Virus record (IMG/VR): IMGVR_UViG_3300010163_000016 | Location: 19,772-83,771 of that record | Origin: a virus | Taxonomy: Duplodnaviria; Caudoviricetes | DNA: 64,000 nucleotides | Reading direction: 5' to 3' (one strand) | In this document: positions 1 to 64,000 of the stretch, in pieces | How the letters are laid out: the number at the start of each line of letters is the position of its first letter | Position numbering within the stretch: the stretch's first letter is position 1 | Position numbers and translations under genes: made by a program | Notes under the pieces: generated by a model | The model's input: the letters and a program-made list of their open reading frames with translations, nothing else | The model's database searches: none | Told to the model about the DNA's origin: nothing

Positions 1-12
1 GAAAGGGCGGCG

Positions 13-309
13 CTAAATGAGGTCGTCTAAATTTGGAATATACGGCACACCATATTCCAGCCAGGTGTATGTGTGGGAATAATTGTGCTGTGCATAGTCT
101 TCAAAGCCGTAGCCGACATATCTGGTATCGTGATACCGGTTATAGATCGGCCATTCCGGTATGCGTCTACGGTAGTGGGGCGGACCGGCGGAAATCCTGT
201 GCGTATCACATTCTTCTTGAAATGCCAAAAACGTTTCCACCGAAGGAAAGAAAACCAGACACCTGGAAGACGCCAGGAACGTCTCCCAGTCAAATGGCTG
301 TTTTATCAT
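13..309 (-). CDS. Small hypothetical protein ending PNLDDLI
   Basis: GAGGAGGG RBS before the ATG; tight packing with neighbours; shared C-terminal motif. Confidence 0.75.
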   Translation of the reverse strand: MIKQPFDWETFLASSRCLVFFPSVETFLAFQEECDTHRISAGPPHYRRRIPEWPIYNRYHDTRYVGYGFEDYAQHNYSHTYTWLEYGVPYIPNLDDLI

Positions 310-320
310 CGATTCCCTCC

Positions 321-575
321 TCAGATCAAATCGTCCAGATCAGGCGGCACATCATTGTGAAGAGCGAGCTCTTCCAATTCATAATTCCAGCCGTAACCCT
401 CCTCTACCCGCCCAGCGCAGTCATGTAAACGGGGATGATATTCGTCATGCTGAACAGCATATCGACCATCCCTCAGTACACAGAACACGGTTCCAACCAT
501 CCCTATCTGGTGGGGCATTGTCCCATTCCATTCCTTGTTTGCAACACAGATCACCCGGTCGCCGATTGAAAACAT
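321..575 (-). CDS. Small SH3/KOW-like hypothetical protein ending PPDLDDLI
   Basis: AAAGGGG RBS before ATG 575; 'IGDRVICV..G.VGTV..LHDCAGRVEEGYGW' is paralogous to 1292..1576. Confidence 0.75.
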   Translation of the reverse strand: MFSIGDRVICVANKEWNGTMPHQIGMVGTVFCVLRDGRYAVQHDEYHPRLHDCAGRVEEGYGWNYELEELALHNDVPPDLDDLI

Positions 576-595
576 ACTTATCCCCCTTTCTCGTG

Positions 596-853
596 TCAAA
601 TCAAGCCGGAAACATCCGGCGGGTCATCTTTCTCTGCAAGGCCGGCAAACATATCATCTGTCCACCAATACCCAGCTTCTTCAAGGACATACTTACCGCA
701 GGTTGCTGATCGAATCGTTACGATCTGTCCTTTCCAACGAATCATTGGCTCTACAACCGCATCTCCGATATCACAACCATCCATATAATAGACCTTGCGC
801 AAGACAAGGTCATCCCGCACCAGGACGCGGTCGCCGGGTGCATACTTCGCCAT
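596..853 (-). CDS. Small hypothetical protein (GDRVLVR.DL type) ending PPDVSGLI
   Basis: GGAAAGGAAGG RBS; N-terminus resembles a common phage SH3-like family. Confidence 0.75.
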   Translation of the reverse strand: MAKYAPGDRVLVRDDLVLRKVYYMDGCDIGDAVVEPMIRWKGQIVTIRSATCGKYVLEEAGYWWTDDMFAGLAEKDDPPDVSGLI

Positions 854-869
854 AGGAGCCTTCCTTTCC

Positions 870-1094
870 TTAAATCAAATCATCAACGTTGGGCAGGTCG
901 TTTCTGTTGGGAACCTGGATAATGGTCCACACGCCGTGTTTGATATAGTCGGTGATCTCTTGTTCGGAATAGTTTTCATAGCGTTTTCCGGTTGTCATAC
1001 TGACTAGATAACTGCTGCTGCCGTCTATTACATATTCGTAACGAGGTCTGGAAGAGCCATAGTATTCAATAACGGCACGGCGCGGGATGTTCAT
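870..1094 (-). CDS. Small hypothetical protein ending PNVDDLI
   Basis: ATGA start/stop overlap with the upstream ORF; shared tail. Confidence 0.7.
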   Translation of the reverse strand: MNIPRRAVIEYYGSSRPRYEYVIDGSSSYLVSMTTGKRYENYSEQEITDYIKHGVWTIIQVPNRNDLPNVDDLI

Positions 1095-1267
1095 GGCGCC
1101 AGCTCCTCATCTTCTTGGGACGCCAAGATCCTGCGGATGGCTTTCTGCTGTTTGCTTGTCAATGTTGCGAAATCCAGCTCAAAATCGTCGCAGCCCCTCT
1201 TGGGGTATGGCAATCCGTCGTCGCAATCCCAGGAATATCTATACCGGCAATGCTCGCATACAGTCAC
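1091..1267 (-). CDS. 58-aa Cys-containing hypothetical protein (VTVCEHCRYRYSWDC...), absent from the ORF track
   Basis: GAAAGGAGG RBS, GTG start, TGA overlapping the next ATG; read by hand. Confidence 0.7.
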   Translation of the reverse strand: MTVCEHCRYRYSWDCDDGLPYPKRGCDDFELDFATLTSKQQKAIRRILASQEDEELAP

Positions 1268-1291
1268 GATAGACTCCTCCTTTCCATGTCT

Positions 1292-1576
1292 CTATATCAG
1301 GTCGCTCAGGTCGATCCATGGGATTTCTTCTACAGGGGCGACCATATCGTCATCTACATACCACCCATAGCCCCTCTCGCAGTTGCCGTTGCAGCTATGA
1401 AAATTGGACGTGTCGCATTCCACTTCCCAGCAGACGCCAAAGCGGCTGGGCCCTCCCAGCATTCCCATGCTGTCGACCACGGTGCCACAGATCCCAGTGC
1501 GGAGGACTGGATTACCCTCCGGATAATCCACCAGCAGGCAGACGCGGTCGCCTTTTTTATACTGGAATTCGTCCAT
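1292..1576 (-). CDS. Small SH3/KOW-like hypothetical protein ending IDLSDLI
   Basis: AGAGGAGG RBS; paralog of 321..575. Confidence 0.78.
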   Translation of the reverse strand: MDEFQYKKGDRVCLLVDYPEGNPVLRTGICGTVVDSMGMLGGPSRFGVCWEVECDTSNFHSCNGNCERGYGWYVDDDMVAPVEEIPWIDLSDLI

Positions 1577-1591
1577 GGTTTCCTCCTTCTG

Positions 1592-1912
1592 TTAAATCAA
1601 GTCGTCAACATCAATACCAATGTCGGACCCGATTAGGTGAGCAATTTCGTCATACAGGACTGCTGATGATGGCCGGGCAGCCGAAAATTCAATCCCGTCT
1701 GAAAACGAAGAGCACATGACAGTGGGCCAATGACAGCTTTCTTTTATATCGGCTTCCGGGTCTGCAAGCATCTTTTCAGACCAGCCGGAACCCCCATGGG
1801 GAATTCCATGATCCAGCAAAAATTGAATGACAGTGGCGCGGTCGCTGCCATTATCACAGTAGACGGAGATACGGCCTGCGCAGAACGCATCCAGAAATTC
1901 ATCCAAGCTCAC
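1592..1912 (-). CDS. Small hypothetical protein ending IDVDDLI
   Basis: GGAGG RBS before GTG 1912; shared tail. Confidence 0.7.
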   Translation of the reverse strand: MSLDEFLDAFCAGRISVYCDNGSDRATVIQFLLDHGIPHGGSGWSEKMLADPEADIKESCHWPTVMCSSFSDGIEFSAARPSSAVLYDEIAHLIGSDIGIDVDDLI

Positions 1913-2414
1913 GGCAATACGCCTCCCTCTCCTCCTCACTTTCCTCTACCACCCAGATGGGGATTGCCGTCAAACCGAGACGTTTGGCAGCCACATAGGC
2001 GCTGTAGCCGTCCGTCAGCGTATGCCAGAGCTTGGTGACCTCAATTCGGGTTTGAAAGCTCCCACACAGCGCATATTCCTGCTCGCGGGTTCGGATCTTC
2101 CTTCGGCTGGGCGGCGTCATGAGGAATTTTGCCGGCACATCGATGGAACGGGGATTTGCCCAAGCGTGTACCGCCGTCACCGGCCGGAGAGCTCCTGTCG
2201 CCCCAGTGCGGTCTGTCATTTCCTTTACCTTCTCCGGGTCGCAGGAGGCTTGGCCGACTGCGATGGCAAGAGCTTTTCCCTGGCAGGTATCCACCTCCAG
2301 TCTCGTCCCCGGGACAATCATGAAGGCGAGGCTGGCGGGGACGGCAAAACAATAGGTTTTCTTGGCGCGGGGGTGGTGCTTGACCTCCACCACATAGGGG
2401 TATGTCGCGTTCAT
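1899..2414 (-). CDS. Hypothetical phage protein
   Basis: AAGGAGG RBS before ATG 2414; overlaps neighbours. Confidence 0.7.
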   Translation of the reverse strand: MNATYPYVVEVKHHPRAKKTYCFAVPASLAFMIVPGTRLEVDTCQGKALAIAVGQASCDPEKVKEMTDRTGATGALRPVTAVHAWANPRSIDVPAKFLMTPPSRRKIRTREQEYALCGSFQTRIEVTKLWHTLTDGYSAYVAAKRLGLTAIPIWVVEESEEEREAYCRELG

Positions 2415-2626
2415 GACGTTTCCTCCTTGATTTTTCGTTTGACCGCACGCGCCTCCCTGGCGGGCGGCGGCATGGGCATCCATGCCTTGACAGGCACATG
2501 GGTGGCGAATTTCCCTTTATAGTACCGGGAAGAGGTCACGCGGTCCGTCTCTGTTGTGATGATGATTTCCGCGTATTCCTCCGGCGGGTCGGTTTTGGGA
2601 TCCCGCCAGGGCGGGGTGAATGACAT
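2411..2626 (-). CDS. DUF551-like small phage protein
   Basis: 'W..PKTDPPE...II.T...V....Y....F...V.AWMPMP.P' pattern; AAGGAG RBS. Confidence 0.6.
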   Translation of the reverse strand: MSFTPPWRDPKTDPPEEYAEIIITTETDRVTSSRYYKGKFATHVPVKAWMPMPPPAREARAVKRKIKEETS

Positions 2627-2782
2627 GGGGGTACTCCTTTCGTGGGGATTTTTAATGGTGTCGGTGGCGGGGATTGAACCCGCTTGCCTGATGTGGAAGG
2701 CAGGAACAAATTCCAGATTAACATTTTTGAGAAAATGGTCAGAGATTACATCAGGGCACCGACAGATATGGACCATTTTCTC

Positions 2783-2995
2783 TTACAATGCACTTTTCAT
2801 ATGCAGTCCTTCATACGTCATGATTTTCTGCAAAGCTTCTTTCATATCCTCATAGCAATAATAACTGGCGTGGGAGGCAGCATTGTCAGGCGTGTTTTGA
2901 TTGGTTTGGGCCACGACAAAGGGGTGTTTTGCTCCCCGGTCCAGCAGAAGAGAAATTTTTCTGCCAAGACTTTCCCCTTCGCACACAAGTATCAT
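2783..2995 (-). CDS. Hypothetical protein
   Basis: AAGGGG RBS; ATGA coupling with the upstream ORF. Confidence 0.55.
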   Translation of the reverse strand: MILVCEGESLGRKISLLLDRGAKHPFVVAQTNQNTPDNAASHASYYCYEDMKEALQKIMTYEGLHMKSAL

Positions 2996-3282
2996 GGATG
3001 CGCCCCCTTCCGGACAGCGTAATACTGATCCCCGATCTCATCGTAGTAGTAGGTATAGTATTTGCTGAATTCTTCGTCGTTTGTCCGCACCACCTGGTAG
3101 AAGGTATTGGGCTCTGTATGCTCCATATCCTCCGCTTCCTGTTGCGTCAGCAGGAAACAGTAGCCCATTTCCGTATTCCGGACGTACTCCGCACTGTCAT
3201 GCGCGCACTCATACTCAAACCAGGTTCCCTTTTTCACAGCTTCGCTGAACGTATCATGGATCTCTTTTGCAGTCATGCCCAC
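2992..3282 (-). CDS. Hypothetical protein
   Basis: AAGGAGG RBS 8 nt before GTG 3282. Confidence 0.6.
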   Translation of the reverse strand: MGMTAKEIHDTFSEAVKKGTWFEYECAHDSAEYVRNTEMGYCFLLTQQEAEDMEHTEPNTFYQVVRTNDEEFSKYYTYYYDEIGDQYYAVRKGAHP

Positions 3283-3473
3283 TTGATATACCTCCTTGTT
3301 GTTCTGCGGCTGCGGCGGAGCTTCTGCCGGGTCAGCCGGATCAATGTCGTAATGCCGCACAGAATAAGGCCGGCAGCCAGCCAAAGGACAAACAGCGCCG
3401 TGACGAAGACGACTAAATTCGCAGTGGGGCCGAATACCAGCACCGCGTCAAAAGCTCTTAACAGCAGCTCCAT
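3273..3473 (-). CDS. Small membrane protein (hydrophobic stretch plus basic tail)
   Basis: 'LVVFVTALFVLWLAAGLILCGITTLIRL' followed by an Arg-rich C-terminus. Confidence 0.5.
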   Translation of the reverse strand: MELLLRAFDAVLVFGPTANLVVFVTALFVLWLAAGLILCGITTLIRLTRQKLRRSRRTTRRYIKWA

Positions 3474-3474
3474 A

Positions 3475-4026
3475 CTACGCCCCCAGGAGCGCAAGCTCCA
3501 TATCCTGCGCAGCCATCCGGAGCGCAGTTTCTGCATTCACCGGCCTGCGGCGGTCGGCTATCACACGGGCGTCGCGGTATGTATGTTCCAGGTGGCCGGC
3601 GTATTCCATTGGGAATTCCCCAGCGGGCAGCCCCACCCGGTCTTTCAGCACCAGCACCTCGCGGACAGGGTCCTCGCGCAGATCACCGCCGCCCAGAAGC
3701 ATGGCGAACACCTTTCTGTCCTCCTGCTCGGCGGAAGTCAGGGGCCGCTCCGGCAGGCTCAGGAATTCCCTCATGGGATAAACCTTCCCGCAGTGGCGGC
3801 AGGCGGCCTTTGCCCCTCCCCAGGTCGTGGTGAAGGTCCAGCCGCCGCAGGCGCACCGTCTCATTCCCGTGCGGGTGTTCTTATCACCCAGTTTATCCGC
3901 AATATGGACGTGTATCCGCTGCGGTTTCTTTGTGTGGTTCCCGCTGTAGAAGCCTCCCTTTCCCTGCTCGGTGATGGCCTGCATTTCCTGGCTGATGGCA
4001 TAGCAGTGGACGCCGTGTTTGCTCAT
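3475..4026 (-). CDS. Hypothetical protein with CxC/CxxC zinc-ribbon-like motif
   Basis: AGGAG RBS; 'RRCACGG...ACRHCGK'. Confidence 0.65.
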   Translation of the reverse strand: MSKHGVHCYAISQEMQAITEQGKGGFYSGNHTKKPQRIHVHIADKLGDKNTRTGMRRCACGGWTFTTTWGGAKAACRHCGKVYPMREFLSLPERPLTSAEQEDRKVFAMLLGGGDLREDPVREVLVLKDRVGLPAGEFPMEYAGHLEHTYRDARVIADRRRPVNAETALRMAAQDMELALLGA

Positions 4027-4081
4027 GATGTTCTCCTCCTTATCCTGTTTTCCATTTTCTCAAGCGTCCAAAAGGGCGCAA

Positions 4082-4116
4082 AAATGCCCGCCAGCTTGCT
4101 GGGCTGGCGGGCATTT
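4082..4116. terminator. Strong hairpin, probable intrinsic terminator (best U-tract on minus strand)
   Basis: AAATGCCCGCCAGC-loop-GCTGGCGGGCATTT. Confidence 0.7.
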
Positions 4117-4222
4117 CTCTGCTCTTTTGTGATTTTGGCGCAGACTATCCCTGTGAAAAATCAATTTTCCAAATGATTTCACTGGATAGGGCGCGAAGAT
4201 TGCCCCACAGGCGCGGCTTTCC

Positions 4223-4251
4223 TTGACTGCTTAACCAAGACGTGTTATCCT
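4223..4251 (+). promoter_or_regulatory. Sigma-A promoter for the toxin-like peptide
   Basis: TTGACT-17-TATCCT with extended TG. Confidence 0.6.
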
Positions 4252-4336
4252 ATCGGTGTTCTTAACTTACCCCTGGAGGAACGAAGCGGACGCTTGACAG
4301 CTGAGCTGAAACTTCGGCCCAGAAAGGGGGACACCT

Positions 4337-4444
4337 GTGGAAACTATCTTGCTTTCCATCACCTGCAGCTTAATCGCTGGGGTCATCTTGGAGCTCGGTA
4401 AATTTGTCATTCGGCATTTCTGCCACTTCCGGAGAGTCCGTTAA
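4337..4444 (+). CDS. Putative type I toxin-like membrane peptide, 35 aa (METILLSITCSLIAGVILELGKFVIRHFCHFRRVR)
   Basis: AGAAAGGGGG RBS, GTG start, one hydrophobic helix and a basic tail as in Fst/Ldr-type toxins; downstream hairpin at about 4447-4490. Confidence 0.55.
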   Translation: METILLSITCSLIAGVILELGKFVIRHFCHFRRVR

Positions 4445-4574
4445 GAAAGCGCCGGGTCGCGTCACCAGATACCGTGACGGGCCCGGTTTGCGCATGTGGG
4501 GCATGGTATGAAAAGGGTTTTCCCTTGACATTGATGTTGGAGAGGGGCGCCGCTCATGCAGCACCCCCTCTCCG

Positions 4575-4603
4575 TTGACATTTCCTTCACAGACTGGTAA
4601 GAT
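4575..4603 (+). promoter_or_regulatory. Near-consensus sigma-A promoter
   Basis: TTGACA-17-TAAGAT. Confidence 0.7.
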
Positions 4604-4924
4604 GGATTTGCCCAACTGGGGCGGGAAAGGAGACTGTCATTTGAAACAGTTTTTGAACTCGCCTGTCTCTGAAGTAATGCCGATGCGTGGGCGAACACAG
4701 CCTTGACGCTGTGACGCGGGACCTGACCGCTGAAGTGATGGCTCCTTGGGTAAGAGAGAACGCTCACATCACGTTCATGTTGATGGCGGGGAAAGCGTGC
4801 ATATGCCAGTTGCTCAATTCCGGGCTGACGCCCAACCGGAATAAAAGGAGTCCTATTTTGTGAGCAGCGGAATAGGCGTCGCCATCTTCATTGCGCCAAG
4901 GATCAGGGAAAACAAGCCAGGGAG

Positions 4925-4957
4925 AAAGCGCCGGTTGATGTGGCCGGCGTTTTCTTT
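4925..4957 (+). terminator. Intrinsic terminator
   Basis: GCGCCGG-loop-CCGGCGT followed by TTTTCTTT. Confidence 0.6.
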
Positions 4958-4991
4958 ATGCCACGCCGTGCCCAGTATGTATTGTGGACAC

Positions 4992-5020
4992 AAAAGGCCC
5001 CCGATTAGTTCGGGGGCCTT
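4992..5020 (-). terminator. Intrinsic terminator downstream of the repressor gene
   Basis: AAGGCCCCCGA-loop-TCGGGGGCCTT with a U-tract on the minus strand. Confidence 0.65.
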
Positions 5021-5037
5021 AGTCTATCCAAAATAGT

Positions 5038-5970
5038 TTACTTTTCACCAATAATTTGCAGGTATGCGTCGTACAAAAGCATATTGTCCTTATGATTTCG
5101 CTTTGATTTTCCCAGGCAGAGGCGGACCTTGTCAGCGTTCTTCACAGCACGAACATCTACACCGGCCTGGTCCATTTGATGGAGACGATAGAAATTTCCG
5201 GATCGCTGGACGTTGGTATAATTGATAACTTTGCTGTTTGGTAATTGCTCGTGGAGCTTGTCATTAAAAATTGTGATCCAGGCTCGCATGGATTTTGTAG
5301 AAATAGGCTGTCCTACTTTTTTGCTGTCCTTGTCTACCATGCGCTTGATAAAAAACCCCAAATCATCCGCATACACTGGATAAGTCTGGTTTTTCGTTCG
5401 CTCGGAAGTTTTTATGGTACTGTATTCCTGGAGCAATTTCCGAATGCAATCGGGCATATCTGGCGCTATGACAGAGCCATTTGCACTATAGATTTTCCCT
5501 GCCTTGACATCTACACACTCCGTCGGCAGGCGGATAGCGTCATCCAAATCTACACCAAGCCACGCCATACACAGAGCTGGTATAACTGACTGGGCAGTTT
5601 CCACATGATAAACAACGGCAATGTTCTGCAGAAGTTCCTCAGGGGTTTTGATGATCGTTGGCGCAAAGTATTTCGCGTACGGGAACATATTTACTTTATA
5701 TTCCCGGATGTGATGGCCGGAGAGATTGTGCAGAATGCAGTACCAGTCGGCATAGGAAGCCACTAATCCCAATCTAGTGCGAACTACATCAGGCTCCATA
5801 AATCCAAGCAGTTCAAAAAATTGTTGCAGTTCGTTCACAGAAAAACATGCAAGGTCGTGGCAGACTGATTTCTCAATAGTCTCAGACGCTAGAAACAGTC
5901 CTATTACTCTGCTGACAACACTATTCGAGCATTCCGTTAGATACTTTTCCTTGATTTCCGCATTGAACAT
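5038..5970 (-). CDS. MrpR/YopR-like phage master repressor (degenerate tyrosine-recombinase fold)
   Basis: 'MFNAEIKEKYL...E....DLACFS..EL' N-terminus and 'YTNVQRSG' in place of HxLR; SPbeta-like context. Confidence 0.65.
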   Translation of the reverse strand: MFNAEIKEKYLTECSNSVVSRVIGLFLASETIEKSVCHDLACFSVNELQQFFELLGFMEPDVVRTRLGLVASYADWYCILHNLSGHHIREYKVNMFPYAKYFAPTIIKTPEELLQNIAVVYHVETAQSVIPALCMAWLGVDLDDAIRLPTECVDVKAGKIYSANGSVIAPDMPDCIRKLLQEYSTIKTSERTKNQTYPVYADDLGFFIKRMVDKDSKKVGQPISTKSMRAWITIFNDKLHEQLPNSKVINYTNVQRSGNFYRLHQMDQAGVDVRAVKNADKVRLCLGKSKRNHKDNMLLYDAYLQIIGEK

Positions 5971-6099
5971 AGAGCACCCCCGCTGATACATACTCTACGC
6001 CTATTTTACTTTTTGCGGTTGCAAAAGTCAAGTTTTGGCGTATGTATTTGCGGGAGGGCTAGTTAGTAGTATGAGCGGGGGGGCGATGTGCGGGCGCAG

Positions 6100-6134
6100 A
6101 AAACCCCGCTGTGTTATAGAGCACAGCGGGGTTA
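6100..6134 (-). terminator. Terminator of the TA operon
   Basis: AACCCCGCTGTG-loop-CACAGCGGGGTT. Confidence 0.65.
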
Positions 6135-6138
6135 TTAC

Positions 6139-6417
6139 TCACTTTCCGAACAAATCTGCATGGGTGCCTGTTCTGGATGCAACCAAGATTAGTTTTTCGC
6201 CGTCGATTGCATAAATCAACAACCAATCAGGCAAGATGTGACATTCACGAAATCCGACATAATCCCCTGTTAGGGCATGATCCCTGTGTTTACCGGCAAG
6301 TTGCTTTCCTGAACAGAGATCGTCTAACACAGATTGCAACAGAGCAAGATCATAACCGCGTTTCTTAATAAGCTTATAATCCTTGCGGAATCTTCCGGTT
6401 TCAACAAGAGTCAACAC
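6139..6417 (-). CDS. yafQ: YafQ-family (RelE superfamily) mRNA interferase toxin
   Basis: 'F.KDYKL..KRG...','HRDHALTGDYVGFRECHILPDWLLIY...L.L..RTGTH.DLF'. Confidence 0.9.
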   Translation of the reverse strand: MLTLVETGRFRKDYKLIKKRGYDLALLQSVLDDLCSGKQLAGKHRDHALTGDYVGFRECHILPDWLLIYAIDGEKLILVASRTGTHADLFGK

Positions 6418-6710
6418 GGTTCATCCTCCGTTTCTGCGTCCAATTCCGCAAAAAGCTCACTGGCAGAATGATACTGCTTCGCAGGTAATTTTCCACTCAT
6501 GATTTGCCTTGCCTCTTGAATGGCGGCTTCTGTTTCTGCATTATAACGCGGATATTTAACATCAAACGGCAGACCGCCCTCCATCAAGGATTTTCGCAAA
6601 AAAATTGTAATGGCATCACTAATCGTAATGCCAAAGCTCGCAAAAAGCTTTTCTGCACCGAGTTTCGTTTCTGCGTCAATGCGCACATTGATACTAGCAG
6701 ATTTTGCCAT
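6411..6710 (-). CDS. dinJ: RelB/DinJ-family antitoxin
   Basis: 'INVRID.ETK..AE.LF..FG...SDAI..FL......GGLPF...PRYN.ET..AI.E'; overlaps the toxin gene. Confidence 0.88.
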   Translation of the reverse strand: MAKSASINVRIDAETKLGAEKLFASFGITISDAITIFLRKSLMEGGLPFDVKYPRYNAETEAAIQEARQIMSGKLPAKQYHSASELFAELDAETEDEPC

Positions 6711-6743
6711 AGTGGTTCACCTCCCTTGTCTATGCTTTGTTAT

Positions 6744-6773
6744 AGTATATCACATTTGTAATGATATTGTCAA
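6744..6773 (-). promoter_or_regulatory. Sigma-A promoter of the TA operon
   Basis: TTGACA-18-TATACT with extended TG. Confidence 0.65.
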
Positions 6774-6825
6774 CACAACGCAAGACAAACAGATGATAAT
6801 ATGGGCTAAGGGTTCTCTCGTACCA

Positions 6826-7740
6826 TTACGCTACGGTTTCCTCGCTGGCGGGCTCCTCAGCTATCACGGTCACTTCCCCGCCTTCGGCGGTCTCAATATA
6901 TTCCTGAGGCTGGGTGCCACCCACTGTCGGATTCTGCTGGCCGGACTTGTCCTTTTCCTGGGTGTTCTGGAACGCATATGCCAAGGAGTGCCGCCGGGTG
7001 TAGATCGCGCGGAACAGGAATTCCTCCATGCTGGCGGCGTTGCGGACGGCGAACTGTCCCGCCTCATCGGTAGTGGACTTCTTCGCAGAGATGAGCGCAG
7101 ATGCAAAATACCGCACATCGGGTTTCAGCATTTTTGGGGCCACCTCGTCAGGGAGAATAGCCGTAACAACTTCATTTAGCAGGGCTACCAGTTTCGTCAT
7201 GGACACACTGCCTCCACGGTCAGGCTGCCAGATGGCACCCATCTTCTTCCGCTGTTCTAAAAGCTTCGCAGACATGGCATTACGGACCACGTACTGACGC
7301 CCGGCAGCATCCGCACGGTTCACCACTACGTACTCGCAGAAAACGCGAAGCATCGTAGCCCAATTTTCCATACGGGCCAGATGCCCATTAGAATCGGAGG
7401 CATCATGAAACGCCTTATCCATGGCGGCAAAGCTCACGCGCTTTGTAGCAGCGTTCTCGTCATCCGGGGTCCGCAGGGAATATTTACCGGTTTCTTTGTC
7501 CTGGTCCAGCCTGTACACTAGAACAAACTGATGATCGATGTATTCCGGCCACATAGCGGCGGGATCCATGTTTAACAGCTCCTCAATACGCTCCTGCGAG
7601 ATCTGATCGTTGACCGCTTCTACAGCCTTCTTTACGTTCTCCAGTTCAACGCTGGAATCAGCTCCCGCCTTAACGGCGGCGTTCAGTACCTTTACGGCCT
7701 CCTGCATGGTTAACACTTTCTTCTCCATAACGCTACTCAT
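6826..7740 (-). CDS. Hypothetical protein, first gene after the structured leader
   Basis: GGAGGT RBS before ATG 7740; 304 aa. Confidence 0.75.
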   Translation of the reverse strand: MSSVMEKKVLTMQEAVKVLNAAVKAGADSSVELENVKKAVEAVNDQISQERIEELLNMDPAAMWPEYIDHQFVLVYRLDQDKETGKYSLRTPDDENAATKRVSFAAMDKAFHDASDSNGHLARMENWATMLRVFCEYVVVNRADAAGRQYVVRNAMSAKLLEQRKKMGAIWQPDRGGSVSMTKLVALLNEVVTAILPDEVAPKMLKPDVRYFASALISAKKSTTDEAGQFAVRNAASMEEFLFRAIYTRRHSLAYAFQNTQEKDKSGQQNPTVGGTQPQEYIETAEGGEVTVIAEEPASEETVA

Positions 7741-7769
7741 AATAGTTACCTCCAAATTCTCAAAAATAT

Positions 7770-8510
7770 TTTTTTGTGGTTATACGCTCAAGCGGACGCA
7801 CTTTCCGGGTGGAAAATGCGCCCTATCAGCGTATAACGTGCCGTATCTCATAACTACGGCACGTTTGTTAACATTATGTTTTGTGTGCAGTGTTCGCGCA
7901 TCATGCACAATTCACCGCACCTTACCCCGCCGAACCGTCTAAATTCGGCTGATAAGTCAGCCGTGCAGTCGTGGCAATCAGTCCCGCATTTACGGCTTGA
8001 CGCTCTTGCACGTGGGCCACTTGTTTTCCGGCAGGTATCACCCTACCCCGGGGCGGCGGCATCCGCCCGGCTTGCTACTTTCAGCGGTTCAGATTTACAG
8101 GTTGTAAGGCTGTAAACTTCCCCTAAATGCGCCGCTAGGGTATGTGTAGCTTGCGCCACTACACGCCAGCCCCGAACGCAAGTTATAAATCACGCTTTAC
8201 CAGGCCCGCACCAAATCCGACGTTACTAGATTTCACGCCCCTATACCTTGCGGTATAGGCCCCGTAACGGGTGGCAGGTGTTCCTGGCACTACATGGACT
8301 TGTCAAGGTGCGCACCGCCTGACCGGTTATCAAGCGGGCCTGTAATTTACGCCCTACAGGTAAGGCACGGTGCTGACTGCTACAGCTTGCGCCGTAGCCG
8401 CTAGGGTTGCTGTCAGTCCTGTGATACGGATTTTACTACTTGTACTCTTGACACTCGCCGCCGTGGGCCACGCTCTCGCTGCCCGTGTTCGGCGGCTCCT
8501 GTCTGGTACT
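7770..8510 (-). ncRNA. Candidate large structured ncRNA or leader (~750 nt)
   Basis: No credible ORF; several perfect hairpins, three closed by GCAA tetraloops on the minus strand; begins just downstream of a consensus promoter. Confidence 0.5.
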
Positions 8511-8516
8511 GTAACA

Positions 8517-8545
8517 ATACTATCACGGATTTTACCACTTGTCAA
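8517..8545 (-). promoter_or_regulatory. Leftward sigma-A promoter (copy 1)
   Basis: TTGACA-17-TAGTAT. Confidence 0.75.
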
Positions 8546-8645
8546 CCCTAAATTTCGGCCTTTGAAGTTTTGGCGTCCCGCCTCTCCCGTCTCCCGGTGA
8601 GCGGTGCCCGCCTCTGTCCGCGGCCTCTTTGTTTGGTACGGTCAT

Positions 8646-8674
8646 AGGATATCACGGATTTTACCACTTGTCAA
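8646..8674 (-). promoter_or_regulatory. Leftward sigma-A promoter (copy 2)
   Basis: TTGACA-17-TATCCT; spacer identical to copy 1. Confidence 0.7.
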
Positions 8675-9310
8675 CCCCCATTTTCAATTTTTTTTGAAAT
8701 TTTTTTGAAATTTTTTTCGTGTGTCCGTTTTTGGGCATTATAATGTATAGGGGGATGTTTGATCTGTTTGGGTGTATTGTTTTCTGGTTTTTTAACGATG
8801 TTTCTGATGTTTTGATGTTTTAGTTTTACTGTATTTCTTGTTCTATATTCCAGTTTTGCTGTATTAGGTCTACATGTGTAGACCGACTATACTATATATC
8901 ACATAGTATCATCAGATGAGGTAGTCTATGTGGTATACTATCATTTAACCACATTGGGTAATGGGGGGTATTTTAGACTTATTAGTACATAATTCCATTG
9001 ATTTTCCGCCTAGTTGTCATATTTCTTCATTCAGAAAAGCAAAAATTTGAGATGCTACAAAACGACCCCCTATTTGATTGTATATCTTATTTTGGAACCT
9101 TCTCAGCATACCGAAAACTAACCTTTCCATCCACAAATCGTTAGAGGATCAAGCAGCATCGAACCGCACTTATTTAATGCCGCAATCTGGAGAGTATTTT
9201 AATATAAAGATAATCTTACAAATTGAAGAATTCTTGTATATTTTCGATTGAAACATCTGCATTTTTAATCTGTTTTATTAGATTATTCTAATATTTTTTG
9301 GTATTTTGTC

Positions 9311-9339
9311 TTGACAAATTGCAGCATTTGTGTTATCAT
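9311..9339 (+). promoter_or_regulatory. Rightward sigma-A promoter of the recombinase gene
   Basis: TTGACA-17-TATCAT with extended TG. Confidence 0.7.
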
Positions 9340-9394
9340 ATATTTGAGAAAAAGGTTAGAGAGCAGGGACACGGCAGCCAAAGGAGGGTAGCCC

Positions 9395-10165
9395 ATGTCC
9401 GTGATCCAGCTCCAGCAATTTATACAGCCAGTTCCCCATCAATTCAGGAGACCACGCAACATCACAATAGTCAATTCCATATTCAATGACACGACCCCGG
9501 AACCCAAGAGGCACCCGGCTGATCCGCTGAAGGATAGTAACGATATCAAGCGGATATGCGATTTTCTGGTAGAGCATCAACGCTACCGTGATAATCTGCT
9601 GTTTACAGCTGGCGTCAATCTTGGTTTTCGGTGCGGCGACCTGCTTCAGCTCAAGTGGGGTCATCTGCTTTACCCAGATGGCAGCTACAGAGCTTCGGTC
9701 ACACTGCAGGAGCAGAAGACCAGCAAATGCAGAACCGCCTACTATTGCCAAGCGATATGGGATGCAGCCGATCTTTACCTTGAGAGGCTGGAGCGAGACT
9801 ATGGTGGCGTGGACCTGAATTCTTTTGTTTTTAAGGGGGAATCGAACCGTAATAACAGTGACAAGCCGCTGACCGTTTACTCAGTGGAACGCATCCTGAA
9901 GTCCGTTATTAACGACGAACTCCACATCGACATCAACGCCAGCACCCACTGCCTGAGAAAGACATTCGGCTACCATGTCGTAATGACTGCCCGCGACCGC
10001 ACCCGTGCTGTGGAGCTGCTTCAGAAAATCTTCGGACACTCCTCCCCTTCCATCACGCTTGCCTATATCGGCATCACCAACGAAGAAATCCGGAGTGTCT
10101 ATGAGAATCTGAACCTTGGATTGCTGAACCCGGCACAGTGCTGCGGCGTGGAGATGGCTGGTTGA
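9395..10165 (+). CDS. Tyrosine recombinase (XerC-like, catalytic domain only)
   Basis: Complete R..K..HxxR..H..Y set: 'GFRCGDL','EQKTSK','HCLRKTFG','GHSS...TLAYIG'. Confidence 0.9.
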   Translation: MSVIQLQQFIQPVPHQFRRPRNITIVNSIFNDTTPEPKRHPADPLKDSNDIKRICDFLVEHQRYRDNLLFTAGVNLGFRCGDLLQLKWGHLLYPDGSYRASVTLQEQKTSKCRTAYYCQAIWDAADLYLERLERDYGGVDLNSFVFKGESNRNNSDKPLTVYSVERILKSVINDELHIDINASTHCLRKTFGYHVVMTARDRTRAVELLQKIFGHSSPSITLAYIGITNEEIRSVYENLNLGLLNPAQCCGVEMAG

Positions 10166-10840
10166 GGAGGGCACGTTTGGAGATAGAAGTCAACAGAAAA
10201 AAGAAAGAACCGGCGCCAGCCTCCGACTAGATGTGCGGTGACGGGAGAAGGGCCAGCTACGTCCTCCTCCCTACCGCAGAATCTGCCGAGAAGAAACATC
10301 CCTCCCAAGGAACATGACGGTCTGCTCCTGCACCAATAAAAATGGAGGTGTACAAGTAAGCGAAGCGCCTGCGGCGAGCCTGCCTGTAGACAAAGATGGA
10401 TGTAGGGGTGCTGGTCGGCAGCTGGTCCCGCATGAACCTTCCTCCCTGCTGAACGGCAGGCGAGCTATGATATATGTGGGAAGAACTATGATGGAGCGGT
10501 CCTTGAGACTGGGCGCCCTGCTGGACGGGCACGCGCACCTTGAAAAATGAATATTGTATTCCACAAAGTCCCCAAGCAAATCACAGCGACGGTGAAGAGG
10601 CTATGAGATCAAGAGAAGCCTCCAATGATATGCGTCACTAACCGCCGGCCATCCGCCCTGCGGACGGGTTCGTCAGTTAGTGAACGATATCAGAACAATG
10701 TTTGCTTCTTTTCTAAAGGAACGTCAGTCAATCCCTTGCGCCCCAAGGGTTTGCGCTTACGTTTGTGACCTCGATGGTCACAAATCCATTTTTCGGCCCC
10801 ATTTTAGCTCCTCGTCGCCAAATTTTCAGAAAGGAACTGA

Positions 10841-11164
10841 ATGAGAAAAGCAACACAAACAAACGAATATATCTCTGGGCTCGGACTGGCCCATGCCGGA
10901 GGCTACTTCAGCGAGGCACATTACCGCGCTATGCTTCGCAACATGGCCCCTGGCTGTGACGTAGAAGCCAGCTCTACAAAGCAGGGCGGCACCATCACCC
11001 GCATCATCCGAAACATCTATGGCGCTCCTGTGTGCGTCCAGGTAGCGACCGGAGAAGGGCATAAACAGATCGACTTCATATCTGTGGATCGCATCGACTG
11101 TTTCGAGCCGACCCGTGAGTGCGCCGGTTATTACGACGACCTGGCCGCCGGGATGTATGATTAG
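10841..11164 (+). CDS. Hypothetical protein
   Basis: AAAGGA RBS; 107 aa. Confidence 0.6.
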   Translation: MRKATQTNEYISGLGLAHAGGYFSEAHYRAMLRNMAPGCDVEASSTKQGGTITRIIRNIYGAPVCVQVATGEGHKQIDFISVDRIDCFEPTRECAGYYDDLAAGMYD

Positions 11165-11175
11165 GGGGTGGCGCT

Positions 11176-12468
11176 TTGATCCATGTCTGCGACGCTATTA
11201 TGGGCAGCGGCAAGACCCAGGCAGCCATGGCGTTCATGAACGCACACCCTCGTCAAAAGTTCATTTATATTTCCCCCTACAAGACGGATGGCCCCAACGT
11301 GGCGGCCGCCTGCCCTTCCCTACACTTTGCGCTTCCCGCCAACATCCCTGCTTATAGCTTCTCCAAGACAGAGCACTGCCGAAAGCTGCTGGAACGGGGA
11401 AAGAATATTGCCTGTACGCACGAACTGTTCAAAAGATATAACCGTGATGTCCTTGACATCATTCGGGAGCAAGGGTACACACTTATCATAGACGAAGAAG
11501 TCTCCGTCCTGGAGGAATGCGATCTGCATCCAGACGACTTGGAGCTTTTGAAAGCGGGCGGGTATGTCACAGACGCCCCCGGGGGCTGCATTCAACCTAC
11601 AGAGCGCCGGTATTACGGGAACGCCTTCAAGGAGTTATTCCGGGTCATGGAAAGCCGTAGTCTGAACCGCTGCGGTGAGGATAGCGAGGAAAAATATTTT
11701 TACTGGCAGCTCCCTCCCGATCTGCTGCTTGCGTTCGAAGACGTCTATATCCTGACTTTTATGTTTTATTGCCAGGACATCAGATATATGCTCGACATTG
11801 GCGGGATCACATATCAGCACATCTATATTCGCCGGACAGGCGGCGGCAGGTATGCCTTCTCAGACGCTCCGAGCTATCTGCCGCCCTATGTGGCCCATCT
11901 CAGCGAAATGATCGACATTTACGAGGGCGAAAACCTTAACGCCGTTGGACGCCCACAGTTCCCGAGGGAATGTCCACTCTCCATGAATTGGTTTTCCAGT
12001 AAATCGGACCGTGCGGACGAGCTGCGAAAAAACCTGATCAATTACTTTGCCCATTACACAGATGGCGCTGACAGCAGCCGGAAAATGTGGGGAACATATA
12101 CCGATGGGCCGCGCAATCTTCTGAGCAGAAAAGGCTACGCCGGAGGCTTCGTGACCTTCAATATGAGAGGCAGTAACGAGTATCGAAATCGGGATTGGCT
12201 GGCCTACTGTGTCAATATTTACATGTCTCCCCGCATCGTGACCTATTACAGCCGGTTTGGTATCGAGCCAAACGGAGACGCTCGGGCTTTGTCCACGATG
12301 ATACAGTGGATTTGGCGCAGTGCCATCAGAGACGGCCAAAAGATACACATCTACATTCCCAGCGAGAGAATGCGCGGACTCCTCAAGGCATGGATAGCCG
12401 AGATGGAGTCTATGGCTCGCTCTGGCTCCTGGTGCAAGACGGAGGCGTTAGAGAATATAGCCTCTTAA
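11176..12468 (+). CDS. SF2 helicase-like protein
   Basis: Walker A 'DAIMGSGKT', Walker B 'LIIDEE', motif VI-like 'QWIWRSAIR'. Confidence 0.75.
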   Translation: MIHVCDAIMGSGKTQAAMAFMNAHPRQKFIYISPYKTDGPNVAAACPSLHFALPANIPAYSFSKTEHCRKLLERGKNIACTHELFKRYNRDVLDIIREQGYTLIIDEEVSVLEECDLHPDDLELLKAGGYVTDAPGGCIQPTERRYYGNAFKELFRVMESRSLNRCGEDSEEKYFYWQLPPDLLLAFEDVYILTFMFYCQDIRYMLDIGGITYQHIYIRRTGGGRYAFSDAPSYLPPYVAHLSEMIDIYEGENLNAVGRPQFPRECPLSMNWFSSKSDRADELRKNLINYFAHYTDGADSSRKMWGTYTDGPRNLLSRKGYAGGFVTFNMRGSNEYRNRDWLAYCVNIYMSPRIVTYYSRFGIEPNGDARALSTMIQWIWRSAIRDGQKIHIYIPSERMRGLLKAWIAEMESMARSGSWCKTEALENIAS

Positions 12469-12620
12469 TCTCCCTTTATCGCGCTATTCCCAATGGTTTA
12501 CATACATCATGTCATCGAACAAAAATGATCCTTTCTACCCGCCGGTGGGACGGCGGGCAGCACAGCCTTGCGGAGCGCGGGCGGCCATTGGCATCAACTA
12601 TGAAAGGATCACCATACATA

Positions 12621-12836
12621 ATGACCAACATCCCTTATATCTGCTGCGCCGACTGCATCTGGCGCGGCAAGTGTCCTGAACAGGACGCCGTCGGCGATCT
12701 GGACCAGTTCACCCTCACCGGAGTGATCTGTGACGATTATTCCCCGGCGGACGAGAGAGACCGCACAGACGACTACGAACAGGATTTAAAGGAAAGAGCG
12801 GCAGCCTACGACCCACTCCTGCGGGAGTTCCAGTGA
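12621..12836 (+). CDS. Small Cys-rich hypothetical protein
   Basis: AAAGGA RBS; 'CCADCIWRGKC...C'. Confidence 0.55.
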   Translation: MTNIPYICCADCIWRGKCPEQDAVGDLDQFTLTGVICDDYSPADERDRTDDYEQDLKERAAAYDPLLREFQ

Positions 12837-12854
12837 ATCTGGCTGGGAGAGGGG

Positions 12855-14529
12855 GTGCGAGGTATAGCTCTTTCCAGGCTCTATCCCATCTACAGCTTGC
12901 AGACCTCCGCGTTCTACACAGACGAGGAGGCTGAAATCGACCGTCAGCTCTGCGCCCTCCGCGTGAGGGCCAATCAGGGCAAAAAGTCCGGCGCAAGGAA
13001 AAAGAGCCGGCAGCAGCGGGAAAATGAGAAGCTCCCCCCGCTGACGAAAGCGGAGCGAAAGGAAAATATCCAACAAATCAAGACTGCAAAGGAGCGCCTG
13101 AAACAGAAGCTCCTTGAAAATATGAGTATCACCAGAACGGTGCGCCCAGAGTTCCTGGCCGACCGGAATATCATCTGCATCTTTGACTCCGACCTGACGC
13201 GCTCTCTGGGCCTGCGGGAGGATGCCTTGAACGACGCCATCATTATCGTCAAGGTCTATTATTACGAGGTGGCCGAGAGCATCATCAAGAACGGATTTTA
13301 CATGAATGGAGAGAAGTACGTCTTCTTCTCCGCCAGCGCCGGCCAGATCCGCACCAAGAAGTTTGTGGCCGTGAAGGAAACCGCTATCGCCCAGTGCATG
13401 GACAAGCTGACCTGCGGGCTGTCCCTGGAGCGGATCAACCGCCAGGGCGGCGTCAATGTGAACAAATATCTGGCCTATCTGGCCCTGTGCAACAGCGCAA
13501 CCGACCTGTGGGAAGATTTTGACATCGACCGCTGTATCGTGGTGGAGGATTTTGAAACGCAGGTCCCGGCTATGGTGGACCACATCACAGTGGAGGACGG
13601 CGCCATTGCCCGACGCCGGATGGATGTGCCAGTCACCCACACCGACGGCTGCGGCATGGTCCTCCCCTCCGTCTCCGCTAAAAATTTCATGGTGCGTCTG
13701 CCCTGGATCAAAGGGCTGCTGGCCGCCTTCCCCTTCGATAAGTTCATCCGGGAGGCCAACCGCCGGGACAGCACCGTGAATCACGGCCTCATCACCGACA
13801 TCTACGGCGTGGAGCATGACGTACTAGCGGAGGATATCCGCATCATCTTCACCCGCTCCCAATTCAAACTGGCGGGCCACTACGGTTCCTGGGATGAGTA
13901 CAAGGCAAATTTCAAGCAATTTGGCTGCTCTGCCGGGAAATGCAATGTGGAGGAGAGCTACATTCCCAACGCTCAATTCAACTATCAAATGCTACAGACT
14001 TTGAGCGATATGACAAGCGATGAATTGGAGGAATTGGCTTCCAAGACCAATGAGAAGATCCGGCGGCTCAGTTCGGACCGCGGGACGATGCTCCAGGTCT
14101 TTGGCGCGGCCAGGTTTGACCGGCGGGAGGAGCCCTTCCAGGAGTGCCTGCACATCTACCCGGAGCTTCTCCAGGACGCCTACTGTGTGGAGTCCCTGCG
14201 CTCCATCAAAAACAAGCTGGTCAAGGAGGGGCGGGGCGGCAGGCTGGACATCCGCGGGAAATACCTCTTTTTGATCCCTGACCTCTATGCCGCCTGCGAG
14301 CACTGGTTCCTGGGTGTTGAAACGCCCAGGGGGCTGCTGGCCGACGGCGAGGTCTATTGCCGCTCCTTCCCTGCCGACAAAAAGCTGGACTGCCTGCGCA
14401 GCCCCCATCTCTATCGGGAGCACGCTGTCCGCCGAAATGTGTTTGGAGAGGATGACGAGCGAAAGCGGTGGTTTGCCACCGACGGCATCTATACCAGCAG
14501 CTGGGATGTGATTTCGAAGATTTTACAGT
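12855..14529 (+). CDS. yonO: YonO-like single-subunit RNA polymerase, exon 1
   Basis: 'FFSASAGQIRTKK','TDGCGM','RLPWIKG','RSPHL..EH','SKILQ'; splicing restores Q-F-D-N-D-G-D. Confidence 0.88.
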
Positions 14530-15475
14530 AAACTATCTTGCTGTACCGGCTCGAAAGGGTCGGATATAAAACTCCGTGAACCCGTAATTGCGGGGTGTCT
14601 GCCCTATTAGCAGGCTAACGGTGAAGGCTTCATTGATAATACCGTGCTAAGATCAAACACGAGGTAAATCTAATTAGGAGGATTTACTGCAATCGAAGAA
14701 TTTAAAGAAATAAATTACCAGGGCATCCATTACAGAGTAGGAAACGAAGGTACCATATACAGAAATGGAAATCCAGCAAAAATCATTGTATCACCAGATG
14801 GTTATCACAAAGTATCTACCAAAACCAGCAATATCGGAGTGCATAGATTGGTAGCTATGTGTTGGGTAGAAAATGATGACCCTGGTACTAAAACCGAAGT
14901 AAACCATAAGGACTATTGCCGAACCAATAATCGTGCCAGTAATTTGGAATGGCTGTCTCATGCGGACAATATTCGGTATTCAGCTGGCAGGAAAAATATC
15001 CGTGGAGAAAGAAACCCGAATTATGGTAATAAAGCTTTGAGCAGGTTTTACCGCGATCACCATGATGTTGCAATCATAAAGCAGGGACGCCCAGGACTTC
15101 AAAATGGGCGATGCAGATCAATATCGGTATATAAGGACGGTTGTTTACTTCACACATTTGATATGGTGATTGATTGCTGCCGCTATCTCCAAAAAGAATA
15201 TGGAGTGTCTGCAAATCTGATATCCATTCGATGTCAGATTGACAGAAGCATCAGAGATGGAAAACCATATAAAGGGCTTACCTTTCAAAAATAAGTACTT
15301 TGTGTTTGATAAAAGTGTAACGACTATCGAACGGATAGCCGGCTGGGCTTCGGGTCAGCCGGTGAGGAACCAAGTAGAGTAGCTGTTGGGTGAAACTCCC
15401 GGCAGCGAAGCGCGGAGCACCTAAGTCCGAGAGGATATGGTGAAGAGATAGTCTGCCTCCGCTCCGGCGGAGACG
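14530..15475 (+). ncRNA. Group I intron (946 nt, IA2-like with extra P7 stems) in the RNAP gene
   Basis: P1 UACAGU(14524-29)/GCUGUA(14540-45) with U.G at the splice site; P3 CUCCGUG(14572-78)/CGCGGAG(15411-17); P7 GACUA(15322-26)/UAGUC(15449-53); terminal G15475. Confidence 0.9.
14692..15294 (+). CDS. Intron-encoded HNH homing endonuclease (NUMOD4/HNH_3-like)
   Basis: 'VHRLVA..W.......EVNHKD..RTNN..SNLEW....DNI'; the frame is open back to an ATC placed 10 nt after AGGAGG. Confidence 0.85.
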   Translation: MEEFKEINYQGIHYRVGNEGTIYRNGNPAKIIVSPDGYHKVSTKTSNIGVHRLVAMCWVENDDPGTKTEVNHKDYCRTNNRASNLEWLSHADNIRYSAGRKNIRGERNPNYGNKALSRFYRDHHDVAIIKQGRPGLQNGRCRSISVYKDGCLLHTFDMVIDCCRYLQKEYGVSANLISIRCQIDRSIRDGKPYKGLTFQK

Positions 15476-16473
15476 TTGATAATGACGGAGACAAGTCGCT
15501 GGTGTGCGCGGAGCCGGTGGTCATCGAGGCTGCTGAGCGCAACTGCAAGGATGTTGTTCCCCTGTACTATGAGATGAAAAAAGCCCCCGCCCATGTCCTT
15601 GACGCTGATCTGATGTGGCGGGGGATGAAAAACGCCTACGACGGCGGTAAGATCGGCCCCATCAGCAACAGCATTTCCAAGATATGGAACAGCGCCTCAC
15701 CGGATCTGGACGCTGTCAAGCTGCTGTGTGCCCAGAATAATTTCGTAATCGACTACGCGAAGACGTTATATATGCCTGACTGGCCGGAAGAGGCGGCGCT
15801 GCGGATGCAGCGGGCTTCCTCCGGCAAGGTCCCCCACTTCTTTATTTACGCCAAAGACAAGACCTCCCGACAGGTGGAACCGGCCAACAGCTCCGTGGTG
15901 AACCGGCTGGAAAAGATCGTCCGCTCCCCCAACCTGCGCTTTGAGAAGAGGGCTTTGGGCAAGTTCGACTACCGGATGCTCATGCACGATCCAAATACAC
16001 AGATCACCGAGGGGGACACGCCGGTCATCGAGGCATTCAACGGCTTGTCCGCCACATGCGGGAACCGCCTGTCCGAAAGCGAGAGCGGCAGGAACAGCCA
16101 GGGCCATGTGTTCCGCCAGATCCGGGAGGCTGTGCTGGAACTGGACGGCGACATCTCCCATGTGACGGACCTGTTGGTGCTCCAGCTTTTCAGCATCCAG
16201 AACAGCAAGCGAAAACGGGTGTTCTGGGGCTGCTTCGGAGATATCGTATTGGAGAACCTGCGCAGGAACATCGACCAAAACGCCATCCTGTGCGAGTGCT
16301 GCGGCCGGAGACTTCTCCCCACCACAAACCGCCAGCGGATGTGCTCAAACTGCGCAGAAAAGCAGGAGAGGGCGCTGACCCGGGATCGGGTGCGGCGTTA
16401 TCGGGAGCGGCGGAAAAATGTGACAAAGGGCGGTGAAAGTCTCCTGAAAAATGTGACGGCAGAAGCCGGATGA
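15476..16473 (+). CDS. yonO: YonO-like RNA polymerase, exon 2
   Basis: Begins TT GAT AAT GAC GGA GAC (catalytic DxDGD); C-terminal CxxC..CxxC zinc finger. Confidence 0.88.
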
Positions 16474-16491
16474 AAATAGTGTAACGGTTTG

Positions 16492-16539
16492 AAAAAAAGC
16501 CCGCGATCCATTGCAGCACAATGGATCGCGGGCTTTTTT
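16492..16539. terminator. Bidirectional intrinsic terminator
   Basis: AAAAAAAGCCCGCGATCCATTG-loop-CAATGGATCGCGGGCTTTTTT. Confidence 0.85.
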
Positions 16540-16782
16540 ATTTATTGGGCGAAGGGACGAAAAACCTTGTGGTTCTAACTTTTTCGGAGATTATCCCGGA
16601 AAAGGTTTGCCACGTTTAGGGAGAAAAACGGGTAATGGCTTGATATATGCACGATAAGCATCCGGGAGATAGCCCGCCCTCAAATGTTTTTTGACCGCTG
16701 CCCCCTCATGGAGCGGCCGACGGGCTATCTCTTCCCTCTGAACTGTCCTCCCGTTTGATCCCAAATTTGAAGAAAAGGATGA

Positions 16783-16998
16783 ATGGAATTGATCAAAGTT
16801 TCCCGGCAGGAAGCCGATATGATCCGGAGCCAGCTCCCGGCTGCCCGGGTCGTTACTGTCAACAGAAGCAAGTCCTACAAAAAATACTGGGCTGAGGAGA
16901 GCCGCGGTGTACTGCGTCTGCTGGGCCGCGACCGCGGAGAAAGCGGGCGGCGGGATCGCGGACGGGGGCAGCAGCCCCGGAACAGGGGCGTGCGGTGA
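16783..16998 (+). CDS. Small basic hypothetical protein
   Basis: AAAGGA RBS; coupled to the next gene. Confidence 0.6.
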   Translation: MELIKVSRQEADMIRSQLPAARVVTVNRSKSYKKYWAEESRGVLRLLGRDRGESGRRDRGRGQQPRNRGVR

Positions 16999-18065
16999 TG
17001 GACATGCGTGTAAGCGCCGTATCCCCTGAGCTGCTCTTTCCAGCTCCCGGGGAGGCCTACTATGACTATTTTGTCCGCCTGGCGACAAACAAAACAGCCT
17101 ACGGCCTTGATTGGTCCGCTATTGCCAAGCTGCTGAACCGGGAAAACGGCAACGACTTCGGCGAGTGTACCTACCGCAAATTCTTCAACGCCTTCCAGGC
17201 CGGTATGGAGTACGCCGCCCAGCGGACCGGAGGCGCCCCCTCCCCTGCGCCCGCCGCGGCAGACCGCATTCTCTGTCTCAGTGACTTTCACTACCCTTTC
17301 CAGCTTCCTGTTGAGACCTTTTCCAGATTCCGGGGCATTGACACCCTGATCCTCAACGGGGACCTGGCGGACATGCAGGCCATCAGCCGTTTTCCGAAGG
17401 AATACCGCATCAGCCCCATGGACGAGATGATCGGCGCCCGGGCCTACCTCATTGACCTCATCGACTACATGCATCCAAAGCGTGTCATCATCAACAAAGG
17501 CAACCATGAGGTCCGCTTTGGCTCCTATCTGGCGAAGTGCATGGACACGGAGCTGAAGGAACTGATGCCGGAGACGGCCCTGGACCTGATCGTGAACGAC
17601 GGCTTCCACCACTACGACAAGATGAAGCGGACAAAGGTGTGGTACGAGCCGATCAAAACGGCTTTTGATGGGGTTACGATCACATACACAGGGGATTGGT
17701 GGTGCAAATACGGTAAGACGGTCTTTGCCCATCCCCTCGCCTACTCCTCCGGTATGCTGAAAACCGCCGAAAAGGCGGCCAACTACTTTTATCGGGTCAC
17801 ATCTGATTTTGACGCCATTGTACTGGCCCACACCCACAAGCTGGGCATGTATGCCCAGGGCGGCGTGACCCTCTATGAGCAGGGCACATGCAGCCGCGTA
17901 GAGGCGCTGCGCTATGCGGACGGGCAGCTGACGAACCCCCAGCAGCAGGGGTTCTTATATCTTTGCCAGGATCGTGACGGGCATTTGCTGTTTGAGCAAT
18001 CCAGGCTGATCTCTATTGATTCCCCAAATGATAGGAAAGAGGTGGCGCCCCTTGACCAGAAATGA
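16995..18065 (+). CDS. Calcineurin-like metallophosphoesterase
   Basis: 'LSDFHYP','LNGDLAD','KGNHE','FAHP','AHTH'. Confidence 0.85.
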   Translation: MMDMRVSAVSPELLFPAPGEAYYDYFVRLATNKTAYGLDWSAIAKLLNRENGNDFGECTYRKFFNAFQAGMEYAAQRTGGAPSPAPAAADRILCLSDFHYPFQLPVETFSRFRGIDTLILNGDLADMQAISRFPKEYRISPMDEMIGARAYLIDLIDYMHPKRVIINKGNHEVRFGSYLAKCMDTELKELMPETALDLIVNDGFHHYDKMKRTKVWYEPIKTAFDGVTITYTGDWWCKYGKTVFAHPLAYSSGMLKTAEKAANYFYRVTSDFDAIVLAHTHKLGMYAQGGVTLYEQGTCSRVEALRYADGQLTNPQQQGFLYLCQDRDGHLLFEQSRLISIDSPNDRKEVAPLDQK

Positions 18066-18384
18066 ATTTATCCGTATGGTTTCCAAGAAATATGGATACA
18101 GCCAAGATGTTGTCCGGGGATGGGTCGTGGCGATCACCGAAAGTATGGGGGAGGTTCTTGCCGCCGGCGACGATTTAAAGCTTCCTGGTTTTGGCACCTT
18201 TGAGCAGCGCATCTCCGCTCCAAAGGTTGGCCGGAATAAATACACCGGAGAGCCGGTGGATATCCCGGCAAGACACAAGGTCACCTTTGTGATGAGTACC
18301 GGGATCAAAGAGATGCTCCATGAGATCCCTGTAGAAAATGGCGCCCTCCCCTCTACAGATTGCAGTGGTGGGCAGAGGCAGTAG
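18052..18384 (+). CDS. HU-family DNA-binding protein
   Basis: 'L.LPGFGTFE.R..A...GRN..TGE...IPA...V.F'. Confidence 0.9.
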   Translation: MTRNEFIRMVSKKYGYSQDVVRGWVVAITESMGEVLAAGDDLKLPGFGTFEQRISAPKVGRNKYTGEPVDIPARHKVTFVMSTGIKEMLHEIPVENGALPSTDCSGGQRQ

Positions 18385-18483
18385 CACATATTAGACAACA
18401 ACCGAGCAGCCGGCCAGACACCCTTGGGTTTTCCTCCTTTCCCCTGGGTCCTGGCCGGCTGCTGATTGATTAAGGAGACAAAT

Positions 18484-19506
18484 ATGGGACGGAAAACAAA
18501 GCAGAACAAGCTGACGTCCCCCGAGTTGCTTGCCCAGGTCAATCCTGATAATCGGGACCTCCTGGATGATTTTCTGACCTATTTAAAGTCCACGCAGCAC
18601 AGCCCGGGGACGATCAGCGGCTATAAGAATGATCTGGAGATTTTCTTTGTGTGGTGCCTTCAGAATTGCAGGAATAAACACTTCACGGAGATCACCAAAC
18701 GGGAAATCATCTCCTATCAGAATTGGCTGCTGACGGAAAACGAGAACTCCCCCGCGCGCGTAAGGCGCATGAAGAGCGCGCTCTCCAGCCTCAGCAGCTA
18801 CGTTGAGGATGTCCTGGACGATGAGTTCAAGGGATACAAGCCGGTTGTCAAAAAAATTAAGAATCCTCCGATCCGGCCGGTTCGGGAGAAGACCGTATGG
18901 CAAGATGCTGAACTGGAAGAGCTGCTGGAGAAATTGGGTGAGGCCGGCGAGCATGAGAAAGCCTGCGTGGTCGCCCTCGCCATGTACAGCGGCCGGCGCA
19001 AGGCAGAACTCTGCCGGTTCCGTGTCTCTGATTTTGATGAGACCAACTTGGTTTGCGACGGCGCCCTGTACAAGAGTGCTCCCATCAGGACCAAGGGCCG
19101 TGCAGGCGGAAAGTATATCCCTTGCTACACATTGGCAAAAAAATTCAAGCCCTATCTGGACGCCTGGCTGAAACAGCGGGAGGGGCTGGGCATTGAGAGC
19201 GAGTGGCTGTTTCCTGACAAGAACGACCGGACACAGCAGATCCGTTTGTCCACGCTGAACAGCTGGGCGGAGATATTCAGCCGTATAACGGGCAGGCCGT
19301 TTTATTTACATAGTCTGAGGCATTTGTGGACTTCCAACATGGTGCGCGCCGGCATCCCGGACAGTGTCATTGCCCAGATCATCGGCTGGGACTCTATCGA
19401 CATGTGCCGGGTCTATACCGACATTGATACCGATGAACAAGTCTCCATGTATTTTGAAAACGGCGACATCAAGCAGAGTGTAAAGAGAGATATCTCGGAC
19501 CTATGA
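18484..19506 (+). CDS. Tyrosine recombinase with N-terminal SAM-like core-binding domain
   Basis: 'SGRRKAEL','RTKG','HSLRH','GWDS..MC..Y'. Confidence 0.85.
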   Translation: MGRKTKQNKLTSPELLAQVNPDNRDLLDDFLTYLKSTQHSPGTISGYKNDLEIFFVWCLQNCRNKHFTEITKREIISYQNWLLTENENSPARVRRMKSALSSLSSYVEDVLDDEFKGYKPVVKKIKNPPIRPVREKTVWQDAELEELLEKLGEAGEHEKACVVALAMYSGRRKAELCRFRVSDFDETNLVCDGALYKSAPIRTKGRAGGKYIPCYTLAKKFKPYLDAWLKQREGLGIESEWLFPDKNDRTQQIRLSTLNSWAEIFSRITGRPFYLHSLRHLWTSNMVRAGIPDSVIAQIIGWDSIDMCRVYTDIDTDEQVSMYFENGDIKQSVKRDISDL

Positions 19507-19516
19507 GGAGAAATAG

Positions 19517-20692
19517 ATGCCAAGAGGAAGGCCGAAAGGCACGGCGGTGAAAGCGCCGGCGCCAAAAAAGCCCGCAGCGCCAGGACTGATCCAAAAGGCA
19601 GATCCGCCGGGCACCGTCTATCGGTGTACCTGCTGCGGCAATCCATATGATACACAGCGAAACAACTTTCCAGTCAGCTACTCCCAACTTTTTGCCGGCT
19701 GGGGCGGTTATTTCCCCGTCTGCAAGAAGTGTATGAAACAGTATTATGAGTGGCTTCTGGAGGATACCTTCCAGGGAGACGAGGCGTCCGCCATGCGGCG
19801 GGTTGCCCAGCTCTGCGACTGGTACTTCAGCGGCGACTTGCTCTCCCAGGCAATGAGCGTGGCGGCGGACGCCCCTTACAGCCTGGTTAACGCCTACACG
19901 ATGCGAATGGGCATCCCTTATGTGAGAAAGCGCGGCGTGTCCTATGTCGATACCATCCTGCAGGAGCGTGCCGCTGAGCAGCATGCCGCTGAGGAGGACG
20001 CTGCACAGACTGCACATGCGGTTGAGCAGGCCGTTGCCGCCAAGGAAAAAGAGCTGACAGAGCAGTATGAGGCGTTGATCGACGAGATCAAGCGCAACGG
20101 ACGCATGGGGCTGGTCGGCGACGCGCCGGAGGTCACCATGGAGGATATCGACCCCGAAACTGTGCGGTTCTTTGGCGGTGGCTTTACGCCGGAGGAATAT
20201 TTCTATCTGGAGGACCAGTATAACGACTGGATGAAGGGCTATCCATGCGACTCCAAGGCCCAGGAGGAGATCTTCAAGAATATCAGCCTGGCGCAGCTGA
20301 ACGTCTTGAGAGCGCAGCACTCGCCGGACGGTGATACGACTAAGGCCATTAAGGCGTTTAACGACCAGCTGACCATGGCGAATATTGCGCCCAATCAGCA
20401 GAAAAACGTGCTGAATGACTCGGACACCTTCGGCACTCTCATTGAACGATGGGAAAACGAAAAGCCGATCCCGAAGCCAGACCCGGAGTGGGAGGATGTG
20501 GACGGCATCAAGAAGTACATCTCCACCTGGTTCTTCGGCCATCTGTGCAAGATGTTCAAGGTCAAAAACGACTGGGCCTCCCAATACGAGGACGAGATCG
20601 CCCCATACACTGCCCATCCGGTGGAGTACGAGGGCGATTTTGATATTTCTGAGGGGGGCTCTGACGGCGGCGGTGATGGCGATGCTCCGTAG
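19517..20692 (+). CDS. Zinc-binding protein upstream of terminase (candidate small terminase, YonG-like position)
   Basis: CxxC pairs 'CTCCG','CKKC'; position. Confidence 0.5.
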   Translation: MPRGRPKGTAVKAPAPKKPAAPGLIQKADPPGTVYRCTCCGNPYDTQRNNFPVSYSQLFAGWGGYFPVCKKCMKQYYEWLLEDTFQGDEASAMRRVAQLCDWYFSGDLLSQAMSVAADAPYSLVNAYTMRMGIPYVRKRGVSYVDTILQERAAEQHAAEEDAAQTAHAVEQAVAAKEKELTEQYEALIDEIKRNGRMGLVGDAPEVTMEDIDPETVRFFGGGFTPEEYFYLEDQYNDWMKGYPCDSKAQEEIFKNISLAQLNVLRAQHSPDGDTTKAIKAFNDQLTMANIAPNQQKNVLNDSDTFGTLIERWENEKPIPKPDPEWEDVDGIKKYISTWFFGHLCKMFKVKNDWASQYEDEIAPYTAHPVEYEGDFDISEGGSDGGGDGDAP

Positions 20693-20702
20693 ATGCAGGT
20701 CC

Positions 20703-22457
20703 ATGACCAGCGCCGAACTGCAGGAGCAGAGTGAAAAACTGCTGATGGACACAGTGGCGGAGCGGGCCAGCTTTTACCGGGCCAACCCCCACCGGTTCGC
20801 CAAGGAGTATCTGGGGCTCAATCTGCACATTTTCCAGCAGATTTTGCTCTGCATGATGAATATGTCTACGAACGCTATGATACTTGCCAGCAGAGGTATT
20901 GGCAAGTCCTTCATTGTAGCTATCTTCTGCTGTATCCGGTGCATCTTGTACCCCGGCTCCAAGGTCGTGGTGACCGCAAAGACCAGAGGTCAGGCCTACG
21001 AGATCATCGACAAGATCGACAAGGAGCTGATGCCACGCTCCGCCATGCTGCGCAGTGAGATCAATATCAAGAAGTCGAGCTTCACTGTGGCCGGCGGGAC
21101 TGTCGCCTTCTGGAACAGCTCCTATATCCAGGTGGTCACAGCCAACGACAACGCCCGGCACTTCCGGGCAAACGTCCTGTGCTGTGATGAGTTCAGAATG
21201 ATCGACCTGGACACCATCAATACCGTGCTCCGCAATTTCCTGGTGGGCGCCCGCTCCCCGGGTTATCTGAACAAACCGGAGTATAAGCACCTGGCCGAGC
21301 GCAACATTGAGCTGTACACCTCCTCCTGCTGGTACAGCTCCCACTGGAGTTATCAACTGGCAGAGGACTATATGGGGTATATGGCGGACTCCCGCAAGAA
21401 GTACTTCATCTGCGGTCTCCCCTATCAGCTGGCCGTCAAGGAGGGCATCCAAAGCCTGGAGGCCGTGGAGGACAAGATGTCGGAATCGACGTTCAACGCT
21501 GTGAAATTCCAGATGGAGTCTGAGGCCATTTGGTATTCCGACACCGATGGCGGTCTATACAGCTATTCGGATATCGCCCGCAATTGCAAGATCGACTACC
21601 CCATGCTTCCCAGCCGCCTGACGGATCTTCTCGGCGACAACCGGCTGCTCATCAAGCCGAAGGTGCGGGGCGAGATCCGCATCCTGTCTGCAGACCTGGC
21701 GCTGATGGGCTCTACCGGAGGCAAGCGGGGCAACAACGACGCCACCTCCATTTTCATCAACCAGATGCTGCCCACCAAGAGCGGACGGTATCTGAACAAC
21801 ATCATCTATACGGAAAACTTCGAAGGTGTTCACACCGAGGATCAGGCCCTCATCATCCGCAAGATGTTTGAGGAGTACGACTGTGACTATCTGCCGATAG
21901 ATAGTAAGGGTGTAGGTTTCGGTATTCTCGATCTGCTCCTCCGCGAACAGACCGACTATGCCACAGGCCAGATCTATCCTGCCCTGAGCTGCTGCAATGA
22001 CGATGACATTGCAGCCAGGTGCAGCGACAGCAGGGCTAAGAAGTGCATTTGGGCCATCAAAGGCACCGCCCGGTTCAACTCCGAGGCGGCTCTCGGTCTT
22101 CGGGAGGCCTTCCGCCAGGGGACCATCCGCCTGCTCCGCTCTGAATATGACTGTGATGACCTGCTGAGTGACATCAAGGGATGGAGCAAACTGGACACCA
22201 GCACGCAGATGAGCATCAAAATGGCCTACGTCAACACGGCGCTCCTGGTCAATGAGCTGATTAACCTGGACTACGAGGCCAAGGACACCCGCATCAAGGT
22301 CCGTGAGAAGGCCGGTATGCGAAAAGACCGATACAGCTCTCTCTCCTACAATCTGGCGGTGTCCAGAGAGCTGGAGCGCCAGCTGGCCCGCCCAAAGACA
22401 AGGCGCAGCATCAATATCGTACAATTCAAGCAGCCCAGCTTCAAAACATTTTCCTGA
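20703..22457 (+). CDS. Terminase large subunit
   Basis: Walker A 'ASRGIGKS', Walker B 'LCCDE', nuclease motifs 'SADLA','DATS','KDRYS'. Confidence 0.88.
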   Translation: MTSAELQEQSEKLLMDTVAERASFYRANPHRFAKEYLGLNLHIFQQILLCMMNMSTNAMILASRGIGKSFIVAIFCCIRCILYPGSKVVVTAKTRGQAYEIIDKIDKELMPRSAMLRSEINIKKSSFTVAGGTVAFWNSSYIQVVTANDNARHFRANVLCCDEFRMIDLDTINTVLRNFLVGARSPGYLNKPEYKHLAERNIELYTSSCWYSSHWSYQLAEDYMGYMADSRKKYFICGLPYQLAVKEGIQSLEAVEDKMSESTFNAVKFQMESEAIWYSDTDGGLYSYSDIARNCKIDYPMLPSRLTDLLGDNRLLIKPKVRGEIRILSADLALMGSTGGKRGNNDATSIFINQMLPTKSGRYLNNIIYTENFEGVHTEDQALIIRKMFEEYDCDYLPIDSKGVGFGILDLLLREQTDYATGQIYPALSCCNDDDIAARCSDSRAKKCIWAIKGTARFNSEAALGLREAFRQGTIRLLRSEYDCDDLLSDIKGWSKLDTSTQMSIKMAYVNTALLVNELINLDYEAKDTRIKVREKAGMRKDRYSSLSYNLAVSRELERQLARPKTRRSINIVQFKQPSFKTFS

Positions 22458-22477
22458 TAAAGTGAGGTGAGGAAAGA

Positions 22478-23986
22478 TTGATACAACACGCGAAGCGCAG
22501 GCCTCGGACGCTCCCCGCCAAAAAATCCGGCGCGGACGCCCAGAGAGAGGCGTTCGAGCGCGTTCTGCGGTTTGCCAAGCTGGCCCGCAATCAGCTGTGG
22601 AAGGTTGAGGATCAGTCCACCAAGGTCAACCCGCGATATACGCGATACACCAAAGAGAACCTGCTCTCCTACATGCAGTCCCCCGCCGCCAACGAAAAGA
22701 ATATTCGAAATGCCAGCATCTATATGTACGACGCTTCGACGCAGTACAAGCGCCTCATCCTGTACTATGCTTTTCTGCTGGATTTTGTATACACCATCGC
22801 TCCCCTGAATTACGACCCCGCCAAGTCGGACCCGGAGGCGTTCCGCAAGGCATACTGCAAGGTTGTTTTCCAGCTGGAGAACATGAATCTGCCCCATGAG
22901 ATGCAGAAGGCATTTCAGGTAGCTCTACGGGACGGCATCCTGTACGGCGCCATTTGGAAGACGAACAGCTCCTTCTACATCCAGAGGATTAATCCCGACT
23001 ACTGCGTGCTTACGGCCGTCAATGACGGGACCTGGGCTTACGCGGTGGATATGAGCCAGATCAAAGAAGAAGCTCTTGATCTCTACCCACCCGATTTCAC
23101 CGACATGTACCAGGCGTACAAGGCAGGCGGGAACAAGTACCAAGAGGTCCCGGAATCCATCGCCTTCTGCCTGAAGGCGGACGAGGCCAACGCGGCCTAC
23201 AGCCTGCCCCCGTGGGCATCCACCCTCCCTATGCTCTACGATATCGAGACCTACAAGGCGCTGCAGCAGACGGCGACGGAGATCGCCAACTATAAGCTGC
23301 TGGCTATGAAGATCGACACGAACGAGGATGGGACGCCCGCACTGGACTGGGATCTGGCGACACAGTATTACCGCCAGCTCTGTGCAGCCCTTCCGCCCTA
23401 TGTTGGGGCGGCCATCAGCCCCATGAAGATCGACTCCTTTGAATTTGACCGGGCGAACGGAACAAATGATGTGGATACTGTCAGCCGGGCGGAGGAGCAG
23501 TTCTGGTTCAATTCCGGAACCTCCCCCCTTCTTCACGGCAGTACCGGAAACAATACCGCCGGCGTTCTAAAGCTGTCCATCAAATCTGATGAGGAGCTGA
23601 TGCTGGGGCTTATGACACAGGCTGAGCGGATCATCAACCGTTTGCTGAAAACTGCCTCTGGAAAACAGAAGTTCAAGATCCATTTTCTGCCGGTCACGCG
23701 CTTTAACCGCGAGGAGCAGGCCAAGCTGTATAAGGAGGCGGCCACCCTGGGTATCCCGGGCGCAAAATCCGCCTATGCCGCCACGGTGGGTACGCCCCAG
23801 AGCGATCTCCCCGGCATGGAATATATCGAGATGGATCTGCTGGGAATGGGCGGACTGACCCCCCTGCAGAGCGGATATACCGTTTCCTCCGGAGAAAACA
23901 GCGGGCGGAAGCCGGCAGCGGACGGAGAACTGACCGACGAAGGCGAGCTGAGCCGCGAAAAGGACAGCAATGCCAACGCCGCATAG
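22478..23986 (+). CDS. Portal protein
   Basis: ~500 aa directly after terminase; 'LRDG','I.PDYC','YA.DMS'. Confidence 0.75.
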   Translation: MIQHAKRRPRTLPAKKSGADAQREAFERVLRFAKLARNQLWKVEDQSTKVNPRYTRYTKENLLSYMQSPAANEKNIRNASIYMYDASTQYKRLILYYAFLLDFVYTIAPLNYDPAKSDPEAFRKAYCKVVFQLENMNLPHEMQKAFQVALRDGILYGAIWKTNSSFYIQRINPDYCVLTAVNDGTWAYAVDMSQIKEEALDLYPPDFTDMYQAYKAGGNKYQEVPESIAFCLKADEANAAYSLPPWASTLPMLYDIETYKALQQTATEIANYKLLAMKIDTNEDGTPALDWDLATQYYRQLCAALPPYVGAAISPMKIDSFEFDRANGTNDVDTVSRAEEQFWFNSGTSPLLHGSTGNNTAGVLKLSIKSDEELMLGLMTQAERIINRLLKTASGKQKFKIHFLPVTRFNREEQAKLYKEAATLGIPGAKSAYAATVGTPQSDLPGMEYIEMDLLGMGGLTPLQSGYTVSSGENSGRKPAADGELTDEGELSREKDSNANAA

Positions 23987-23996
23987 GTAAAATAAC

Positions 23997-24203
23997 ATGC
24001 AGAAATATGTCTATATGCGAAGCCCGCTGAAGGCAGCCCAGCTGCTGGAGCGAGGCTTTTCTTATGTCAGGAGCCCTATGGCGCGGGGAAATTGCTTCTA
24101 TATCTTTGAGGCTGTCCCCGCTCTGCTGGCTGTGCTTGACGAGCAGTTCACCGTCAATGAGGACTATGTGCTGCGGGACGGCGCTGTGATGATAAACTTT
24201 TGA
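23997..24203 (+). CDS. Small hypothetical protein
   Basis: Fills the portal-scaffold gap and overlaps the next RBS. Confidence 0.55.
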   Translation: MQKYVYMRSPLKAAQLLERGFSYVRSPMARGNCFYIFEAVPALLAVLDEQFTVNEDYVLRDGAVMINF

Positions 24204-24220
24204 AGGGAGAAGCCTCTTCT

Positions 24221-25723
24221 ATGGATGAGCAAAAGAGATACGCTCAGATCACCTGCTGCAGCCGGATCGAGCCTGTCAAGCCTCTCAACGACGAGTTTAC
24301 GCTGTGCAAGGTCTATGTGCAGGGCGTGGGCAAGAATCGCAATTACAGCTATATGAGCCGGGAGAACATTCTCCGGGCCGAGCCTACGCTTCATTATGTC
24401 CCCGTAGTCGGGCATCTGATGCCCAAGTACGATGAGGACGGCAACGAAGTCGGCAAATATTTCGGCGGTCACGACTATGTTCTGGACGAGAACTGGAATG
24501 TAAAGGCGCTGACTGTGCCGTTTGGCGTTGTGACCAACGACCCCGTGGCGTTCGAGGAGGTGGAGGAATACGGGCAGAAGGTGCCCTATCTGACCGCCAC
24601 CACGATTCTGTGGACAGGCCGCTATCCCGAGCTGAAGGAGGCCATTTACTCCAATGACTGCTGGTTCAACCAGAGCATGGAGATCTCCGTCAGCCAGTCC
24701 CGCCCCTACAGCGAGGACAGCAACTACACGGAGCTGCTGGATTGGAATTACAGCGCCCTGTGTATCCTGGGGAAAAGCGACGAGCCCGAGTATCACGCCG
24801 AGCCCTGCTTTATCTCCTCCCGGTTCGTGCCGCTGACCTACAGCGAGAGCCGGGATCACTTCTATACCGATATGAGTGAGATGCGCGAGCATCTCGCTTT
24901 TATTTTATCACCCAGGAAAGGAGGAGAAACACCGATGGATCTGGAAAACATGCAGGCCATTCTGTCTGAGTTTGGCCTGACTGCCGACATGGTCGATTTT
25001 ACATGTGAGGGAATGGATGAGGATGCCCTGCGCCAGGCAGCCAAAGCGTTTGCCGAGGCGCACAAGGAGGACCATGGTTCCACCCCCGCCCCCGATTCCG
25101 GCTTCATGTGCGAGTTTGCCGTCACCTATAACCAGCGCCGGGACGCCCTGAACAACGCTCTGGACGATGTGACTGTCCGGGACGGGATGGGCGAAGTCGT
25201 TTCTGCCACCCATTATTGGGTGCAGGATTTTGACGACAGTTACGTCTATGTGGTGCGGTATCGGTGGCAGAGAGACGGAGACAGCCATGAGGATCACGGC
25301 CGCTTTGCCTATACCTTCGACAGCGGCGACCTCACCGCCTCCATCAGCGGCGAGTTTGAGGAGATGTTCCTGATGTGGCTTACCAATGATGAGAAACAGA
25401 AGCTGGAAACCTCCCGCAGCGTCTTTGAGGAGCTGCAGCGGTACAAGGACGAAAATGAGAAAGCCAAGCGCAAGGCCGCCGTGGACGAGCTGTTCGCCCA
25501 GTTCCAGGAGCTGGAGCAGGCGGATGGATTTGAGGCTATGCGCCTTGCCGCCTATGAATCCGGCGAACTGGAGGACATTGAGACCAAGCTGTACGCCATG
25601 CGTGGCAAGCTGGCGAAAAACTTTGCCAGAACGCCCGCCAAGTCTACGGTCCGTGTAGGGATCGGCCGCGAGAGCGGGAACGAGCCTGACGAGACCTTTG
25701 GGGGCCTGCTGCGCAAGTGGTAA
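24221..25723 (+). CDS. Prohead protease/scaffolding protein (YonD-like)
   Basis: N-terminal 'NRN.S','PVVG','QSMEI','SALCILG....EPCF'; acidic coiled-coil C-terminus. Confidence 0.7.
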   Translation: MDEQKRYAQITCCSRIEPVKPLNDEFTLCKVYVQGVGKNRNYSYMSRENILRAEPTLHYVPVVGHLMPKYDEDGNEVGKYFGGHDYVLDENWNVKALTVPFGVVTNDPVAFEEVEEYGQKVPYLTATTILWTGRYPELKEAIYSNDCWFNQSMEISVSQSRPYSEDSNYTELLDWNYSALCILGKSDEPEYHAEPCFISSRFVPLTYSESRDHFYTDMSEMREHLAFILSPRKGGETPMDLENMQAILSEFGLTADMVDFTCEGMDEDALRQAAKAFAEAHKEDHGSTPAPDSGFMCEFAVTYNQRRDALNNALDDVTVRDGMGEVVSATHYWVQDFDDSYVYVVRYRWQRDGDSHEDHGRFAYTFDSGDLTASISGEFEEMFLMWLTNDEKQKLETSRSVFEELQRYKDENEKAKRKAAVDELFAQFQELEQADGFEAMRLAAYESGELEDIETKLYAMRGKLAKNFARTPAKSTVRVGIGRESGNEPDETFGGLLRKW

Positions 25724-25796
25724 GCGCCGCCTCCAAAAAATACCAACCAAGCCGGGCTTTTGCCCGGCGCTTACTTTGATAAGGAGATATACAAAT

Positions 25797-26279
25797 ATGC
25801 CTTATGCAATTTGCAGAACGGACCGCCTGATGGGCACCCGCGCGGAGTCCATGCTGGTGTCCTGCCGCTATCAGAGCGGCGGCGCTGACGCTGAGATCGA
25901 AAACGGCAATGTTGTGGAGCTGAAGGGCCTGATGGCCGGCGAGCGGGAACTGTTTGTCGCCAATGCCCCTACCGCCGGTTCCAAGCTGACTGACTGTGTT
26001 CTCATCTGCACTCCCGAGGTGATGTACGATGAGCGCAAGAAGGACCTGAACCAGTTTATCAATGAGACCGGCACCAACTGCCGCGGCTACCGCCTCCACT
26101 CCGGCGACGTATTCTCCGTCACCAAGGAGGCCCTTGAGGGCGAGGCCAAGGTGGGCAATGCCATCGAGCTGATGGCCGGCACCAAGTGGAAGTCCGTGGC
26201 CTCCGCCACCTCCGGTTCCACTCAGGTGGGCAGCATCATCGAGCTGGACGGCGAGTACATCGTCATCCTGGTGGCGTAA
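25797..26279 (+). CDS. Head decoration protein (YonC-like)
   Basis: 'EIENG.VV.L.GL...ERE','PEVMYDE','R.YRL..GD.FSV'; immediately before the capsid gene. Confidence 0.65.
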   Translation: MPYAICRTDRLMGTRAESMLVSCRYQSGGADAEIENGNVVELKGLMAGERELFVANAPTAGSKLTDCVLICTPEVMYDERKKDLNQFINETGTNCRGYRLHSGDVFSVTKEALEGEAKVGNAIELMAGTKWKSVASATSGSTQVGSIIELDGEYIVILVA

Positions 26280-26297
26280 CAAGGGAGGTACATAGAA

Positions 26298-27299
26298 ATG
26301 ACCAATCAGTCTGATTTCATTCGGATGGCCCTGGCCGCAATGCGCGGCGAGGTCTCCGGCAACTTTACCGCTTCCGATACCTCTGAGTCCATCCGGCAGG
26401 CCATGATCGAGGCCAACGGCGGTTCTGCCGTCATCAATCTGAAGACCTTCCACCGGGGCAACAAGCTGTACGACCTGGTGGAGGAGCTGATCCCCCACAT
26501 TGCCGAGGAGGGCCTGCGGGGCGACGAGTTTTTCTTCAACATGGTGGATTACCGCAATCTGGCCGAGGGCGACGCACCCGACTTCTGGACCGAGGACAAG
26601 AGCGAGTTCATCGTGGCCGACGTGGCCAACGGCACCCAGGGCATCCGCCGCCAGCGCCTCAACGCCGGCGAGAACGTGACTTTGAGGACGACTCCTCACG
26701 CCATCAAGGTGTATGAGGAGCTGCGCCGCCTGCTGGCCGGCCGCGTGGACTTCAACACCTTCGTGGACAAGGTGAGCAAGGCTATCACCCGGGAGATGCG
26801 CTCCGACATCTACGCCGCCTTCAACGGTATCACCGCCGCTACTGCCGGCCTGAACGACACCTATGTGATCAGCGGCACCTTTGATGAGGACAAGCTGCTG
26901 GCCCTCATTGAGCATGTGGAGGCCAAGACCGGCAAGGTCGCCAAGATCCTTGGCACCAAGGCCGCCCTGCGGAAAGTCACCACTGCCGTTGTCTCCAACG
27001 AGGCCAAGAGCGATCTCTATAACATTGGATTTTACGGCAAGTTCAACGGTACGGATATGGTGGCCGTGCGGCAGGTTCACAAGGCCGGGACCGACACCTT
27101 CCTGCTGGACGACAACAAGATCTATGTGGTCGCCTCTGACGAGAAGCCTGTCAAGTTCGTCAATGAGGGCGACGCGCTGATCATCCAGAACGATCCCACC
27201 CAGAACGCTGATCTGACCCAGGAGTATCTGTGCATCCAGCAGTGGGGCGTGGGCGTGATGTTTGACAGTGTGATCGGCATCTACACCATCACCGGCTGA
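26298..27299 (+). CDS. Major capsid protein
   Basis: 333 aa, strongly biased codons, followed by a strong terminator; position. Confidence 0.8.
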   Translation: MTNQSDFIRMALAAMRGEVSGNFTASDTSESIRQAMIEANGGSAVINLKTFHRGNKLYDLVEELIPHIAEEGLRGDEFFFNMVDYRNLAEGDAPDFWTEDKSEFIVADVANGTQGIRRQRLNAGENVTLRTTPHAIKVYEELRRLLAGRVDFNTFVDKVSKAITREMRSDIYAAFNGITAATAGLNDTYVISGTFDEDKLLALIEHVEAKTGKVAKILGTKAALRKVTTAVVSNEAKSDLYNIGFYGKFNGTDMVAVRQVHKAGTDTFLLDDNKIYVVASDEKPVKFVNEGDALIIQNDPTQNADLTQEYLCIQQWGVGVMFDSVIGIYTITG

Positions 27300-27310
27300 T
27301 AGAAAGGGAC

Positions 27311-27349
27311 GATGGGGAGACGGACGGCAGGTCCGTCTCCCCATCTTTA
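27311..27349 (+). terminator. Terminator after the capsid gene
   Basis: GATGGGGAGACGGAC-loop-GTCCGTCTCCCCATCTTT. Confidence 0.8.
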
Positions 27350-27369
27350 TGGAATGAGAGGAAAATACT

Positions 27370-27930
27370 ATGCCCGCAAAAAGCACGACGAAGAAGCAGG
27401 AAACTGCTCCCCAGGCGGAGCAGACGCCTGTGAAGGCAAACCCTGGGAAGGTGCGCCTGGATGACAGCGCCCTGATCCGGGTCAAGAGCAACACCTTCGG
27501 CACCCTGATCTACATCAACAAGCGCACCGGGGACAAGACGGAGTGGAATGGCTTCGGCGACGAACAGCCGATGACGATGGCAGATCTGCGCGCCATGAGG
27601 GGCACCCAGAACACATTCTTCAGCGACAACATGATCGTCATCACGGGGTGTGACGATGAACGCTATCCGGACGCGGCCCCCTCTGATATCTATGACGCGC
27701 TGCTGGTGAGCAAATATTATAAAAATATGCTGGATCCAGACCGGTTTGATACGCTCTTCTCGATGCCGGACGCTGAGATCCGCGAGCGTGTCGGATATCT
27801 GACCGGCAACGCCAGGCTGAATCTGGTGGTGGCCCTGAACAAGGCAGTACAGTCCGGCCAGCTGGATTCCCTGCGGAAGATCCGGCTGTTCGAGGAGCTG
27901 CTGGGCTGTGAGCTGGCAAAGCCGCAGTAA
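27370..27930 (+). CDS. Head-associated hypothetical protein (YonA-like position)
   Basis: GAGAGG RBS; SPbeta-like synteny. Confidence 0.6.
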   Translation: MPAKSTTKKQETAPQAEQTPVKANPGKVRLDDSALIRVKSNTFGTLIYINKRTGDKTEWNGFGDEQPMTMADLRAMRGTQNTFFSDNMIVITGCDDERYPDAAPSDIYDALLVSKYYKNMLDPDRFDTLFSMPDAEIRERVGYLTGNARLNLVVALNKAVQSGQLDSLRKIRLFEELLGCELAKPQ

Positions 27931-27941
27931 CGAGGTGAAGC

Positions 27942-28385
27942 ATGTCCACCCCCTACAGAAATATCATCCAGAGGGCGCAGTTTCGTGTGACGGATTACGA
28001 CGTGCTGAAACGCTCCTTCCAGTGCCAGATCGATATGATGGCGGAATATCTGTTCTGCGCTGTGGCGGACTTTGCGCCCTACTGTGAATTTGACCTGGAG
28101 GATCGGGACGAGGATCTGTTCCAGTTCAACCAGGATCTCGACCATGAGTGTATCCAGATCCTGGCCCTCGGCGTCGCCGCCTACTGGATGTCGTCCCGGG
28201 TCCTGAACAGCGAGCTGATGCGCAACAAACTGTCCGCCAAGGAGTACAGCTACTTCTCCCCTGCCGCCCTGCTGAGCGAAGTGAAGTCTCTGCGGGATAC
28301 CGTGATGGGAGAATTTAAGTCCGCTGTTGTCCGGTATACATACCGCCACGGGAATATCGTCCATCCCGGGCAGGAGGCGACATGA
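27942..28385 (+). CDS. Head-tail adaptor/connector
   Basis: 'ILALG...YW....V...ELM.N.LS.KEY..FSPA.LL'; position. Confidence 0.6.
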   Translation: MSTPYRNIIQRAQFRVTDYDVLKRSFQCQIDMMAEYLFCAVADFAPYCEFDLEDRDEDLFQFNQDLDHECIQILALGVAAYWMSSRVLNSELMRNKLSAKEYSYFSPAALLSEVKSLRDTVMGEFKSAVVRYTYRHGNIVHPGQEAT

Positions 28386-28702
28386 TGCGCTATACATCCT
28401 ATGTCGCCTCTATGGTTGACCGCGTATTTAAGCTGCTGCCCCTTCGGGAGCAGTCGGATGGCGATCCCTCCTTTTTGGACGTGTACCTGGACGATCTTGC
28501 TGGAGAGATGGCGGGCGCCTTGCAGACTTTTCCGGAGCTGTATCAGATCCCGGCCTTCGTCGCGTCGGTCAACAGGCTGCAAAATTTAAGCCGCCGGTGG
28601 ATGGAGATGGATTTTTCTCTATACCGGGGCGCTGTGCTGAAAATGACCAACGCATTGGCGGGTCTGGTAAAGGAGGACGTGGATGGATCACTGTCATCTT
28701 GA
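28382..28702 (+). CDS. Hypothetical neck-region protein
   Basis: Coupled to both neighbours. Confidence 0.55.
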   Translation: MMRYTSYVASMVDRVFKLLPLREQSDGDPSFLDVYLDDLAGEMAGALQTFPELYQIPAFVASVNRLQNLSRRWMEMDFSLYRGAVLKMTNALAGLVKEDVDGSLSS

Positions 28703-29687
28703 CTACCAGAGCTATCTGGAATCCCTTTCCCTCTATGGACGTACTGCCCGGGAACGGGATATTGCCAGGGCGAAGGAAGACTTTGCGCGGTCTGTGGTGG
28801 ACAATCCCGCCTACCAGGAAGACTGCCTGCGCAATGGCGCGCCCCAGCGGTTCATGATCACCCGCACAGACACGCCGTATAAATGCGGCATCACAGCCTT
28901 CCCTGGAGAGGAGCTGTATCCGGGTGATATCATCACAGCCTTCGACGAGCATTGGATCGTTTATCAGACGCGGGTAGCCAATCCCATCCAGGCCACGGGC
29001 GTGATCTGGCTGTGCAACCACCTGTTCCGGTGGCAGAACGGCACGCCGGAGATCGTAGAGCGGTGGGGCGTGCTGGACGCCGGCGTCTATTCTACGACAA
29101 AGACGGGCGGCTATGAGGTCAACACCCCGGATGTACAGTATAAGATCTACCTGCCGTTGGATCAGGATACCAGGCGGCTGTATGTGGACAAGCGCATTGC
29201 CACCAACATCCGTTACGACGCCAGCGGGAAGGAGATCCTGGAGGTCTATAAGCTGACGCGGGTGGACCCCACCAGCCAGGCCTATGGGAGGGGCGCGCAT
29301 CTGCTCCTGCTCCACGCCAGGAGTGACGACTATATCGCTGAACATGACAGCCTGGAAGAGCGAATCTGCGGTTATATTCCGACCAAGCAGATGGAAGTGC
29401 CCGTACCGCCGGCGGGGCCGGCAGAGTATCTGCCGTGCAGGATCTCAGGCCGCTCTGTGATCCGTCTGGGCTCCTCCAGGACCTACACAGTGGACATGGA
29501 CGGCAGGGCCGATCCCATCTGGCGCATTGACCCGCCCCTGGATGGCCTGTCTCTGGAGGGCAGCGGCGTGACCGCGAAGCTCACCGCCGGGGAAGATACG
29601 GCCCTGGTTGGCTCTGCCATTGTTCTGACGGTGACGGACGCCGCGCGCGTCTATGGGGATGCGCAGATAACTGTGGAGGTGGTCTGA
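28683..29687 (+). CDS. Neck/head-closure protein with C-terminal Ig-like segment
   Basis: GGAGG RBS; position. Confidence 0.55.
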   Translation: MDHCHLDYQSYLESLSLYGRTARERDIARAKEDFARSVVDNPAYQEDCLRNGAPQRFMITRTDTPYKCGITAFPGEELYPGDIITAFDEHWIVYQTRVANPIQATGVIWLCNHLFRWQNGTPEIVERWGVLDAGVYSTTKTGGYEVNTPDVQYKIYLPLDQDTRRLYVDKRIATNIRYDASGKEILEVYKLTRVDPTSQAYGRGAHLLLLHARSDDYIAEHDSLEERICGYIPTKQMEVPVPPAGPAEYLPCRISGRSVIRLGSSRTYTVDMDGRADPIWRIDPPLDGLSLEGSGVTAKLTAGEDTALVGSAIVLTVTDAARVYGDAQITVEVV

Positions 29688-29688
29688 C

Positions 29689-30204
29689 ATGGCCAGAAGC
29701 ACCCATATCGACCAGCTGGTGGACTACAACCAGCGCGTCGTAAGCAAGATCCTGTCTGCGCAGCCCGTGATGGCCCTGATTTCCAACGACCCGGCGCTTG
29801 ATCTGGACAGCGACGCCGCCGCACAGTGGGAGGAACATGTCCTGGACCACGCCTGGATCGATGAGACCGTCCAGGAATCCGGCGCGTTCGTAACTGTGGA
29901 CGTGGACATCCCCGAGATGAGCAGCGGCACCATCAAGGAGATGCGCGTCTATGTGGAGGTGCTGGTCAGCAAGACGTTTATGCCCCTCTCCCCTTCCCTG
30001 TTCAAGGGCTGCAGGGGGAATCGGAGGGACAACATCGTCCGCCAGATCGACCTGCTGATCAACGGCAGCTATGACTTCGGTATTGGCCGTTTGGACCTGA
30101 AAAGCATCCGTACCGTCACCACCGCCAATAAGTTTGCCGGGAAGCTGATGACCTACGAGGCGTCGGATTTTGCCAGGGATCGGAGCAGGCTGGATGCCAG
30201 ATAA
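29689..30204 (+). CDS. Tail terminator-like protein
   Basis: 'NR.D.I...ID..INGS..FGIG.L.L'; position before the tail tube. Confidence 0.5.
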   Translation: MARSTHIDQLVDYNQRVVSKILSAQPVMALISNDPALDLDSDAAAQWEEHVLDHAWIDETVQESGAFVTVDVDIPEMSSGTIKEMRVYVEVLVSKTFMPLSPSLFKGCRGNRRDNIVRQIDLLINGSYDFGIGRLDLKSIRTVTTANKFAGKLMTYEASDFARDRSRLDAR

Positions 30205-30955
30205 TCATGTGTTGATCGCCGGCTCTTCCTATTGGGTCGGCGATATTCTCTGCCGCCAGCCTACTCTTGGCGATATCTACAGGGATAAGGATGTTGGCCA
30301 TGAGATCTATCAGGCATACCTGTATGTGATCGGCATGACGGTGGATCGGTTTCTGGATGCGGAGGGGCTCAGGGATGGGTTTGCATCCCTGTCGGCGGAG
30401 GAACAAGCCCAGATCGATATTTTGGGCCTGCTGACCCACCAGTCTGCCTGGCGCTCTCTCCTTCTGGATGCCCTGGATTTCTTTGTAGATGGCAGCCCCC
30501 GCTTTGATGCGGCTACTGGCAGGATCGTCATAGAGCGGGACGGCGGCAGCCCGGTCCTGCTGACCGGGGACGCCTATGCCGCCCTGCGGAAGGAGATCAT
30601 GCAGTGCGCCTGCTTGAAGGCGGAGGACGACAAACCCAAGGGGTTCTATAACAATGCGGCCAAAAGGCTCTATGAAAAGAGCCTGGCGCTGAAGCAAAAG
30701 CGCGCTAAAGCCAATGCGAAATCTGACGCTGACTACGAGATCTGGAATGTGATCGGCGCTGTATCCGCCCGCCATCCCAGCTACAATCTGCTGAATATCT
30801 GGGGCCTGACGGTATTTCAGCTCTATGACCAGTTTTCCCGTATCCATGGCGGCATCCAGCTGGACGGCATGATCCACAAGTGGGCCGCGTGGGGCACGGC
30901 TCAATTCGATTTCTCCGCATGGTTCAAAAAGGAACCGTCGGGGTCCAACCACTGA
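30194..30955 (+). CDS. Hypothetical tail-region protein
   Basis: 'I..LT.FQ.YDQF.R' motif; position. Confidence 0.55.
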   Translation: MPDNHVLIAGSSYWVGDILCRQPTLGDIYRDKDVGHEIYQAYLYVIGMTVDRFLDAEGLRDGFASLSAEEQAQIDILGLLTHQSAWRSLLLDALDFFVDGSPRFDAATGRIVIERDGGSPVLLTGDAYAALRKEIMQCACLKAEDDKPKGFYNNAAKRLYEKSLALKQKRAKANAKSDADYEIWNVIGAVSARHPSYNLLNIWGLTVFQLYDQFSRIHGGIQLDGMIHKWAAWGTAQFDFSAWFKKEPSGSNH

Positions 30956-30975
30956 GATTGATAAGGAGATACACA

Positions 30976-31722
30976 ATGAGTGTAAATTCTGCGACTACCT
31001 TTGCCAATCGCGAGGTCTATAACCTGAAGATCTGCGATTACAACACCAAGAAGCCCGTCATTTATATTGACTGGGCCAACGGCACCGCCAACGAACTGAC
31101 CGGCGAGGCTGTATACGCTTATGGAGGGTGGCAGCACCCCAAACGCGTTACCTTCTACGGCGAGAAGGGCGGCACCCTGACCCTGGAGACCCAGATGCAG
31201 TCCTACCAGCTCTACTCCATTATCACCGGCGCCGCCATTGAGAGCACCGCTAAGTTCCTGGAGCGGGAAAAGGTCACTGCCAACGCCGAGGGCTCCGTGA
31301 CCATTAAGGGCACCCCTATAGCCGGGTCTGTCAATGTGTTCGCCGCCGAGGACGACTGCGGTACTCCCCTGGAGGGCGTAACCGTGGCCGACAAGGTGGT
31401 CTCCGCCACCGGCATCAAGGCCGACAGCGACTATATTGTGTACTACATGAAGGAGTACACCAAAGGCGTCACCAAGCTGAATATCAAGAACACCACGGTG
31501 CCCAAGTCCTGCATCATCTACGGCGACACCATCTCCAAGACCGAGGACGACCTGATCGTATCCCAGCGTCTGATCGCCTACAAGGCGACGCCCCAGCAGA
31601 ACGTGTCCTGGAGCTACTCCAACACCGGCGATCCCGCCAGCCTGTCCATCACCTTCGACCTTCTGTGCGACGAGGACGACAATCTGATGGATCTGATCAC
31701 CATCGAGGACGAGGCGGCGTAA
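30976..31722 (+). CDS. Major tail tube protein
   Basis: 'ANREV..L','GG..HPKRVTF.GEK.GTLT.ETQ','G.PA.LSITFDL'; followed by a terminator. Confidence 0.75.
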   Translation: MSVNSATTFANREVYNLKICDYNTKKPVIYIDWANGTANELTGEAVYAYGGWQHPKRVTFYGEKGGTLTLETQMQSYQLYSIITGAAIESTAKFLEREKVTANAEGSVTIKGTPIAGSVNVFAAEDDCGTPLEGVTVADKVVSATGIKADSDYIVYYMKEYTKGVTKLNIKNTTVPKSCIIYGDTISKTEDDLIVSQRLIAYKATPQQNVSWSYSNTGDPASLSITFDLLCDEDDNLMDLITIEDEAA

Positions 31723-31736
31723 TACCCGTCCTTCAA

Positions 31737-31774
31737 AGCCGGGAGCGGAAGCACTGTCCGCTCCCGGCTCCTTT
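31737..31774 (+). terminator. Terminator after the tail tube gene
   Basis: GCCGGGAGCGGA-loop-TCCGCTCCCGGC then CTTT. Confidence 0.65.
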
Positions 31775-31791
31775 GTGAAAGATGCTGCAAA

Positions 31792-32256
31792 ATGGAAAGA
31801 ACAAAATTCAACGTAGGCAAGGATATCGAAAAACGCTCTTGTGATGGACATGTTTTCGCCAGTGTGCTGGAAATGAGGTACTACCAGGAGGTGGTGGTTC
31901 CGGGGGTCGCGGACGGGAGCATTCTTCATTACGAACTGCAGAAGCCGTACCTTTTGCAAGAGGGATTTTCCTATCAGGGGATGGCCGTGAGGCCCATTGT
32001 GTATGTAGCTGATTTTTATCTGGTCTATGCGGACGGGACTGAGGAGGTCATTGACACGAAGGGCATGGCGGACAGCGTGGCAAAGCTGAAGCGGAAGCTG
32101 TTCTGGCATACCTATCCGGATCTTGTCTACACCTGGGTCGGGTACTCCAAAATGGATGGAGGGTGGCTGCCCTATGACCAGATACAGAAGCTTCGAAGAA
32201 AAAGGACCAGGGCCAAACATAGGGCCCAGAAAAGGAAGGAATCAGAAAATGGATAA
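31792..32256 (+). CDS. DUF1064-family PD-(D/E)xK nuclease-like protein
   Basis: 'DG..F.S..E..YY','LQ..Y.L','Y.ADF......G...V.D.KG'. Confidence 0.75.
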   Translation: MERTKFNVGKDIEKRSCDGHVFASVLEMRYYQEVVVPGVADGSILHYELQKPYLLQEGFSYQGMAVRPIVYVADFYLVYADGTEEVIDTKGMADSVAKLKRKLFWHTYPDLVYTWVGYSKMDGGWLPYDQIQKLRRKRTRAKHRAQKRKESENG

Positions 32257-32944
32257 CAAAAAGAAGGCGGCTGACAGCCGTTTGGATACTCTGCGGGAGA
32301 TGACGGCGCAGGAAAATGTAGTCGATACGGTCTATTACTTTGGCGCAGACCGCAAAGAACTGCCCATCCGCATTACCCGCTCTATCCCCTTCAGTGAATA
32401 CAGCGCCATGGTGCGGAGTATTGCCGACGCGCTGTGGGATGGCGACACCTATCTGCCTCACATGGGGTTTACTAAGCGTTTGTATGTGTATTCCAACTAC
32501 ACAGATCTGCCTCTGGGCGAGATGGATGCTGATTTGTGCCGCACAGTCTGCATGGACGATGAACTGTTCCGGTTTGTGACCGGGCTCATAGTCGATGATA
32601 TGCATGATCTGGATGGCGAGGTGGACGAGCTGGTTGCCTGGGAGCAGCGGCGAAAGCTCCACAGGTCTTCCAATGAACTGCTCGACACCGCCGCCGCGTT
32701 CTTTGCACATCTGGACACCTTGCTGAGCAAGGTCGAGGAAAGCCTCAAAGCGCCTGACGGACGCAGCCATATGGATCTGCAGGCTCTCGTCAAAGCCATG
32801 GAAGCCGTGGGGTCTAAGGATGAGGGAGAAATCGCCAAGGCGGTCCTGCGCGAACAGCAGAGACGCGCTGCCGCCAAGCCAAAGAAACGCTCTGTCAAGA
32901 AAACGCCTGAGGTTGAGCTGGTCGTCACCGGCGGGGAGAAGTAG
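32249..32944 (+). CDS. Putative tail assembly chaperone
   Basis: Position between tube and TMP; helical and charged. Confidence 0.45.
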   Translation: MDNKKKAADSRLDTLREMTAQENVVDTVYYFGADRKELPIRITRSIPFSEYSAMVRSIADALWDGDTYLPHMGFTKRLYVYSNYTDLPLGEMDADLCRTVCMDDELFRFVTGLIVDDMHDLDGEVDELVAWEQRRKLHRSSNELLDTAAAFFAHLDTLLSKVEESLKAPDGRSHMDLQALVKAMEAVGSKDEGEIAKAVLREQQRRAAAKPKKRSVKKTPEVELVVTGGEK

Positions 32945-32956
32945 CGGAGGCGTTCT

Positions 32957-33607
32957 ATGCCCATCACAGAGTCGCAGTATACCAAAATGTTGAAGGCCTA
33001 TATCGCTTCGAGCGAAGGCAGGAAGCGGATCGATGAATATATCACAAAGAAGACCGGCAGGCCGGCGGACGTGTTCTACACCGACGATCAGATGCGTTCC
33101 ATTGCCGCTGAGCTGCGAGACATGGTCGTTGCGGCCTATAAAAAAGAAGTCCGCACCAAGGGCGCAGATTATTTTGACCTCAGCGAGGTCCATATCGGCA
33201 CACCTTTGAAACCGCGGACCAAGGACGGCAAAGTACGGCTCAGGGTCATCTTCAGCGACAAAGCGTTGAGCCGCCGGTCCCTCCACTCCAGCAGGCCGGG
33301 CAAAGCCGAAAACCATGGGAGACAATACGTCTATTCGCCCAAGAACTGGGGCGCAGACTATTTTACCGGCAGGGGCGTCTATGATATTTTCGGCCTTTTT
33401 ACGCAGGGATATGACGCCAAGCCGGTATATGGCGAGTGGTGGGACAACGAGACCGACGCGGGCGAGGCAGACTACAAGGGCTTTCGCGGGCGAAGCCTGC
33501 CCCACCGCGCCGGGAGCGGCTTTATCACAAAAACGATCCGCGAATTTCAAACCAAATATCCATCTATCGAGGTGGAGTACCCCCGTCTGTGGGGTGGTAC
33601 AAAATGA
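32957..33607 (+). CDS. Hypothetical protein upstream of the TMP gene
   Basis: GGAGG RBS; followed by a hairpin at 33603-33636. Confidence 0.6.
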   Translation: MPITESQYTKMLKAYIASSEGRKRIDEYITKKTGRPADVFYTDDQMRSIAAELRDMVVAAYKKEVRTKGADYFDLSEVHIGTPLKPRTKDGKVRLRVIFSDKALSRRSLHSSRPGKAENHGRQYVYSPKNWGADYFTGRGVYDIFGLFTQGYDAKPVYGEWWDNETDAGEADYKGFRGRSLPHRAGSGFITKTIREFQTKYPSIEVEYPRLWGGTK

Positions 33608-33645
33608 CGCCGGGCTATCCGGCGTCGTTCTTTTTATGGAGGTAG

Positions 33646-35913
33646 GTGGAACATGCATTGAGCGAAGCCCTTGAATTACTATTTGGCGTAAAAGGCGGCA
33701 GCGAAATATCGCCTGGTACATCCGGCGGGCAGATCAAGGCGGATATCGACAGCATTGTCAAGCAGCTCCATACCGGCGGAAGTCTGGAGCTGACCTTTAC
33801 CGCCAAACAGGACTCTCTGTCGGCGCTGCGGGACGAGATCAAGAAGGCCGCTGGCAACATTGAAGTCACCTTCGCCAAGGGAGGCAGTATTGGCGGCGAT
33901 GGTCCCGGCGGCGCCAAGAGCGCAGATCAGGAGCTGAAAAGCATCAAGGCCCTGACGGACGGCTGGAAACAATACTATGCGCTCAGGACCAAAGCGACGA
34001 ATGCAAAGCGCAATGACACGCGGGGTGTTTATGACAAGGCCGCCTACCGCCTGCGCACTGAGCTGATAGAGCAGGAAAAGCAGTATCAGCTGACAGCCCG
34101 ACAGACCGTTGTGATAGACCGCCTAAAGGCAGAGGAACAGAGGAAACTCGGCCTGGCGGTAGAGCTCAGCAGCAAAGCCGCACAGAGGCGCAGCGCGGCA
34201 GAGAAAAAGGCCGTCTCTGCGTCTCTTGTTCAGGTCGCCGAGCTGCGCAGTCAGTATCGAAATTTCCAGAAGGAAATGCATGCGGCTTCCTTCTCCGGTC
34301 TGATCAGCCAAAACGATCTTGCCGATCTGGAAGCTGTCGCCAAACAGGCGATGACCATCAAGAAGATCGATCTGACGGGTGTGGTGAAAGAAACAGACCT
34401 TGCGAACATTAACCTGCAAAGGCTTGGCAAGGTCAACCTGGATCACACCATCAAGACCATCTCCTCCCTCAGATCGAAAGTCAAATCCCTTACGGAGGAG
34501 ACGATCGGCGGTCAGCGCGCAGCTGCCGCGGTTTCCAACAGCTACGATAAGCTGGCGAACCGTATGCAGGACTATATGACGCGCATCCAGGCCAGCTTAA
34601 AGAGCGATCCGTATACCTATCAGAAACTGCAGCACATGATAGACCAGGTACGCCTTGGACCAACAGGCGCATATCGGTCCGTCGTTCAGGCGTCCGCGGC
34701 ATTCCAGCGGCTGCAGGGTGATATCAAGATGGCTGGCTTGGAGTCTGAAACGCTGGGGCAGTCGATTACACGAATCTTCAAGCAGAAGTTCGGTTACGGC
34801 GTGATCGCGTCTGCCGCGCTGGTCGCGCGGAGGAGCCTGCAGCAGGTCTACCAAGACGTGGTGGAGATCGACGCCAAGCTGACCGAATTGCAGATCGTTT
34901 CCGGCGAGTCCGGTGAAACCATGGTCCGCTATATGGACAAGGCCGCCGCCAGCGCCAAGCGGGTTTCCGCCGCCATTACCGATATCATCGACGCCACAAC
35001 GGTTTACCGCCGTCTGGGCTTCAGCATGTCTGACAGCCTGGATTTTGCGGAACTGACGACGATGTACTCCAAGGTGGGCGGCGTTGAGATCGGCGAAGCG
35101 GAGAGCAACATCACCGCCATCATCAAGGCATTTAACCTTGAAAACGCGGATAAGCTGCGGGAAGCAATGGACAAAATTGTTAGGATCGGCAACAATTTTG
35201 CCATTAGCAGCGCGGAAATCGGGCAAGGCCTTAACAACGCCGCCTCTGCTCTGGTGGCGGCCAACAACTCCTTTGAAGAGAGCCTGGCTGTTCTGACCGC
35301 AGCGCAAGCTATCACGCAGGACGCAAGCAAGAGCAGTACGGCCATCAGGACCATTGCTGCCCGCCTTACGCAGAGCAATACGGAGCTGGAGGATCTGGGC
35401 GAGGAGCTCGACAGCGCCTACAGCACGACAGCCAAATATCGTGAAAAGCTTCTGGCAATCACTGGTGTTGACATCCTGAAAGAGAACGGACAGGATTTTA
35501 AGAGCACTTTCCAGATCCTGCGGGAGCTTGCCGGAGCCTGGGAGGGTCTGAGCGACCTGGACCAGTCATCTGTGACCTATATGGTCGCAGGCATTCGCAA
35601 CTCCAACGTGTTTAATTCCCTCATGCAGCAGTGGAAGGACGCCGAGGGCGTCGTAAAAGCTGCCGCTACCGCTTCCGGCGCTATGTCGGAGGCATATGAG
35701 GTCTATACAGATTCGATTGAAGGCAGGCTGAATGTTCTGAAGGCCAGCGCCCAGGAATTAAGCGCAGATCTGCTTGATGATGCTGTTGTCAAAGGCGCTG
35801 TCAGCGGCGTGACTGCGTTGGTCAATGCCTTTGATCGTTTGATCGATACCGTGGGCCCCCTCCCTGTTGTTTTGGGTGGAATTGGGCTGGCGGGATTGAT
35901 CCATTCGGTGGGT
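33646..35913 (+). CDS. Tape measure protein, exon 1 (unspliced frame runs on to TGA 35988)
   Basis: TP901-type TMP core 'EID..LTELQ.VSG','DIIDA...Y.RLG','ITAIIKAFN','GNNFAIS..EIGQ.L'. Confidence 0.88.
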
Positions 35914-36263
35914 GGGGCTAAATGGATTGCCCTCACAAGTGCGCCCACCTATGTCCCGGCGGTGACGCGGAACGAGTATGTAGCGTGATCGTGCTGCATA
36001 CAAGGGGACATTGGAAAAACCGGTTAAATTGGCCCTGAAAGGGCGGCGAGTTTGGACAATTCTCGTCCGGGAACTGAAAAGAACCCGCAGCGAAGCTCAG
36101 GATGAAGATGAAACTGTATTTTCATTGTGAGAACGTTCAACGACTATAATGCCGGTACGGCACCCCGACGATACAGGGCTCTGTCGTGATGGGATAGTCT
36201 GGTCAACCGTCGAGAGGCGGAAAAATTGTAAGCGGTTCGGCACCGCTGCCAACATGCCGGAAT

Positions 36264-36312
36264 AGAATTAAGGATGCCTGAACCCATCAAAGGAATCAGG
36301 CATCCTGCAATG
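36264..36312 (-). terminator. Terminator-like hairpin of the intron passenger gene
   Basis: GGATGCCTGA-loop-TCAGGCATCC, followed by a U-rich run on the minus strand. Confidence 0.6.
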
Positions 36313-36336
36313 GGGAGTCAGTTGTCATTTACAATG

Positions 36337-37848
36337 TCAGAGTAGATTTGCAACTAATGTGGGGTCTTCCTTTAGTATTTTATAGGCGGTCCACATCTCA
36401 CTAAGTTGTTTCAAATGTGAACTTGGGACTGTAACATCTTTGTAGCCCTCACCTTTAAACCGGATCGTAACATTGTCTGCTGTAATCATATCTTCTACGA
36501 TAGGTTCTAAATCAATCAGCCGAGGATCGTCATATGATTCCAGACCGTATTTTGACAAATCAACGTTAAAATGCCCATATGGCGCTATCTCCGCAATTGA
36601 TCCTCCGCTTATATCGGTTATGCGATCCCAAAAATCTACATATAGCGTATGTTGTGACTTGTCACAATCAATAACAATCTTATCAATAAACAGCCAGTCT
36701 GATTGCCGAAAGCCTAAAAAGAAGGTGAAAAGTACGTTCTGATTATCATCGACCACGATCCATGGTTCAATATTTCTGTTATATCCTATATCAATGTATT
36801 TTGTACTCAGTCCTTTCGGTACTATGTTATATTCCTTGTCTATTTTATCATACTGGATTGTGATATCTGCTTTCATGTTTTGCAGGCGTTCAACGGACAT
36901 TTGGCGGTTTAATTCCGATAATGTGGTTGAGAATTTTGTATCTAAGGCTTTCCCATTATCGTCAGTGAGCGTTAAAATAGCATCTTGTATATCTCCTGAA
37001 CGGGCTTGCTCCTCCGCTAAAGCAAATACTTCTTCAATAGACCTATTCTTGATTTGCTCAACCGCATCATTTATGAGATCAGCAGGGGTTATCATTAAAT
37101 AAATAAGAATTTCCCTATATTGCTCCTGGCTCACCATACTTTCGATTTCTTGCAGTACAAGATGTTGGAAGTTTTCCTGTCTTTCTTTTCTGTCATTGCG
37201 GAATGTATCGCTTTGGTAAGATGGATCTAAATCAGCATAGAGGGCAAAGGCCTCAAGCGTTTTCCCATCAGCAAGCAATTCATTTGCCTGGGATTGGATT
37301 TCTTCATAAATCATATCTTGCGCATTGTTCTTGCAGTCTTGTGCTTTTGTATAATTTAAAATATCTTCTTTGGTAACTTGGGAAAAATTGTCAACTGCTT
37401 TCCGATAGTCGCCGTTTTCCAAACAAATATCGCCTGATTTATAAGCTTTGCGGGATCTGGAAATGCTCAATATTTCAGTGTCAAACTCTCTCACTTCATG
37501 ATCTATTAGAAAAAAGTCTAAATAGACGAAAGCGTCTTGAATGTCTTCTACATTTAAATAAGTGTTTGCATAGTCATTGACTAGGGCAGTTGCTCGTTGT
37601 AATGCCTCACTATGCGCCATTTCTGCGAACTTAGCATTGTCTTTATTATCATTATAAATTTCAAAGGATCTTTCATATTCACCGCGGGATAGTGCATCCT
37701 GAAATCGAAGAATAGGCAAAAAGAAAAATGCGGAAACTATGAATGCGATAATGAGAAGGATACATATTGTCCCGCAAATTATCAATATCTTGTTTCTTAT
37801 TTTCCTTTTCTTTTCTGGTACATTTTCTATTTGCAAGTTCCTACTCAT
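36337..37848 (-). CDS. Membrane-anchored extracytoplasmic protein, 503 aa (intron passenger)
   Basis: AGGAGG RBS; basic N-terminus, one TM helix, TPR-like helical middle, beta-rich C-terminal domain; AT-richer than the TMP gene. Confidence 0.85.
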   Translation of the reverse strand: MSRNLQIENVPEKKRKIRNKILIICGTICILLIIAFIVSAFFFLPILRFQDALSRGEYERSFEIYNDNKDNAKFAEMAHSEALQRATALVNDYANTYLNVEDIQDAFVYLDFFLIDHEVREFDTEILSISRSRKAYKSGDICLENGDYRKAVDNFSQVTKEDILNYTKAQDCKNNAQDMIYEEIQSQANELLADGKTLEAFALYADLDPSYQSDTFRNDRKERQENFQHLVLQEIESMVSQEQYREILIYLMITPADLINDAVEQIKNRSIEEVFALAEEQARSGDIQDAILTLTDDNGKALDTKFSTTLSELNRQMSVERLQNMKADITIQYDKIDKEYNIVPKGLSTKYIDIGYNRNIEPWIVVDDNQNVLFTFFLGFRQSDWLFIDKIVIDCDKSQHTLYVDFWDRITDISGGSIAEIAPYGHFNVDLSKYGLESYDDPRLIDLEPIVEDMITADNVTIRFKGEGYKDVTVPSSHLKQLSEMWTAYKILKEDPTLVANLL

Positions 37849-37922
37849 TTGCTTTTCCTCCTATATTACGTTTGGGTTCTACTATTTCGTTGCGGTTTGG
37901 CCGCCGCAAATAAAAATGACCG

Positions 37923-40900
37923 ACACTAAAAACAGAACTCATCGGAGCAAACGTAGTATTAGGCAGCGTCCACAATATTCAAACTGCTGTGCAGTGGCTG
38001 ACACAATATGACGACGCGATTTTGAAGGTCATTCTGAGTAAAACGACACTCAGCAAAGCAGATCAAAAGGCGGCGCTGGATGCCATCGCCAGGGCCAAGG
38101 CAGACCGTCTGGTTTTGGAAGTCAGCAAAGAACAGATCTTCACAGATGCTGTCGCCGCCGACGCTGACCGCAAAAAAATTGCCGCCGGGTTAAATGCAAT
38201 CTTTGTTGAAAAGCAGGAAGCAGCCGGTATTAAGGCATGTACCCAAGCAGAGCTGGAGCACATGCTGGTCTCCAATGGCGTGAACACAGTCAAGGCGAAA
38301 GAGATCGCCGCCAGGTATGCCAACGGCGAGGCGGCAACGAGAGAGGGGCTCTCCATCAAAGGCGCGGGAGATCTGGCAAAAGCTGCCGCGGCGCGGGTTG
38401 GAAAGCTGGTAACAGCGGCCGGCAGCCTCCCGGCTCTGGCGGCCGCTATCGGTGTCGGCTTCATGGCTGCAAACGCGGTACACGAGGGGTATCAAAAGAG
38501 ACTTGACGCCTCCAAGGAGAAAAATGAAGCCCTGATTTCCGAAGTGTCCAATCTGGAGCAGGAGCTGAGGAATGTCCGGGACAGGATCGCAGAGATCAAT
38601 TCTTTGGATACTCCCACGCTTGCAGATATGGAGGAGCTGAAAAACCTCAAGGAGACGAATCGTGAGCTTCAACTGGAGCTGGATACCAAGCGCGAGCTCC
38701 AGCGTCTTGCGGCGGCTGAGGCGGAGGATAACGCCGCAGCATGGCTCAGAGGAAATCCGTTCCGCATATCGGAAACAACAACCAATCCGTATTCCGGCGA
38801 GGCCAGAGTACAGGTCAAGGAAATCAACTGGAATGAATACGGCGATATTCAGCTCCAGAAATACCACGAGCTCCAGGCACAGCTAAAGTCCGCCCGCGAA
38901 GAGGCCGCCGTCCTTGCCGCTTCTCACCCAGGGCAGGCCGCCCTTGAGGAGGCGCAGGCTAACATTGCCTCCCTGGAGGCGTCTGTCGCCGCGCAGAAAA
39001 AGAGCGTCATAGGCTTCTATACAACGATGAAGGAGAACATCGTTGACGCAATCGGGGATTCCGCCGATACGGAGTGGGGCAAAGAATTCCTGGCCATGTG
39101 GGAGAAGTTCCTGGCGGAATATGAGAAAGTCATTAACGGCCTCAGTCTGGAAAACATCGACCTCAGCGAACATACAGGCGCTATTGCCGCACTGACAAAC
39201 GCCTTGAACGGCGGCGGCAATACAGACTGGGAGGGCCTTTACAGGGGCAACTCTGCCGTGAGAGAGCTTATCGATCTGCTCGTTGAGCTTGGCATCATTG
39301 ACGGTCCCACAACGGACGGCATCCGGTCAATCGCAGAAGCCCTGGATCATATGGGTACAGCCGCCGGCAATGCTCACGATGCGCTTTTGCCAACTCTGGA
39401 AAGCTTCTCCGCGATCTATGACCGTGTTACAGCAAAGACGGATCTCCTCACCAACGCGCAGAACAAGCTGAGCAGCCAGCAGGCTCTGACCAATGAGGAA
39501 ATCGTAAAGCTTCTTGATGCGTATCCCAGCCTGATCAGCTGTTATGATGCGGAGACTGGCAAACTGAAAGTCACTGTGGCCGTCCTGCAGGATAAGATCG
39601 ACGCTGTGATCGCCGGTGAAAAGGCATCCCTGGAGGCCTCCAGGAAAACCGTTGAGGGCTACCTTGCGGAGGCGAAAGCCGCATATGCCGCCGCGGAAGC
39701 AACTGTCGCCCTGGCCCGTGCCAAAGGCGCTTCTGCGGTGAAACAGGCGACGCAGGGGAACTCCGCCTCCAGCGGGCGCGCGCTGTATCAATCGGCGCAA
39801 TCGTATTTCAGGGAATATGAGAAAGTCCTGGTGAAGGACCGGCAATTATATGCGGAATACCGGAATTTTATGGATTCTGCGGAGAAGCATCAGAACAGCG
39901 CGAACTTCCTGATGGACGACCTGAATACCTTCCGGCTGCTGCAGAGCAAGATCGAAAGCTCTATCAAAAATACCGCTACGGACCGCTTTGACCAGGCGGC
40001 TTCAAACTATGAGTCCATGCTGGATACGATCGAAGCCCAGATGGCTCTGCTCGATCGGCTTGGGAAATCCGAATTCGGCTCCTCCCTCCCTTCTTCCGCA
40101 TCCTCTGCGGCCTCTTCTGTTAAGGACGCTTTTGAGGAGCTGAAGGATCAGCTGAACGACTGGTTTAGCGACATGGAATTCAAGGTGTCCCTGCGTGTGG
40201 ACGCAGGCGACATCGAGGGAACCATTAAGCTGTACCAGCAGATGATCGACAAGGCCCAGAAAGCTCTGGACGCCGCCTATTCTGCGGGCAGAACGGTGGA
40301 TGACGACTGGGTGCAGGAGCTCATCGGCAAAATCAGCGAATATAAGAAGGCTTTAGCCGATCTGCGTCTGGAGGAGTATGACAAACTCGTCGAATACAAC
40401 GACGATTTCGACGTTTGGAACAAGGTGAGCTATCAGAAGCTGGATGTGCTGGCCGGTAAGCTGGAGAAGATCAACGATCTGTACCTCCAGGGCTACCTCT
40501 CTTATAAGGACTGGTACGACTATTACACCAGCACGGCCAAACAGATCTACGACCTCCAGCGGGACGCCCTGGATGAACTTCTGGATACCACCATGGACGC
40601 CATCAAAAGTCAGAACGACGCCCAGGTGGAGGCCCTGGAAAAGCAGTCGGACGTCTGTCAGAAGCTGATCGACCAGAAGAAAAAGCTGCTGGAGGATACC
40701 AGGGACCAGTCGGCTTATGAGCGGGAGGTCGCCAAGCGGGTCAAGGAGATCGCAAAGCTCCAGGAGCGCATTACCCAGCTGGAGCTGGATGACAGCCGGG
40801 ACGCCGCCGCCGAACGCCACAAGCTGGAGAGCGAGCTGGCCGAGAAGCAGGAGGCGCTGGCCGACTATCAGGCGGAGTACGGAACAGACGCCGCCCTGGA

Positions 40901-41777
40901 GGCGCTGGACAAACAGGGCGAAGCCTTTGATTCCGCCATGCAGGACCGCATTGACGCTGTTAAAGCTGAGGTGGAGAGCGAGACAGAGCTTCGCCGCCGC
41001 GCCATTGCTCTCATTGACCAGGACTACCAAAAGATGATGCAGAATGTCAAGGGCTACTTTGAGCGTCTTGGCATCACAATCGACAGCGAGCTGCTGGATA
41101 AGCTGACCCAGGGCCTCAATCTGGTGTCCCAGTTCGGCAGCTACACTGGCGCTGAATCAGGAATCGGTGCAAGCGGAAGCTTCTCTCCCCAGCAGATCCC
41201 TACGCTGGTAGAACAGATGAAGCGCAACTCCCAGAGCTGGCATACCGCGAAGGCCGCAGGAGACAAGACGGAGATGCAGCGTTTGAATGATGAGAATGAG
41301 CGCATCGCGCAGATGCTCAAGACCATGTTCGGCCTGGATATCTGGAAAAATGCCGCCCAGGGCAAATGGTATATCCGGCTCAACGGCAAAGAGATGGCGC
41401 TTTTTGATGTATATCACCAGGGCGGCGTGGTCTCCGGTTATCCGACCAAGAACAACAAGGAGGTCATGTCCCTTCTGGAAAAGGGTGAGGTGGTACTGGA
41501 TGACCCGAAGCAGGAGCGGTTTATCTCCATCATAGAAAATGCCGGCAAATGGGCGCAGGCGCGCATGGCCTCCGTGTTCAGCCGGGCGGTCTCCTCTCTT
41601 CCCACGCCGGTCTTGGCCGGCACGGGCACGCTGGGCAGCTTCTCCCCCACCTTCCAATTTACCTTCCACCACAGCGGCCCCATGACGGAGGATGACGCCA
41701 GGCTCTGCGGCGAGATAGCCGCCGACACCGCCCTGGACAAGCTGTGGGCGACTTTACAGAAGCGGGGCATCGCGTAA
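37923..41777 (+). CDS. Tape measure protein, exon 2
   Basis: Long Ala-rich coiled-coil ORF with no RBS of its own; open from 37920; C-terminal 'YH.GG.V' TMP motif. Confidence 0.85.
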   Translation, partial: TLKTELIGANVVLGSVHNIQTAVQWLTQYDDAILKVILSKTTLSKADQKAALDAIARAKADRLVLEVSKEQIFTDAVAADADRKKIAAGLNAIFVEKQEAAGIKACTQAELEHMLVSNGVNTVKAKEIAARYANGEAATREGLSIKGAGDLAKAAAARVGKLVTAAGSLPALAAAIGVGFMAANAVHEGYQKRLDASKEKNEALISEVSNLEQELRNVRDRIAEINSLDTPTLADMEELKNLKETNRELQLELDTKRELQRLAAAEAEDNAAAWLRGNPFRISETTTNPYSGEARVQVKEINWNEYGDIQLQKYHELQAQLKSAREEAAVLAASHPGQAALEEAQANIASLEASVAAQKKSVIGFYTTMKENIVDAIGDSADTEWGKEFLAMWEKFLAEYEKVINGLSLENIDLSEHTGAIAALTNALNGGGNTDWEGLYRGNSAVRELIDLLVELGIIDGPTTDGIRSIAEALDHMGTAAGNAHDALLPTLESFSAIYDRVTAKTDLLTNAQNKLSSQQALTNEEIVKLLDAYPSLISCYDAETGKLKVTVAVLQDKIDAVIAGEKASLEASRKTVEGYLAEAKAAYAAAEATVALARAKGASAVKQATQGNSASSGRALYQSAQSYFREYEKVLVKDRQLYAEYRNFMDSAEKHQNSANFLMDDLNTFRLLQSKIESSIKNTATDRFDQAASNYESMLDTIEAQMALLDRLGKSEFGSSLPSSASSAASSVKDAFEELKDQLNDWFSDMEFKVSLRVDAGDIEGTIKLYQQMIDKAQKALDAAYSAGRTVDDDWVQELIGKISEYKKALADLRLEEYDKLVEYNDDFDVWNKVSYQKLDVLAGKLEKINDLYLQGYLSYKDWYDYYTSTAKQIYDLQRDALDELLDTTMDAIKSQNDAQVEALEKQSDVCQKLIDQKKKLLEDTRDQSAYEREVAKRVKEIAKLQERITQLELDDSRDAAAERHKLESELAEKQEALADYQAEYGTDAALEALDKQGEAFDSAMQDRIDAVKAEVESETELRRRAIALIDQDYQKMMQNVKGYFERLGITIDSELLDKLTQGLNLVSQFGSYTGAESGIGASGSFSPQQIPTLVEQMKRNSQSWHTAKAAGDKTEMQRLNDENERIAQMLKTMFGLDIWKNAAQGKWYIRLNGKEMALFDVYHQGGVVSGYPTKNNKEVMSLLEKGEVVLDDPKQERFISIIENAGKWAQARMASVFSRAVSSLPTPVLAGTGTLGSFSPTFQFTFHHSGPMTEDDARLCGEIAADTALDKLWATLQKRGIA

Positions 41778-41846
41778 ATTTCCGGGAGAGCCCAGGCGGG
41801 TGCATGGGCTCTCCTTCTGTACTCTGGACAAACAGTTGAGGTGTTT

Positions 41847-42179
41847 ATGCTAATCACAATACTTATTTCTGCCGTGGTGTCTTCTGTGGCTGCCATAATC
41901 GTCGTCAAGATGTGTTTCCGGAGCATTGACCGCTGTCATAGCAGCAGCATGGAACATGTCTGCCAAGCCGAGACGGAAGCTCCAACTGAACAGCCGCATC
42001 AGCGTATAGGTACTGTGTGCCGGAAATGTGACAATTACATTTTGGCGCTGAGAGAGCTTCGCAGGCAGTGCATCACGAAATTTGCCAAATATATTGCCGT
42101 GCTTGTATTCACAGGAACATTGGCTATAGCCTTCGATAGCTATATTCCCTGCCTGTTTTTGTTTCTGCTGCTCTTGTAA
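41847..42179 (+). CDS. Small two-TM membrane protein (overlaps the DUF2806-like gene convergently)
   Basis: GAGGTG RBS; hydrophobic termini. Confidence 0.4.
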   Translation: MLITILISAVVSSVAAIIVVKMCFRSIDRCHSSSMEHVCQAETEAPTEQPHQRIGTVCRKCDNYILALRELRRQCITKFAKYIAVLVFTGTLAIAFDSYIPCLFLFLLLL

Positions 42180-43080
42180 TAGAGATTTGTGGAGTTTCTG
42201 AGAAGGTTACACCATGTTTTTGTAAATACTCTTTCACTGTCTCCACATGCTGCAGGCAAAAGCGCCTCGGAATGAATCGTGCAATACAGTTTCCAGTGTC
42301 TGTAAGCCTTATAGAACCAATTGGGAATTTTTTGTCAGGATATGAGATAACAGACATAACCATCTGGTCACAAACAATGTGTATGTGTGGGACTTGCTCA
42401 TGGTTATATTTTAATAAATAGCCGCTGAATGAGTCAAACGTGATGAGACCCATCTGCTCCATATCTTCCAATACGGAAAAGTTGATCCCAAGCTGCTTTA
42501 GATATTCAGCGTTGAAATCCCCGGCAATAAAAAATTCTGTGCTACCAATCTGGATTTGTCTGCCATCATCAATCAAGACATCCATGCTCAATGAACACAG
42601 GTTGGAAAACTTGTCAGCATAGCTGCGCGGCATCTCCGCCAAAACGCGAATAATGCTTGGGGGTGTGCTGCCAGGCTCCTCAAATTCTTTTGCCAGTACG
42701 TTTCCCCATAGCAACTGGGTTTCCTCATCGGAGACAAAGCGTGCTGCATCCATGAACCTTGCCACAAAATCGTTGTCAACACACGAACGGTCAGAGAAGT
42801 CAGTCCCTTCCTGGGCACTGGAGTGTGCGATCTCTGCAACAGAGAGCTGATTAGTCAATTCCTTGCAATGCTTTTTAGCGTTTGCGATCAGCAGATATTT
42901 TTCATCCGGGGTATAATCTCCGTTTTCAATGGATTTGACATAAATATCGACAGCTCTTTTGCGCAGACCCCAAAATGGGAATGGCGCGCCCAATACGCTG
43001 GCGATTTTATCTACGCTTTCTCTTGCGGCTCCTTCTGTGGCGGCTTTCGCTACCTCTAGCATTGGATCTTCTATTGGCAT
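42124..43080 (-). CDS. DUF2806-like protein (antisense moron)
   Basis: 'VDNDFVARFMDAARFVSDEETQLLWGNVLAKE...PGS' pattern; AT-rich. Confidence 0.7.
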   Translation of the reverse strand: MPIEDPMLEVAKAATEGAARESVDKIASVLGAPFPFWGLRKRAVDIYVKSIENGDYTPDEKYLLIANAKKHCKELTNQLSVAEIAHSSAQEGTDFSDRSCVDNDFVARFMDAARFVSDEETQLLWGNVLAKEFEEPGSTPPSIIRVLAEMPRSYADKFSNLCSLSMDVLIDDGRQIQIGSTEFFIAGDFNAEYLKQLGINFSVLEDMEQMGLITFDSFSGYLLKYNHEQVPHIHIVCDQMVMSVISYPDKKFPIGSIRLTDTGNCIARFIPRRFCLQHVETVKEYLQKHGVTFSETPQISITRAAETKTGREYSYRRL

Positions 43081-43256
43081 TTTGTGTCCCCCCCAGCATG
43101 ACTATTTTTGCAACAACAATGTCCATAAGGCGGGCATTGCGTAAAACAAGAGATAGCTTGAGTACAATCATGATACTGACCCACGACACGGACTGCGGCA
43201 TGACCCTTCACGGCGGTTTTCACCGCACTTTGGACAGTTACACGAGCTTTCGCCAT
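43071..43256 (-). CDS. 61-aa Cys-rich peptide
   Basis: AGGAGGTGA RBS before ATG 43256; 7 Cys in the C-terminal half; stop overlaps the DUF2806-like start. Confidence 0.55.
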   Translation of the reverse strand: MAKARVTVQSAVKTAVKGHAAVRVVGQYHDCTQAISCFTQCPPYGHCCCKNSHAGGDTKCQ

Positions 43257-43400
43257 GTAAATCACCTCCTATGTGTAGACGACAGGCACCCCTGCACAGT
43301 GCGCTCCTGCCTCCTTCGGTTGGTACGTCGGGAGGGCAAGGGGTCGGGTGTTTGCTGTGCAGGCACATAGGATACGGGCATACCCAGACTGTTCTTTTTT

Positions 43401-43429
43401 ATACTATCATACCTTGCCGAAAAAGGCAA
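43401..43429 (-). promoter_or_regulatory. Sigma-A promoter of the peptide/DUF2806-like operon
   Basis: TTGCCT-17-TAGTAT with extended TG. Confidence 0.65.
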
Positions 43430-43457
43430 CATGGCACCGGAAAGGAGGTCATGCCAT

Positions 43458-46400
43458 CTGATCGTAGATTTCAGCAAATGGAGCGCCGGAGCGCGTCCTT
43501 CCCTGGTCCTGCGGACGCTGTCCGGCACAGCCATTCAGACGCTGGGCTGCGCCTACGGCGTGTCCGCCGAATTCCATTACAACGAGACCTCCACCCTGAC
43601 CTTTTCCTATCCTGCCCGGCTGGATGGCAGGAGAGTCCCCGGCTACGAAAAGCTGGTGGGGATGCGCGTCGTGGACGCTGTTGGTATCGGCCAGTTTCTG
43701 CTGGTGAACCCCGGCATCAAGGAGAGCGCCTCCAAGGAGGTCAAGACTGTGACTGCATACTCCCTGGAGTATGAATTCACCTTTAAAAAGCTGACGCTGG
43801 AGCAGGGCACCTATAACTTCTGGAATCCGGCGGCACAGCAGAATACCATCCTCGGCATCATCCTGGAGAAGATGCCCTCCTGGCATGTGGGCCATGTGGA
43901 CGGCACGCTCATCGGGAAATACCGCACCTATGAGGTGAATAACGAAAACCTCTACAATTTCATCAAGGGCACGCTCCAGGACAGCTACGGCTGCATCTTT
44001 GATTTCGACACCTATCAACGGGAGATCAATGTGCGGGACGTGTCCTCCTCCGCTGCTATCCAGCCGGTGTATGTGTCCCTGCACAACCTTGCCAAGGAGA
44101 TCGAGGTCAAGGAGGATACGGAGAATATCTTTACCTGTCTGGATGTCAACGGCGCGGACGGCGTCTCCATCCGTAACGTGAATCCCACCGGCACCAACAA
44201 GATCTATGATCTGGACTACTTCATGACGGAGGAAAACTTCCCCGCCTCCCTGATCGCCAAGTGGAACAGCTGGAAACAGGGGTATAGCGGATATCAGGCG
44301 GAGTATTTCAACCGCACAGTGGAAAACGCCCTGCTCCATGTGCAGCAGGAGACGGAGAAGGCCGCCCTCACCGGGCTGGAAAACCAACTGAAAACCCTGG
44401 AGACCCAGCAAGCGGTCATAGTGGATGCGGCCTCCCAGGGCGTCGCCGGGGATCTCCCCTCCTATGTGTCTCAGATCGCGGCCAAAGAGGGCGAGATCCG
44501 CCGCAAGAAGGAGACGCTTGCCGCGATTGACGCGCAGATGCAAGAGAGCCAGGCGGCGCTCCAAGCGATCAACAGGGAGGTATCCTGGTCCGCCTACGGC
44601 ATCACGGCGGAGGAGCAGAAACTCCTGGACCGCTACATCAAAGAGGACGCGCTGTCAGACAGCTCTTTTGTCTCGCCGGAGGTAGACAGCTATACCGTCC
44701 CCGGCGAGAGCTTTCCGAACGCCAATGTGTCCGTATCCATCACCGGCGCGCAGATCACCGGGGCCACCCTCTCCGGCGGCAAGATCGTCTACACGGCCTC
44801 CGGCGGAACCGCTGTCGTGACGGTCAATGGAGAAGCAAAGCTCGCCGGCGGCAATATCCGCAGCGCCTTTGACTGTCTCAGCGGCTCCGGCGTAGCCTCC
44901 ATCTATTTGGAGAAGGGGTGTGCTACGATCTCAGGCCCCATCGCCGTGACGACGGACGCCCATCGGGACCCGGAGATCGGAGGCGCCTACATAGAGGGGA
45001 CCACCGCCTCTATCTCCAGCGCCAATGCCGACGTATATATCACCACAAAACTCACAGCTTACTCCCAGCGGGCGGTGGAATGGGATCTGTACGACTATGG
45101 CCGAGAGGTTCTAAGGCGGCTGTCCTCCCCCGCCTACACCTTTTCTGTCAGCTCCGGTAATTTCCTCGCCATGGAGGACTTTGACGCATTCCGCAAAGCC
45201 CTGAAGCTGGGAGACAAGCTGTACCTGGATCTGGGAGAGGCCTTCGGCGTCCTCTCCCCTGTCCTGATTGGCGCAAAGCTGGATTTTGAAAATAAGGACC
45301 TGTCCCTGGAATTCGGGGACAGGTTTTCTTTGCGGGACAGCGCCTTCAAGCTGGCTGACCTGCTGGACCAGTCGGTGAGCATGGGCAAGAGCTATGATTT
45401 GGGCAAATACAATTCCCAAGCGTTTGCCAACGCAGGCGGCACCTCCGGCGTTCGGGAGCTGATCGACGGGATGCGGGACCTCTCGCTGCAGGGGCTCTAC
45501 TCCACCAGCGGGCAGGCATTTACCGTAGATGGCACCGGGCTTCGTCTGCGGGAGTGGACGGACGATACCCACACCGCCTATAAGGACCAGCAGATCTGGA
45601 TGACCAGCAATAAGATCCTGTTCACCCGGGATGGCTGGAACACCGTTGACGTCGCCATCGGCGCCTTTAAGGACGCCAAAGGCAATGAGATCAGCGGGAT
45701 CAACGCGGATATCCTCGCAGGCCGTCTGCTTGCGGGAGAAAACCTGGTAATCGAAAGCGTCAAAAAGGACGGCGGCGTGGCGGTCTTTCAGGTGGACGCG
45801 GAGGGTGCAAGGCTCTATAATTCCCAGTTCGACCTGGTAAATGAATACGTGGCGGACGGGGCCGCCAAGGTGGGACAGATCAGCCTCCACCCCTCCGTTG
45901 GCATGATCGCCGCCAGCTCCGGCAAGGCGAACAGCTTTTATGCTTACGACGGCAGCGGCAATATCGTCGGCATCAAGGCCACCGACGGCACTGCCCTGCC
46001 CAGCATCAGCGATATGGGGGCCAAGACGCCCGCCGTCAACTTCTGGGCCGACAACCAGGGGAATGTGTATATCAAGGGCACAGTTTACGCCACGGACGGC
46101 ATTTTCAGCGGGAAGCTGGAGGGCGCTACCGGGAAATTCAAGGGAACGGTCCAGGCCGCCGATTTTCTTGACAGCTCCGGAAGCAGTATGCTGACCAACG
46201 GGAAGTTCAAGTCCGGGTATCTGGATCTCTACGGCCTGACCGTACGCAATCAGTCTACCGGGGATATCTCCTTCCAGGTCGGCGAGGACGGCGCTGTGTC
46301 CATTAACGGCAATGTGTCCATGGGGGCGGGCAGCACCATCAATTGGGCGGGGGTCAGCAATCAGAATATTGAGAACAATCCCGCCTACACAATGGCCAGC

Positions 46401-46832
46401 AGTGCCGTCGCTGTGGCGAACGGGGCCAGTATGAACGCCCAAAGCGCGCTGGATAATCTCGCGTTGATTGCAAACGGCCAGTACATGGGCGGCACATTTA
46501 TCAATGGAACCAATATCTATGCACCAAACCTGTACGGCGACACCATTACTTTGATGGACGGATATAGCCACAGGGTCGGCGCGATCTCTCTGCGGCAGGG
46601 CGCCACCTACGCCATGGACATCAGCAGCGATTTGAGCTTGCGGATGAGCGCGGCGCAAAACGTGTACCTGACCAATAACCAGGCATGGCTGCAAATGAAG
46701 GATAGCAATTTGACCATCGGCGGAAATTTCGTCGTGAACGCCTATAACTACAACACCATGAGGGGTGTGTTTGGGTACACGCTGCCGTCAACCGGTGTGT
46801 ACGGCCAGGTGTTCTTCCTGCTGGGAGGCTGA
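43458..46832 (+). CDS. Large minor tail protein (Tal/endopeptidase-like N-terminus, coiled coil, beta-rich C-terminus)
   Basis: 'K.VTAYSLEYE','FDFDT..R.INV','N..NP.GT..IY.L.Y'; start uncertain (CTG 43458 follows AGGAGG; ATG 43431 has no RBS). Confidence 0.75.
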   Translation: MIVDFSKWSAGARPSLVLRTLSGTAIQTLGCAYGVSAEFHYNETSTLTFSYPARLDGRRVPGYEKLVGMRVVDAVGIGQFLLVNPGIKESASKEVKTVTAYSLEYEFTFKKLTLEQGTYNFWNPAAQQNTILGIILEKMPSWHVGHVDGTLIGKYRTYEVNNENLYNFIKGTLQDSYGCIFDFDTYQREINVRDVSSSAAIQPVYVSLHNLAKEIEVKEDTENIFTCLDVNGADGVSIRNVNPTGTNKIYDLDYFMTEENFPASLIAKWNSWKQGYSGYQAEYFNRTVENALLHVQQETEKAALTGLENQLKTLETQQAVIVDAASQGVAGDLPSYVSQIAAKEGEIRRKKETLAAIDAQMQESQAALQAINREVSWSAYGITAEEQKLLDRYIKEDALSDSSFVSPEVDSYTVPGESFPNANVSVSITGAQITGATLSGGKIVYTASGGTAVVTVNGEAKLAGGNIRSAFDCLSGSGVASIYLEKGCATISGPIAVTTDAHRDPEIGGAYIEGTTASISSANADVYITTKLTAYSQRAVEWDLYDYGREVLRRLSSPAYTFSVSSGNFLAMEDFDAFRKALKLGDKLYLDLGEAFGVLSPVLIGAKLDFENKDLSLEFGDRFSLRDSAFKLADLLDQSVSMGKSYDLGKYNSQAFANAGGTSGVRELIDGMRDLSLQGLYSTSGQAFTVDGTGLRLREWTDDTHTAYKDQQIWMTSNKILFTRDGWNTVDVAIGAFKDAKGNEISGINADILAGRLLAGENLVIESVKKDGGVAVFQVDAEGARLYNSQFDLVNEYVADGAAKVGQISLHPSVGMIAASSGKANSFYAYDGSGNIVGIKATDGTALPSISDMGAKTPAVNFWADNQGNVYIKGTVYATDGIFSGKLEGATGKFKGTVQAADFLDSSGSSMLTNGKFKSGYLDLYGLTVRNQSTGDISFQVGEDGAVSINGNVSMGAGSTINWAGVSNQNIENNPAYTMASSAVAVANGASMNAQSALDNLALIANGQYMGGTFINGTNIYAPNLYGDTITLMDGYSHRVGAISLRQGATYAMDISSDLSLRMSAAQNVYLTNNQAWLQMKDSNLTIGGNFVVNAYNYNTMRGVFGYTLPSTGVYGQVFFLLGG

Positions 46833-46833
46833 T

Positions 46834-47532
46834 ATGTCTTTCCGATTGAGAGTATATGCGCCCATAGACGGTGTAAGGCAGGTGCAGGCCGCGGCAATAT
46901 CCGGCGGTGTGTTTGCCTATGGAACTCCGCAAGGCGTCAGTACGGCCTGTATCGACGAGGACTATATCACCACGGGCGTCCGCATCAGCGCCACTCTGGA
47001 GGCAAATTATGCGGTAAGCCAATGGGTCGTCAACATTGACGGCGCTGTAAGATCGCAGACGGGGTCTGTCTGCACCGTCAGCTATGCCTCCTCTGCGTCC
47101 AACGTGCAGGTCAGGCTGGAGGTTGTATACAGCCCGCCCACAACCTACTATGCCACATTGAATTTTGACGCCGCCGGCGGATCCGGCGCCCCGGCAAGCA
47201 TTTCCAACACCAGCACCCGCGCGGACGGCTATGTACCATTCACGATCCCTTACGCCGCCCCCTATCGGGCAGGCTACACGTTTCTTGGGTGGTCAGCAAA
47301 TCAGGCCGGCTCCGGGAAGATATATCAGCCCGGTGCGAGCGATATCTGGTGGGGATCGACCTATCCCGGCGGAGCTGTCTACACCCTCTACGCCGTGTGG
47401 GCTGACGCGGGCGGCAGTGTGTATATCTTCACCGGAAGCGGCTGGCAGAAGGCCGTGCCTTATGTGTATAACGGCGGCTGGCAGAAGGCGGCTCCCCACA
47501 TCTTTACCGGAGGATGGACAAAGACAAAGTGA
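46834..47532 (+). CDS. Tail protein with InlB B-repeat (Listeria-Bacteroides repeat)
   Basis: 'LNFDAAGGSGAP...IP...P.R.GYTFLGWS'; C-terminal GWQKA repeats. Confidence 0.65.
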   Translation: MSFRLRVYAPIDGVRQVQAAAISGGVFAYGTPQGVSTACIDEDYITTGVRISATLEANYAVSQWVVNIDGAVRSQTGSVCTVSYASSASNVQVRLEVVYSPPTTYYATLNFDAAGGSGAPASISNTSTRADGYVPFTIPYAAPYRAGYTFLGWSANQAGSGKIYQPGASDIWWGSTYPGGAVYTLYAVWADAGGSVYIFTGSGWQKAVPYVYNGGWQKAAPHIFTGGWTKTK

Positions 47533-47564
47533 TCCATCCTCCATCCAACAAAGGAGGCATTGAC

Positions 47565-47756
47565 ATGAATTATCAGGACTGGCAGCAGAACCTCCAAACT
47601 GTGCGGGCCCTGCTGGGGGCGATCCCCGTGGCGGGAGAGCGGCATGTGGGAATTATGGGCCAGATATTCTATCTTCTCAGCCAGATGGAGGACGAGTGCG
47701 CCGCCTGCCTCCAGCAGAAGGCCAAGGAGGACCAGGCGGCTGGTACGCCGCAGTAA
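47565..47756 (+). CDS. Small hypothetical protein
   Basis: AAAGGAGG RBS. Confidence 0.6.
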   Translation: MNYQDWQQNLQTVRALLGAIPVAGERHVGIMGQIFYLLSQMEDECAACLQQKAKEDQAAGTPQ

Positions 47757-47768
47757 GGAGGCTGTCAC

Positions 47769-48587
47769 ATGTCATTCATCGGCACATCCATGATCTTTGA
47801 TGGTGTGTCCAGCGAGGAGATGGGGCTTGCCCTGTTCGATTTTTCCTCCAAGCGGCAGAGCGGCACCCGTTTTACCGGGGACCTCTCCCCTGCCCAGGAG
47901 CGCATTGAGGGGCGGTATCGTCCTCTTTTTTATGGCGGCGCCGTCAATGGGCCCCTTATCTTTACTATGGTGCTCTCCGCCACGGAGGAACGGGCCCGCA
48001 GAAACGAGCCCTTTGACCGGTGGGATATGCAGAAGATCACCGCGTGGCTCACAGGCCATGACGGCTATAAGTGGCTCTCCATCGTGCAGGGCGATCTGGA
48101 GGAGATCCGCTACCGCTGTCTCATCAGTGAGCTGGAGGCGGTGGAGGTATCCGGCCTTACATGGGGGTTCTCCTGCAAGGTAACATGCGACTCCCCCTTC
48201 GCCTATCTGGCTCCTGTCGCTTACACGTTTGCAGTCAATGGCAGCGGCTCCGGGCAGGTGTTCAGCGAGAGCTCTTACAACGGGTTTTACTACCCAAAGC
48301 TTGTCATTTCGGGACACACAGGCGGAACGGTCTCCATCGATATCCGGAATAAGCAGGAGCGGGGGACTTTCACCTTTCAGGGGCTGCCTGCCGCCGCGGG
48401 GACGATGACCATCGACTGTGAAAACTGCGTTGTGACAGCGGAGGGGATTTCAAACCCCTATCAATATCTGCTTTTCCCCCCGGGTTTTCATTTCCCCCGC
48501 TTTGCCCGCGGGGTCAACCATATTGCGTTGGCCGGCACAGGGAATTACACCTTCACCTGTGAGTGGCCGGTCAATGTAGGAGGCTAA
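47769..48587 (+). CDS. Distal tail (Dit)-like protein
   Basis: 'F.FDG.SSEE.GL','I..WL.....YKWL','..CD.PFAY','G.N.I...G.......W'. Confidence 0.7.
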   Translation: MSFIGTSMIFDGVSSEEMGLALFDFSSKRQSGTRFTGDLSPAQERIEGRYRPLFYGGAVNGPLIFTMVLSATEERARRNEPFDRWDMQKITAWLTGHDGYKWLSIVQGDLEEIRYRCLISELEAVEVSGLTWGFSCKVTCDSPFAYLAPVAYTFAVNGSGSGQVFSESSYNGFYYPKLVISGHTGGTVSIDIRNKQERGTFTFQGLPAAAGTMTIDCENCVVTAEGISNPYQYLLFPPGFHFPRFARGVNHIALAGTGNYTFTCEWPVNVGG

Positions 48588-48928
48588 TGATGCGCAAAAA
48601 TCAACTGCCAACAATCGAGATGATCGCCGGGGAGACTTGTCCTTTTATATTTCAGGTGTCGGACCTCAGCCATCTGGACGTCTCCGTCTCCTCCTGCCAG
48701 GCGATACTCACCGTGTCTCCCTATGTCAACGACGGATCCCCGCCTGTTGTACGCAAGACAGCCAATGGCATTGCGGACGGTGTGCTGCGGATGCGGCTGG
48801 ATTCTGCGGATACCCTGTCCCTGCGGGGAAAATTCGTCTATCAACTTCAGCTCTCGGACGGCAAAGAGATGGAGGCCTACAGCGGCCATCTCATCATTCA
48901 CGCCAACCGGGCGCAAGACCTCTCATAG
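48587..48928 (+). CDS. BppU-like baseplate adaptor
   Basis: 'GET..F.F','L...DT..L.G...YQL'. Confidence 0.45.
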   Translation: MMRKNQLPTIEMIAGETCPFIFQVSDLSHLDVSVSSCQAILTVSPYVNDGSPPVVRKTANGIADGVLRMRLDSADTLSLRGKFVYQLQLSDGKEMEAYSGHLIIHANRAQDLS

Positions 48929-48936
48929 GAGGACCT

Positions 48937-49353
48937 ATGTTTTTTACATCAAAGAAGGATTTGGTATTGGACTGCCTGTTCAGCGGCAAAAGCGGTCTGC
49001 CCACCGCTTTTACGGCGGGGCTCACTACAGCCGCCCCCGCCGCCAGCGGCGGCAGCATCCAGGAGCCGGCGGCCAGCACGGGATACCATCGGATGCCTGT
49101 CACCTTTGCCGATGCGGTCAATGGGGTTATCTGTAACAGTGCGCCGGTGGATTTCCCCGTCTTCACATCCGACGCAGGCGTTGCCACCCACTATGTGCTT
49201 TTTGACCAGGACGGCGAGCCCTTTTGGTACGACGCTCTGACGCAGCCCAGAACCTTGGAGGAGAACTCCACCGTCGGATTCCCTGCCGGAGAGAGCGGCA
49301 TCCGTATTTCTCTGGTGGATGAGCTGCCCCAGGCGTCCCAGGCTGACGCCTGA
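48937..49353 (+). CDS. Phage tail-fibre-associated protein
   Basis: 'GL.T..P...GG...EP....GY.R..VTF','N...V.FP' family pattern. Confidence 0.55.
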   Translation: MFFTSKKDLVLDCLFSGKSGLPTAFTAGLTTAAPAASGGSIQEPAASTGYHRMPVTFADAVNGVICNSAPVDFPVFTSDAGVATHYVLFDQDGEPFWYDALTQPRTLEENSTVGFPAGESGIRISLVDELPQASQADA

Positions 49354-49367
49354 CGGGAGGCCCCGCT

Positions 49368-49838
49368 ATGTCGGTAAGAACGCCGGGAACACATGTGATA
49401 CGGCTGGAGCGGGACAGACGCTCTATCCCGCTGGCCCATAGCTGTCAGCCGATCCCTATCGTTTCCCGCCTTTTCCGTACCCCTCTGCAGCTCAGAGCTG
49501 CCTCCCAGTTTGCAATCGTCACGCAATCGGCGCTGGCAGGAGTGCGGCTGGCAATGAGAGGCGGTCCTGGGGATTTCGCCATCACAGGCGCGGCAGGCAT
49601 GAGTAAAAGCGCCAAGGCTTCCAACAGTGGCGCATTTACGCTTTCCGCCTCAGCGTCCGCTGTGCGGCGTCTTTCTGCCTCCGCCGGATCCGCATTCGTC
49701 ATAAACGGCGCTGCCGCTTTGCAGCATATTTCTTATGAACCTTTTGTTCCGGCGGATGAGGCGGACGCCCTTACAGATGTGGACGGAGAAGTGTTCATGA
49801 GCCTTATCGATTCGGAAGGAACGCAACATGGCATATAA
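49368..49838 (+). CDS. Hypothetical tail-region protein
   Basis: GGGAGG RBS; Ala/Ser-rich. Confidence 0.5.
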   Translation: MSVRTPGTHVIRLERDRRSIPLAHSCQPIPIVSRLFRTPLQLRAASQFAIVTQSALAGVRLAMRGGPGDFAITGAAGMSKSAKASNSGAFTLSASASAVRRLSASAGSAFVINGAAALQHISYEPFVPADEADALTDVDGEVFMSLIDSEGTQHGI

Positions 49839-50601
49839 AAGTAAATATAAAGGCGCTCAGATCGACCAGGCTGTGGGGAGCGTACTGGACAACAGCTTAA
49901 CATGGAGTGAGAAACAGGACAAACTGCAAGGGGCGGCCGGGGAATACCTCGGGTTTGACGCCGCCGGGGAGCCTAAATCCATGCCGCTTCCCTCTGTGGA
50001 TGTGTCCGGTGAGATTGCCACCCATGACCAGAGCAAAATGGCTCACGGCGACATCCGCTCGGATCTCAGCGCCCTGTCTTCCCTTCTGGCCTCTTACCAG
50101 ACCAGAGGCGGCGTGACTGTCGCGGGCGGGTGCGGCTGGCGGCTGGATATGTCGGTCGAACCGGTCCGCCTGGCAGATCTGTATGTCCGATTCCAGTCCG
50201 GCAGCGGCGAGATTGTACTGCGGAAGGCGGCAGGCGGTATCGTCTGCCCCTCCTATGTCAATCTGCTGTTGGAAGATCCTATGAGCTTTGCTGAAACCAC
50301 AGGCGGCGTCAACACCATTGGCATTTATGCCGCCGTGGAGGGCGAGGCAAATAAGCTGCACCAGCTTTGCTGCTATGGGACTACTATGTTGTTTTACAAT
50401 TCCGGCAGCAGCGTGGTGGCGAACGCCAGTATTACGCCGGCCATCGGGCTCAGCCCCGTAGCCAAGACCTCTGTCAATCCAGCCTCTGCCGCCTCCTACA
50501 CCGATGTGGCCCGGGTGGAGTGCAGGGGCAATTTCACCGCGCTGACGCTGTCTCCATCCGCGGTGGCGGCAACGCTAAGCGGAAAGGAGGTGATCCATTG
50601 A
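49828..50601 (+). CDS. Tail fibre-like protein
   Basis: 'Y.SKY.G.QID.AV','KQDKL.G..G','H.....AH.DIR' fibre motifs. Confidence 0.55.
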   Translation: MAYKSKYKGAQIDQAVGSVLDNSLTWSEKQDKLQGAAGEYLGFDAAGEPKSMPLPSVDVSGEIATHDQSKMAHGDIRSDLSALSSLLASYQTRGGVTVAGGCGWRLDMSVEPVRLADLYVRFQSGSGEIVLRKAAGGIVCPSYVNLLLEDPMSFAETTGGVNTIGIYAAVEGEANKLHQLCCYGTTMLFYNSGSSVVANASITPAIGLSPVAKTSVNPASAASYTDVARVECRGNFTALTLSPSAVAATLSGKEVIH

Positions 50602-51347
50602 TCATTCTCAAATTGGAGCAGGACAAATCCCTTGTGGCAACACACAAGACGCCTCTCTATCAGTTTGAACACAAGTCGGACACCGTGGTCTTTCTGCTCC
50701 CACCTGCCATTGATGACATGGTTTTGCAGAACGCCTATGCGGTGGCCAGGTTTATCCTGCCGGACGGTACGCCTCTGACCCGCGCTCTGGCCCGGAAAGG
50801 GGAGTCTTATAAAGACTATGCCCAATATGTGACTGCTTTCACCTCCGTGATGACGGCAGTTCCCGGCGAAGTGGAGATCGTGCTGTCTATTGTGGACAAG
50901 GAGGGCAGGTACGTCCTCCGCTCCTCCCCCGCCTTCCGGCAGATCCTCCCCTCCCTGCGGGCGGATGATTTGCTCCAGGAGGGGCAGCTGGACCAGCTGG
51001 ATTGGCTGACTATGCAGCTGGCCAGGACGGAGACCAAGCTGGATAAGGAGAAGGCTGACAGCATCTTCTGGGATGCGGACGGCGACTTCCTGCAGCTCTC
51101 CTCCCACGACGTTCCCATCGGCGACCGGGTATACGCCAGGGATATTTTTGAGGCGGATGACAATCAGGTCTTGGAATTTGGACCCATGCCGGATGTTCCT
51201 CTTCCTCCCCCGGAGCCCGATGACAGCGTGATCGAATTTGGCGGCGAGGCGGCGGACAACACAGGCAGCGATGACAGCATCATTGAGTTTGGCGGAGAGG
51301 ATCAAACGCGGGAACCGGAGCCTCCAGATGCCGTCATTGAATTTTAA
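50598..51347 (+). CDS. BppU-like protein with C-terminal D-x-[VI]-[IL]-E-F repeats
   Basis: GAAAGGAGG RBS, TTG start. Confidence 0.55.
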   Translation: MIILKLEQDKSLVATHKTPLYQFEHKSDTVVFLLPPAIDDMVLQNAYAVARFILPDGTPLTRALARKGESYKDYAQYVTAFTSVMTAVPGEVEIVLSIVDKEGRYVLRSSPAFRQILPSLRADDLLQEGQLDQLDWLTMQLARTETKLDKEKADSIFWDADGDFLQLSSHDVPIGDRVYARDIFEADDNQVLEFGPMPDVPLPPPEPDDSVIEFGGEAADNTGSDDSIIEFGGEDQTREPEPPDAVIEF

Positions 51348-51368
51348 TATCAGAAGGGTGGTGAACGG

Positions 51369-51863
51369 ATGGCTGTAAGAGTTGCGTATGGCCCGAGAGA
51401 CGATATCCAAAATGCCATCAATACCGGAACGATCCCCGCTGGCAGCATGATCTTTACCAAGGAGGGCGGCGATAGCGCGGAGCTGTTCTTCTACGACACA
51501 AAACGCAATATGAAGCGGGTGGTCAGCAAAACGACCTTTGGAACCTATGAGGAAGCCGAAGCGTGGATCAAAAAGTACCCCTGCGTTGGGCAGTGCTTTT
51601 CAATCTGTGTGGACGGGCGATGGGGGCTGTATCTGGTGCAGGATGGCGGCCAGCTGGATTTTATCTACGGTGAGCAGAGCGTGATCGAGGCCCCCACGCA
51701 TTTTGATTTCCCAAATATCGGCAAGCCCAGCCGGGTCTATATCGCCGTCTCTGAAAATGCCGGGAACGGCTACTATTACAGATGGAATGAAGCCGCAAGC
51801 GCCTATGTGAGACCTGACGACGAACCGCCGGAAGTCATCAGCGGCGGTTCCGCGAATACCTGA
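51369..51863 (+). CDS. Hypothetical tail-region protein
   Basis: 'FP.IG....VYI......Y.W' motif. Confidence 0.55.
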   Translation: MAVRVAYGPRDDIQNAINTGTIPAGSMIFTKEGGDSAELFFYDTKRNMKRVVSKTTFGTYEEAEAWIKKYPCVGQCFSICVDGRWGLYLVQDGGQLDFIYGEQSVIEAPTHFDFPNIGKPSRVYIAVSENAGNGYYYRWNEAASAYVRPDDEPPEVISGGSANT

Positions 51864-51907
51864 CGCGCATGGCGCGGACACATCACACTATTTTTGTGGA
51901 GGAAACT

Positions 51908-53245
51908 ATGAGCAATAAGAACATGACTGTTAAGATCCTTCTGCGCAATGATACGCTGACCGCCTGGGAGGCCAGCTCTCTGGTCCTGGGCAAGGGCGAG
52001 CCCGCCGTTGTCTACATCCCCGACGCCGTCAGCGCAAACTACCAGGTCAAGCTGAAGTTCGGCGACGGCGTTCACACCTTCTCTCAGCTGAAGTATTTCG
52101 GCCTCCAGCTGGAGGACATCCCCATGGCCTCCGAAGCCGCAAACGGCCTCATGAGCAAGGAGGACTTTGCCAAGGTCGCCGCGCTGGGTGCGCTTGCTTC
52201 CAAGGATGAGATCGCCTATGACGATCTGGCCGCCGCCCTGAAAACGCTCATCGACGGCAAGGCCAGCACCGCCGATATGAACGCCAAGATCGGCGATCTT
52301 GGTGAGAAGAGCGTCAAAGCCTATGTGGACGACAAGGTTGCCGACGTGGTGGCCGGTTCCATTGACGGCCTGGGCGCTCTGGCATCCAAGGATAAGGTGG
52401 CTGCCGGCGATCTGGAAACGAGTCTGAAAACCCAGATCGACACCGCGACCAGTGACATTGCTACGCTGAAGGGCGCTGCTGATGTGGCCGGTTCCGTCGC
52501 TGAGGCTAAGAAGGCCGGCGACGACGCTCAGGTCGACGTGGACGCTCTGGCCGGCAAGGTGGGCGCTGTGACTGAGGGTAAGACCGTTGTGCAGATGATC
52601 GACGAGGCCAAGACTGCCGCCACTTATGACGATACCGCTCTGGCTGGCCGCATGTCCACCCTGGAGGGCAGCGACGCCGGCAAGTCCGCCCGCGCTATCG
52701 CCGCTGAGGAGACCGCCAAGATCGTGGCCGGCGCTGACGCCGCATATGACACGCTGAAGGAAGTCTCTGACTGGATCTCCAGTCACAAGACGGACGCCGC
52801 CGCCATGAACTCTGCCATCCTTGCGCTGGAGGCTGTCCTGGCCGGTATCGGCGGCGAGGGTGAGAAGCCCACCGTGGTCGCCTATGTGGCCGATGCCATT
52901 GCTGCTCTGAAGATCGGCGACTACGCCAAGGCCGCAGACCTGACCGCTCTGGCCGCCCGTGTGACCGCCGCCGAAGGCAAGCTGGACACCCTGACCGGCG
53001 CCGACACTGCGGCCGGTTCCGTTGCCAAGGCGTTGAAGGACGCCAAAGCGTACACCGACGAGAAGGACACCGCCATGGGCGCCCGTGTGACTGCTCTGGA
53101 GGGCAAGTCCACCAATGTCGCCGCCTCTGAGACAAATGGCAATATCAAGGTGGACGGCCAGGAGGTCACAGTCTACACTCTGCCCGACACTGTTGTTACC
53201 ACTGCCGACACCCTGATCCTGGACGGCGGCAACGCTGTGGCGTAA
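51908..53245 (+). CDS. Tail fibre/spike protein with Mtd-like N-terminal domain
   Basis: 'RNDT...W....LVL.KGE.A','K.GDG...F..L.Y','DTLKE..DWI'. Confidence 0.7.
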   Translation: MSNKNMTVKILLRNDTLTAWEASSLVLGKGEPAVVYIPDAVSANYQVKLKFGDGVHTFSQLKYFGLQLEDIPMASEAANGLMSKEDFAKVAALGALASKDEIAYDDLAAALKTLIDGKASTADMNAKIGDLGEKSVKAYVDDKVADVVAGSIDGLGALASKDKVAAGDLETSLKTQIDTATSDIATLKGAADVAGSVAEAKKAGDDAQVDVDALAGKVGAVTEGKTVVQMIDEAKTAATYDDTALAGRMSTLEGSDAGKSARAIAAEETAKIVAGADAAYDTLKEVSDWISSHKTDAAAMNSAILALEAVLAGIGGEGEKPTVVAYVADAIAALKIGDYAKAADLTALAARVTAAEGKLDTLTGADTAAGSVAKALKDAKAYTDEKDTAMGARVTALEGKSTNVAASETNGNIKVDGQEVTVYTLPDTVVTTADTLILDGGNAVA

Positions 53246-53268
53246 GGCGAATCGAGATCACATGATAG

Positions 53269-53308
53269 AGCAGGAGGGCACACCCCGATTTGGGTGTGCC
53301 CTCCTGCT
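53269..53308. terminator. Bidirectional terminator between the tail gene and the GH53 cassette
   Basis: AGCAGGAGGGCACACCC-loop-GGGTGTGCCCTCCTGCT. Confidence 0.8.
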
Positions 53309-53329
53309 TTTCTGTTTGGAAAATATCAC

Positions 53330-57693
<4,364 letters not shown>

Positions 57694-57761
57694 TAATTTG
57701 AACGCGCCTCGGCCAGTCAGCCGGGGCGTCTTTTTATTCAAGAAAGTGAGCGTGACATAAA

Positions 57762-59024
57762 TTGGCTGATAAGAAAGTAAAGAAAGTTCGTTCCCAGCTT
57801 CGCCGGGACACTGCCGCTAATTGGGAGGCGCAGAATCCTGTGCTCCTGGCCGGTGAGGAGATCCTGGTATACACCAACGCGGGAGAGACCAGGCGCAAAA
57901 TCGGCGACGGCGTTAAGTCTTACACCCAACTGCCCTTTGACGATGAGCGAATTTATAATGCGCTCAATGACAAACAGGCCAAGGTGACAGGTACTGCCAG
58001 CCAGATCGCTGGATTCAACGCCAGCGGCGCTCTGGAGGCACGGAATCTTCCTACTGCCGCCGAGTTAGGGGCTGAGCCTTCGGGCAGCGCCTACTTGGCG
58101 CAGGTGAATGCCGAGGCACATGCGGACAGCGTCCTCTCTGCCCATGACCAGAATCCTGCCGCCCACGTCGATATCCGTTCCGCTCTGTCGGAAAAGCAGC
58201 CTAAGCTCACCGGCGCGTCGGGGCAGTTTGTCGGCTTCGGCGCCGACGGTGCGGCAGAGGCCAGGAATGTAACGGCAGGCGATGTGGCCTTTGCCGACGG
58301 CGAGACGTTCCAACAGAAGTATGAGGCTGGGGAGCTGACCGGCGCAGACGGCAAATCCCCCTATCAGGCGGCGGTGGCGGATGGTTACACCGGAACGGAA
58401 GCGGAGTTTTACGCGGCGCTGGTGACGCTCAAGGATGCGCCGTTTCTGCCGCTGAGCGGGGGAACGATGAACATTAACGGAATCGATAACTTTGTTTTTG
58501 GTGTCAATACCTCCGGCAGGACCTTGTTTCGGATTGCCGGTGTGAGCTTTACTGCAAGTTCATCTGATCTGGACATCGACGCTGAAAATATTGTGATGTC
58601 CGGAGGACTTATTGCTTTTGCTGCAACCAATGTTAATCTGTTGGAGACCGAGAGTGTTGACGTCCCCGACCCCAACTATGAGACAAACGCCGCCAACAAG
58701 GGCTACGTTGACGCACAGCGGCCCAAGCAGCAGTTAATTACCCTCACCACCTCTGCATGGGAGAATCATCTGCCCGGAAGCGGTGAGGCTGTCCCAGACA
58801 GACAAACATACCGCTATCAGGCAGTCTCCGTCCCCGGCATACTGGCGGACGAGAGTAAACAGCTCATCCAGCCTGTGCCCACCATGGATGCCCAGGAACT
58901 CTACATTTACCATGGTGTGAGGTGCATGCAGCAGAGTGAGAATCAATTGATTTTCTACTGTGACACCGTGCCCGTCGATGATCTGAGCGTGTATATCGTC
59001 TGGCAGGAGGTGCAAGCGGGATGA
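57762..59024 (+). CDS. Second Mtd_N-containing tail fibre protein
   Basis: 'LRRDTAANW...NPVLL.GE','KIGDG...Y..LPF','AANKGYVD'. Confidence 0.75.
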   Translation: MADKKVKKVRSQLRRDTAANWEAQNPVLLAGEEILVYTNAGETRRKIGDGVKSYTQLPFDDERIYNALNDKQAKVTGTASQIAGFNASGALEARNLPTAAELGAEPSGSAYLAQVNAEAHADSVLSAHDQNPAAHVDIRSALSEKQPKLTGASGQFVGFGADGAAEARNVTAGDVAFADGETFQQKYEAGELTGADGKSPYQAAVADGYTGTEAEFYAALVTLKDAPFLPLSGGTMNINGIDNFVFGVNTSGRTLFRIAGVSFTASSSDLDIDAENIVMSGGLIAFAATNVNLLETESVDVPDPNYETNAANKGYVDAQRPKQQLITLTTSAWENHLPGSGEAVPDRQTYRYQAVSVPGILADESKQLIQPVPTMDAQELYIYHGVRCMQQSENQLIFYCDTVPVDDLSVYIVWQEVQAG

Positions 59025-59368
59025 TCTATAACGACCCGATGCTGCGGCCGAAGAAAAAGCCACAGAAGGTCAGGCTGACGATGACGGGGTTCGACGGTAA
59101 CATCATGATGTATGTGGAAATCGGCGGCGTACAGTATACCGGCAGCAACGTGGTTGAGGCCGAAGTTGGTTCCACGGCGAATTGTTATATAGACAATACG
59201 CTGGCCTTTAACCTGAAAATAATCGTAAATGGCGTAACCGTTAAAAGCGAGAGTGGTAATGGAGGGGTGTATTTTGTTGAGTACCCATATACCGTCACGA
59301 AAAATGCGACGATCCATTTTGCCGCAAACCCCATAAATGCATCTATCACCATCACTGAAGAAAGTTGA
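59021..59368 (+). CDS. Small tail-fibre-associated protein
   Basis: ATGA coupling; GGAGGTG RBS. Confidence 0.55.
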   Translation: MIYNDPMLRPKKKPQKVRLTMTGFDGNIMMYVEIGGVQYTGSNVVEAEVGSTANCYIDNTLAFNLKIIVNGVTVKSESGNGGVYFVEYPYTVTKNATIHFAANPINASITITEES

Positions 59369-59426
59369 GGACCACATATGGAACTACTGCAAATTATCTT
59401 GGCCTCCGGCATCAGAGGTGTGTTAT

Positions 59427-60251
59427 ATGATTCATAATCCGATGGTGATTAAGAGCGGAATTAAACTGCCCTCCATCGACAACCCCGGCTCTGCCGCTGA
59501 CCTGCTGACCGGGAAACAGCTCATCGACCAGGCCGGGAATCCTTTAACTGGGACCATGCCGGAGGTAGAGCAGGCAACGCCAAATATCACAGTCAATTCC
59601 AACGGACTTATTACAGCCAGCAGCACCCAGAGCGGAGGCAAAGTCGCCGCCGGGACGAAGAACGCCACTAAGCAGCTGACAACACAGGGCGCGCAGACCA
59701 TCACACCCGGGACAAGCAACAAGACCATTTCCAGCGGCCGCTATCTTACTGGGGTGCAGACGATCAAAGGCGACGCTAATCTTGTGGCGGGAAATATCAA
59801 ATCCGGCGTCAGCATATTCGGCGTGGCGGGGAGCTATGCGGGGCCGGAAGTGGTGACGGATCGGTTGACTCTCGCTCCCTACGAACTCGGATGGCGGTCC
59901 GACACACAGGATTTTAGTGTGCAGCTCACTAATATCCCATCGGAGATCCTGTGGGTGGATATAACAATAGCGTCCATGGCTGCTATTGAAAGAGCGTCGT
60001 ATAACAGCAGCATCGAGTACATTGTTTCTCTGCACGGGAACCCGAGTCTCAATAATAACTACGTCGGTCTGTTCGGGATCACGGCATATGGCGGAGGCAG
60101 TATTCATTTAAGTACATCCGGCAGCTACTGCTATTTCTTGGCAAATACGGGAACATCCAAGGTTTTGACCTTCTATGGAAACAATAAGATTTATCACGCT
60201 GTAAACACAGTATATACGACGATCAATCTCCGGGTCATATACAAGAAGTAA
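59427..60251 (+). CDS. Tail fibre protein
   Basis: 'TITPGT....I..G.YL.G.QTI.GDANLVAGNIK.GVSIFGVAG'. Confidence 0.65.
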   Translation: MIHNPMVIKSGIKLPSIDNPGSAADLLTGKQLIDQAGNPLTGTMPEVEQATPNITVNSNGLITASSTQSGGKVAAGTKNATKQLTTQGAQTITPGTSNKTISSGRYLTGVQTIKGDANLVAGNIKSGVSIFGVAGSYAGPEVVTDRLTLAPYELGWRSDTQDFSVQLTNIPSEILWVDITIASMAAIERASYNSSIEYIVSLHGNPSLNNNYVGLFGITAYGGGSIHLSTSGSYCYFLANTGTSKVLTFYGNNKIYHAVNTVYTTINLRVIYKK

Positions 60252-60286
60252 AATGCTTCAATAGGTCGCTTGAGGCATTATAAAAA

Positions 60287-60325
60287 CAGGGGAGGGGCGG
60301 CAAATGCCGCCCCTCCCCTGCTGTT
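60287..60325. terminator. Bidirectional terminator
   Basis: CAGGGGAGGGGCGGC-AAAT-GCCGCCCCTCCCCTG. Confidence 0.8.
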
Positions 60326-60344
60326 TATTCTGGGAGAGATGTGT

Positions 60345-63128
60345 TTATTTGTTATTCAGCTCGCAGAAGCGCATGAGCATGGCGGCTACCTGGGCCCTCG
60401 TGGCGCTCTGCTGGGGCAAGATCGCACTGCCGCTGCCGCTGATGATGCCCGTGCTCACCGCCCAGGCCATAGCCTCCTGTGCCCAATCGCTGACGGCTTC
60501 GCCGTCGATAAACTGCCCCAGCTTCGCCAGCTCAGAGAGGCCCACGGCGGGGCTGCCCGCATAGCGGTACAGCATGACCGCCAGCTCCTCGCGAGTGATG
60601 GAGCCATTGGGGTTCGTGCCGTCGGACACGCCGCTGGACATCGCCCAGGACTGGGACAGGCTGTACCAGGGCTCGCCGCCGTCCACCTTCGCGCCGCTCA
60701 TCCGGCCCAGAATCGTCCATACCATGGCCCGGGTGGTGGTGGCGTTGGGGGCAAAGGTTGTGGGTGTAGTGCCGGTCATCAGCCCCTTGGCAGTCACATA
60801 GGCCACCTCGTCGTAGAACCAGTCGTTGGCGGACACGTCCACGTAGTTGACAGCAGGAACCACCGGCGTGTCAGGCTCGTCTGGGGTGTCCGGCTGGGTG
60901 GGCTTGGTGGGCTGCGTAGGAATCACGGGGATGTAGGGTGGCATGGAGTTAAACAAAGCGGTGTAGGTCTCAGCGGCGGCGGTAACGGTGATTTCAGTTT
61001 TGCCAGCCAACAGCCTGCCCGCACTGTCTACCCAGCCGGCAAACACGTCGTACCCGGCATCCTCAAGAGCGGGGAGGATGATCTTGGAACCCACAGAGGT
61101 CTTAATCTCGGTCTTGGCGCCCCTGTTATCCAGGGTCACAACAGCAGCAACAGGCTCTTCACCCTCTGCGGTTTCAGGGTACAGATCCCTTACGTCGCCG
61201 CCAAGCTTGATGGCATCCGCCACAGCTTCCGCCTTATCGGTGTAGTAGCTGTAAGGGGCATTAGAATTTTTGACCGTGCTGTACAGCTCGGCAGTCAGTT
61301 CAGGGGCCAAATAGCCCTCGTCAACAGGCGCAGAGAAGTTGCCGTCGAAAACAACAATGTTGGCACCTTGGCTCTCTACGGACACCGCAGGCGTATCCTC
61401 AGACTTCAAAGACTGGAATGAACCACCCTTGATTTGAACATCAATCAACTGCGGCGCTGGATTAGTAGCATCTTCATTGATTTCTTCCATCAGGGCATAC
61501 GCCGCGCTAAACGTACCGTCCTTAATTTCGACTTTGACGGGCAGTTTCGTGCTATGCTGCTTGATATAAATACCGCAGCTCTTTGTTGTGGAAATGGCAC
61601 CGCCAGTACCCTCTACCGTGCCAGTGCTGGTGGAGCCGGTAAAAGTACCGCCATTGATCGTCAATTCACCGGCAGCAATGTTGAAAACACTGCCATCGGC
61701 CGACTTCATCACAGCGCCTTCATCAACAGTCGTTTTTGCGTAGCCAGCAAGATATACGGAGGTATCCTTGTCACAAGAAACGGACGCGCCGGAATAAATG
61801 TGGATTTCCGGAATTGCCCCGGTTTCCGCATGAATGTTGCCGCTAACATAAATTGGCTGCACACCAGAAAGAGAGCCATAAATGTCAACCTTCACGCCAT
61901 AGCTTGTATTGGCACCGTTCGCCTCACAAATCGCAACAGGATACTGTCCGCCTGTGACAGTAACGTCCTTGCCAATTGTCAGGGATGTTTCTATTTTATT
62001 ATCTGTGCTGTGGCCGATCATGTAAAATGTGAAATAACCGCCATCAATCGTACCCGGACCGACAAGATTCAGCCCTCCGCCATTATTCACTTGGAAATAG
62101 CTTTGACCGATGAATTTGACAGTATTCCCATTCAAATTAAGGGAAATCTTTTTGCCGTTGACTATGATGGCCGACATGGAAGACGAATTTTCCAGCAGGG
62201 TCACAGTGTCGCCATTATTGGCGGCATTGATAGCATAACCAAGTGTGCTGTATTCCACTCCGTTTACAGACGCTGTGGCCTTGCTCGCATCTTTGACAAT
62301 ATTTCCGGTGGCCGGATCATACTTCAAATTTGACCCTTTGGGGAGATAGCTGGTCCCAGCGCCCTCGGGATTATCAGAAGGATCGAAGCCTACAAAGGTC
62401 CCGCCAGTAATAGCAATGGTTGCCGTTTGATCCTTGTAGCTCGCGTCAACTACATTGATAATATATTTTGCGAAGGAGGGGACAAGCGATTTTACAGTTG
62501 GTGCGAGATCAAAGGTACCGCCCTTAATGCAGAGATTTCCCTTTTGTACCTGCACCGCAGTCATTGCGCCATAAAAAGTTCCGCCTTCGATCGTTAGACT
62601 TCCGCCGTTCACATTGATCCCGTAGGAATTATTGTTCTTAGCCTCGGCGTCAATTGTCCCGTTTCCTTTGATCGTGACCGTACTCTCAATCTGAAAGAAC
62701 GCCGGAGTATGCGTTAAACTGCTATTCACCTTAGTCTGGTCCCATGTGATCGAGTAAGCGGCAAGGTCAATTGTTAAGTCCTTATCAATTGCAATGACGG
62801 ACTGTAAGTCTGTCGTTGTCGGGTCAGGAACAGCCGTAGGATCAAGCACAACATCGCCGATCAGCGTCACAGTATCGCCGCTGTTTGCGGCCGTGATAGC
62901 ATCTTGCAGAGTTGTATATTGGTTCGTGCCGATCTGGGCGACATATTCCGTCGTGGGGGTCTCCGTCTCCGCTAGGGGCGCGGGGGCGGATGTCTCAGTC
63001 CCAGTCTCGATTTCCGTTGTTACGGGAGGCTCCTGGCCCTCGGCCTCCCCTTCCGCGAGCGCCGTCATGGGCAGCAGCGTCAGCATCATCGCCAGAGTTG
63101 TCAACATCGCCAGCAATTTCCGTTTCAT
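60345..63128 (-). CDS. Secreted SLH-domain surface protein with beta-helix-like repeats
   Basis: Signal peptide 'MKRKLLAMLTTLAMMLTLLPMTALA'; 'Y.TL..AI.AA..GDTVTL' x2; I.GGTF repeats; C-terminal SLH repeats. Confidence 0.85.
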   Translation of the reverse strand: MKRKLLAMLTTLAMMLTLLPMTALAEGEAEGQEPPVTTEIETGTETSAPAPLAETETPTTEYVAQIGTNQYTTLQDAITAANSGDTVTLIGDVVLDPTAVPDPTTTDLQSVIAIDKDLTIDLAAYSITWDQTKVNSSLTHTPAFFQIESTVTIKGNGTIDAEAKNNNSYGINVNGGSLTIEGGTFYGAMTAVQVQKGNLCIKGGTFDLAPTVKSLVPSFAKYIINVVDASYKDQTATIAITGGTFVGFDPSDNPEGAGTSYLPKGSNLKYDPATGNIVKDASKATASVNGVEYSTLGYAINAANNGDTVTLLENSSSMSAIIVNGKKISLNLNGNTVKFIGQSYFQVNNGGGLNLVGPGTIDGGYFTFYMIGHSTDNKIETSLTIGKDVTVTGGQYPVAICEANGANTSYGVKVDIYGSLSGVQPIYVSGNIHAETGAIPEIHIYSGASVSCDKDTSVYLAGYAKTTVDEGAVMKSADGSVFNIAAGELTINGGTFTGSTSTGTVEGTGGAISTTKSCGIYIKQHSTKLPVKVEIKDGTFSAAYALMEEINEDATNPAPQLIDVQIKGGSFQSLKSEDTPAVSVESQGANIVVFDGNFSAPVDEGYLAPELTAELYSTVKNSNAPYSYYTDKAEAVADAIKLGGDVRDLYPETAEGEEPVAAVVTLDNRGAKTEIKTSVGSKIILPALEDAGYDVFAGWVDSAGRLLAGKTEITVTAAAETYTALFNSMPPYIPVIPTQPTKPTQPDTPDEPDTPVVPAVNYVDVSANDWFYDEVAYVTAKGLMTGTTPTTFAPNATTTRAMVWTILGRMSGAKVDGGEPWYSLSQSWAMSSGVSDGTNPNGSITREELAVMLYRYAGSPAVGLSELAKLGQFIDGEAVSDWAQEAMAWAVSTGIISGSGSAILPQQSATRAQVAAMLMRFCELNNK

Positions 63129-63226
63129 AAACTTTCCTCCTTCATTTTTTAAGACCAATTCTGTTATGTTGTACATAACAGAGCAAAAGGTTAACCTTTT
63201 GCAGCTGGCTAATATTATTTATTATA

Positions 63227-63249
63227 TCACAGAGAACCGGATCTGTATA
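63227..63249 (-). promoter_or_regulatory. Putative promoter of the SLH gene (TATACA-17-TATAAT; -10 at 63221-26)
   Basis: Read on the minus strand; extended TG present. Confidence 0.45.
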
Positions 63250-63304
63250 GATACACGCAAAATAATATAGAAAAATTTCTCGTCTTTTCAAAAGGAGTTT
63301 CAAC

Positions 63305-64000
63305 ATGAACACAGTCAAAGGCTCCACGGGGAGCGAAACCAGGCTCATCAAGGCCATCCAGAAGGCCGTTGGCGCCAATCCGGACGGCCTGATCGGGGCG
63401 CAGACCATGGCGGACATTGCCGTGGCGCTGAAGGCGGACTGCTGGCCCCTGACCATCAATCTGTACAGCCAGCCCACGATCATCTGCCGGGATATCGTCG
63501 CCTGCAACCCCAGCAAAGGGTGCAGCGGCTTTAATAACTCCATCAGCGGGTCCTTCAGCTATCAGAAAAAGCCCTGCTCCATCCTGGTGGACGGAGGGAA
63601 GACCGTATACGGGGCGGCGTGCCACGCATGGCTGGGCAAGCCGGAGAGCGTGCTGTACCGGCTGCAGAGCGGCGGCTTCGGCGTCAGACGGTGTAAAGCC
63701 TCCGCTGAGCTGCCCCAGGGTGTGCGGTGGGCCGTGGGAGGTATGGGCCTGTTGGATCTGTATAACCCGGCGGCGGAGGGGTTCAGCGGCCAGTACGCCG
63801 ATGTGCTGCGCAAGACCAATCACACCATGGTTGGCGTCAAAAACGGCATGGTCTACCTGATCTACTGCAAGTCCATGACCGCTGCCCAGGTCGACGCCCA
63901 CGCCAAAAAGCTGGGCCTGGAGCACGCCGTCATGCTGGACGGCGGCCATGTGGCGGCCATCAACGGCGCTGAGAGCTTTGCCAGGATCAACACCGGCCAG
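63305..64000 (+). CDS. Peptidoglycan-binding plus phosphodiester-glycosidase (NAGPA-like) protein, truncated by the window end
   Basis: AAAGGAG RBS; 'IQKAVGA.PDG.IG..T' PG-binding pattern; 'A.MLDGG' motif; read by hand (not in the ORF track). Confidence 0.65.
   Translation, partial: MNTVKGSTGSETRLIKAIQKAVGANPDGLIGAQTMADIAVALKADCWPLTINLYSQPTIICRDIVACNPSKGCSGFNNSISGSFSYQKKPCSILVDGGKTVYGAACHAWLGKPESVLYRLQSGGFGVRRCKASAELPQGVRWAVGGMGLLDLYNPAAEGFSGQYADVLRKTNHTMVGVKNGMVYLIYCKSMTAAQVDAHAKKLGLEHAVMLDGGHVAAINGAESFARINTGQ

What the first reader, a model, noticed from the sequence alone, without database searches (positions are those of the whole stretch)
13..1912. Array of small proteins sharing a C-terminal acidic-hydrophobic tag ([LV][DS][DG]LI-stop)
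Seen in sequence: six of seven consecutive small ORFs end in PNLDDLI, PDLDDLI, PDVSGLI, PNVDDLI, IDLSDLI and IDVDDLI, although their bodies are mostly unrelated. The DNA is not a repeat: Leu is CTC/TTG/CTG, Ile is ATT/ATC/ATA, and all three stop codons are used. This points to selection on the peptide rather than on a recombination site. Inference: a modular free-carboxylate docking tag that routes many phage effectors to one partner. Candidate roles are a phage or host hub, an SSB-tail-like (DDDxPF) mimic, a protease degron or adaptor site, or a capsid-loading signal analogous to encapsulin cargo peptides. The array may continue beyond the left edge of the window.
Basis: partly seen in the sequence, partly recalled or inferred. 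Interest (0 to 1): 0.82.

Follow-up and report, generated by a model that had tools for sequence, protein, structure and literature searches.

The report
Shared C-terminal tag on phage proteins
At least 13 small proteins of this gut-type prophage, from many unrelated families, end in the same short acidic-hydrophobic peptide; related phages each use their own version, so it looks like an address tag read by one partner that is still unidentified.

Summary
Six of seven minus-strand ORFs in window 13-1939 end in phi-[DES]-[DG]-L-I. Seven more lie left of the window in the same 83.8-kb contig. That makes 13 observed against 0.09 expected, all on one strand, with only synonymous codon variation in the last two tail codons.

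Three of the six in-window bodies are distant KOW/SH3-like paralogues. The others have no detectable similarity to each other.

The arrays flank a conserved Ubl / E2-like / JAB / E1 / retron-RT module. The E1 has relatives on 294 IMG/VR stretches and in a Ruminiclostridium MAG. Many of the sampled relatives have the same layout but their own tail: TIDDL[IL], LEE[IV]L, xSLL, ECxCESLL, FEDELMxLLGG or SFYDFxGG. The same body family carries different tails in different genomes, and different families share one tail within a genome. The tail therefore tracks the genome, not the protein.

My best reading is a flexible docking peptide read by one fast-evolving, probably phage-encoded partner, which I could not identify. 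The Ubl module is the best positional lead, but four phage records, one rated complete, lack E1 and keep tagged ORFs.

This scan has noted similar shared tails on other phage DNA.

The parts
13..309 (-). Tagged small ORF, 98 aa, ends YIPNLDDLI. Last gene of this array; a GC-rich hairpin-like inverted repeat (CGCCGCCC...GGGCGGCG) follows its stop. No family match for the body.
321..599 (-). Tagged small ORF, 92 aa, KOW/SH3-like body (GDRV...GYGW), ends VPPDLDDLI.
   Evidence: weak SH3_15; phrog_22041. Three homologues P0004, P0007 and P0011 are 63-86% identical to it and keep DLDDLI.
596..853 (-). Tagged small ORF, 85 aa, KOW/SH3-like body (WTDDMF subfamily), ends DPPDVSGLI. Overlaps the next gene by 4 nt.
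   Evidence: (phrog_7488). Homologue P0009 is 52% identical and ends PDVSDLI.
870..1094 (-). Tagged small ORF, 74 aa, body without detectable relatives, ends DLPNVDDLI.
1091..1267 (-). Untagged 58-aa Cys-rich ORF inside the array, ends EDEELAP.
1292..1576 (-). Tagged small ORF, 94 aa, KOW/SH3-like barrel plus flexible tail, ends PWIDLSDLI.
   Evidence: phrog_22041, E 3e-11; AF2: the 10-residue blocks covering the barrel average pLDDT 77-91, the last two blocks, 81-94, average 64 and 56.
1592..1939 (-). Tagged small ORF, 115 aa, body without family match, ends IGIDVDDLI. First gene of this array, downstream of the ParB-like gene.
1899..2483 (-). ParB-like 194-aa protein bounding the array on its upstream side. 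It carries no tag.
   Evidence: weak phrog_8071 match

Best explanation
The peptide is a portable C-terminal docking tag. Its core is phi-x-x-phi-phi preceded by acidic residues; here it reads [P/phi]-[ND]-[LVI]-[DES]-[DG]-L-I-COOH. It hangs on a short flexible linker behind small, otherwise different domains: KOW/SH3-like barrels, a ferredoxin-like domain and several orphan bodies. The genes form two arrays on either side of a Ubl / E2-like / JAB / E1 / retron-RT module in the leftward accessory operon of a large temperate Clostridia-type phage. All tagged proteins of one phage are read through this peptide by one common partner, which gathers or routes them as a group. I therefore infer that it is phage-encoded rather than a conserved host hub. 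Shown: the tag exists, it is selected at the peptide level, it evolves in concert, it is modelled with low confidence in isolation, and it is syntenic with the Ubl module. Inferred: binding to one reader. My ranking, as shares of all probability: a component of the adjacent Ubl machine about 0.2; a conserved host hub or protease about 0.12; a virion component about 0.12; the SH3-like domains themselves about 0.1.
For: (1) Enrichment: 13 C-terminal occurrences against 0.086 expected, and no internal enrichment. (2) Peptide-level selection: all variation in the Leu and Ile codons and the stop codons is synonymous, and the Shine-Dalgarno sequence of the next gene lies after the stop in most cases. 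(3) Orthologues keep the tail while bodies diverge. Eleven further small relatives of the SH3-like bodies in a 1.84-billion-protein scan, 28-57% identical to the ORF at 1292-1576, end in phi-[DES]-DLI, and one more ends VSDLL. (4) Concerted evolution. In 80 E1-anchored and 62 SH3-anchored IMG/VR loci, each lineage has its own tail: L045/L051 TIDDL[IL]; L018 LEE[IV]L; L024/L025 xSLL on 19-21 of 45-50 ORFs; L055-L087 ECxCESLL; L046 FEDELMxLLGG; the Ruminiclostridium MAG SF[YF]D[FY]xGG. After trimming tails, 169 representative tagged proteins fall into 81 sequence components. The two SH3-like components contain members carrying most of these tail types. (5) A permissive tail pattern hits 713 of 5121 coding-strand ORFs against 169 of 6019 control ORFs on the opposite strand. 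(6) The tail is modelled with low confidence (mean pLDDT 64 and 56 in the last two blocks) behind a confident barrel. (7) No body column of the SH3-like family co-varies with tail class, whereas the tails are nearly invariant within a class. This fits an external reader.
Against: No reader was identified and no binding was tested or modelled. The tail-coding DNA sits directly upstream of, or overlaps, the ribosome-binding site of the next gene. In some lineages part of the 'tail' is simply that site translated: GGAGG gives GG, and GGAGGA gives E-E or E-D. So part of the cross-lineage pattern has an RNA-level cause. The retrieval of relatives was anchored on E1 or on one SH3-like subfamily, so frequencies are biased and many loci are near-duplicates. 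There are 44 E1 clusters at 85% identity, and one cluster holds 65 loci. Host identity is unknown, so a host-encoded reader that differs between host lineages is not excluded.
Confidence: 0.6

Rival explanations
1. The reader is the neighbouring ubiquitin-like conjugation machine (E2-like protein, JAB peptidase, E1 or the conserved 133-aa protein). The tagged proteins would be interchangeable substrate receptors or substrates, docked by their tail so that the Ubl is conjugated to them or to whatever host protein each body binds.
For: Arrays flank the module on both sides in this phage (contig 10668-13892 | RT | E1 | JAB | E2-like | Ubl | 133-aa | 19784-21710). The same order is seen in the Ruminiclostridium MAG and in IMG/VR relatives. 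56 of 62 loci anchored on an SH3-like tagged protein have E1, JAB and RT within 10 kb.
Against: Records G003, G004 (141 kb, CheckV 100% complete), G005 and G006 have no E1. Three of them also lack the 133-aa protein. The loci I read from three of them (L122 in G003, L131 in G005, L134 in G006) keep 3-6 ORFs ending ...C[ED/A]SLL; the positive control G007 was found. About 20 of 44 E1 clusters have no SH3-like array protein within 10 kb, and the tally of tagged ORFs there is at background level. The Ubl itself ends K-x-D-[GSN]-[GA], unlike the tails. The GG of 'long' tails is translated ribosome-binding site, not a Ubl-like end. Synteny may only reflect common descent.
Confidence: 0.2
2. The KOW/SH3-like domains are themselves the readers. 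As CAP-Gly domains bind EEY/F-COOH tails, each barrel would bind the tail of another array protein. The array products would then assemble head-to-tail into one multi-protein particle or network.
For: SH3-like proteins were present in the arrays of every tail lineage I listed in full, and most of them carry a tail: 550 of 673 by pattern, and many of the rest on inspection. Loci without SH3-like proteins have tagged ORFs only at background level. The modelled barrel resembles peptide-tail readers: CAP-Gly (Foldseek E 7e-3 to 2e-2, TM 0.5-0.65; VIA Z 7.7), the Mind bomb REP domain, Tudor and SH3.
Against: The fold match is generic: KOW, PsaE and ribosomal proteins score equally, and Z is at most 8.7, which is the usual level for chance arrangements. 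There is no GKNDG-like motif. The tail is not confidently modelled in the monomer. No body column co-varies with tail class and paralogues are only 25-35% identical.
Confidence: 0.1
3. The tail is a virion-loading signal, analogous to encapsulin cargo-loading peptides or the T4 capsid-targeting sequence. A phage structural protein would bind it, so that the small proteins are packaged and injected with the DNA as ready-made counter-defence factors.
For: A phage-encoded, lineage-specific reader is what concerted tails predict. This reading is independent of the Ubl module, which fits G004. One tagged body (contig 11889-12275) resembles, by predicted structure (TM 0.62-0.67), the DUF1281_C/Api92-like domain found in polyvalent proteins of phages and conjugative elements.
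Against: The genes lie in the leftward accessory operon on the strand opposite the structural genes, not with the late genes. There is no sequence resemblance to known cargo peptides. No virion proteomics exists and no modelling was possible.
Confidence: 0.12
4. The tail is read by a conserved host machine. It would be a C-terminal degron or adaptor-docking peptide for a host AAA+ protease (ClpXP, ClpCP or Lon) or another host hub, giving the accessory proteins a common lifetime or delivering their bound targets for degradation.
For: The architecture of domain, flexible linker and short C-terminal hydrophobic peptide is that of SspB-type adaptors and of HslU tails. The HslU octapeptide EDLSRFIL (PMC4106860) shares the form acidic-L-x-x-phi-phi. 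A non-polar C-terminus is typical of C-terminal degrons (my knowledge of the ssrA tag).
Against: The tails differ chemically between related phages (DDLI, ECxCESLL, SFYDF), whereas docking sites of conserved host hubs are conserved over phyla. HslU (TIGR00390) was not found above its cut-off in the two host genomes available; the hits are ClpX-like. The tails do not end in Ala-Ala. In some lineages the terminus is buried behind GG plus an extension.
Confidence: 0.12
5. The shared ending is not a protein signal. It would be a by-product of a conserved nucleic-acid element at gene junctions: a translation-initiation or coupling cassette for the next gene, or a recombination linker used to shuffle gene cassettes.
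For: The tail-coding DNA always abuts the next gene's ribosome-binding site. In L018 and L024 the E-E/E-D positions are encoded by GGAGGA, 5-6 nt before an overlapping ATGA. In L046 and the MAG the 'GG' is GGAGG.
Against: In this phage the ribosome-binding site mostly lies after the stop. The last gene of the array (13-309) has no downstream gene yet keeps the tail. All variation in the Leu and Ile codons is synonymous and all three stop codons are used. Across lineages the physico-chemical pattern is kept while the nucleotides differ. The motif is always in frame and at the end of the upstream ORF.
Confidence: 0.05

Closest known systems
T4 sliding-clamp clients: C-terminal hydrophobic-acidic tails of gp43, gp33 and gp55 docking on gp45
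   Same: Several unrelated phage proteins share a short acidic-hydrophobic C-terminal peptide that docks them on one phage-encoded hub.
   Different: Here there are 13-21 small accessory proteins of unknown function rather than replication and transcription proteins. I noted no clamp gene among the proteins I scanned. The tail differs between related phages.
T7 gp2.5 and gp4 acidic C-terminal tails binding T7 DNA polymerase, and bacterial SSB DDD[IL]PF tails (my knowledge)
   Same: A flexible acidic tail ending in a hydrophobic residue, used as a docking handle.
   Different: There is no terminal Phe and no Pro-Phe. The bodies modelled or classified here are KOW/SH3-like barrels or a ferredoxin-like domain, not OB-fold SSBs. 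The logic is many-to-one rather than one tail with many partners.
CAP-Gly domains reading EEY/F-COOH tails (EB1, CLIP-170, alpha-tubulin; PDB 2hl5, 3tq7, 3e2u matched)
   Same: An SH3-like barrel together with acidic-hydrophobic C-terminal tails. CLIP-170 carries both reader and tail, as the SH3-like array proteins would.
   Different: Only generic fold similarity (TM 0.5-0.65, Z about 7.7). There is no GKNDG motif, the terminus is aliphatic rather than aromatic, and binding was not tested.
HslU C-terminal tail (EDLSRFIL) inserting into HslV (PMC4106860)
   Same: Same peptide form: acidic, then L-x-x-phi-phi, at a free C-terminus.
   Different: HslU was not found above the family cut-off in the two host genomes available. 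One activator tail is known there, not a family of tagged proteins.
Encapsulin cargo-loading peptides and bacterial microcompartment encapsulation peptides (my knowledge)
   Same: A short terminal peptide on a flexible linker that addresses unrelated cargo proteins to one shell protein. Encapsulin shells share the HK97 fold with phage capsids.
   Different: There is no sequence match to known cargo peptides. The genes are not in the structural module. Packaging was not tested.
Other shared-tail findings of this scan on other phage DNA (e1-173140, e1-831089, e1-4772764, e1-541601, e1-137769)
   Different: Those are different phage groups with different tails, mostly on DNA-handling proteins. 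Here the arrays consist of small SH3-like and orphan proteins flanking a Ubl/retron module.

Membership tests
KOW/SH3-like small beta-barrel (bodies of 321-599, 596-853, 1292-1576) | Five-stranded barrel with an N-terminal G-D-x-V (KOW-like) strand | tested here: met
   AF2 mean pLDDT 81.8 with five strands. VIA Z 7-8.7 to KOW, CAP-Gly, Tudor and YorP. GDRV is invariant in alignments A2 and A3. Pfam hits fall below the curated cut-offs.
Bacterial beta-clamp-binding motif | Q-L-[SD]-L-F or Q-x-x-L-x-x-F consensus | tested here: not met
   No Gln and no terminal Phe in any of the 13 tails.
SSB C-terminal tail | An acidic run ending in [IL]-P-F-COOH on an OB-fold ssDNA-binding protein | tested here: not met
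   The tails end D-L-I. The one body modelled is a KOW/SH3-like barrel. No SSB family hit in Pfam or PHROGs.
CAP-Gly / EEY-F system | Reader domain with the GKNDG motif | tested here: not met
   The conserved motif in the barrel is E-x-G-Y-G-W, not GKNDG.
   Foldseek E 7e-3 to 2e-2, TM 0.5-0.65, VIA Z 7.7. KOW, PsaE and Tudor domains score the same.
CAP-Gly / EEY-F system | Ligand ends in [ED]-[ED]-[YF]-COOH and binds the domain | not testable with these tools
Ubiquitin-like modifier precursor | Beta-grasp body ending in G-G, with or without a short extension, activated by E1 | tested here: not met
   The modelled body is KOW/SH3-like. The tails of this phage have no GG. The GG of long-form tails in relatives is the translated GGAGG of the next gene. 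The module's own Ubl ends differently...ANGGRK here and K-x-D-[GSN]-[GA] in relatives.
ssrA-like ClpXP degron | C-terminal L-A-A or A-A-COOH | tested here: not met
   The tails end L-I, L-L, I-L or V-L.
HslU-type tail docking on HslV | Host encodes HslUV | tested here: inconclusive
   TIGR00390 gave only sub-threshold, ClpX-like hits in G001 (an incomplete MAG) and G002. The host of this phage is unknown.
Encapsulin-type cargo-loading peptide | Tail binds the interior of an HK97-fold shell; cargo is found inside particles | not testable with these tools
   No complex prediction and no proteomics were available.

The most novel reading that the evidence does not exclude
The tails dock the array proteins on the phage's own ubiquitin-like conjugation machine. 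The arrays would then be an exchangeable library of substrate receptors, a phage counterpart of F-box or BC-box adaptor families, each directing Ubl conjugation to a different host defence or housekeeping protein. The tail and its docking site would co-evolve in each phage lineage.
Probability: 0.1. Interest if true: 0.9.

Novelty: new variant of a known kind. Interest (0 to 1): 0.62.

Why it matters
Shared docking tails are textbook for a few phage replisome proteins. Here a fifth or more of the small accessory genes of a large family of gut-type temperate phages carries one genome-specific tag. The E1 of the neighbouring module has relatives on 294 IMG/VR stretches. If one reader exists, finding it would assign a common pathway to dozens of orphan gene families at once. 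It would also give a simple rule, the C-terminal tag, for recognising members in metagenomes. It might further reveal what the adjacent phage-encoded Ubl and retron module acts on. The result also carries a practical caution: part of such 'tails' can be the translated ribosome-binding site of the next gene.

Tried and rejected
- Single-protein searches of IMG/VR with the 115-aa tagged ORF, the ParB-like protein and the RT found nothing.
- A word-indexed homologue search of ORF 1292-1576 found only the ORF itself.
- tblastn against GenBank phages and megablast of window 1-12000 found nothing.
- Alignment A3 was too diverse for a locus scan, and A4 found nothing in IMG/VR.
The planned test was the SH3-like barrel without its tail against a non-SH3 tagged protein. 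No binding prediction exists for any candidate reader.
- Double-glycine leader or Ubl-precursor reading of the 'LLGG+extension' tails: rejected, because the GG is the GGAGG ribosome-binding site of the next gene.
- HslV docking: HslU was not found above its cut-off in G001 or G002.
- Host mimicry in the Ruminiclostridium MAG: the F[YF]D[FY]xGG pattern hit only six sites. Four are in the arrays already read, on contigs 14 and 207. The other two, on contigs 228 and 269, I did not inspect.
- Co-variation of SH3-like body columns with tail class: no column stood out.
- Identity of module proteins against tail type: this phage is about equally distant from all lineages, so there was no signal.
- Fold search of the conserved 133-aa neighbour: no PDB match.
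- Literature searches found no description of these tails.
- The promoter and terminator scan was uninformative.
Full report
**Observation.**
One search confirms the seven consecutive minus-strand ORFs between window 13 and 1939. Six end in IPNLDDLI, PPDLDDLI, PPDVSGLI, LPNVDDLI, WIDLSDLI and GIDVDDLI. The 58-aa ORF 1091-1267 does not carry the tail.

The window is bases 19772-83771 of a single 83,771-bp virus record. A scan of all 899 six-frame ORFs of 30 aa or more in that contig finds 13 that end in [DES][DG]LI, against 0.086 expected. All 13 are on the minus strand between contig 545 and 21710. The same pattern occurs internally only once, against 0.8 expected.

The array therefore continues left of the window, at contig 852-1157, 10668-10925, 11659-11892, 11889-12275, 12288-12632, 12823-13134 and a frame-shifted copy at 545-658. 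Weaker variants are VLELI at 12640-12813 and LEDVL at 13131-13892.

Codon use in the tails varies only synonymously. Leu is CTG/TTG/TTA/CTC, Ile is ATT/ATC/ATA, and all three stop codons are used.

**Context.**
The element is a tailed prophage:
- a weak match of the 680-aa protein to the T4-type terminase N-terminal domain, just below Pfam's cut-off, a portal protein (phrog_2739) and a tape-measure protein;
- two tyrosine recombinases and an MrpR-like protein;
- a YonO-like RNA polymerase split by an HNH gene.

SLH and GH53 host-like genes lie at its right end.

The tagged genes belong to a roughly 27-kb leftward block of small genes. They form two arrays on either side of a module. Its order along the minus strand is: array B (contig 19784-21710), a 133-aa protein, an 85-aa Ubl ending ...NGGRK, a 476-aa E2-like protein, a JAB peptidase (HGHSH motif), a ThiF/E1, a retron-type RT, then array A (10668-13892).

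**Bodies.**
BLASTP finds almost no similarity among the tagged proteins beyond the tail. Alignment shows five of them as distant paralogues with the pattern GDRV...GYGW...P-x-phi-D-DLI.

AF2 models ORF 1292-1576 as a five-stranded barrel. The 10-residue blocks covering the barrel average pLDDT 77-91. The last two blocks, residues 81-94, average 64 and 56.

The fold is a generic KOW/SH3-like barrel. Foldseek's best E-value is 3e-3. VIA-align gives Z 7-8.7 to the Hpy99I N-terminal domain, Spt5/NusG KOW, CAP-Gly, Tudor, Mind bomb REP and the SPbeta protein YorP. That level of Z is common for chance arrangements.

One non-SH3 body (contig 11889-12275) matches phrog_6306. By predicted structure it resembles the DUF1281_C/Api92-like ferredoxin-like domain. 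The others have no family.

**Relatives.**
A profile search of 1.84 billion representatives gave 198 hits. Among the small hits, eleven from other assemblies end in phi-[DES]-DLI and one ends VSDLL, although their bodies are only 28-57% identical to ORF 1292-1576. More distant hits end in a longer related peptide: acidic residues, then phi-x-x-phi-phi-G.

A genome scan found arrays in a Ruminiclostridium MAG with another shared ending, [KT]SF[YF]D[FY]xGG. There the 133-aa protein, Ubl, E2-like protein, JAB, E1 and RT lie in the same order.

An E1 alignment retrieved 294 IMG/VR matches, of which 80 loci were kept. An SH3-like alignment retrieved 62 more loci.

The module is flanked by arrays whose tail is lineage-specific:
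- TIDDL[IL] in L045 and L051;
- LEE[IV]L in L018;
- xSLL in L024 and L025, on 19-21 of 45-50 ORFs;
- ECxCESLL in L055-L087;
- xCKSLL, FxSLL and xALL in other lineages;
- FEDELMxLLGG in L046;
- [DE]EE[LF]xxLLG[MFI] in L008, L009 and L013.

A permissive tail pattern hits 713 of 5121 coding-strand ORFs, against 169 of 6019 opposite-strand control ORFs.

With tails trimmed, 169 representatives fall into 81 sequence components. The two SH3-like components hold members carrying most of these tail types, including this phage's DVSGLI and DLDDLI.

The tail thus follows the genome, not the protein family. That is the signature of a shared, co-evolving reader.

**RNA-level caveat.**
The tail-coding DNA abuts the next gene's ribosome-binding site. 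In L046 and the MAG, the 'GG' is the translated GGAGG. In overlapping genes of L018 and L024, the E-E/E-D is encoded by GGAGGA, 5-6 nt before ATGA. So the GG plus extension is not part of the signal, and a free carboxylate is not universally kept.

In this phage the site mostly lies after the stop. The terminal gene 13-309 keeps the tail without a downstream gene. All variation in the last two tail codons is synonymous. I therefore reject a purely nucleic-acid explanation for this window.

**Who reads it?**

*Ubl module.* The module is the best positional lead, since 56 of 62 SH3-anchored loci have E1, JAB and RT within 10 kb. Two findings weaken it:
- Whole-record searches found no E1 in four records. 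One of these, G004, is 141 kb and rated 100% complete. A positive control was found. The loci I read from three of them (L122 in G003, L131 in G005, L134 in G006) keep 3-6 tagged ORFs.
- About 20 of 44 E1 clusters have no SH3-like array protein within 10 kb, and the tally of tagged ORFs there is at background level.

*SH3-like barrels.* SH3-like proteins were present in the arrays of every tail lineage I listed in full, and their fold class includes peptide-tail readers such as CAP-Gly. Against this, no body column co-varies with tail class, and the monomer model does not place the tail with confidence.

*Conserved host hubs.* These fit poorly with tails as different as DDLI, ECxCESLL and SFYDF. 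HslU was not found above its cut-off in the two host genomes at hand.

*Virion loading.* This remains possible but untested.

The planned complex prediction could not be run. Contexts of the metagenomic homologues could not be read. Expression data could not be obtained.

**Comparison and novelty.**
The principle of many proteins sharing one C-terminal handle for one hub is known from T4 clamp clients, T7 acidic tails, CAP-Gly/EEY-F, adaptor tails and cargo peptides. The HslU tail EDLSRFIL (PMC4106860) has the same peptide form. None of these families' defining features is met here.

I found no paper describing these tails. Earlier notes of this scan report comparable genome-specific tails in other phage groups, and the same tails from the adjacent window of this genome.

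I class the finding as a new variant of a known kind. It is a tag on arrays of small accessory proteins, evolving in concert across a large phage family, with an unidentified reader.

Noticed in passing
window 12855-14531, 14839-15294, 15502-16473 (+): A YonO-like single-subunit RNA polymerase (phrog_8308; Pfam RdRP) is split in two. Profile positions 8-548 and 559-845 lie in separate ORFs, with an HNH endonuclease gene between them. This could be an intron, an intein-less split gene or an insertion.
   Followed up: partly
L001 545-837 (contig coordinates, left of the window): ORF 550-837 ends ...SMFLI, but the overlapping frame 545-658 ends PLVDVSDLI. A frameshift, either a sequencing error or a decaying gene, seems to separate a body from its tag.
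   Followed up: no
L001 19269-19670 (-), next to the window's left edge: The conserved 133-aa protein between array and Ubl gives a confident AF2 model (pLDDT 91.6: a beta-sheet plus two long helices) with no Foldseek match in the PDB. It is syntenic in all lineages examined and is retained in G005, which has lost E2-like, JAB, E1 and RT.
   Followed up: partly
L046, L018, L024 and G001 loci: C-terminal 'GG' or 'EE/ED' residues of many array proteins are encoded by the Shine-Dalgarno sequence (GGAGG or GGAGGA) of the next, closely packed or overlapping gene. This is a general source of spurious 'shared tails'.
   Followed up: yes
L001 about 16508-17389 (-): The JAB/JAMM peptidase (HGHSHVN...SATD motif) is missed by a longest-ORF gene call, because shadow ORFs overlap it. 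Its likely start is the MKNFTLHQ... methionine.
   Followed up: partly
L131 (G005) 6330-7419: A relative has an apparent deletion. The 133-aa protein and the Ubl are kept, a 223-aa ORF follows, and E1 (whole-record search) and E2-like, JAB and RT (within the 20-kb locus) were not found. Six ECxCESLL-tagged ORFs remain.
   Followed up: partly
window 53330-57547 and 60345-63176 (-): Large SLH-domain proteins, one with a GH53 galactanase domain, lie at the right end. They look like host flank of a Gram-positive, S-layer-bearing Clostridia-type host.
   Followed up: no
L055-L087 arrays: The tail of this lineage contains an invariant Cys-x-Cys (N-E-C-x-C-E-S-L-L), which suggests metal- or disulfide-mediated docking in that lineage.
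   Followed up: no
one search hits P0005-P0020: The same SH3-like domain also occurs as 2-12 tandem repeats in proteins of 280-1500 aa, a Mind-bomb-like repeat architecture. Their origin was not examined.
   Followed up: no

Follow-up and report, generated by a model that had tools for sequence, protein, structure and literature searches.

The window analysed here, a stretch of 64,000 nucleotides, derives from an uncultured gut phage represented by a metagenomic contig with an estimated completeness of 66%. Its tape measure protein (TMP) gene appears as two plus-strand ORFs of 780 aa (33646..35988) and 1262 aa (37989..41777), with a 503-aa ORF on the minus strand between them (36337..37848), in agreement with the layout reported in a preliminary description of this DNA. 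Our analyses showed that positions 35914-37922 have the anatomy of one group I intron of 2009 nt inside the TMP gene (Table 1). The frame of exon 2 is open from 37920 onward, and the join of U35913 to A37923 is in frame, giving a protein of 756 + 1284 = 2040 aa; the predicted spliced junction would read ...TCGGTGGGT followed directly by ACACTAAAA.... Exon 1 aligned with residues 1-759 of an uninterrupted TMP (P0008), which runs across the join as ...LTKSVG ALKTSIIS..., compared with ...HSVG/TLKTELIG... in the window, and the first residue of two other homologues (P0004 and P0005) corresponded to the first residue of exon 2. The preliminary description had proposed this join to a TMP of about 2040 aa and had named a failure of homologous TMPs to align across it as a possible refutation; both the reading frame and the colinear P0008, continuous at this point, agree with the join. 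Amino acid identity in the TMP flanking the intron was about 46%.

Table 1. Features of the interrupted TMP gene and its intron (L058, nearest relative of the intron)
Feature	Position	Strand	Remarks
TMP exon 1	33646..35913	+	756 codons, ending ...LIHSVG; Pfam PF10145 PhageMin_Tail, E 4e-24
P1	35907-13 GGUGGGU with 35943-49 GCCCACC	+	U35913.G35943 is the U.G pair at the 5' splice site
5' ribozyme module	35914..36260	+	Rfam match and pairing analysis
P1a hairpin	35915-18 with 35929-32	+	3/4 pairs change on both sides between lineages
P10 guide AGUG	35938-41	+	complementary to CACU 37924-27 in exon 2
P2	35956-58/35968-70	+	
P2.1	35976-84/35993-36001	+	
P3	36020-24/36151-55	+	
Two extra hairpins between P3 and P4	36032-44 and 36045-67	+	
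P4	36068-71/36084-87	+	
P5	36074-75/36080-81	+	GAAA loop
P6	36090-91/36135-36 and 36096-99/36128-31	+	
P7	36142-47/36194-99	+	
P8	36157-62/36182-87	+	
P9.0, 5' strand GGUCA	36201..36205	+	partner UGACC 37917-21
P9, GAGA-capped	36207-11/36216-20	+	
P9.1	36231-35/36243-47	+	loop pairs with 36255-60 (pseudoknot, whole 36231-36260)
P9.1 hairpin seen from the minus strand	36231..36247	-	intrinsic-terminator-like: stem, then T-run
11-bp perfect hairpin just past passenger stop	36271..36306	-	inverted repeat; fold -25.7 kcal/mol, z -3.8
Passenger gene, 503 aa	36337..37848	-	N-terminal membrane helix, TPR-like helical repeats, C-terminal beta domain
Ribosome-binding site AGGAGG	37857..37862	-	8 nt before passenger ATG (37848-37846)
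3'-terminal hairpin	37892..37907	+	GCGGU/GCCGC stem, UUGGCC loop
P9.0, 3' strand UGACC, and terminal G37922	37917..37922	+	3' splice site; UGACCG also ends the L058 intron
TMP exon 2	37923..41777	+	1284 codons, first residues TLKTELIG; bases 37924-27 CACU form P10

The intron has features by which group I introns are recognised, namely a P1 helix with a U.G pair at the 5' splice site, a P3-P8 core with the P3/P7 pseudoknot and a canonical guanosine-binding pair in P7 (G36142-C36199), and a terminal G (G37922, after UGACC) positioned by P9.0 and P10. The P1 helix with its U.G pair at U35913, the GAGA-capped P9, the P9.0 pairing before G37922 and the P10 pairing CACU/AGUG had been put forward from the sequence beforehand, and all four are complementary as described. 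A search with group I models, which the same description had suggested, matched Rfam RF00028 to 35972-36222 with 39.3 bits (E 6.5e-8 for the 2.5-kb region searched); over the whole window the E value was 1.7e-6, and this was the only RNA match there. The score falls short of the gathering score of 50 bits, a curated cut-off and not a biochemical criterion, so that a default Rfam search returns nothing.

Relatives of the intron were obtained by a search for a core DNA motif and by one metagenome scan, whereas protein-pattern scans of genome and viral contigs with exon 1 or exon 2 gave no match. L058, the nearest relative, shares both intron ends with the window and differs in cargo: its intron of 1939 nt contains genes for a membrane protein of 193 aa and for a zinc-ribbon protein on the antisense strand, and its positions 8050-8387 are 77.6% identical in nucleotide sequence to the 5' module of the window. 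In two further loci, L056 and L057, the TMP DNA is continuous exactly where L058 has the intron, at the same nucleotide, thus representing the intron-free alleles that the preliminary description had proposed to look for. A cousin intron was found at the same TMP codon in more than 50 gut-phage contigs, with 1.7-3.6 kb of shuffled cargo; more than 20 independent contigs, 75-150 kb long, show that relatives tolerate 1.6-3.6 kb in the slot. The 22 complete cousin introns, 2.0-4.0 kb in length, showed at least 18 gene orders, with cargo that includes a MazF toxin (E 8e-20), an aspartyl protease and a zinc-ribbon membrane protein; no homing-endonuclease family was found by Pfam or PHROG in any cargo of the intron relatives. 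Alleles with different passengers, also named earlier as worth seeking, are therefore represented both by L058 and by the cousin introns. Since related phages keep both intron ends and swap what lies in the slot, the intron appears to act as a storage bay, which backs the earlier idea of a landing pad. Rfam gave no match in L001 or L058, nor in three small loci of the cousin family, and because the cores of L058 and of the cousins are missed in this way, we regard the core, with its two extra hairpins between P3 and P4, as atypical. Enterocloster phage PMBT24 has an uninterrupted TMP and therefore provides no cultured example of the intron.

Pairing was analysed in 14 sequences from three lineages of the intron. 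Across these lineages, the 57 core pairs were 99.7% paired, compared with 35-45% in slid controls, and compensatory changes occurred in 16 pairs, as against 6.7 +/- 1.7 in shuffles, none of 500 of which reached 16. These changes are located in P3, P5, P6, P7 and P8, and one pair of P1 is changed on both sides, from G-C to C-G, in the cousin family. P10 covaries as well (AGUG/CACU in the window, AAUGU/GCAUU in L058 and GAUUGU/ACAAUC in the cousin family). In L058, compensatory changes are also seen in the 3' hairpin (GUGGCU/AGCCAC, with the loop as in the window), and a covarying hairpin is present at the matching 3' position within the cousin family. Through the covariation of P10 and of the 3'-terminal hairpin, the distant 3' splice site is linked to the ribozyme at the 5' end. 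P9.0 is conserved and shows no covariation, both of its strands having the same sequence in L058. Within 35294-38165, the plus strand contains TGACCG a single time. The cargo had been described as lying inside P9.0, and this holds topologically; physically, however, it lies between P9.1 (36231-36260) and the terminal hairpin (37892-37907), and so it is inside P9.0 in the topological sense only. Two other candidate pairings were dropped, that of 35958-64 with a strand of the 3' hairpin (6-7 bp), which is lost in L058, and that of the cousin-family 3' hairpin loop GACCA with UGGUC of P9.1, in which the P9.1 bases vary and the loop is constant.

The passenger gene product has 235 representative homologues (best E 1.7e-90) and an AlphaFold2 model with a pLDDT of 90.8, and therefore belongs to a real protein family; in a protein atlas it falls into a cluster of 243 hypothetical Bacillota proteins. 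No passenger relatives were found in IMG/VR or among GenBank phages. The gene was probably acquired from low-GC DNA, its GC content being 34-41% compared with 52-62% in the exons, and neither terminal repeats flanking it nor repeats marking it as a separate mobile element were found. Searches of Pfam, PHROGs and PADLOC gave no function and no endonuclease, transposase, PHROG or PADLOC family match, and the homing-endonuclease families LAGLIDADG, GIY-YIG, HNH, His-Cys and PD-(D/E)XK were absent from the passenger according to Pfam and PHROG, in line with the earlier view of an antisense gene that is not an endonuclease. The record contains a single HNH_3 ORF, 21 kb away. Foldseek (PDB, BFVD) and VIA-align wide returned only generic TPR matches and, in the C-terminal domain, a weak IalB-like match. 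The product is predicted to be a single-pass membrane protein with TPR-like and beta domains facing outward; a role at the cell envelope in lysogenic conversion or superinfection exclusion would be our guess, made with low confidence.

Besides its ribosome-binding site, the passenger is followed by the hairpin at 36271..36306, which is likely to be its terminator, and the P9.1 hairpin may act as another terminator on the minus strand, an A-run followed by a hairpin in this region being kept in both L058 and the cousin family. Predicted terminators within 35800-38200 were confined to the minus strand, with none on the plus strand. A moron-like cassette would have a promoter and a terminator of its own and a composition unlike that of its phage; terminator hairpins and a clear GC shift are present here, but no sigma-70-type promoter upstream of the passenger passed the scan; the best candidate by eye, minus-strand ATGACC-16-CATATT (38032-38005), has 8/12 consensus positions, is below the scan threshold and is not claimed. 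In L058, TTGACA-18-TATAAT is found on the antisense strand of exon 2. The preliminary description had proposed expression in lysogens; the scan gave this no direct support, and only two tyrosine-recombinase genes in the record hint at a temperate lifestyle.

We consider it probable that 35914-37922 is one 2009-nt group I intron of the TMP gene carrying an exchangeable accessory-gene slot. According to this model, the first 347 nt would form the ribozyme, the last 31 nt (hairpin, UGACC and terminal G) would return the distant 3' splice site to the core via P9.0 and P10, and the middle ~1.63 kb would be the cargo slot. Following transcription of the late structural operon on the plus strand, the intron would excise itself, joining U35913 to A37923 to yield a single TMP; the 2-kb form is expected to splice efficiently. 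The gene in the slot would be translated independently from the minus strand, using its own ribosome-binding site and terminator hairpins. Because cargo differs among phages that share this intron lineage, the intron appears to serve as an exchangeable accessory-gene bay inside an essential gene.

Alternatively, the TMP may be naturally split, with the ribozyme a relic or serving another role and two polypeptides, one of 780 aa ending at a stop 75 nt into the "intron" and one of 1262 aa starting at GTG 37989, assembling non-covalently. Gene callers do break the gene here, as they do in P0004 and P0005; however, a relic would lose the core, P10 and 3' hairpin that compensatory changes maintain across lineages, the exons join in frame and align colinearly with TMPs lacking an interruption, and no Shine-Dalgarno sequence is visible ahead of GTG 37989, making a split protein quite improbable. 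It is also unlikely that the foreign low-GC gene has disabled splicing in this genome, leaving a defective prophage or a dead-end variant. The GC difference suggests recent acquisition, the record is incomplete and an antisense-coding stretch of 1.6 kb could make the precursor RNA misfold, but both intron ends are intact, with P9.0, P10 and the hairpin, and relatives accommodate 1.6-3.6 kb at this place in more than 20 independent contigs. Inserts of about 1-2 kb on the 3' side are likewise compatible with splicing in IStrons and in the T4 nrdD intron.

A mobile group I intron normally carries the gene for its own homing enzyme, and the passenger might accordingly be a disguised mobility or maintenance factor of the intron, such as a new nuclease or a DNA-targeting protein. 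Antisense homing-endonuclease genes are known in nuclear rDNA introns (PMC9548176), and the 5' module, at 77.6% nucleotide identity, is better conserved than the flanking TMP at about 46% amino acid identity, suggesting that the intron moves. Nevertheless, the passenger combines a membrane helix, TPR-like repeats and a beta domain with no nuclease family or fold, and unrelated genes replace it in the relatives, so that a role in mobility has hardly any likelihood.

Whether the intron lineage at this one TMP codon serves as a dedicated, exchangeable cargo bay that also spreads without a nuclease is a broader proposal, to which we give roughly even chances. A compact 5' ribozyme and a 3' adaptor of ~30 nt would bracket the slot, in which defence, toxin and envelope genes would be shuffled among phages, in either orientation and together with expression signals of their own, and the conserved hairpin at the 5' edge of the slot would double as terminator of the antisense transcript. 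Splicing would turn an essential, never-deleted gene into a safe harbour for accessory genes, and the spread of cargo would be linked to intron mobility in the absence of an intron-encoded nuclease. Such an intron would pass, without a nuclease of its own, between TMP genes whose identity is as low as about 46%.

Phage group I introns are regarded as selfish, their cargo being limited to a homing nuclease of their own or, in IStrons, a transposon. Here, and in dozens of related gut phages, a ribozyme appears to shelter ordinary accessory genes in an essential structural gene. If splicing is confirmed, this would be a new route by which phages store and exchange defence, toxin and envelope genes, many "split" TMP genes in metagenomic annotation would be explained, and a natural group I ribozyme would tolerate 1.6-3.6 kb of foreign, even antisense-transcribed, sequence separating its core from the 3' splice site. 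Such tolerance of long inserts, if true, bears on engineered splicing and circular-RNA design. Standard RNA libraries overlook introns of this kind, Rfam seeing the window core below threshold and the relatives not at all.

Several known systems share parts of this arrangement. In the T4 nrdD (sunY) intron, whose ORF lies beyond the core, the remote 3' splice site was reportedly found by Michel and co-workers in 1992 to be activated via P9.0/P10. That intron likewise has a 5' catalytic core and a long insert past P9, with short pairings returning the 3' splice site, but the gene inserted in T4 lies on the sense strand and encodes a homing endonuclease. Group I introns of nuclear rDNA that contain antisense homing endonuclease genes resemble the window intron in having a protein gene on the strand opposite the intron RNA, but the protein is a eukaryotic His-Cys homing endonuclease and not phage accessory cargo (PMC9548176). 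Among prophages of the Bacillus cereus group, TMP genes with the group I introns TMP-IVS1, IVS2 and IVS3 have been described (Tourasse and Kolsto 2008, PMC2504315); there too, the TMP gene of a Firmicutes phage is interrupted and intron-plus and intron-minus alleles coexist, but the phage group is different and, compared by description, the portion of that report considered here describes no exchangeable non-nuclease or antisense cargo. The IStrons CdISt1 and BcISt1 combine a group I ribozyme with an IS element, a large module other than a homing endonuclease at a fixed place near the ribozyme 3' end, and splicing renders the insertion harmless; however, the IS cargo, with its transposase ORFs, mobilises the whole chimera, and the ribozyme belongs to class IA2 with P7.1 and P7.2 (Tourasse et al. 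2014, PMC4227781). The window intron, in contrast, is without transposase, P7.1 or P7.2, has antisense accessory cargo that varies, and occupies a fixed codon in one gene. It has neither the IS605/IS200/IS607-type transposase ORFs fused to the intron 3' part that mark an IStron nor the intron-encoded homing endonuclease that marks a mobile (homing) intron. Among open-access papers and preprints, we found no publication that describes phage group I introns with cargo other than a nuclease. The preliminary description knew of no account of this arrangement; TMP introns, IStrons and antisense endonuclease genes in nuclear introns are all published, and only the non-nuclease, exchangeable cargo appears to be new, the closest kinds appearing to be IStrons and TMP introns.

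Phage morons are independently expressed accessory genes located between late genes. The passenger is similar to them in being a low-GC accessory gene in a late operon, with a likely terminator of its own; unlike them, it lies inside a coding sequence, where its tolerance would depend on RNA splicing. A conventional moron (42124-43080, DUF2806) is present in the same phage directly after the TMP gene.

The tail tape measure protein (TMP) gene lies within a plus-strand virion module, and the ORF coordinates bear out the layout given in the preliminary description, with a minus-strand gene between ORFs of 780 and 1262 aa (see table). The exon 2 frame is open from 37920. A U35913-A37923 join is in frame, as had been claimed, and gives a predicted single TMP of 756 + 1284 = 2040 aa. 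That the TMP is instead genuinely split, as the two separate ORFs might be read, is disfavoured. Among longer proteins related to the exon 1 tail there are many uninterrupted TMPs (2000-2700 aa); in the closest, P0008 (2138 aa), exon 1 aligns over residues 1-759 and exon 2 further on, and the homology runs on across the predicted junction (...LTKSVG ALKTSIISASAA... in P0008 and ...LIHSVG|TLKTELIGANVV... in the window). Alleles without the intron, proposed earlier as a check, were also found: the metagenome contigs L056 and L057 encode the uninterrupted form (in L056, ...AAATCAGTGGGT GCATTAAAGACC...), whereas the TMP gene of a third contig, L058, is interrupted at the same nucleotide (...AGATCGGTGGGT, then 1939 nt, 8059-9997, then GCATTAAAAACC...). 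Judged by sequence, these contigs represent a classic occupied/empty intron-site pair. The two closest homologues of exon 2, P0004 and P0005, start at its first residue, suggesting that their genes are interrupted at this point too.

Features of the tape measure locus and pairings of the predicted intron (window coordinates)
Feature	Position	Strand	Basis or remark
Structural protein	30880-31722	+	Virion module around TMP
ORF, 780 aa (exon 1 side)	33646..35988	+	Tape-measure domain PF10145, Pfam E 4e-24
ORF, 503 aa (passenger)	36337..37848	-	ORF calling
ORF, 1262 aa (exon 2 side)	37989..41777	+	ORF calling
Minor tail protein	43431-46832	+	Virion module around TMP
Dit-like protein	47769-48587	+	Virion module around TMP
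P1	GGUGGGU 35907-13 / GCCCACC 35943-49	+	Read from sequence; U35913.G35943 at splice site
P10	AGUG 35938-41 / CACU 37924-27	+	Read from sequence
P9.0	GGUCA 36201-05 / UGACC 37917-21	+	Read from sequence; directly followed by G37922
P9	36207-20	+	Read from sequence; GAGA-capped hairpin

An Rfam search of the window at the default cut-off gave no match. Once an E-value threshold was used, the group I intron model RF00028, the kind of search suggested earlier, matched 35972-36222 over the whole model (E 6.5e-8 on a 2.5-kb region and 1.7e-6 on the whole window), with a score of 39.3 bits that is below the gathering score of 50, and this was the only RNA hit in the window. Every P1, P10, P9.0 and P9 pairing of the preliminary description is present, P7 has a canonical G-C (G36142-C36199) as its guanosine-binding pair, and TGACCG occurs only once on the plus strand within 35294-38165. 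The core is atypical in that two hairpins separate J3/4 from P4 and P7.1 and P7.2 are lacking, which probably accounts for both the sub-threshold score and the finding of no Rfam match in L058 or in the cousin loci searched. A 12-nt inverted repeat (92% complementary; arms at 37863-37874 in the intron and 37948-37959 in exon 2) brackets the 3' splice site and could be due to chance or be a helper helix.

Relatives were retrieved with a 27-nt core motif common to the window and GenBank MT837120, which identified 53 IMG/VR contigs (14-150 kb) and one MAG contig. In all of these a cousin intron interrupts the TMP gene at the homologous codon, following ...ITQLG (CAGCTGGGT|), and exon 2 begins TINKSM. 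An alignment of 14 5' modules, one each from the window and L058 and 12 from non-redundant cousins, was scored against a hand-derived structure comprising P1, P1a, P2, P3, two extra hairpins, P4-P8 and P9.1. Over the 57 pairs scored, 99.7% of cells were paired, and 16 pairs had changed on both sides, compared with 6.7 +/- 1.7 in shuffles (none of 500 reached 16); slid controls gave 35-45% paired and 0-3 both-side-changed pairs. The compensatory changes sit in P1, P1a, P3, P5, P6, P7, P8, P9.1 and one extra hairpin (36032-44), with P4 varying on one side only. Base-pairing of the P9.1 loop with sequence further downstream creates an H-type pseudoknot (36231-36260, with equivalents in the cousin family). 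This pairing also covaries: the window has UCGGCA/UGCCGG, L058 has UCGGUG/CGCCGA, and cousins have UCUCC/GGAGA or UUUCC/GGAAA.

Covariation extends to the remote 3' end. The P10 guide beside P1 changes together with the first bases of exon 2 (AGUG with CACU in the window, AAUGU with GCAUU in L058, GAUUGU with ACAAUC in cousins), and a 3' hairpin about 15-25 nt upstream of the terminal G is preserved by compensatory changes, its stem being GCGGU/GCCGC in the window and GUGGCU/AGCCAC in L058, both with the loop UUGGCC, and of at least five different sequences in the cousins around a constant YGACCAY loop. P9.0 is conserved but uninformative, since the window and L058 have the same sequence there. 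The P10 and 3' hairpin changes tie the distant 3' end to the 5' ribozyme, and the interruption therefore behaves as one intron.

Between these conserved ends the content is exchangeable. The window and L058 have a common 3' adaptor and 5' modules 77.6% identical over 361 nt, and share nothing in between; the L058 cargo comprises genes for two membrane proteins, one of 193 aa on the sense strand and one of 242 aa, antisense, with a zinc ribbon at its C-terminus. The different passengers anticipated earlier thus occur in L058 and in 22 complete cousin introns (2003-3987 nt), which show at least 18 distinct gene orders. In every case the slot is bounded by the pseudoknotted P9.1 on one side and the 3' hairpin on the other. 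We disfavour the explanation that the intron was disabled by a recent insertion. Among the cousin cargo are a MazF/PemK toxin (E 8e-20), a retropepsin-like aspartyl protease with a further match to a PADLOC candidate family (E 1e-5), several proteins without known function on both strands and, beside the 3' end in 20 of the 22, an antisense zinc-ribbon protein. Also disfavoured is a passenger acting as a hidden mobility factor: no homing-endonuclease family was found in L058 or cousin cargo, and the window passenger matched no endonuclease, transposase, PHROG or PADLOC family, in keeping with its earlier description as an antisense non-endonuclease gene. The sole homing-endonuclease-like gene found in the record is a free-standing HNH_3-type ORF (206-aa frame) at 14893-14970 (record positions 34664-34741), 21 kb off. 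Conservation is higher in the 5' module (77.6% nucleotide identity) than in the host TMP (about 46% amino-acid identity), which suggests movement of the intron from one TMP gene to another. The cargo-intron finding is well supported by comparative evidence, splicing itself being predicted.

The passenger is a real gene, with an AGGAGG ribosome-binding site 8 nt 5' of its ATG, 235 representative homologues (best E 1.7e-90) and a GC content of 34-41% compared with 52-62% in the exons. Just 3' of its stop codon is a perfect 11-bp hairpin (36271-36306; -25.7 kcal/mol, z -3.8), beyond which the P9.1 hairpin on the minus strand forms a second, putative terminator. Its AlphaFold2 model (pLDDT 90.8) has a long N-terminal helix, TPR-like helical repeats that extend to about residue 328, and a C-terminal domain rich in beta structure; fold searches gave nothing beyond generic TPR matches. 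An N-terminal zinc ribbon precedes the membrane helix in 12 of 36 aligned homologues. Positive charges preceding this helix point to an outward-facing large domain, and one might guess at a role at the envelope, such as lysogenic conversion or exclusion. No sigma-70-type promoter upstream of the passenger passed the scan, whereas L058 has a near-consensus one (TTGACA-18-TATAAT with TG upstream; 10122-10093, minus strand) on the antisense strand of exon 2, aimed at the intron's antisense zinc-ribbon gene; cargo expression signals can therefore sit in an exon. Consensus-like sense-strand promoters (TTGACA/TTGACT ... TATAAT) were seen directly after the P9.1 pseudoknot in the cousin introns L002-L055 (e.g., L005, about 6540-6600), so that transcription of sense cargo, and possibly of exon 2, could bypass the ribozyme.

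In the mechanism we propose, late plus-strand transcription would read through the intron, no plus-strand terminator having been found within 35800-38200; the 5' module would fold, with P9.0, P10 and the 3' hairpin docking the distant splice site, and guanosine-initiated splicing would yield mRNA for the full-length TMP. The passenger would be translated from a minus-strand transcript stopping at the hairpins short of the ribozyme. In the T4 nrdD intron, splicing is compatible with a large 3' insert. IStrons, in which the ribozyme carries a transposon, splice despite large 3' inserts (PMC4227781), and nuclear rDNA introns can contain homing-endonuclease genes in antisense orientation (PMC9548176). 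TMP genes interrupted by group I introns have been described in Bacillus cereus-group prophages (PMC2504315). Open-access papers and preprints yielded no description of exchangeable, non-nuclease, partly antisense accessory cargo in phage group I introns.

The GenBank record sharing the core motif (MT837120.1) is a public 'unverified' human-faecal phage scaffold that, in the part from 5061 to the record end, breaks off within a cousin cargo intron; it includes exon 1, the ribozyme and cargo amounting to 2.4 kb, without exon 2. In the window, two tyrosine recombinase (Phage_integrase) genes at 9536-10075 and 18907-19431 (record positions 29307-29846 and 38678-39202) are compatible with a temperate phage. 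Directly 3' of the TMP stop codon, flanked by two plus-strand tail genes, is a second antisense low-GC (39-49%) gene (42124-43080, minus strand; 318 aa; Pfam DUF2806, E 5e-18), which is a moron of the conventional, intergenic kind next to the intronic passenger.
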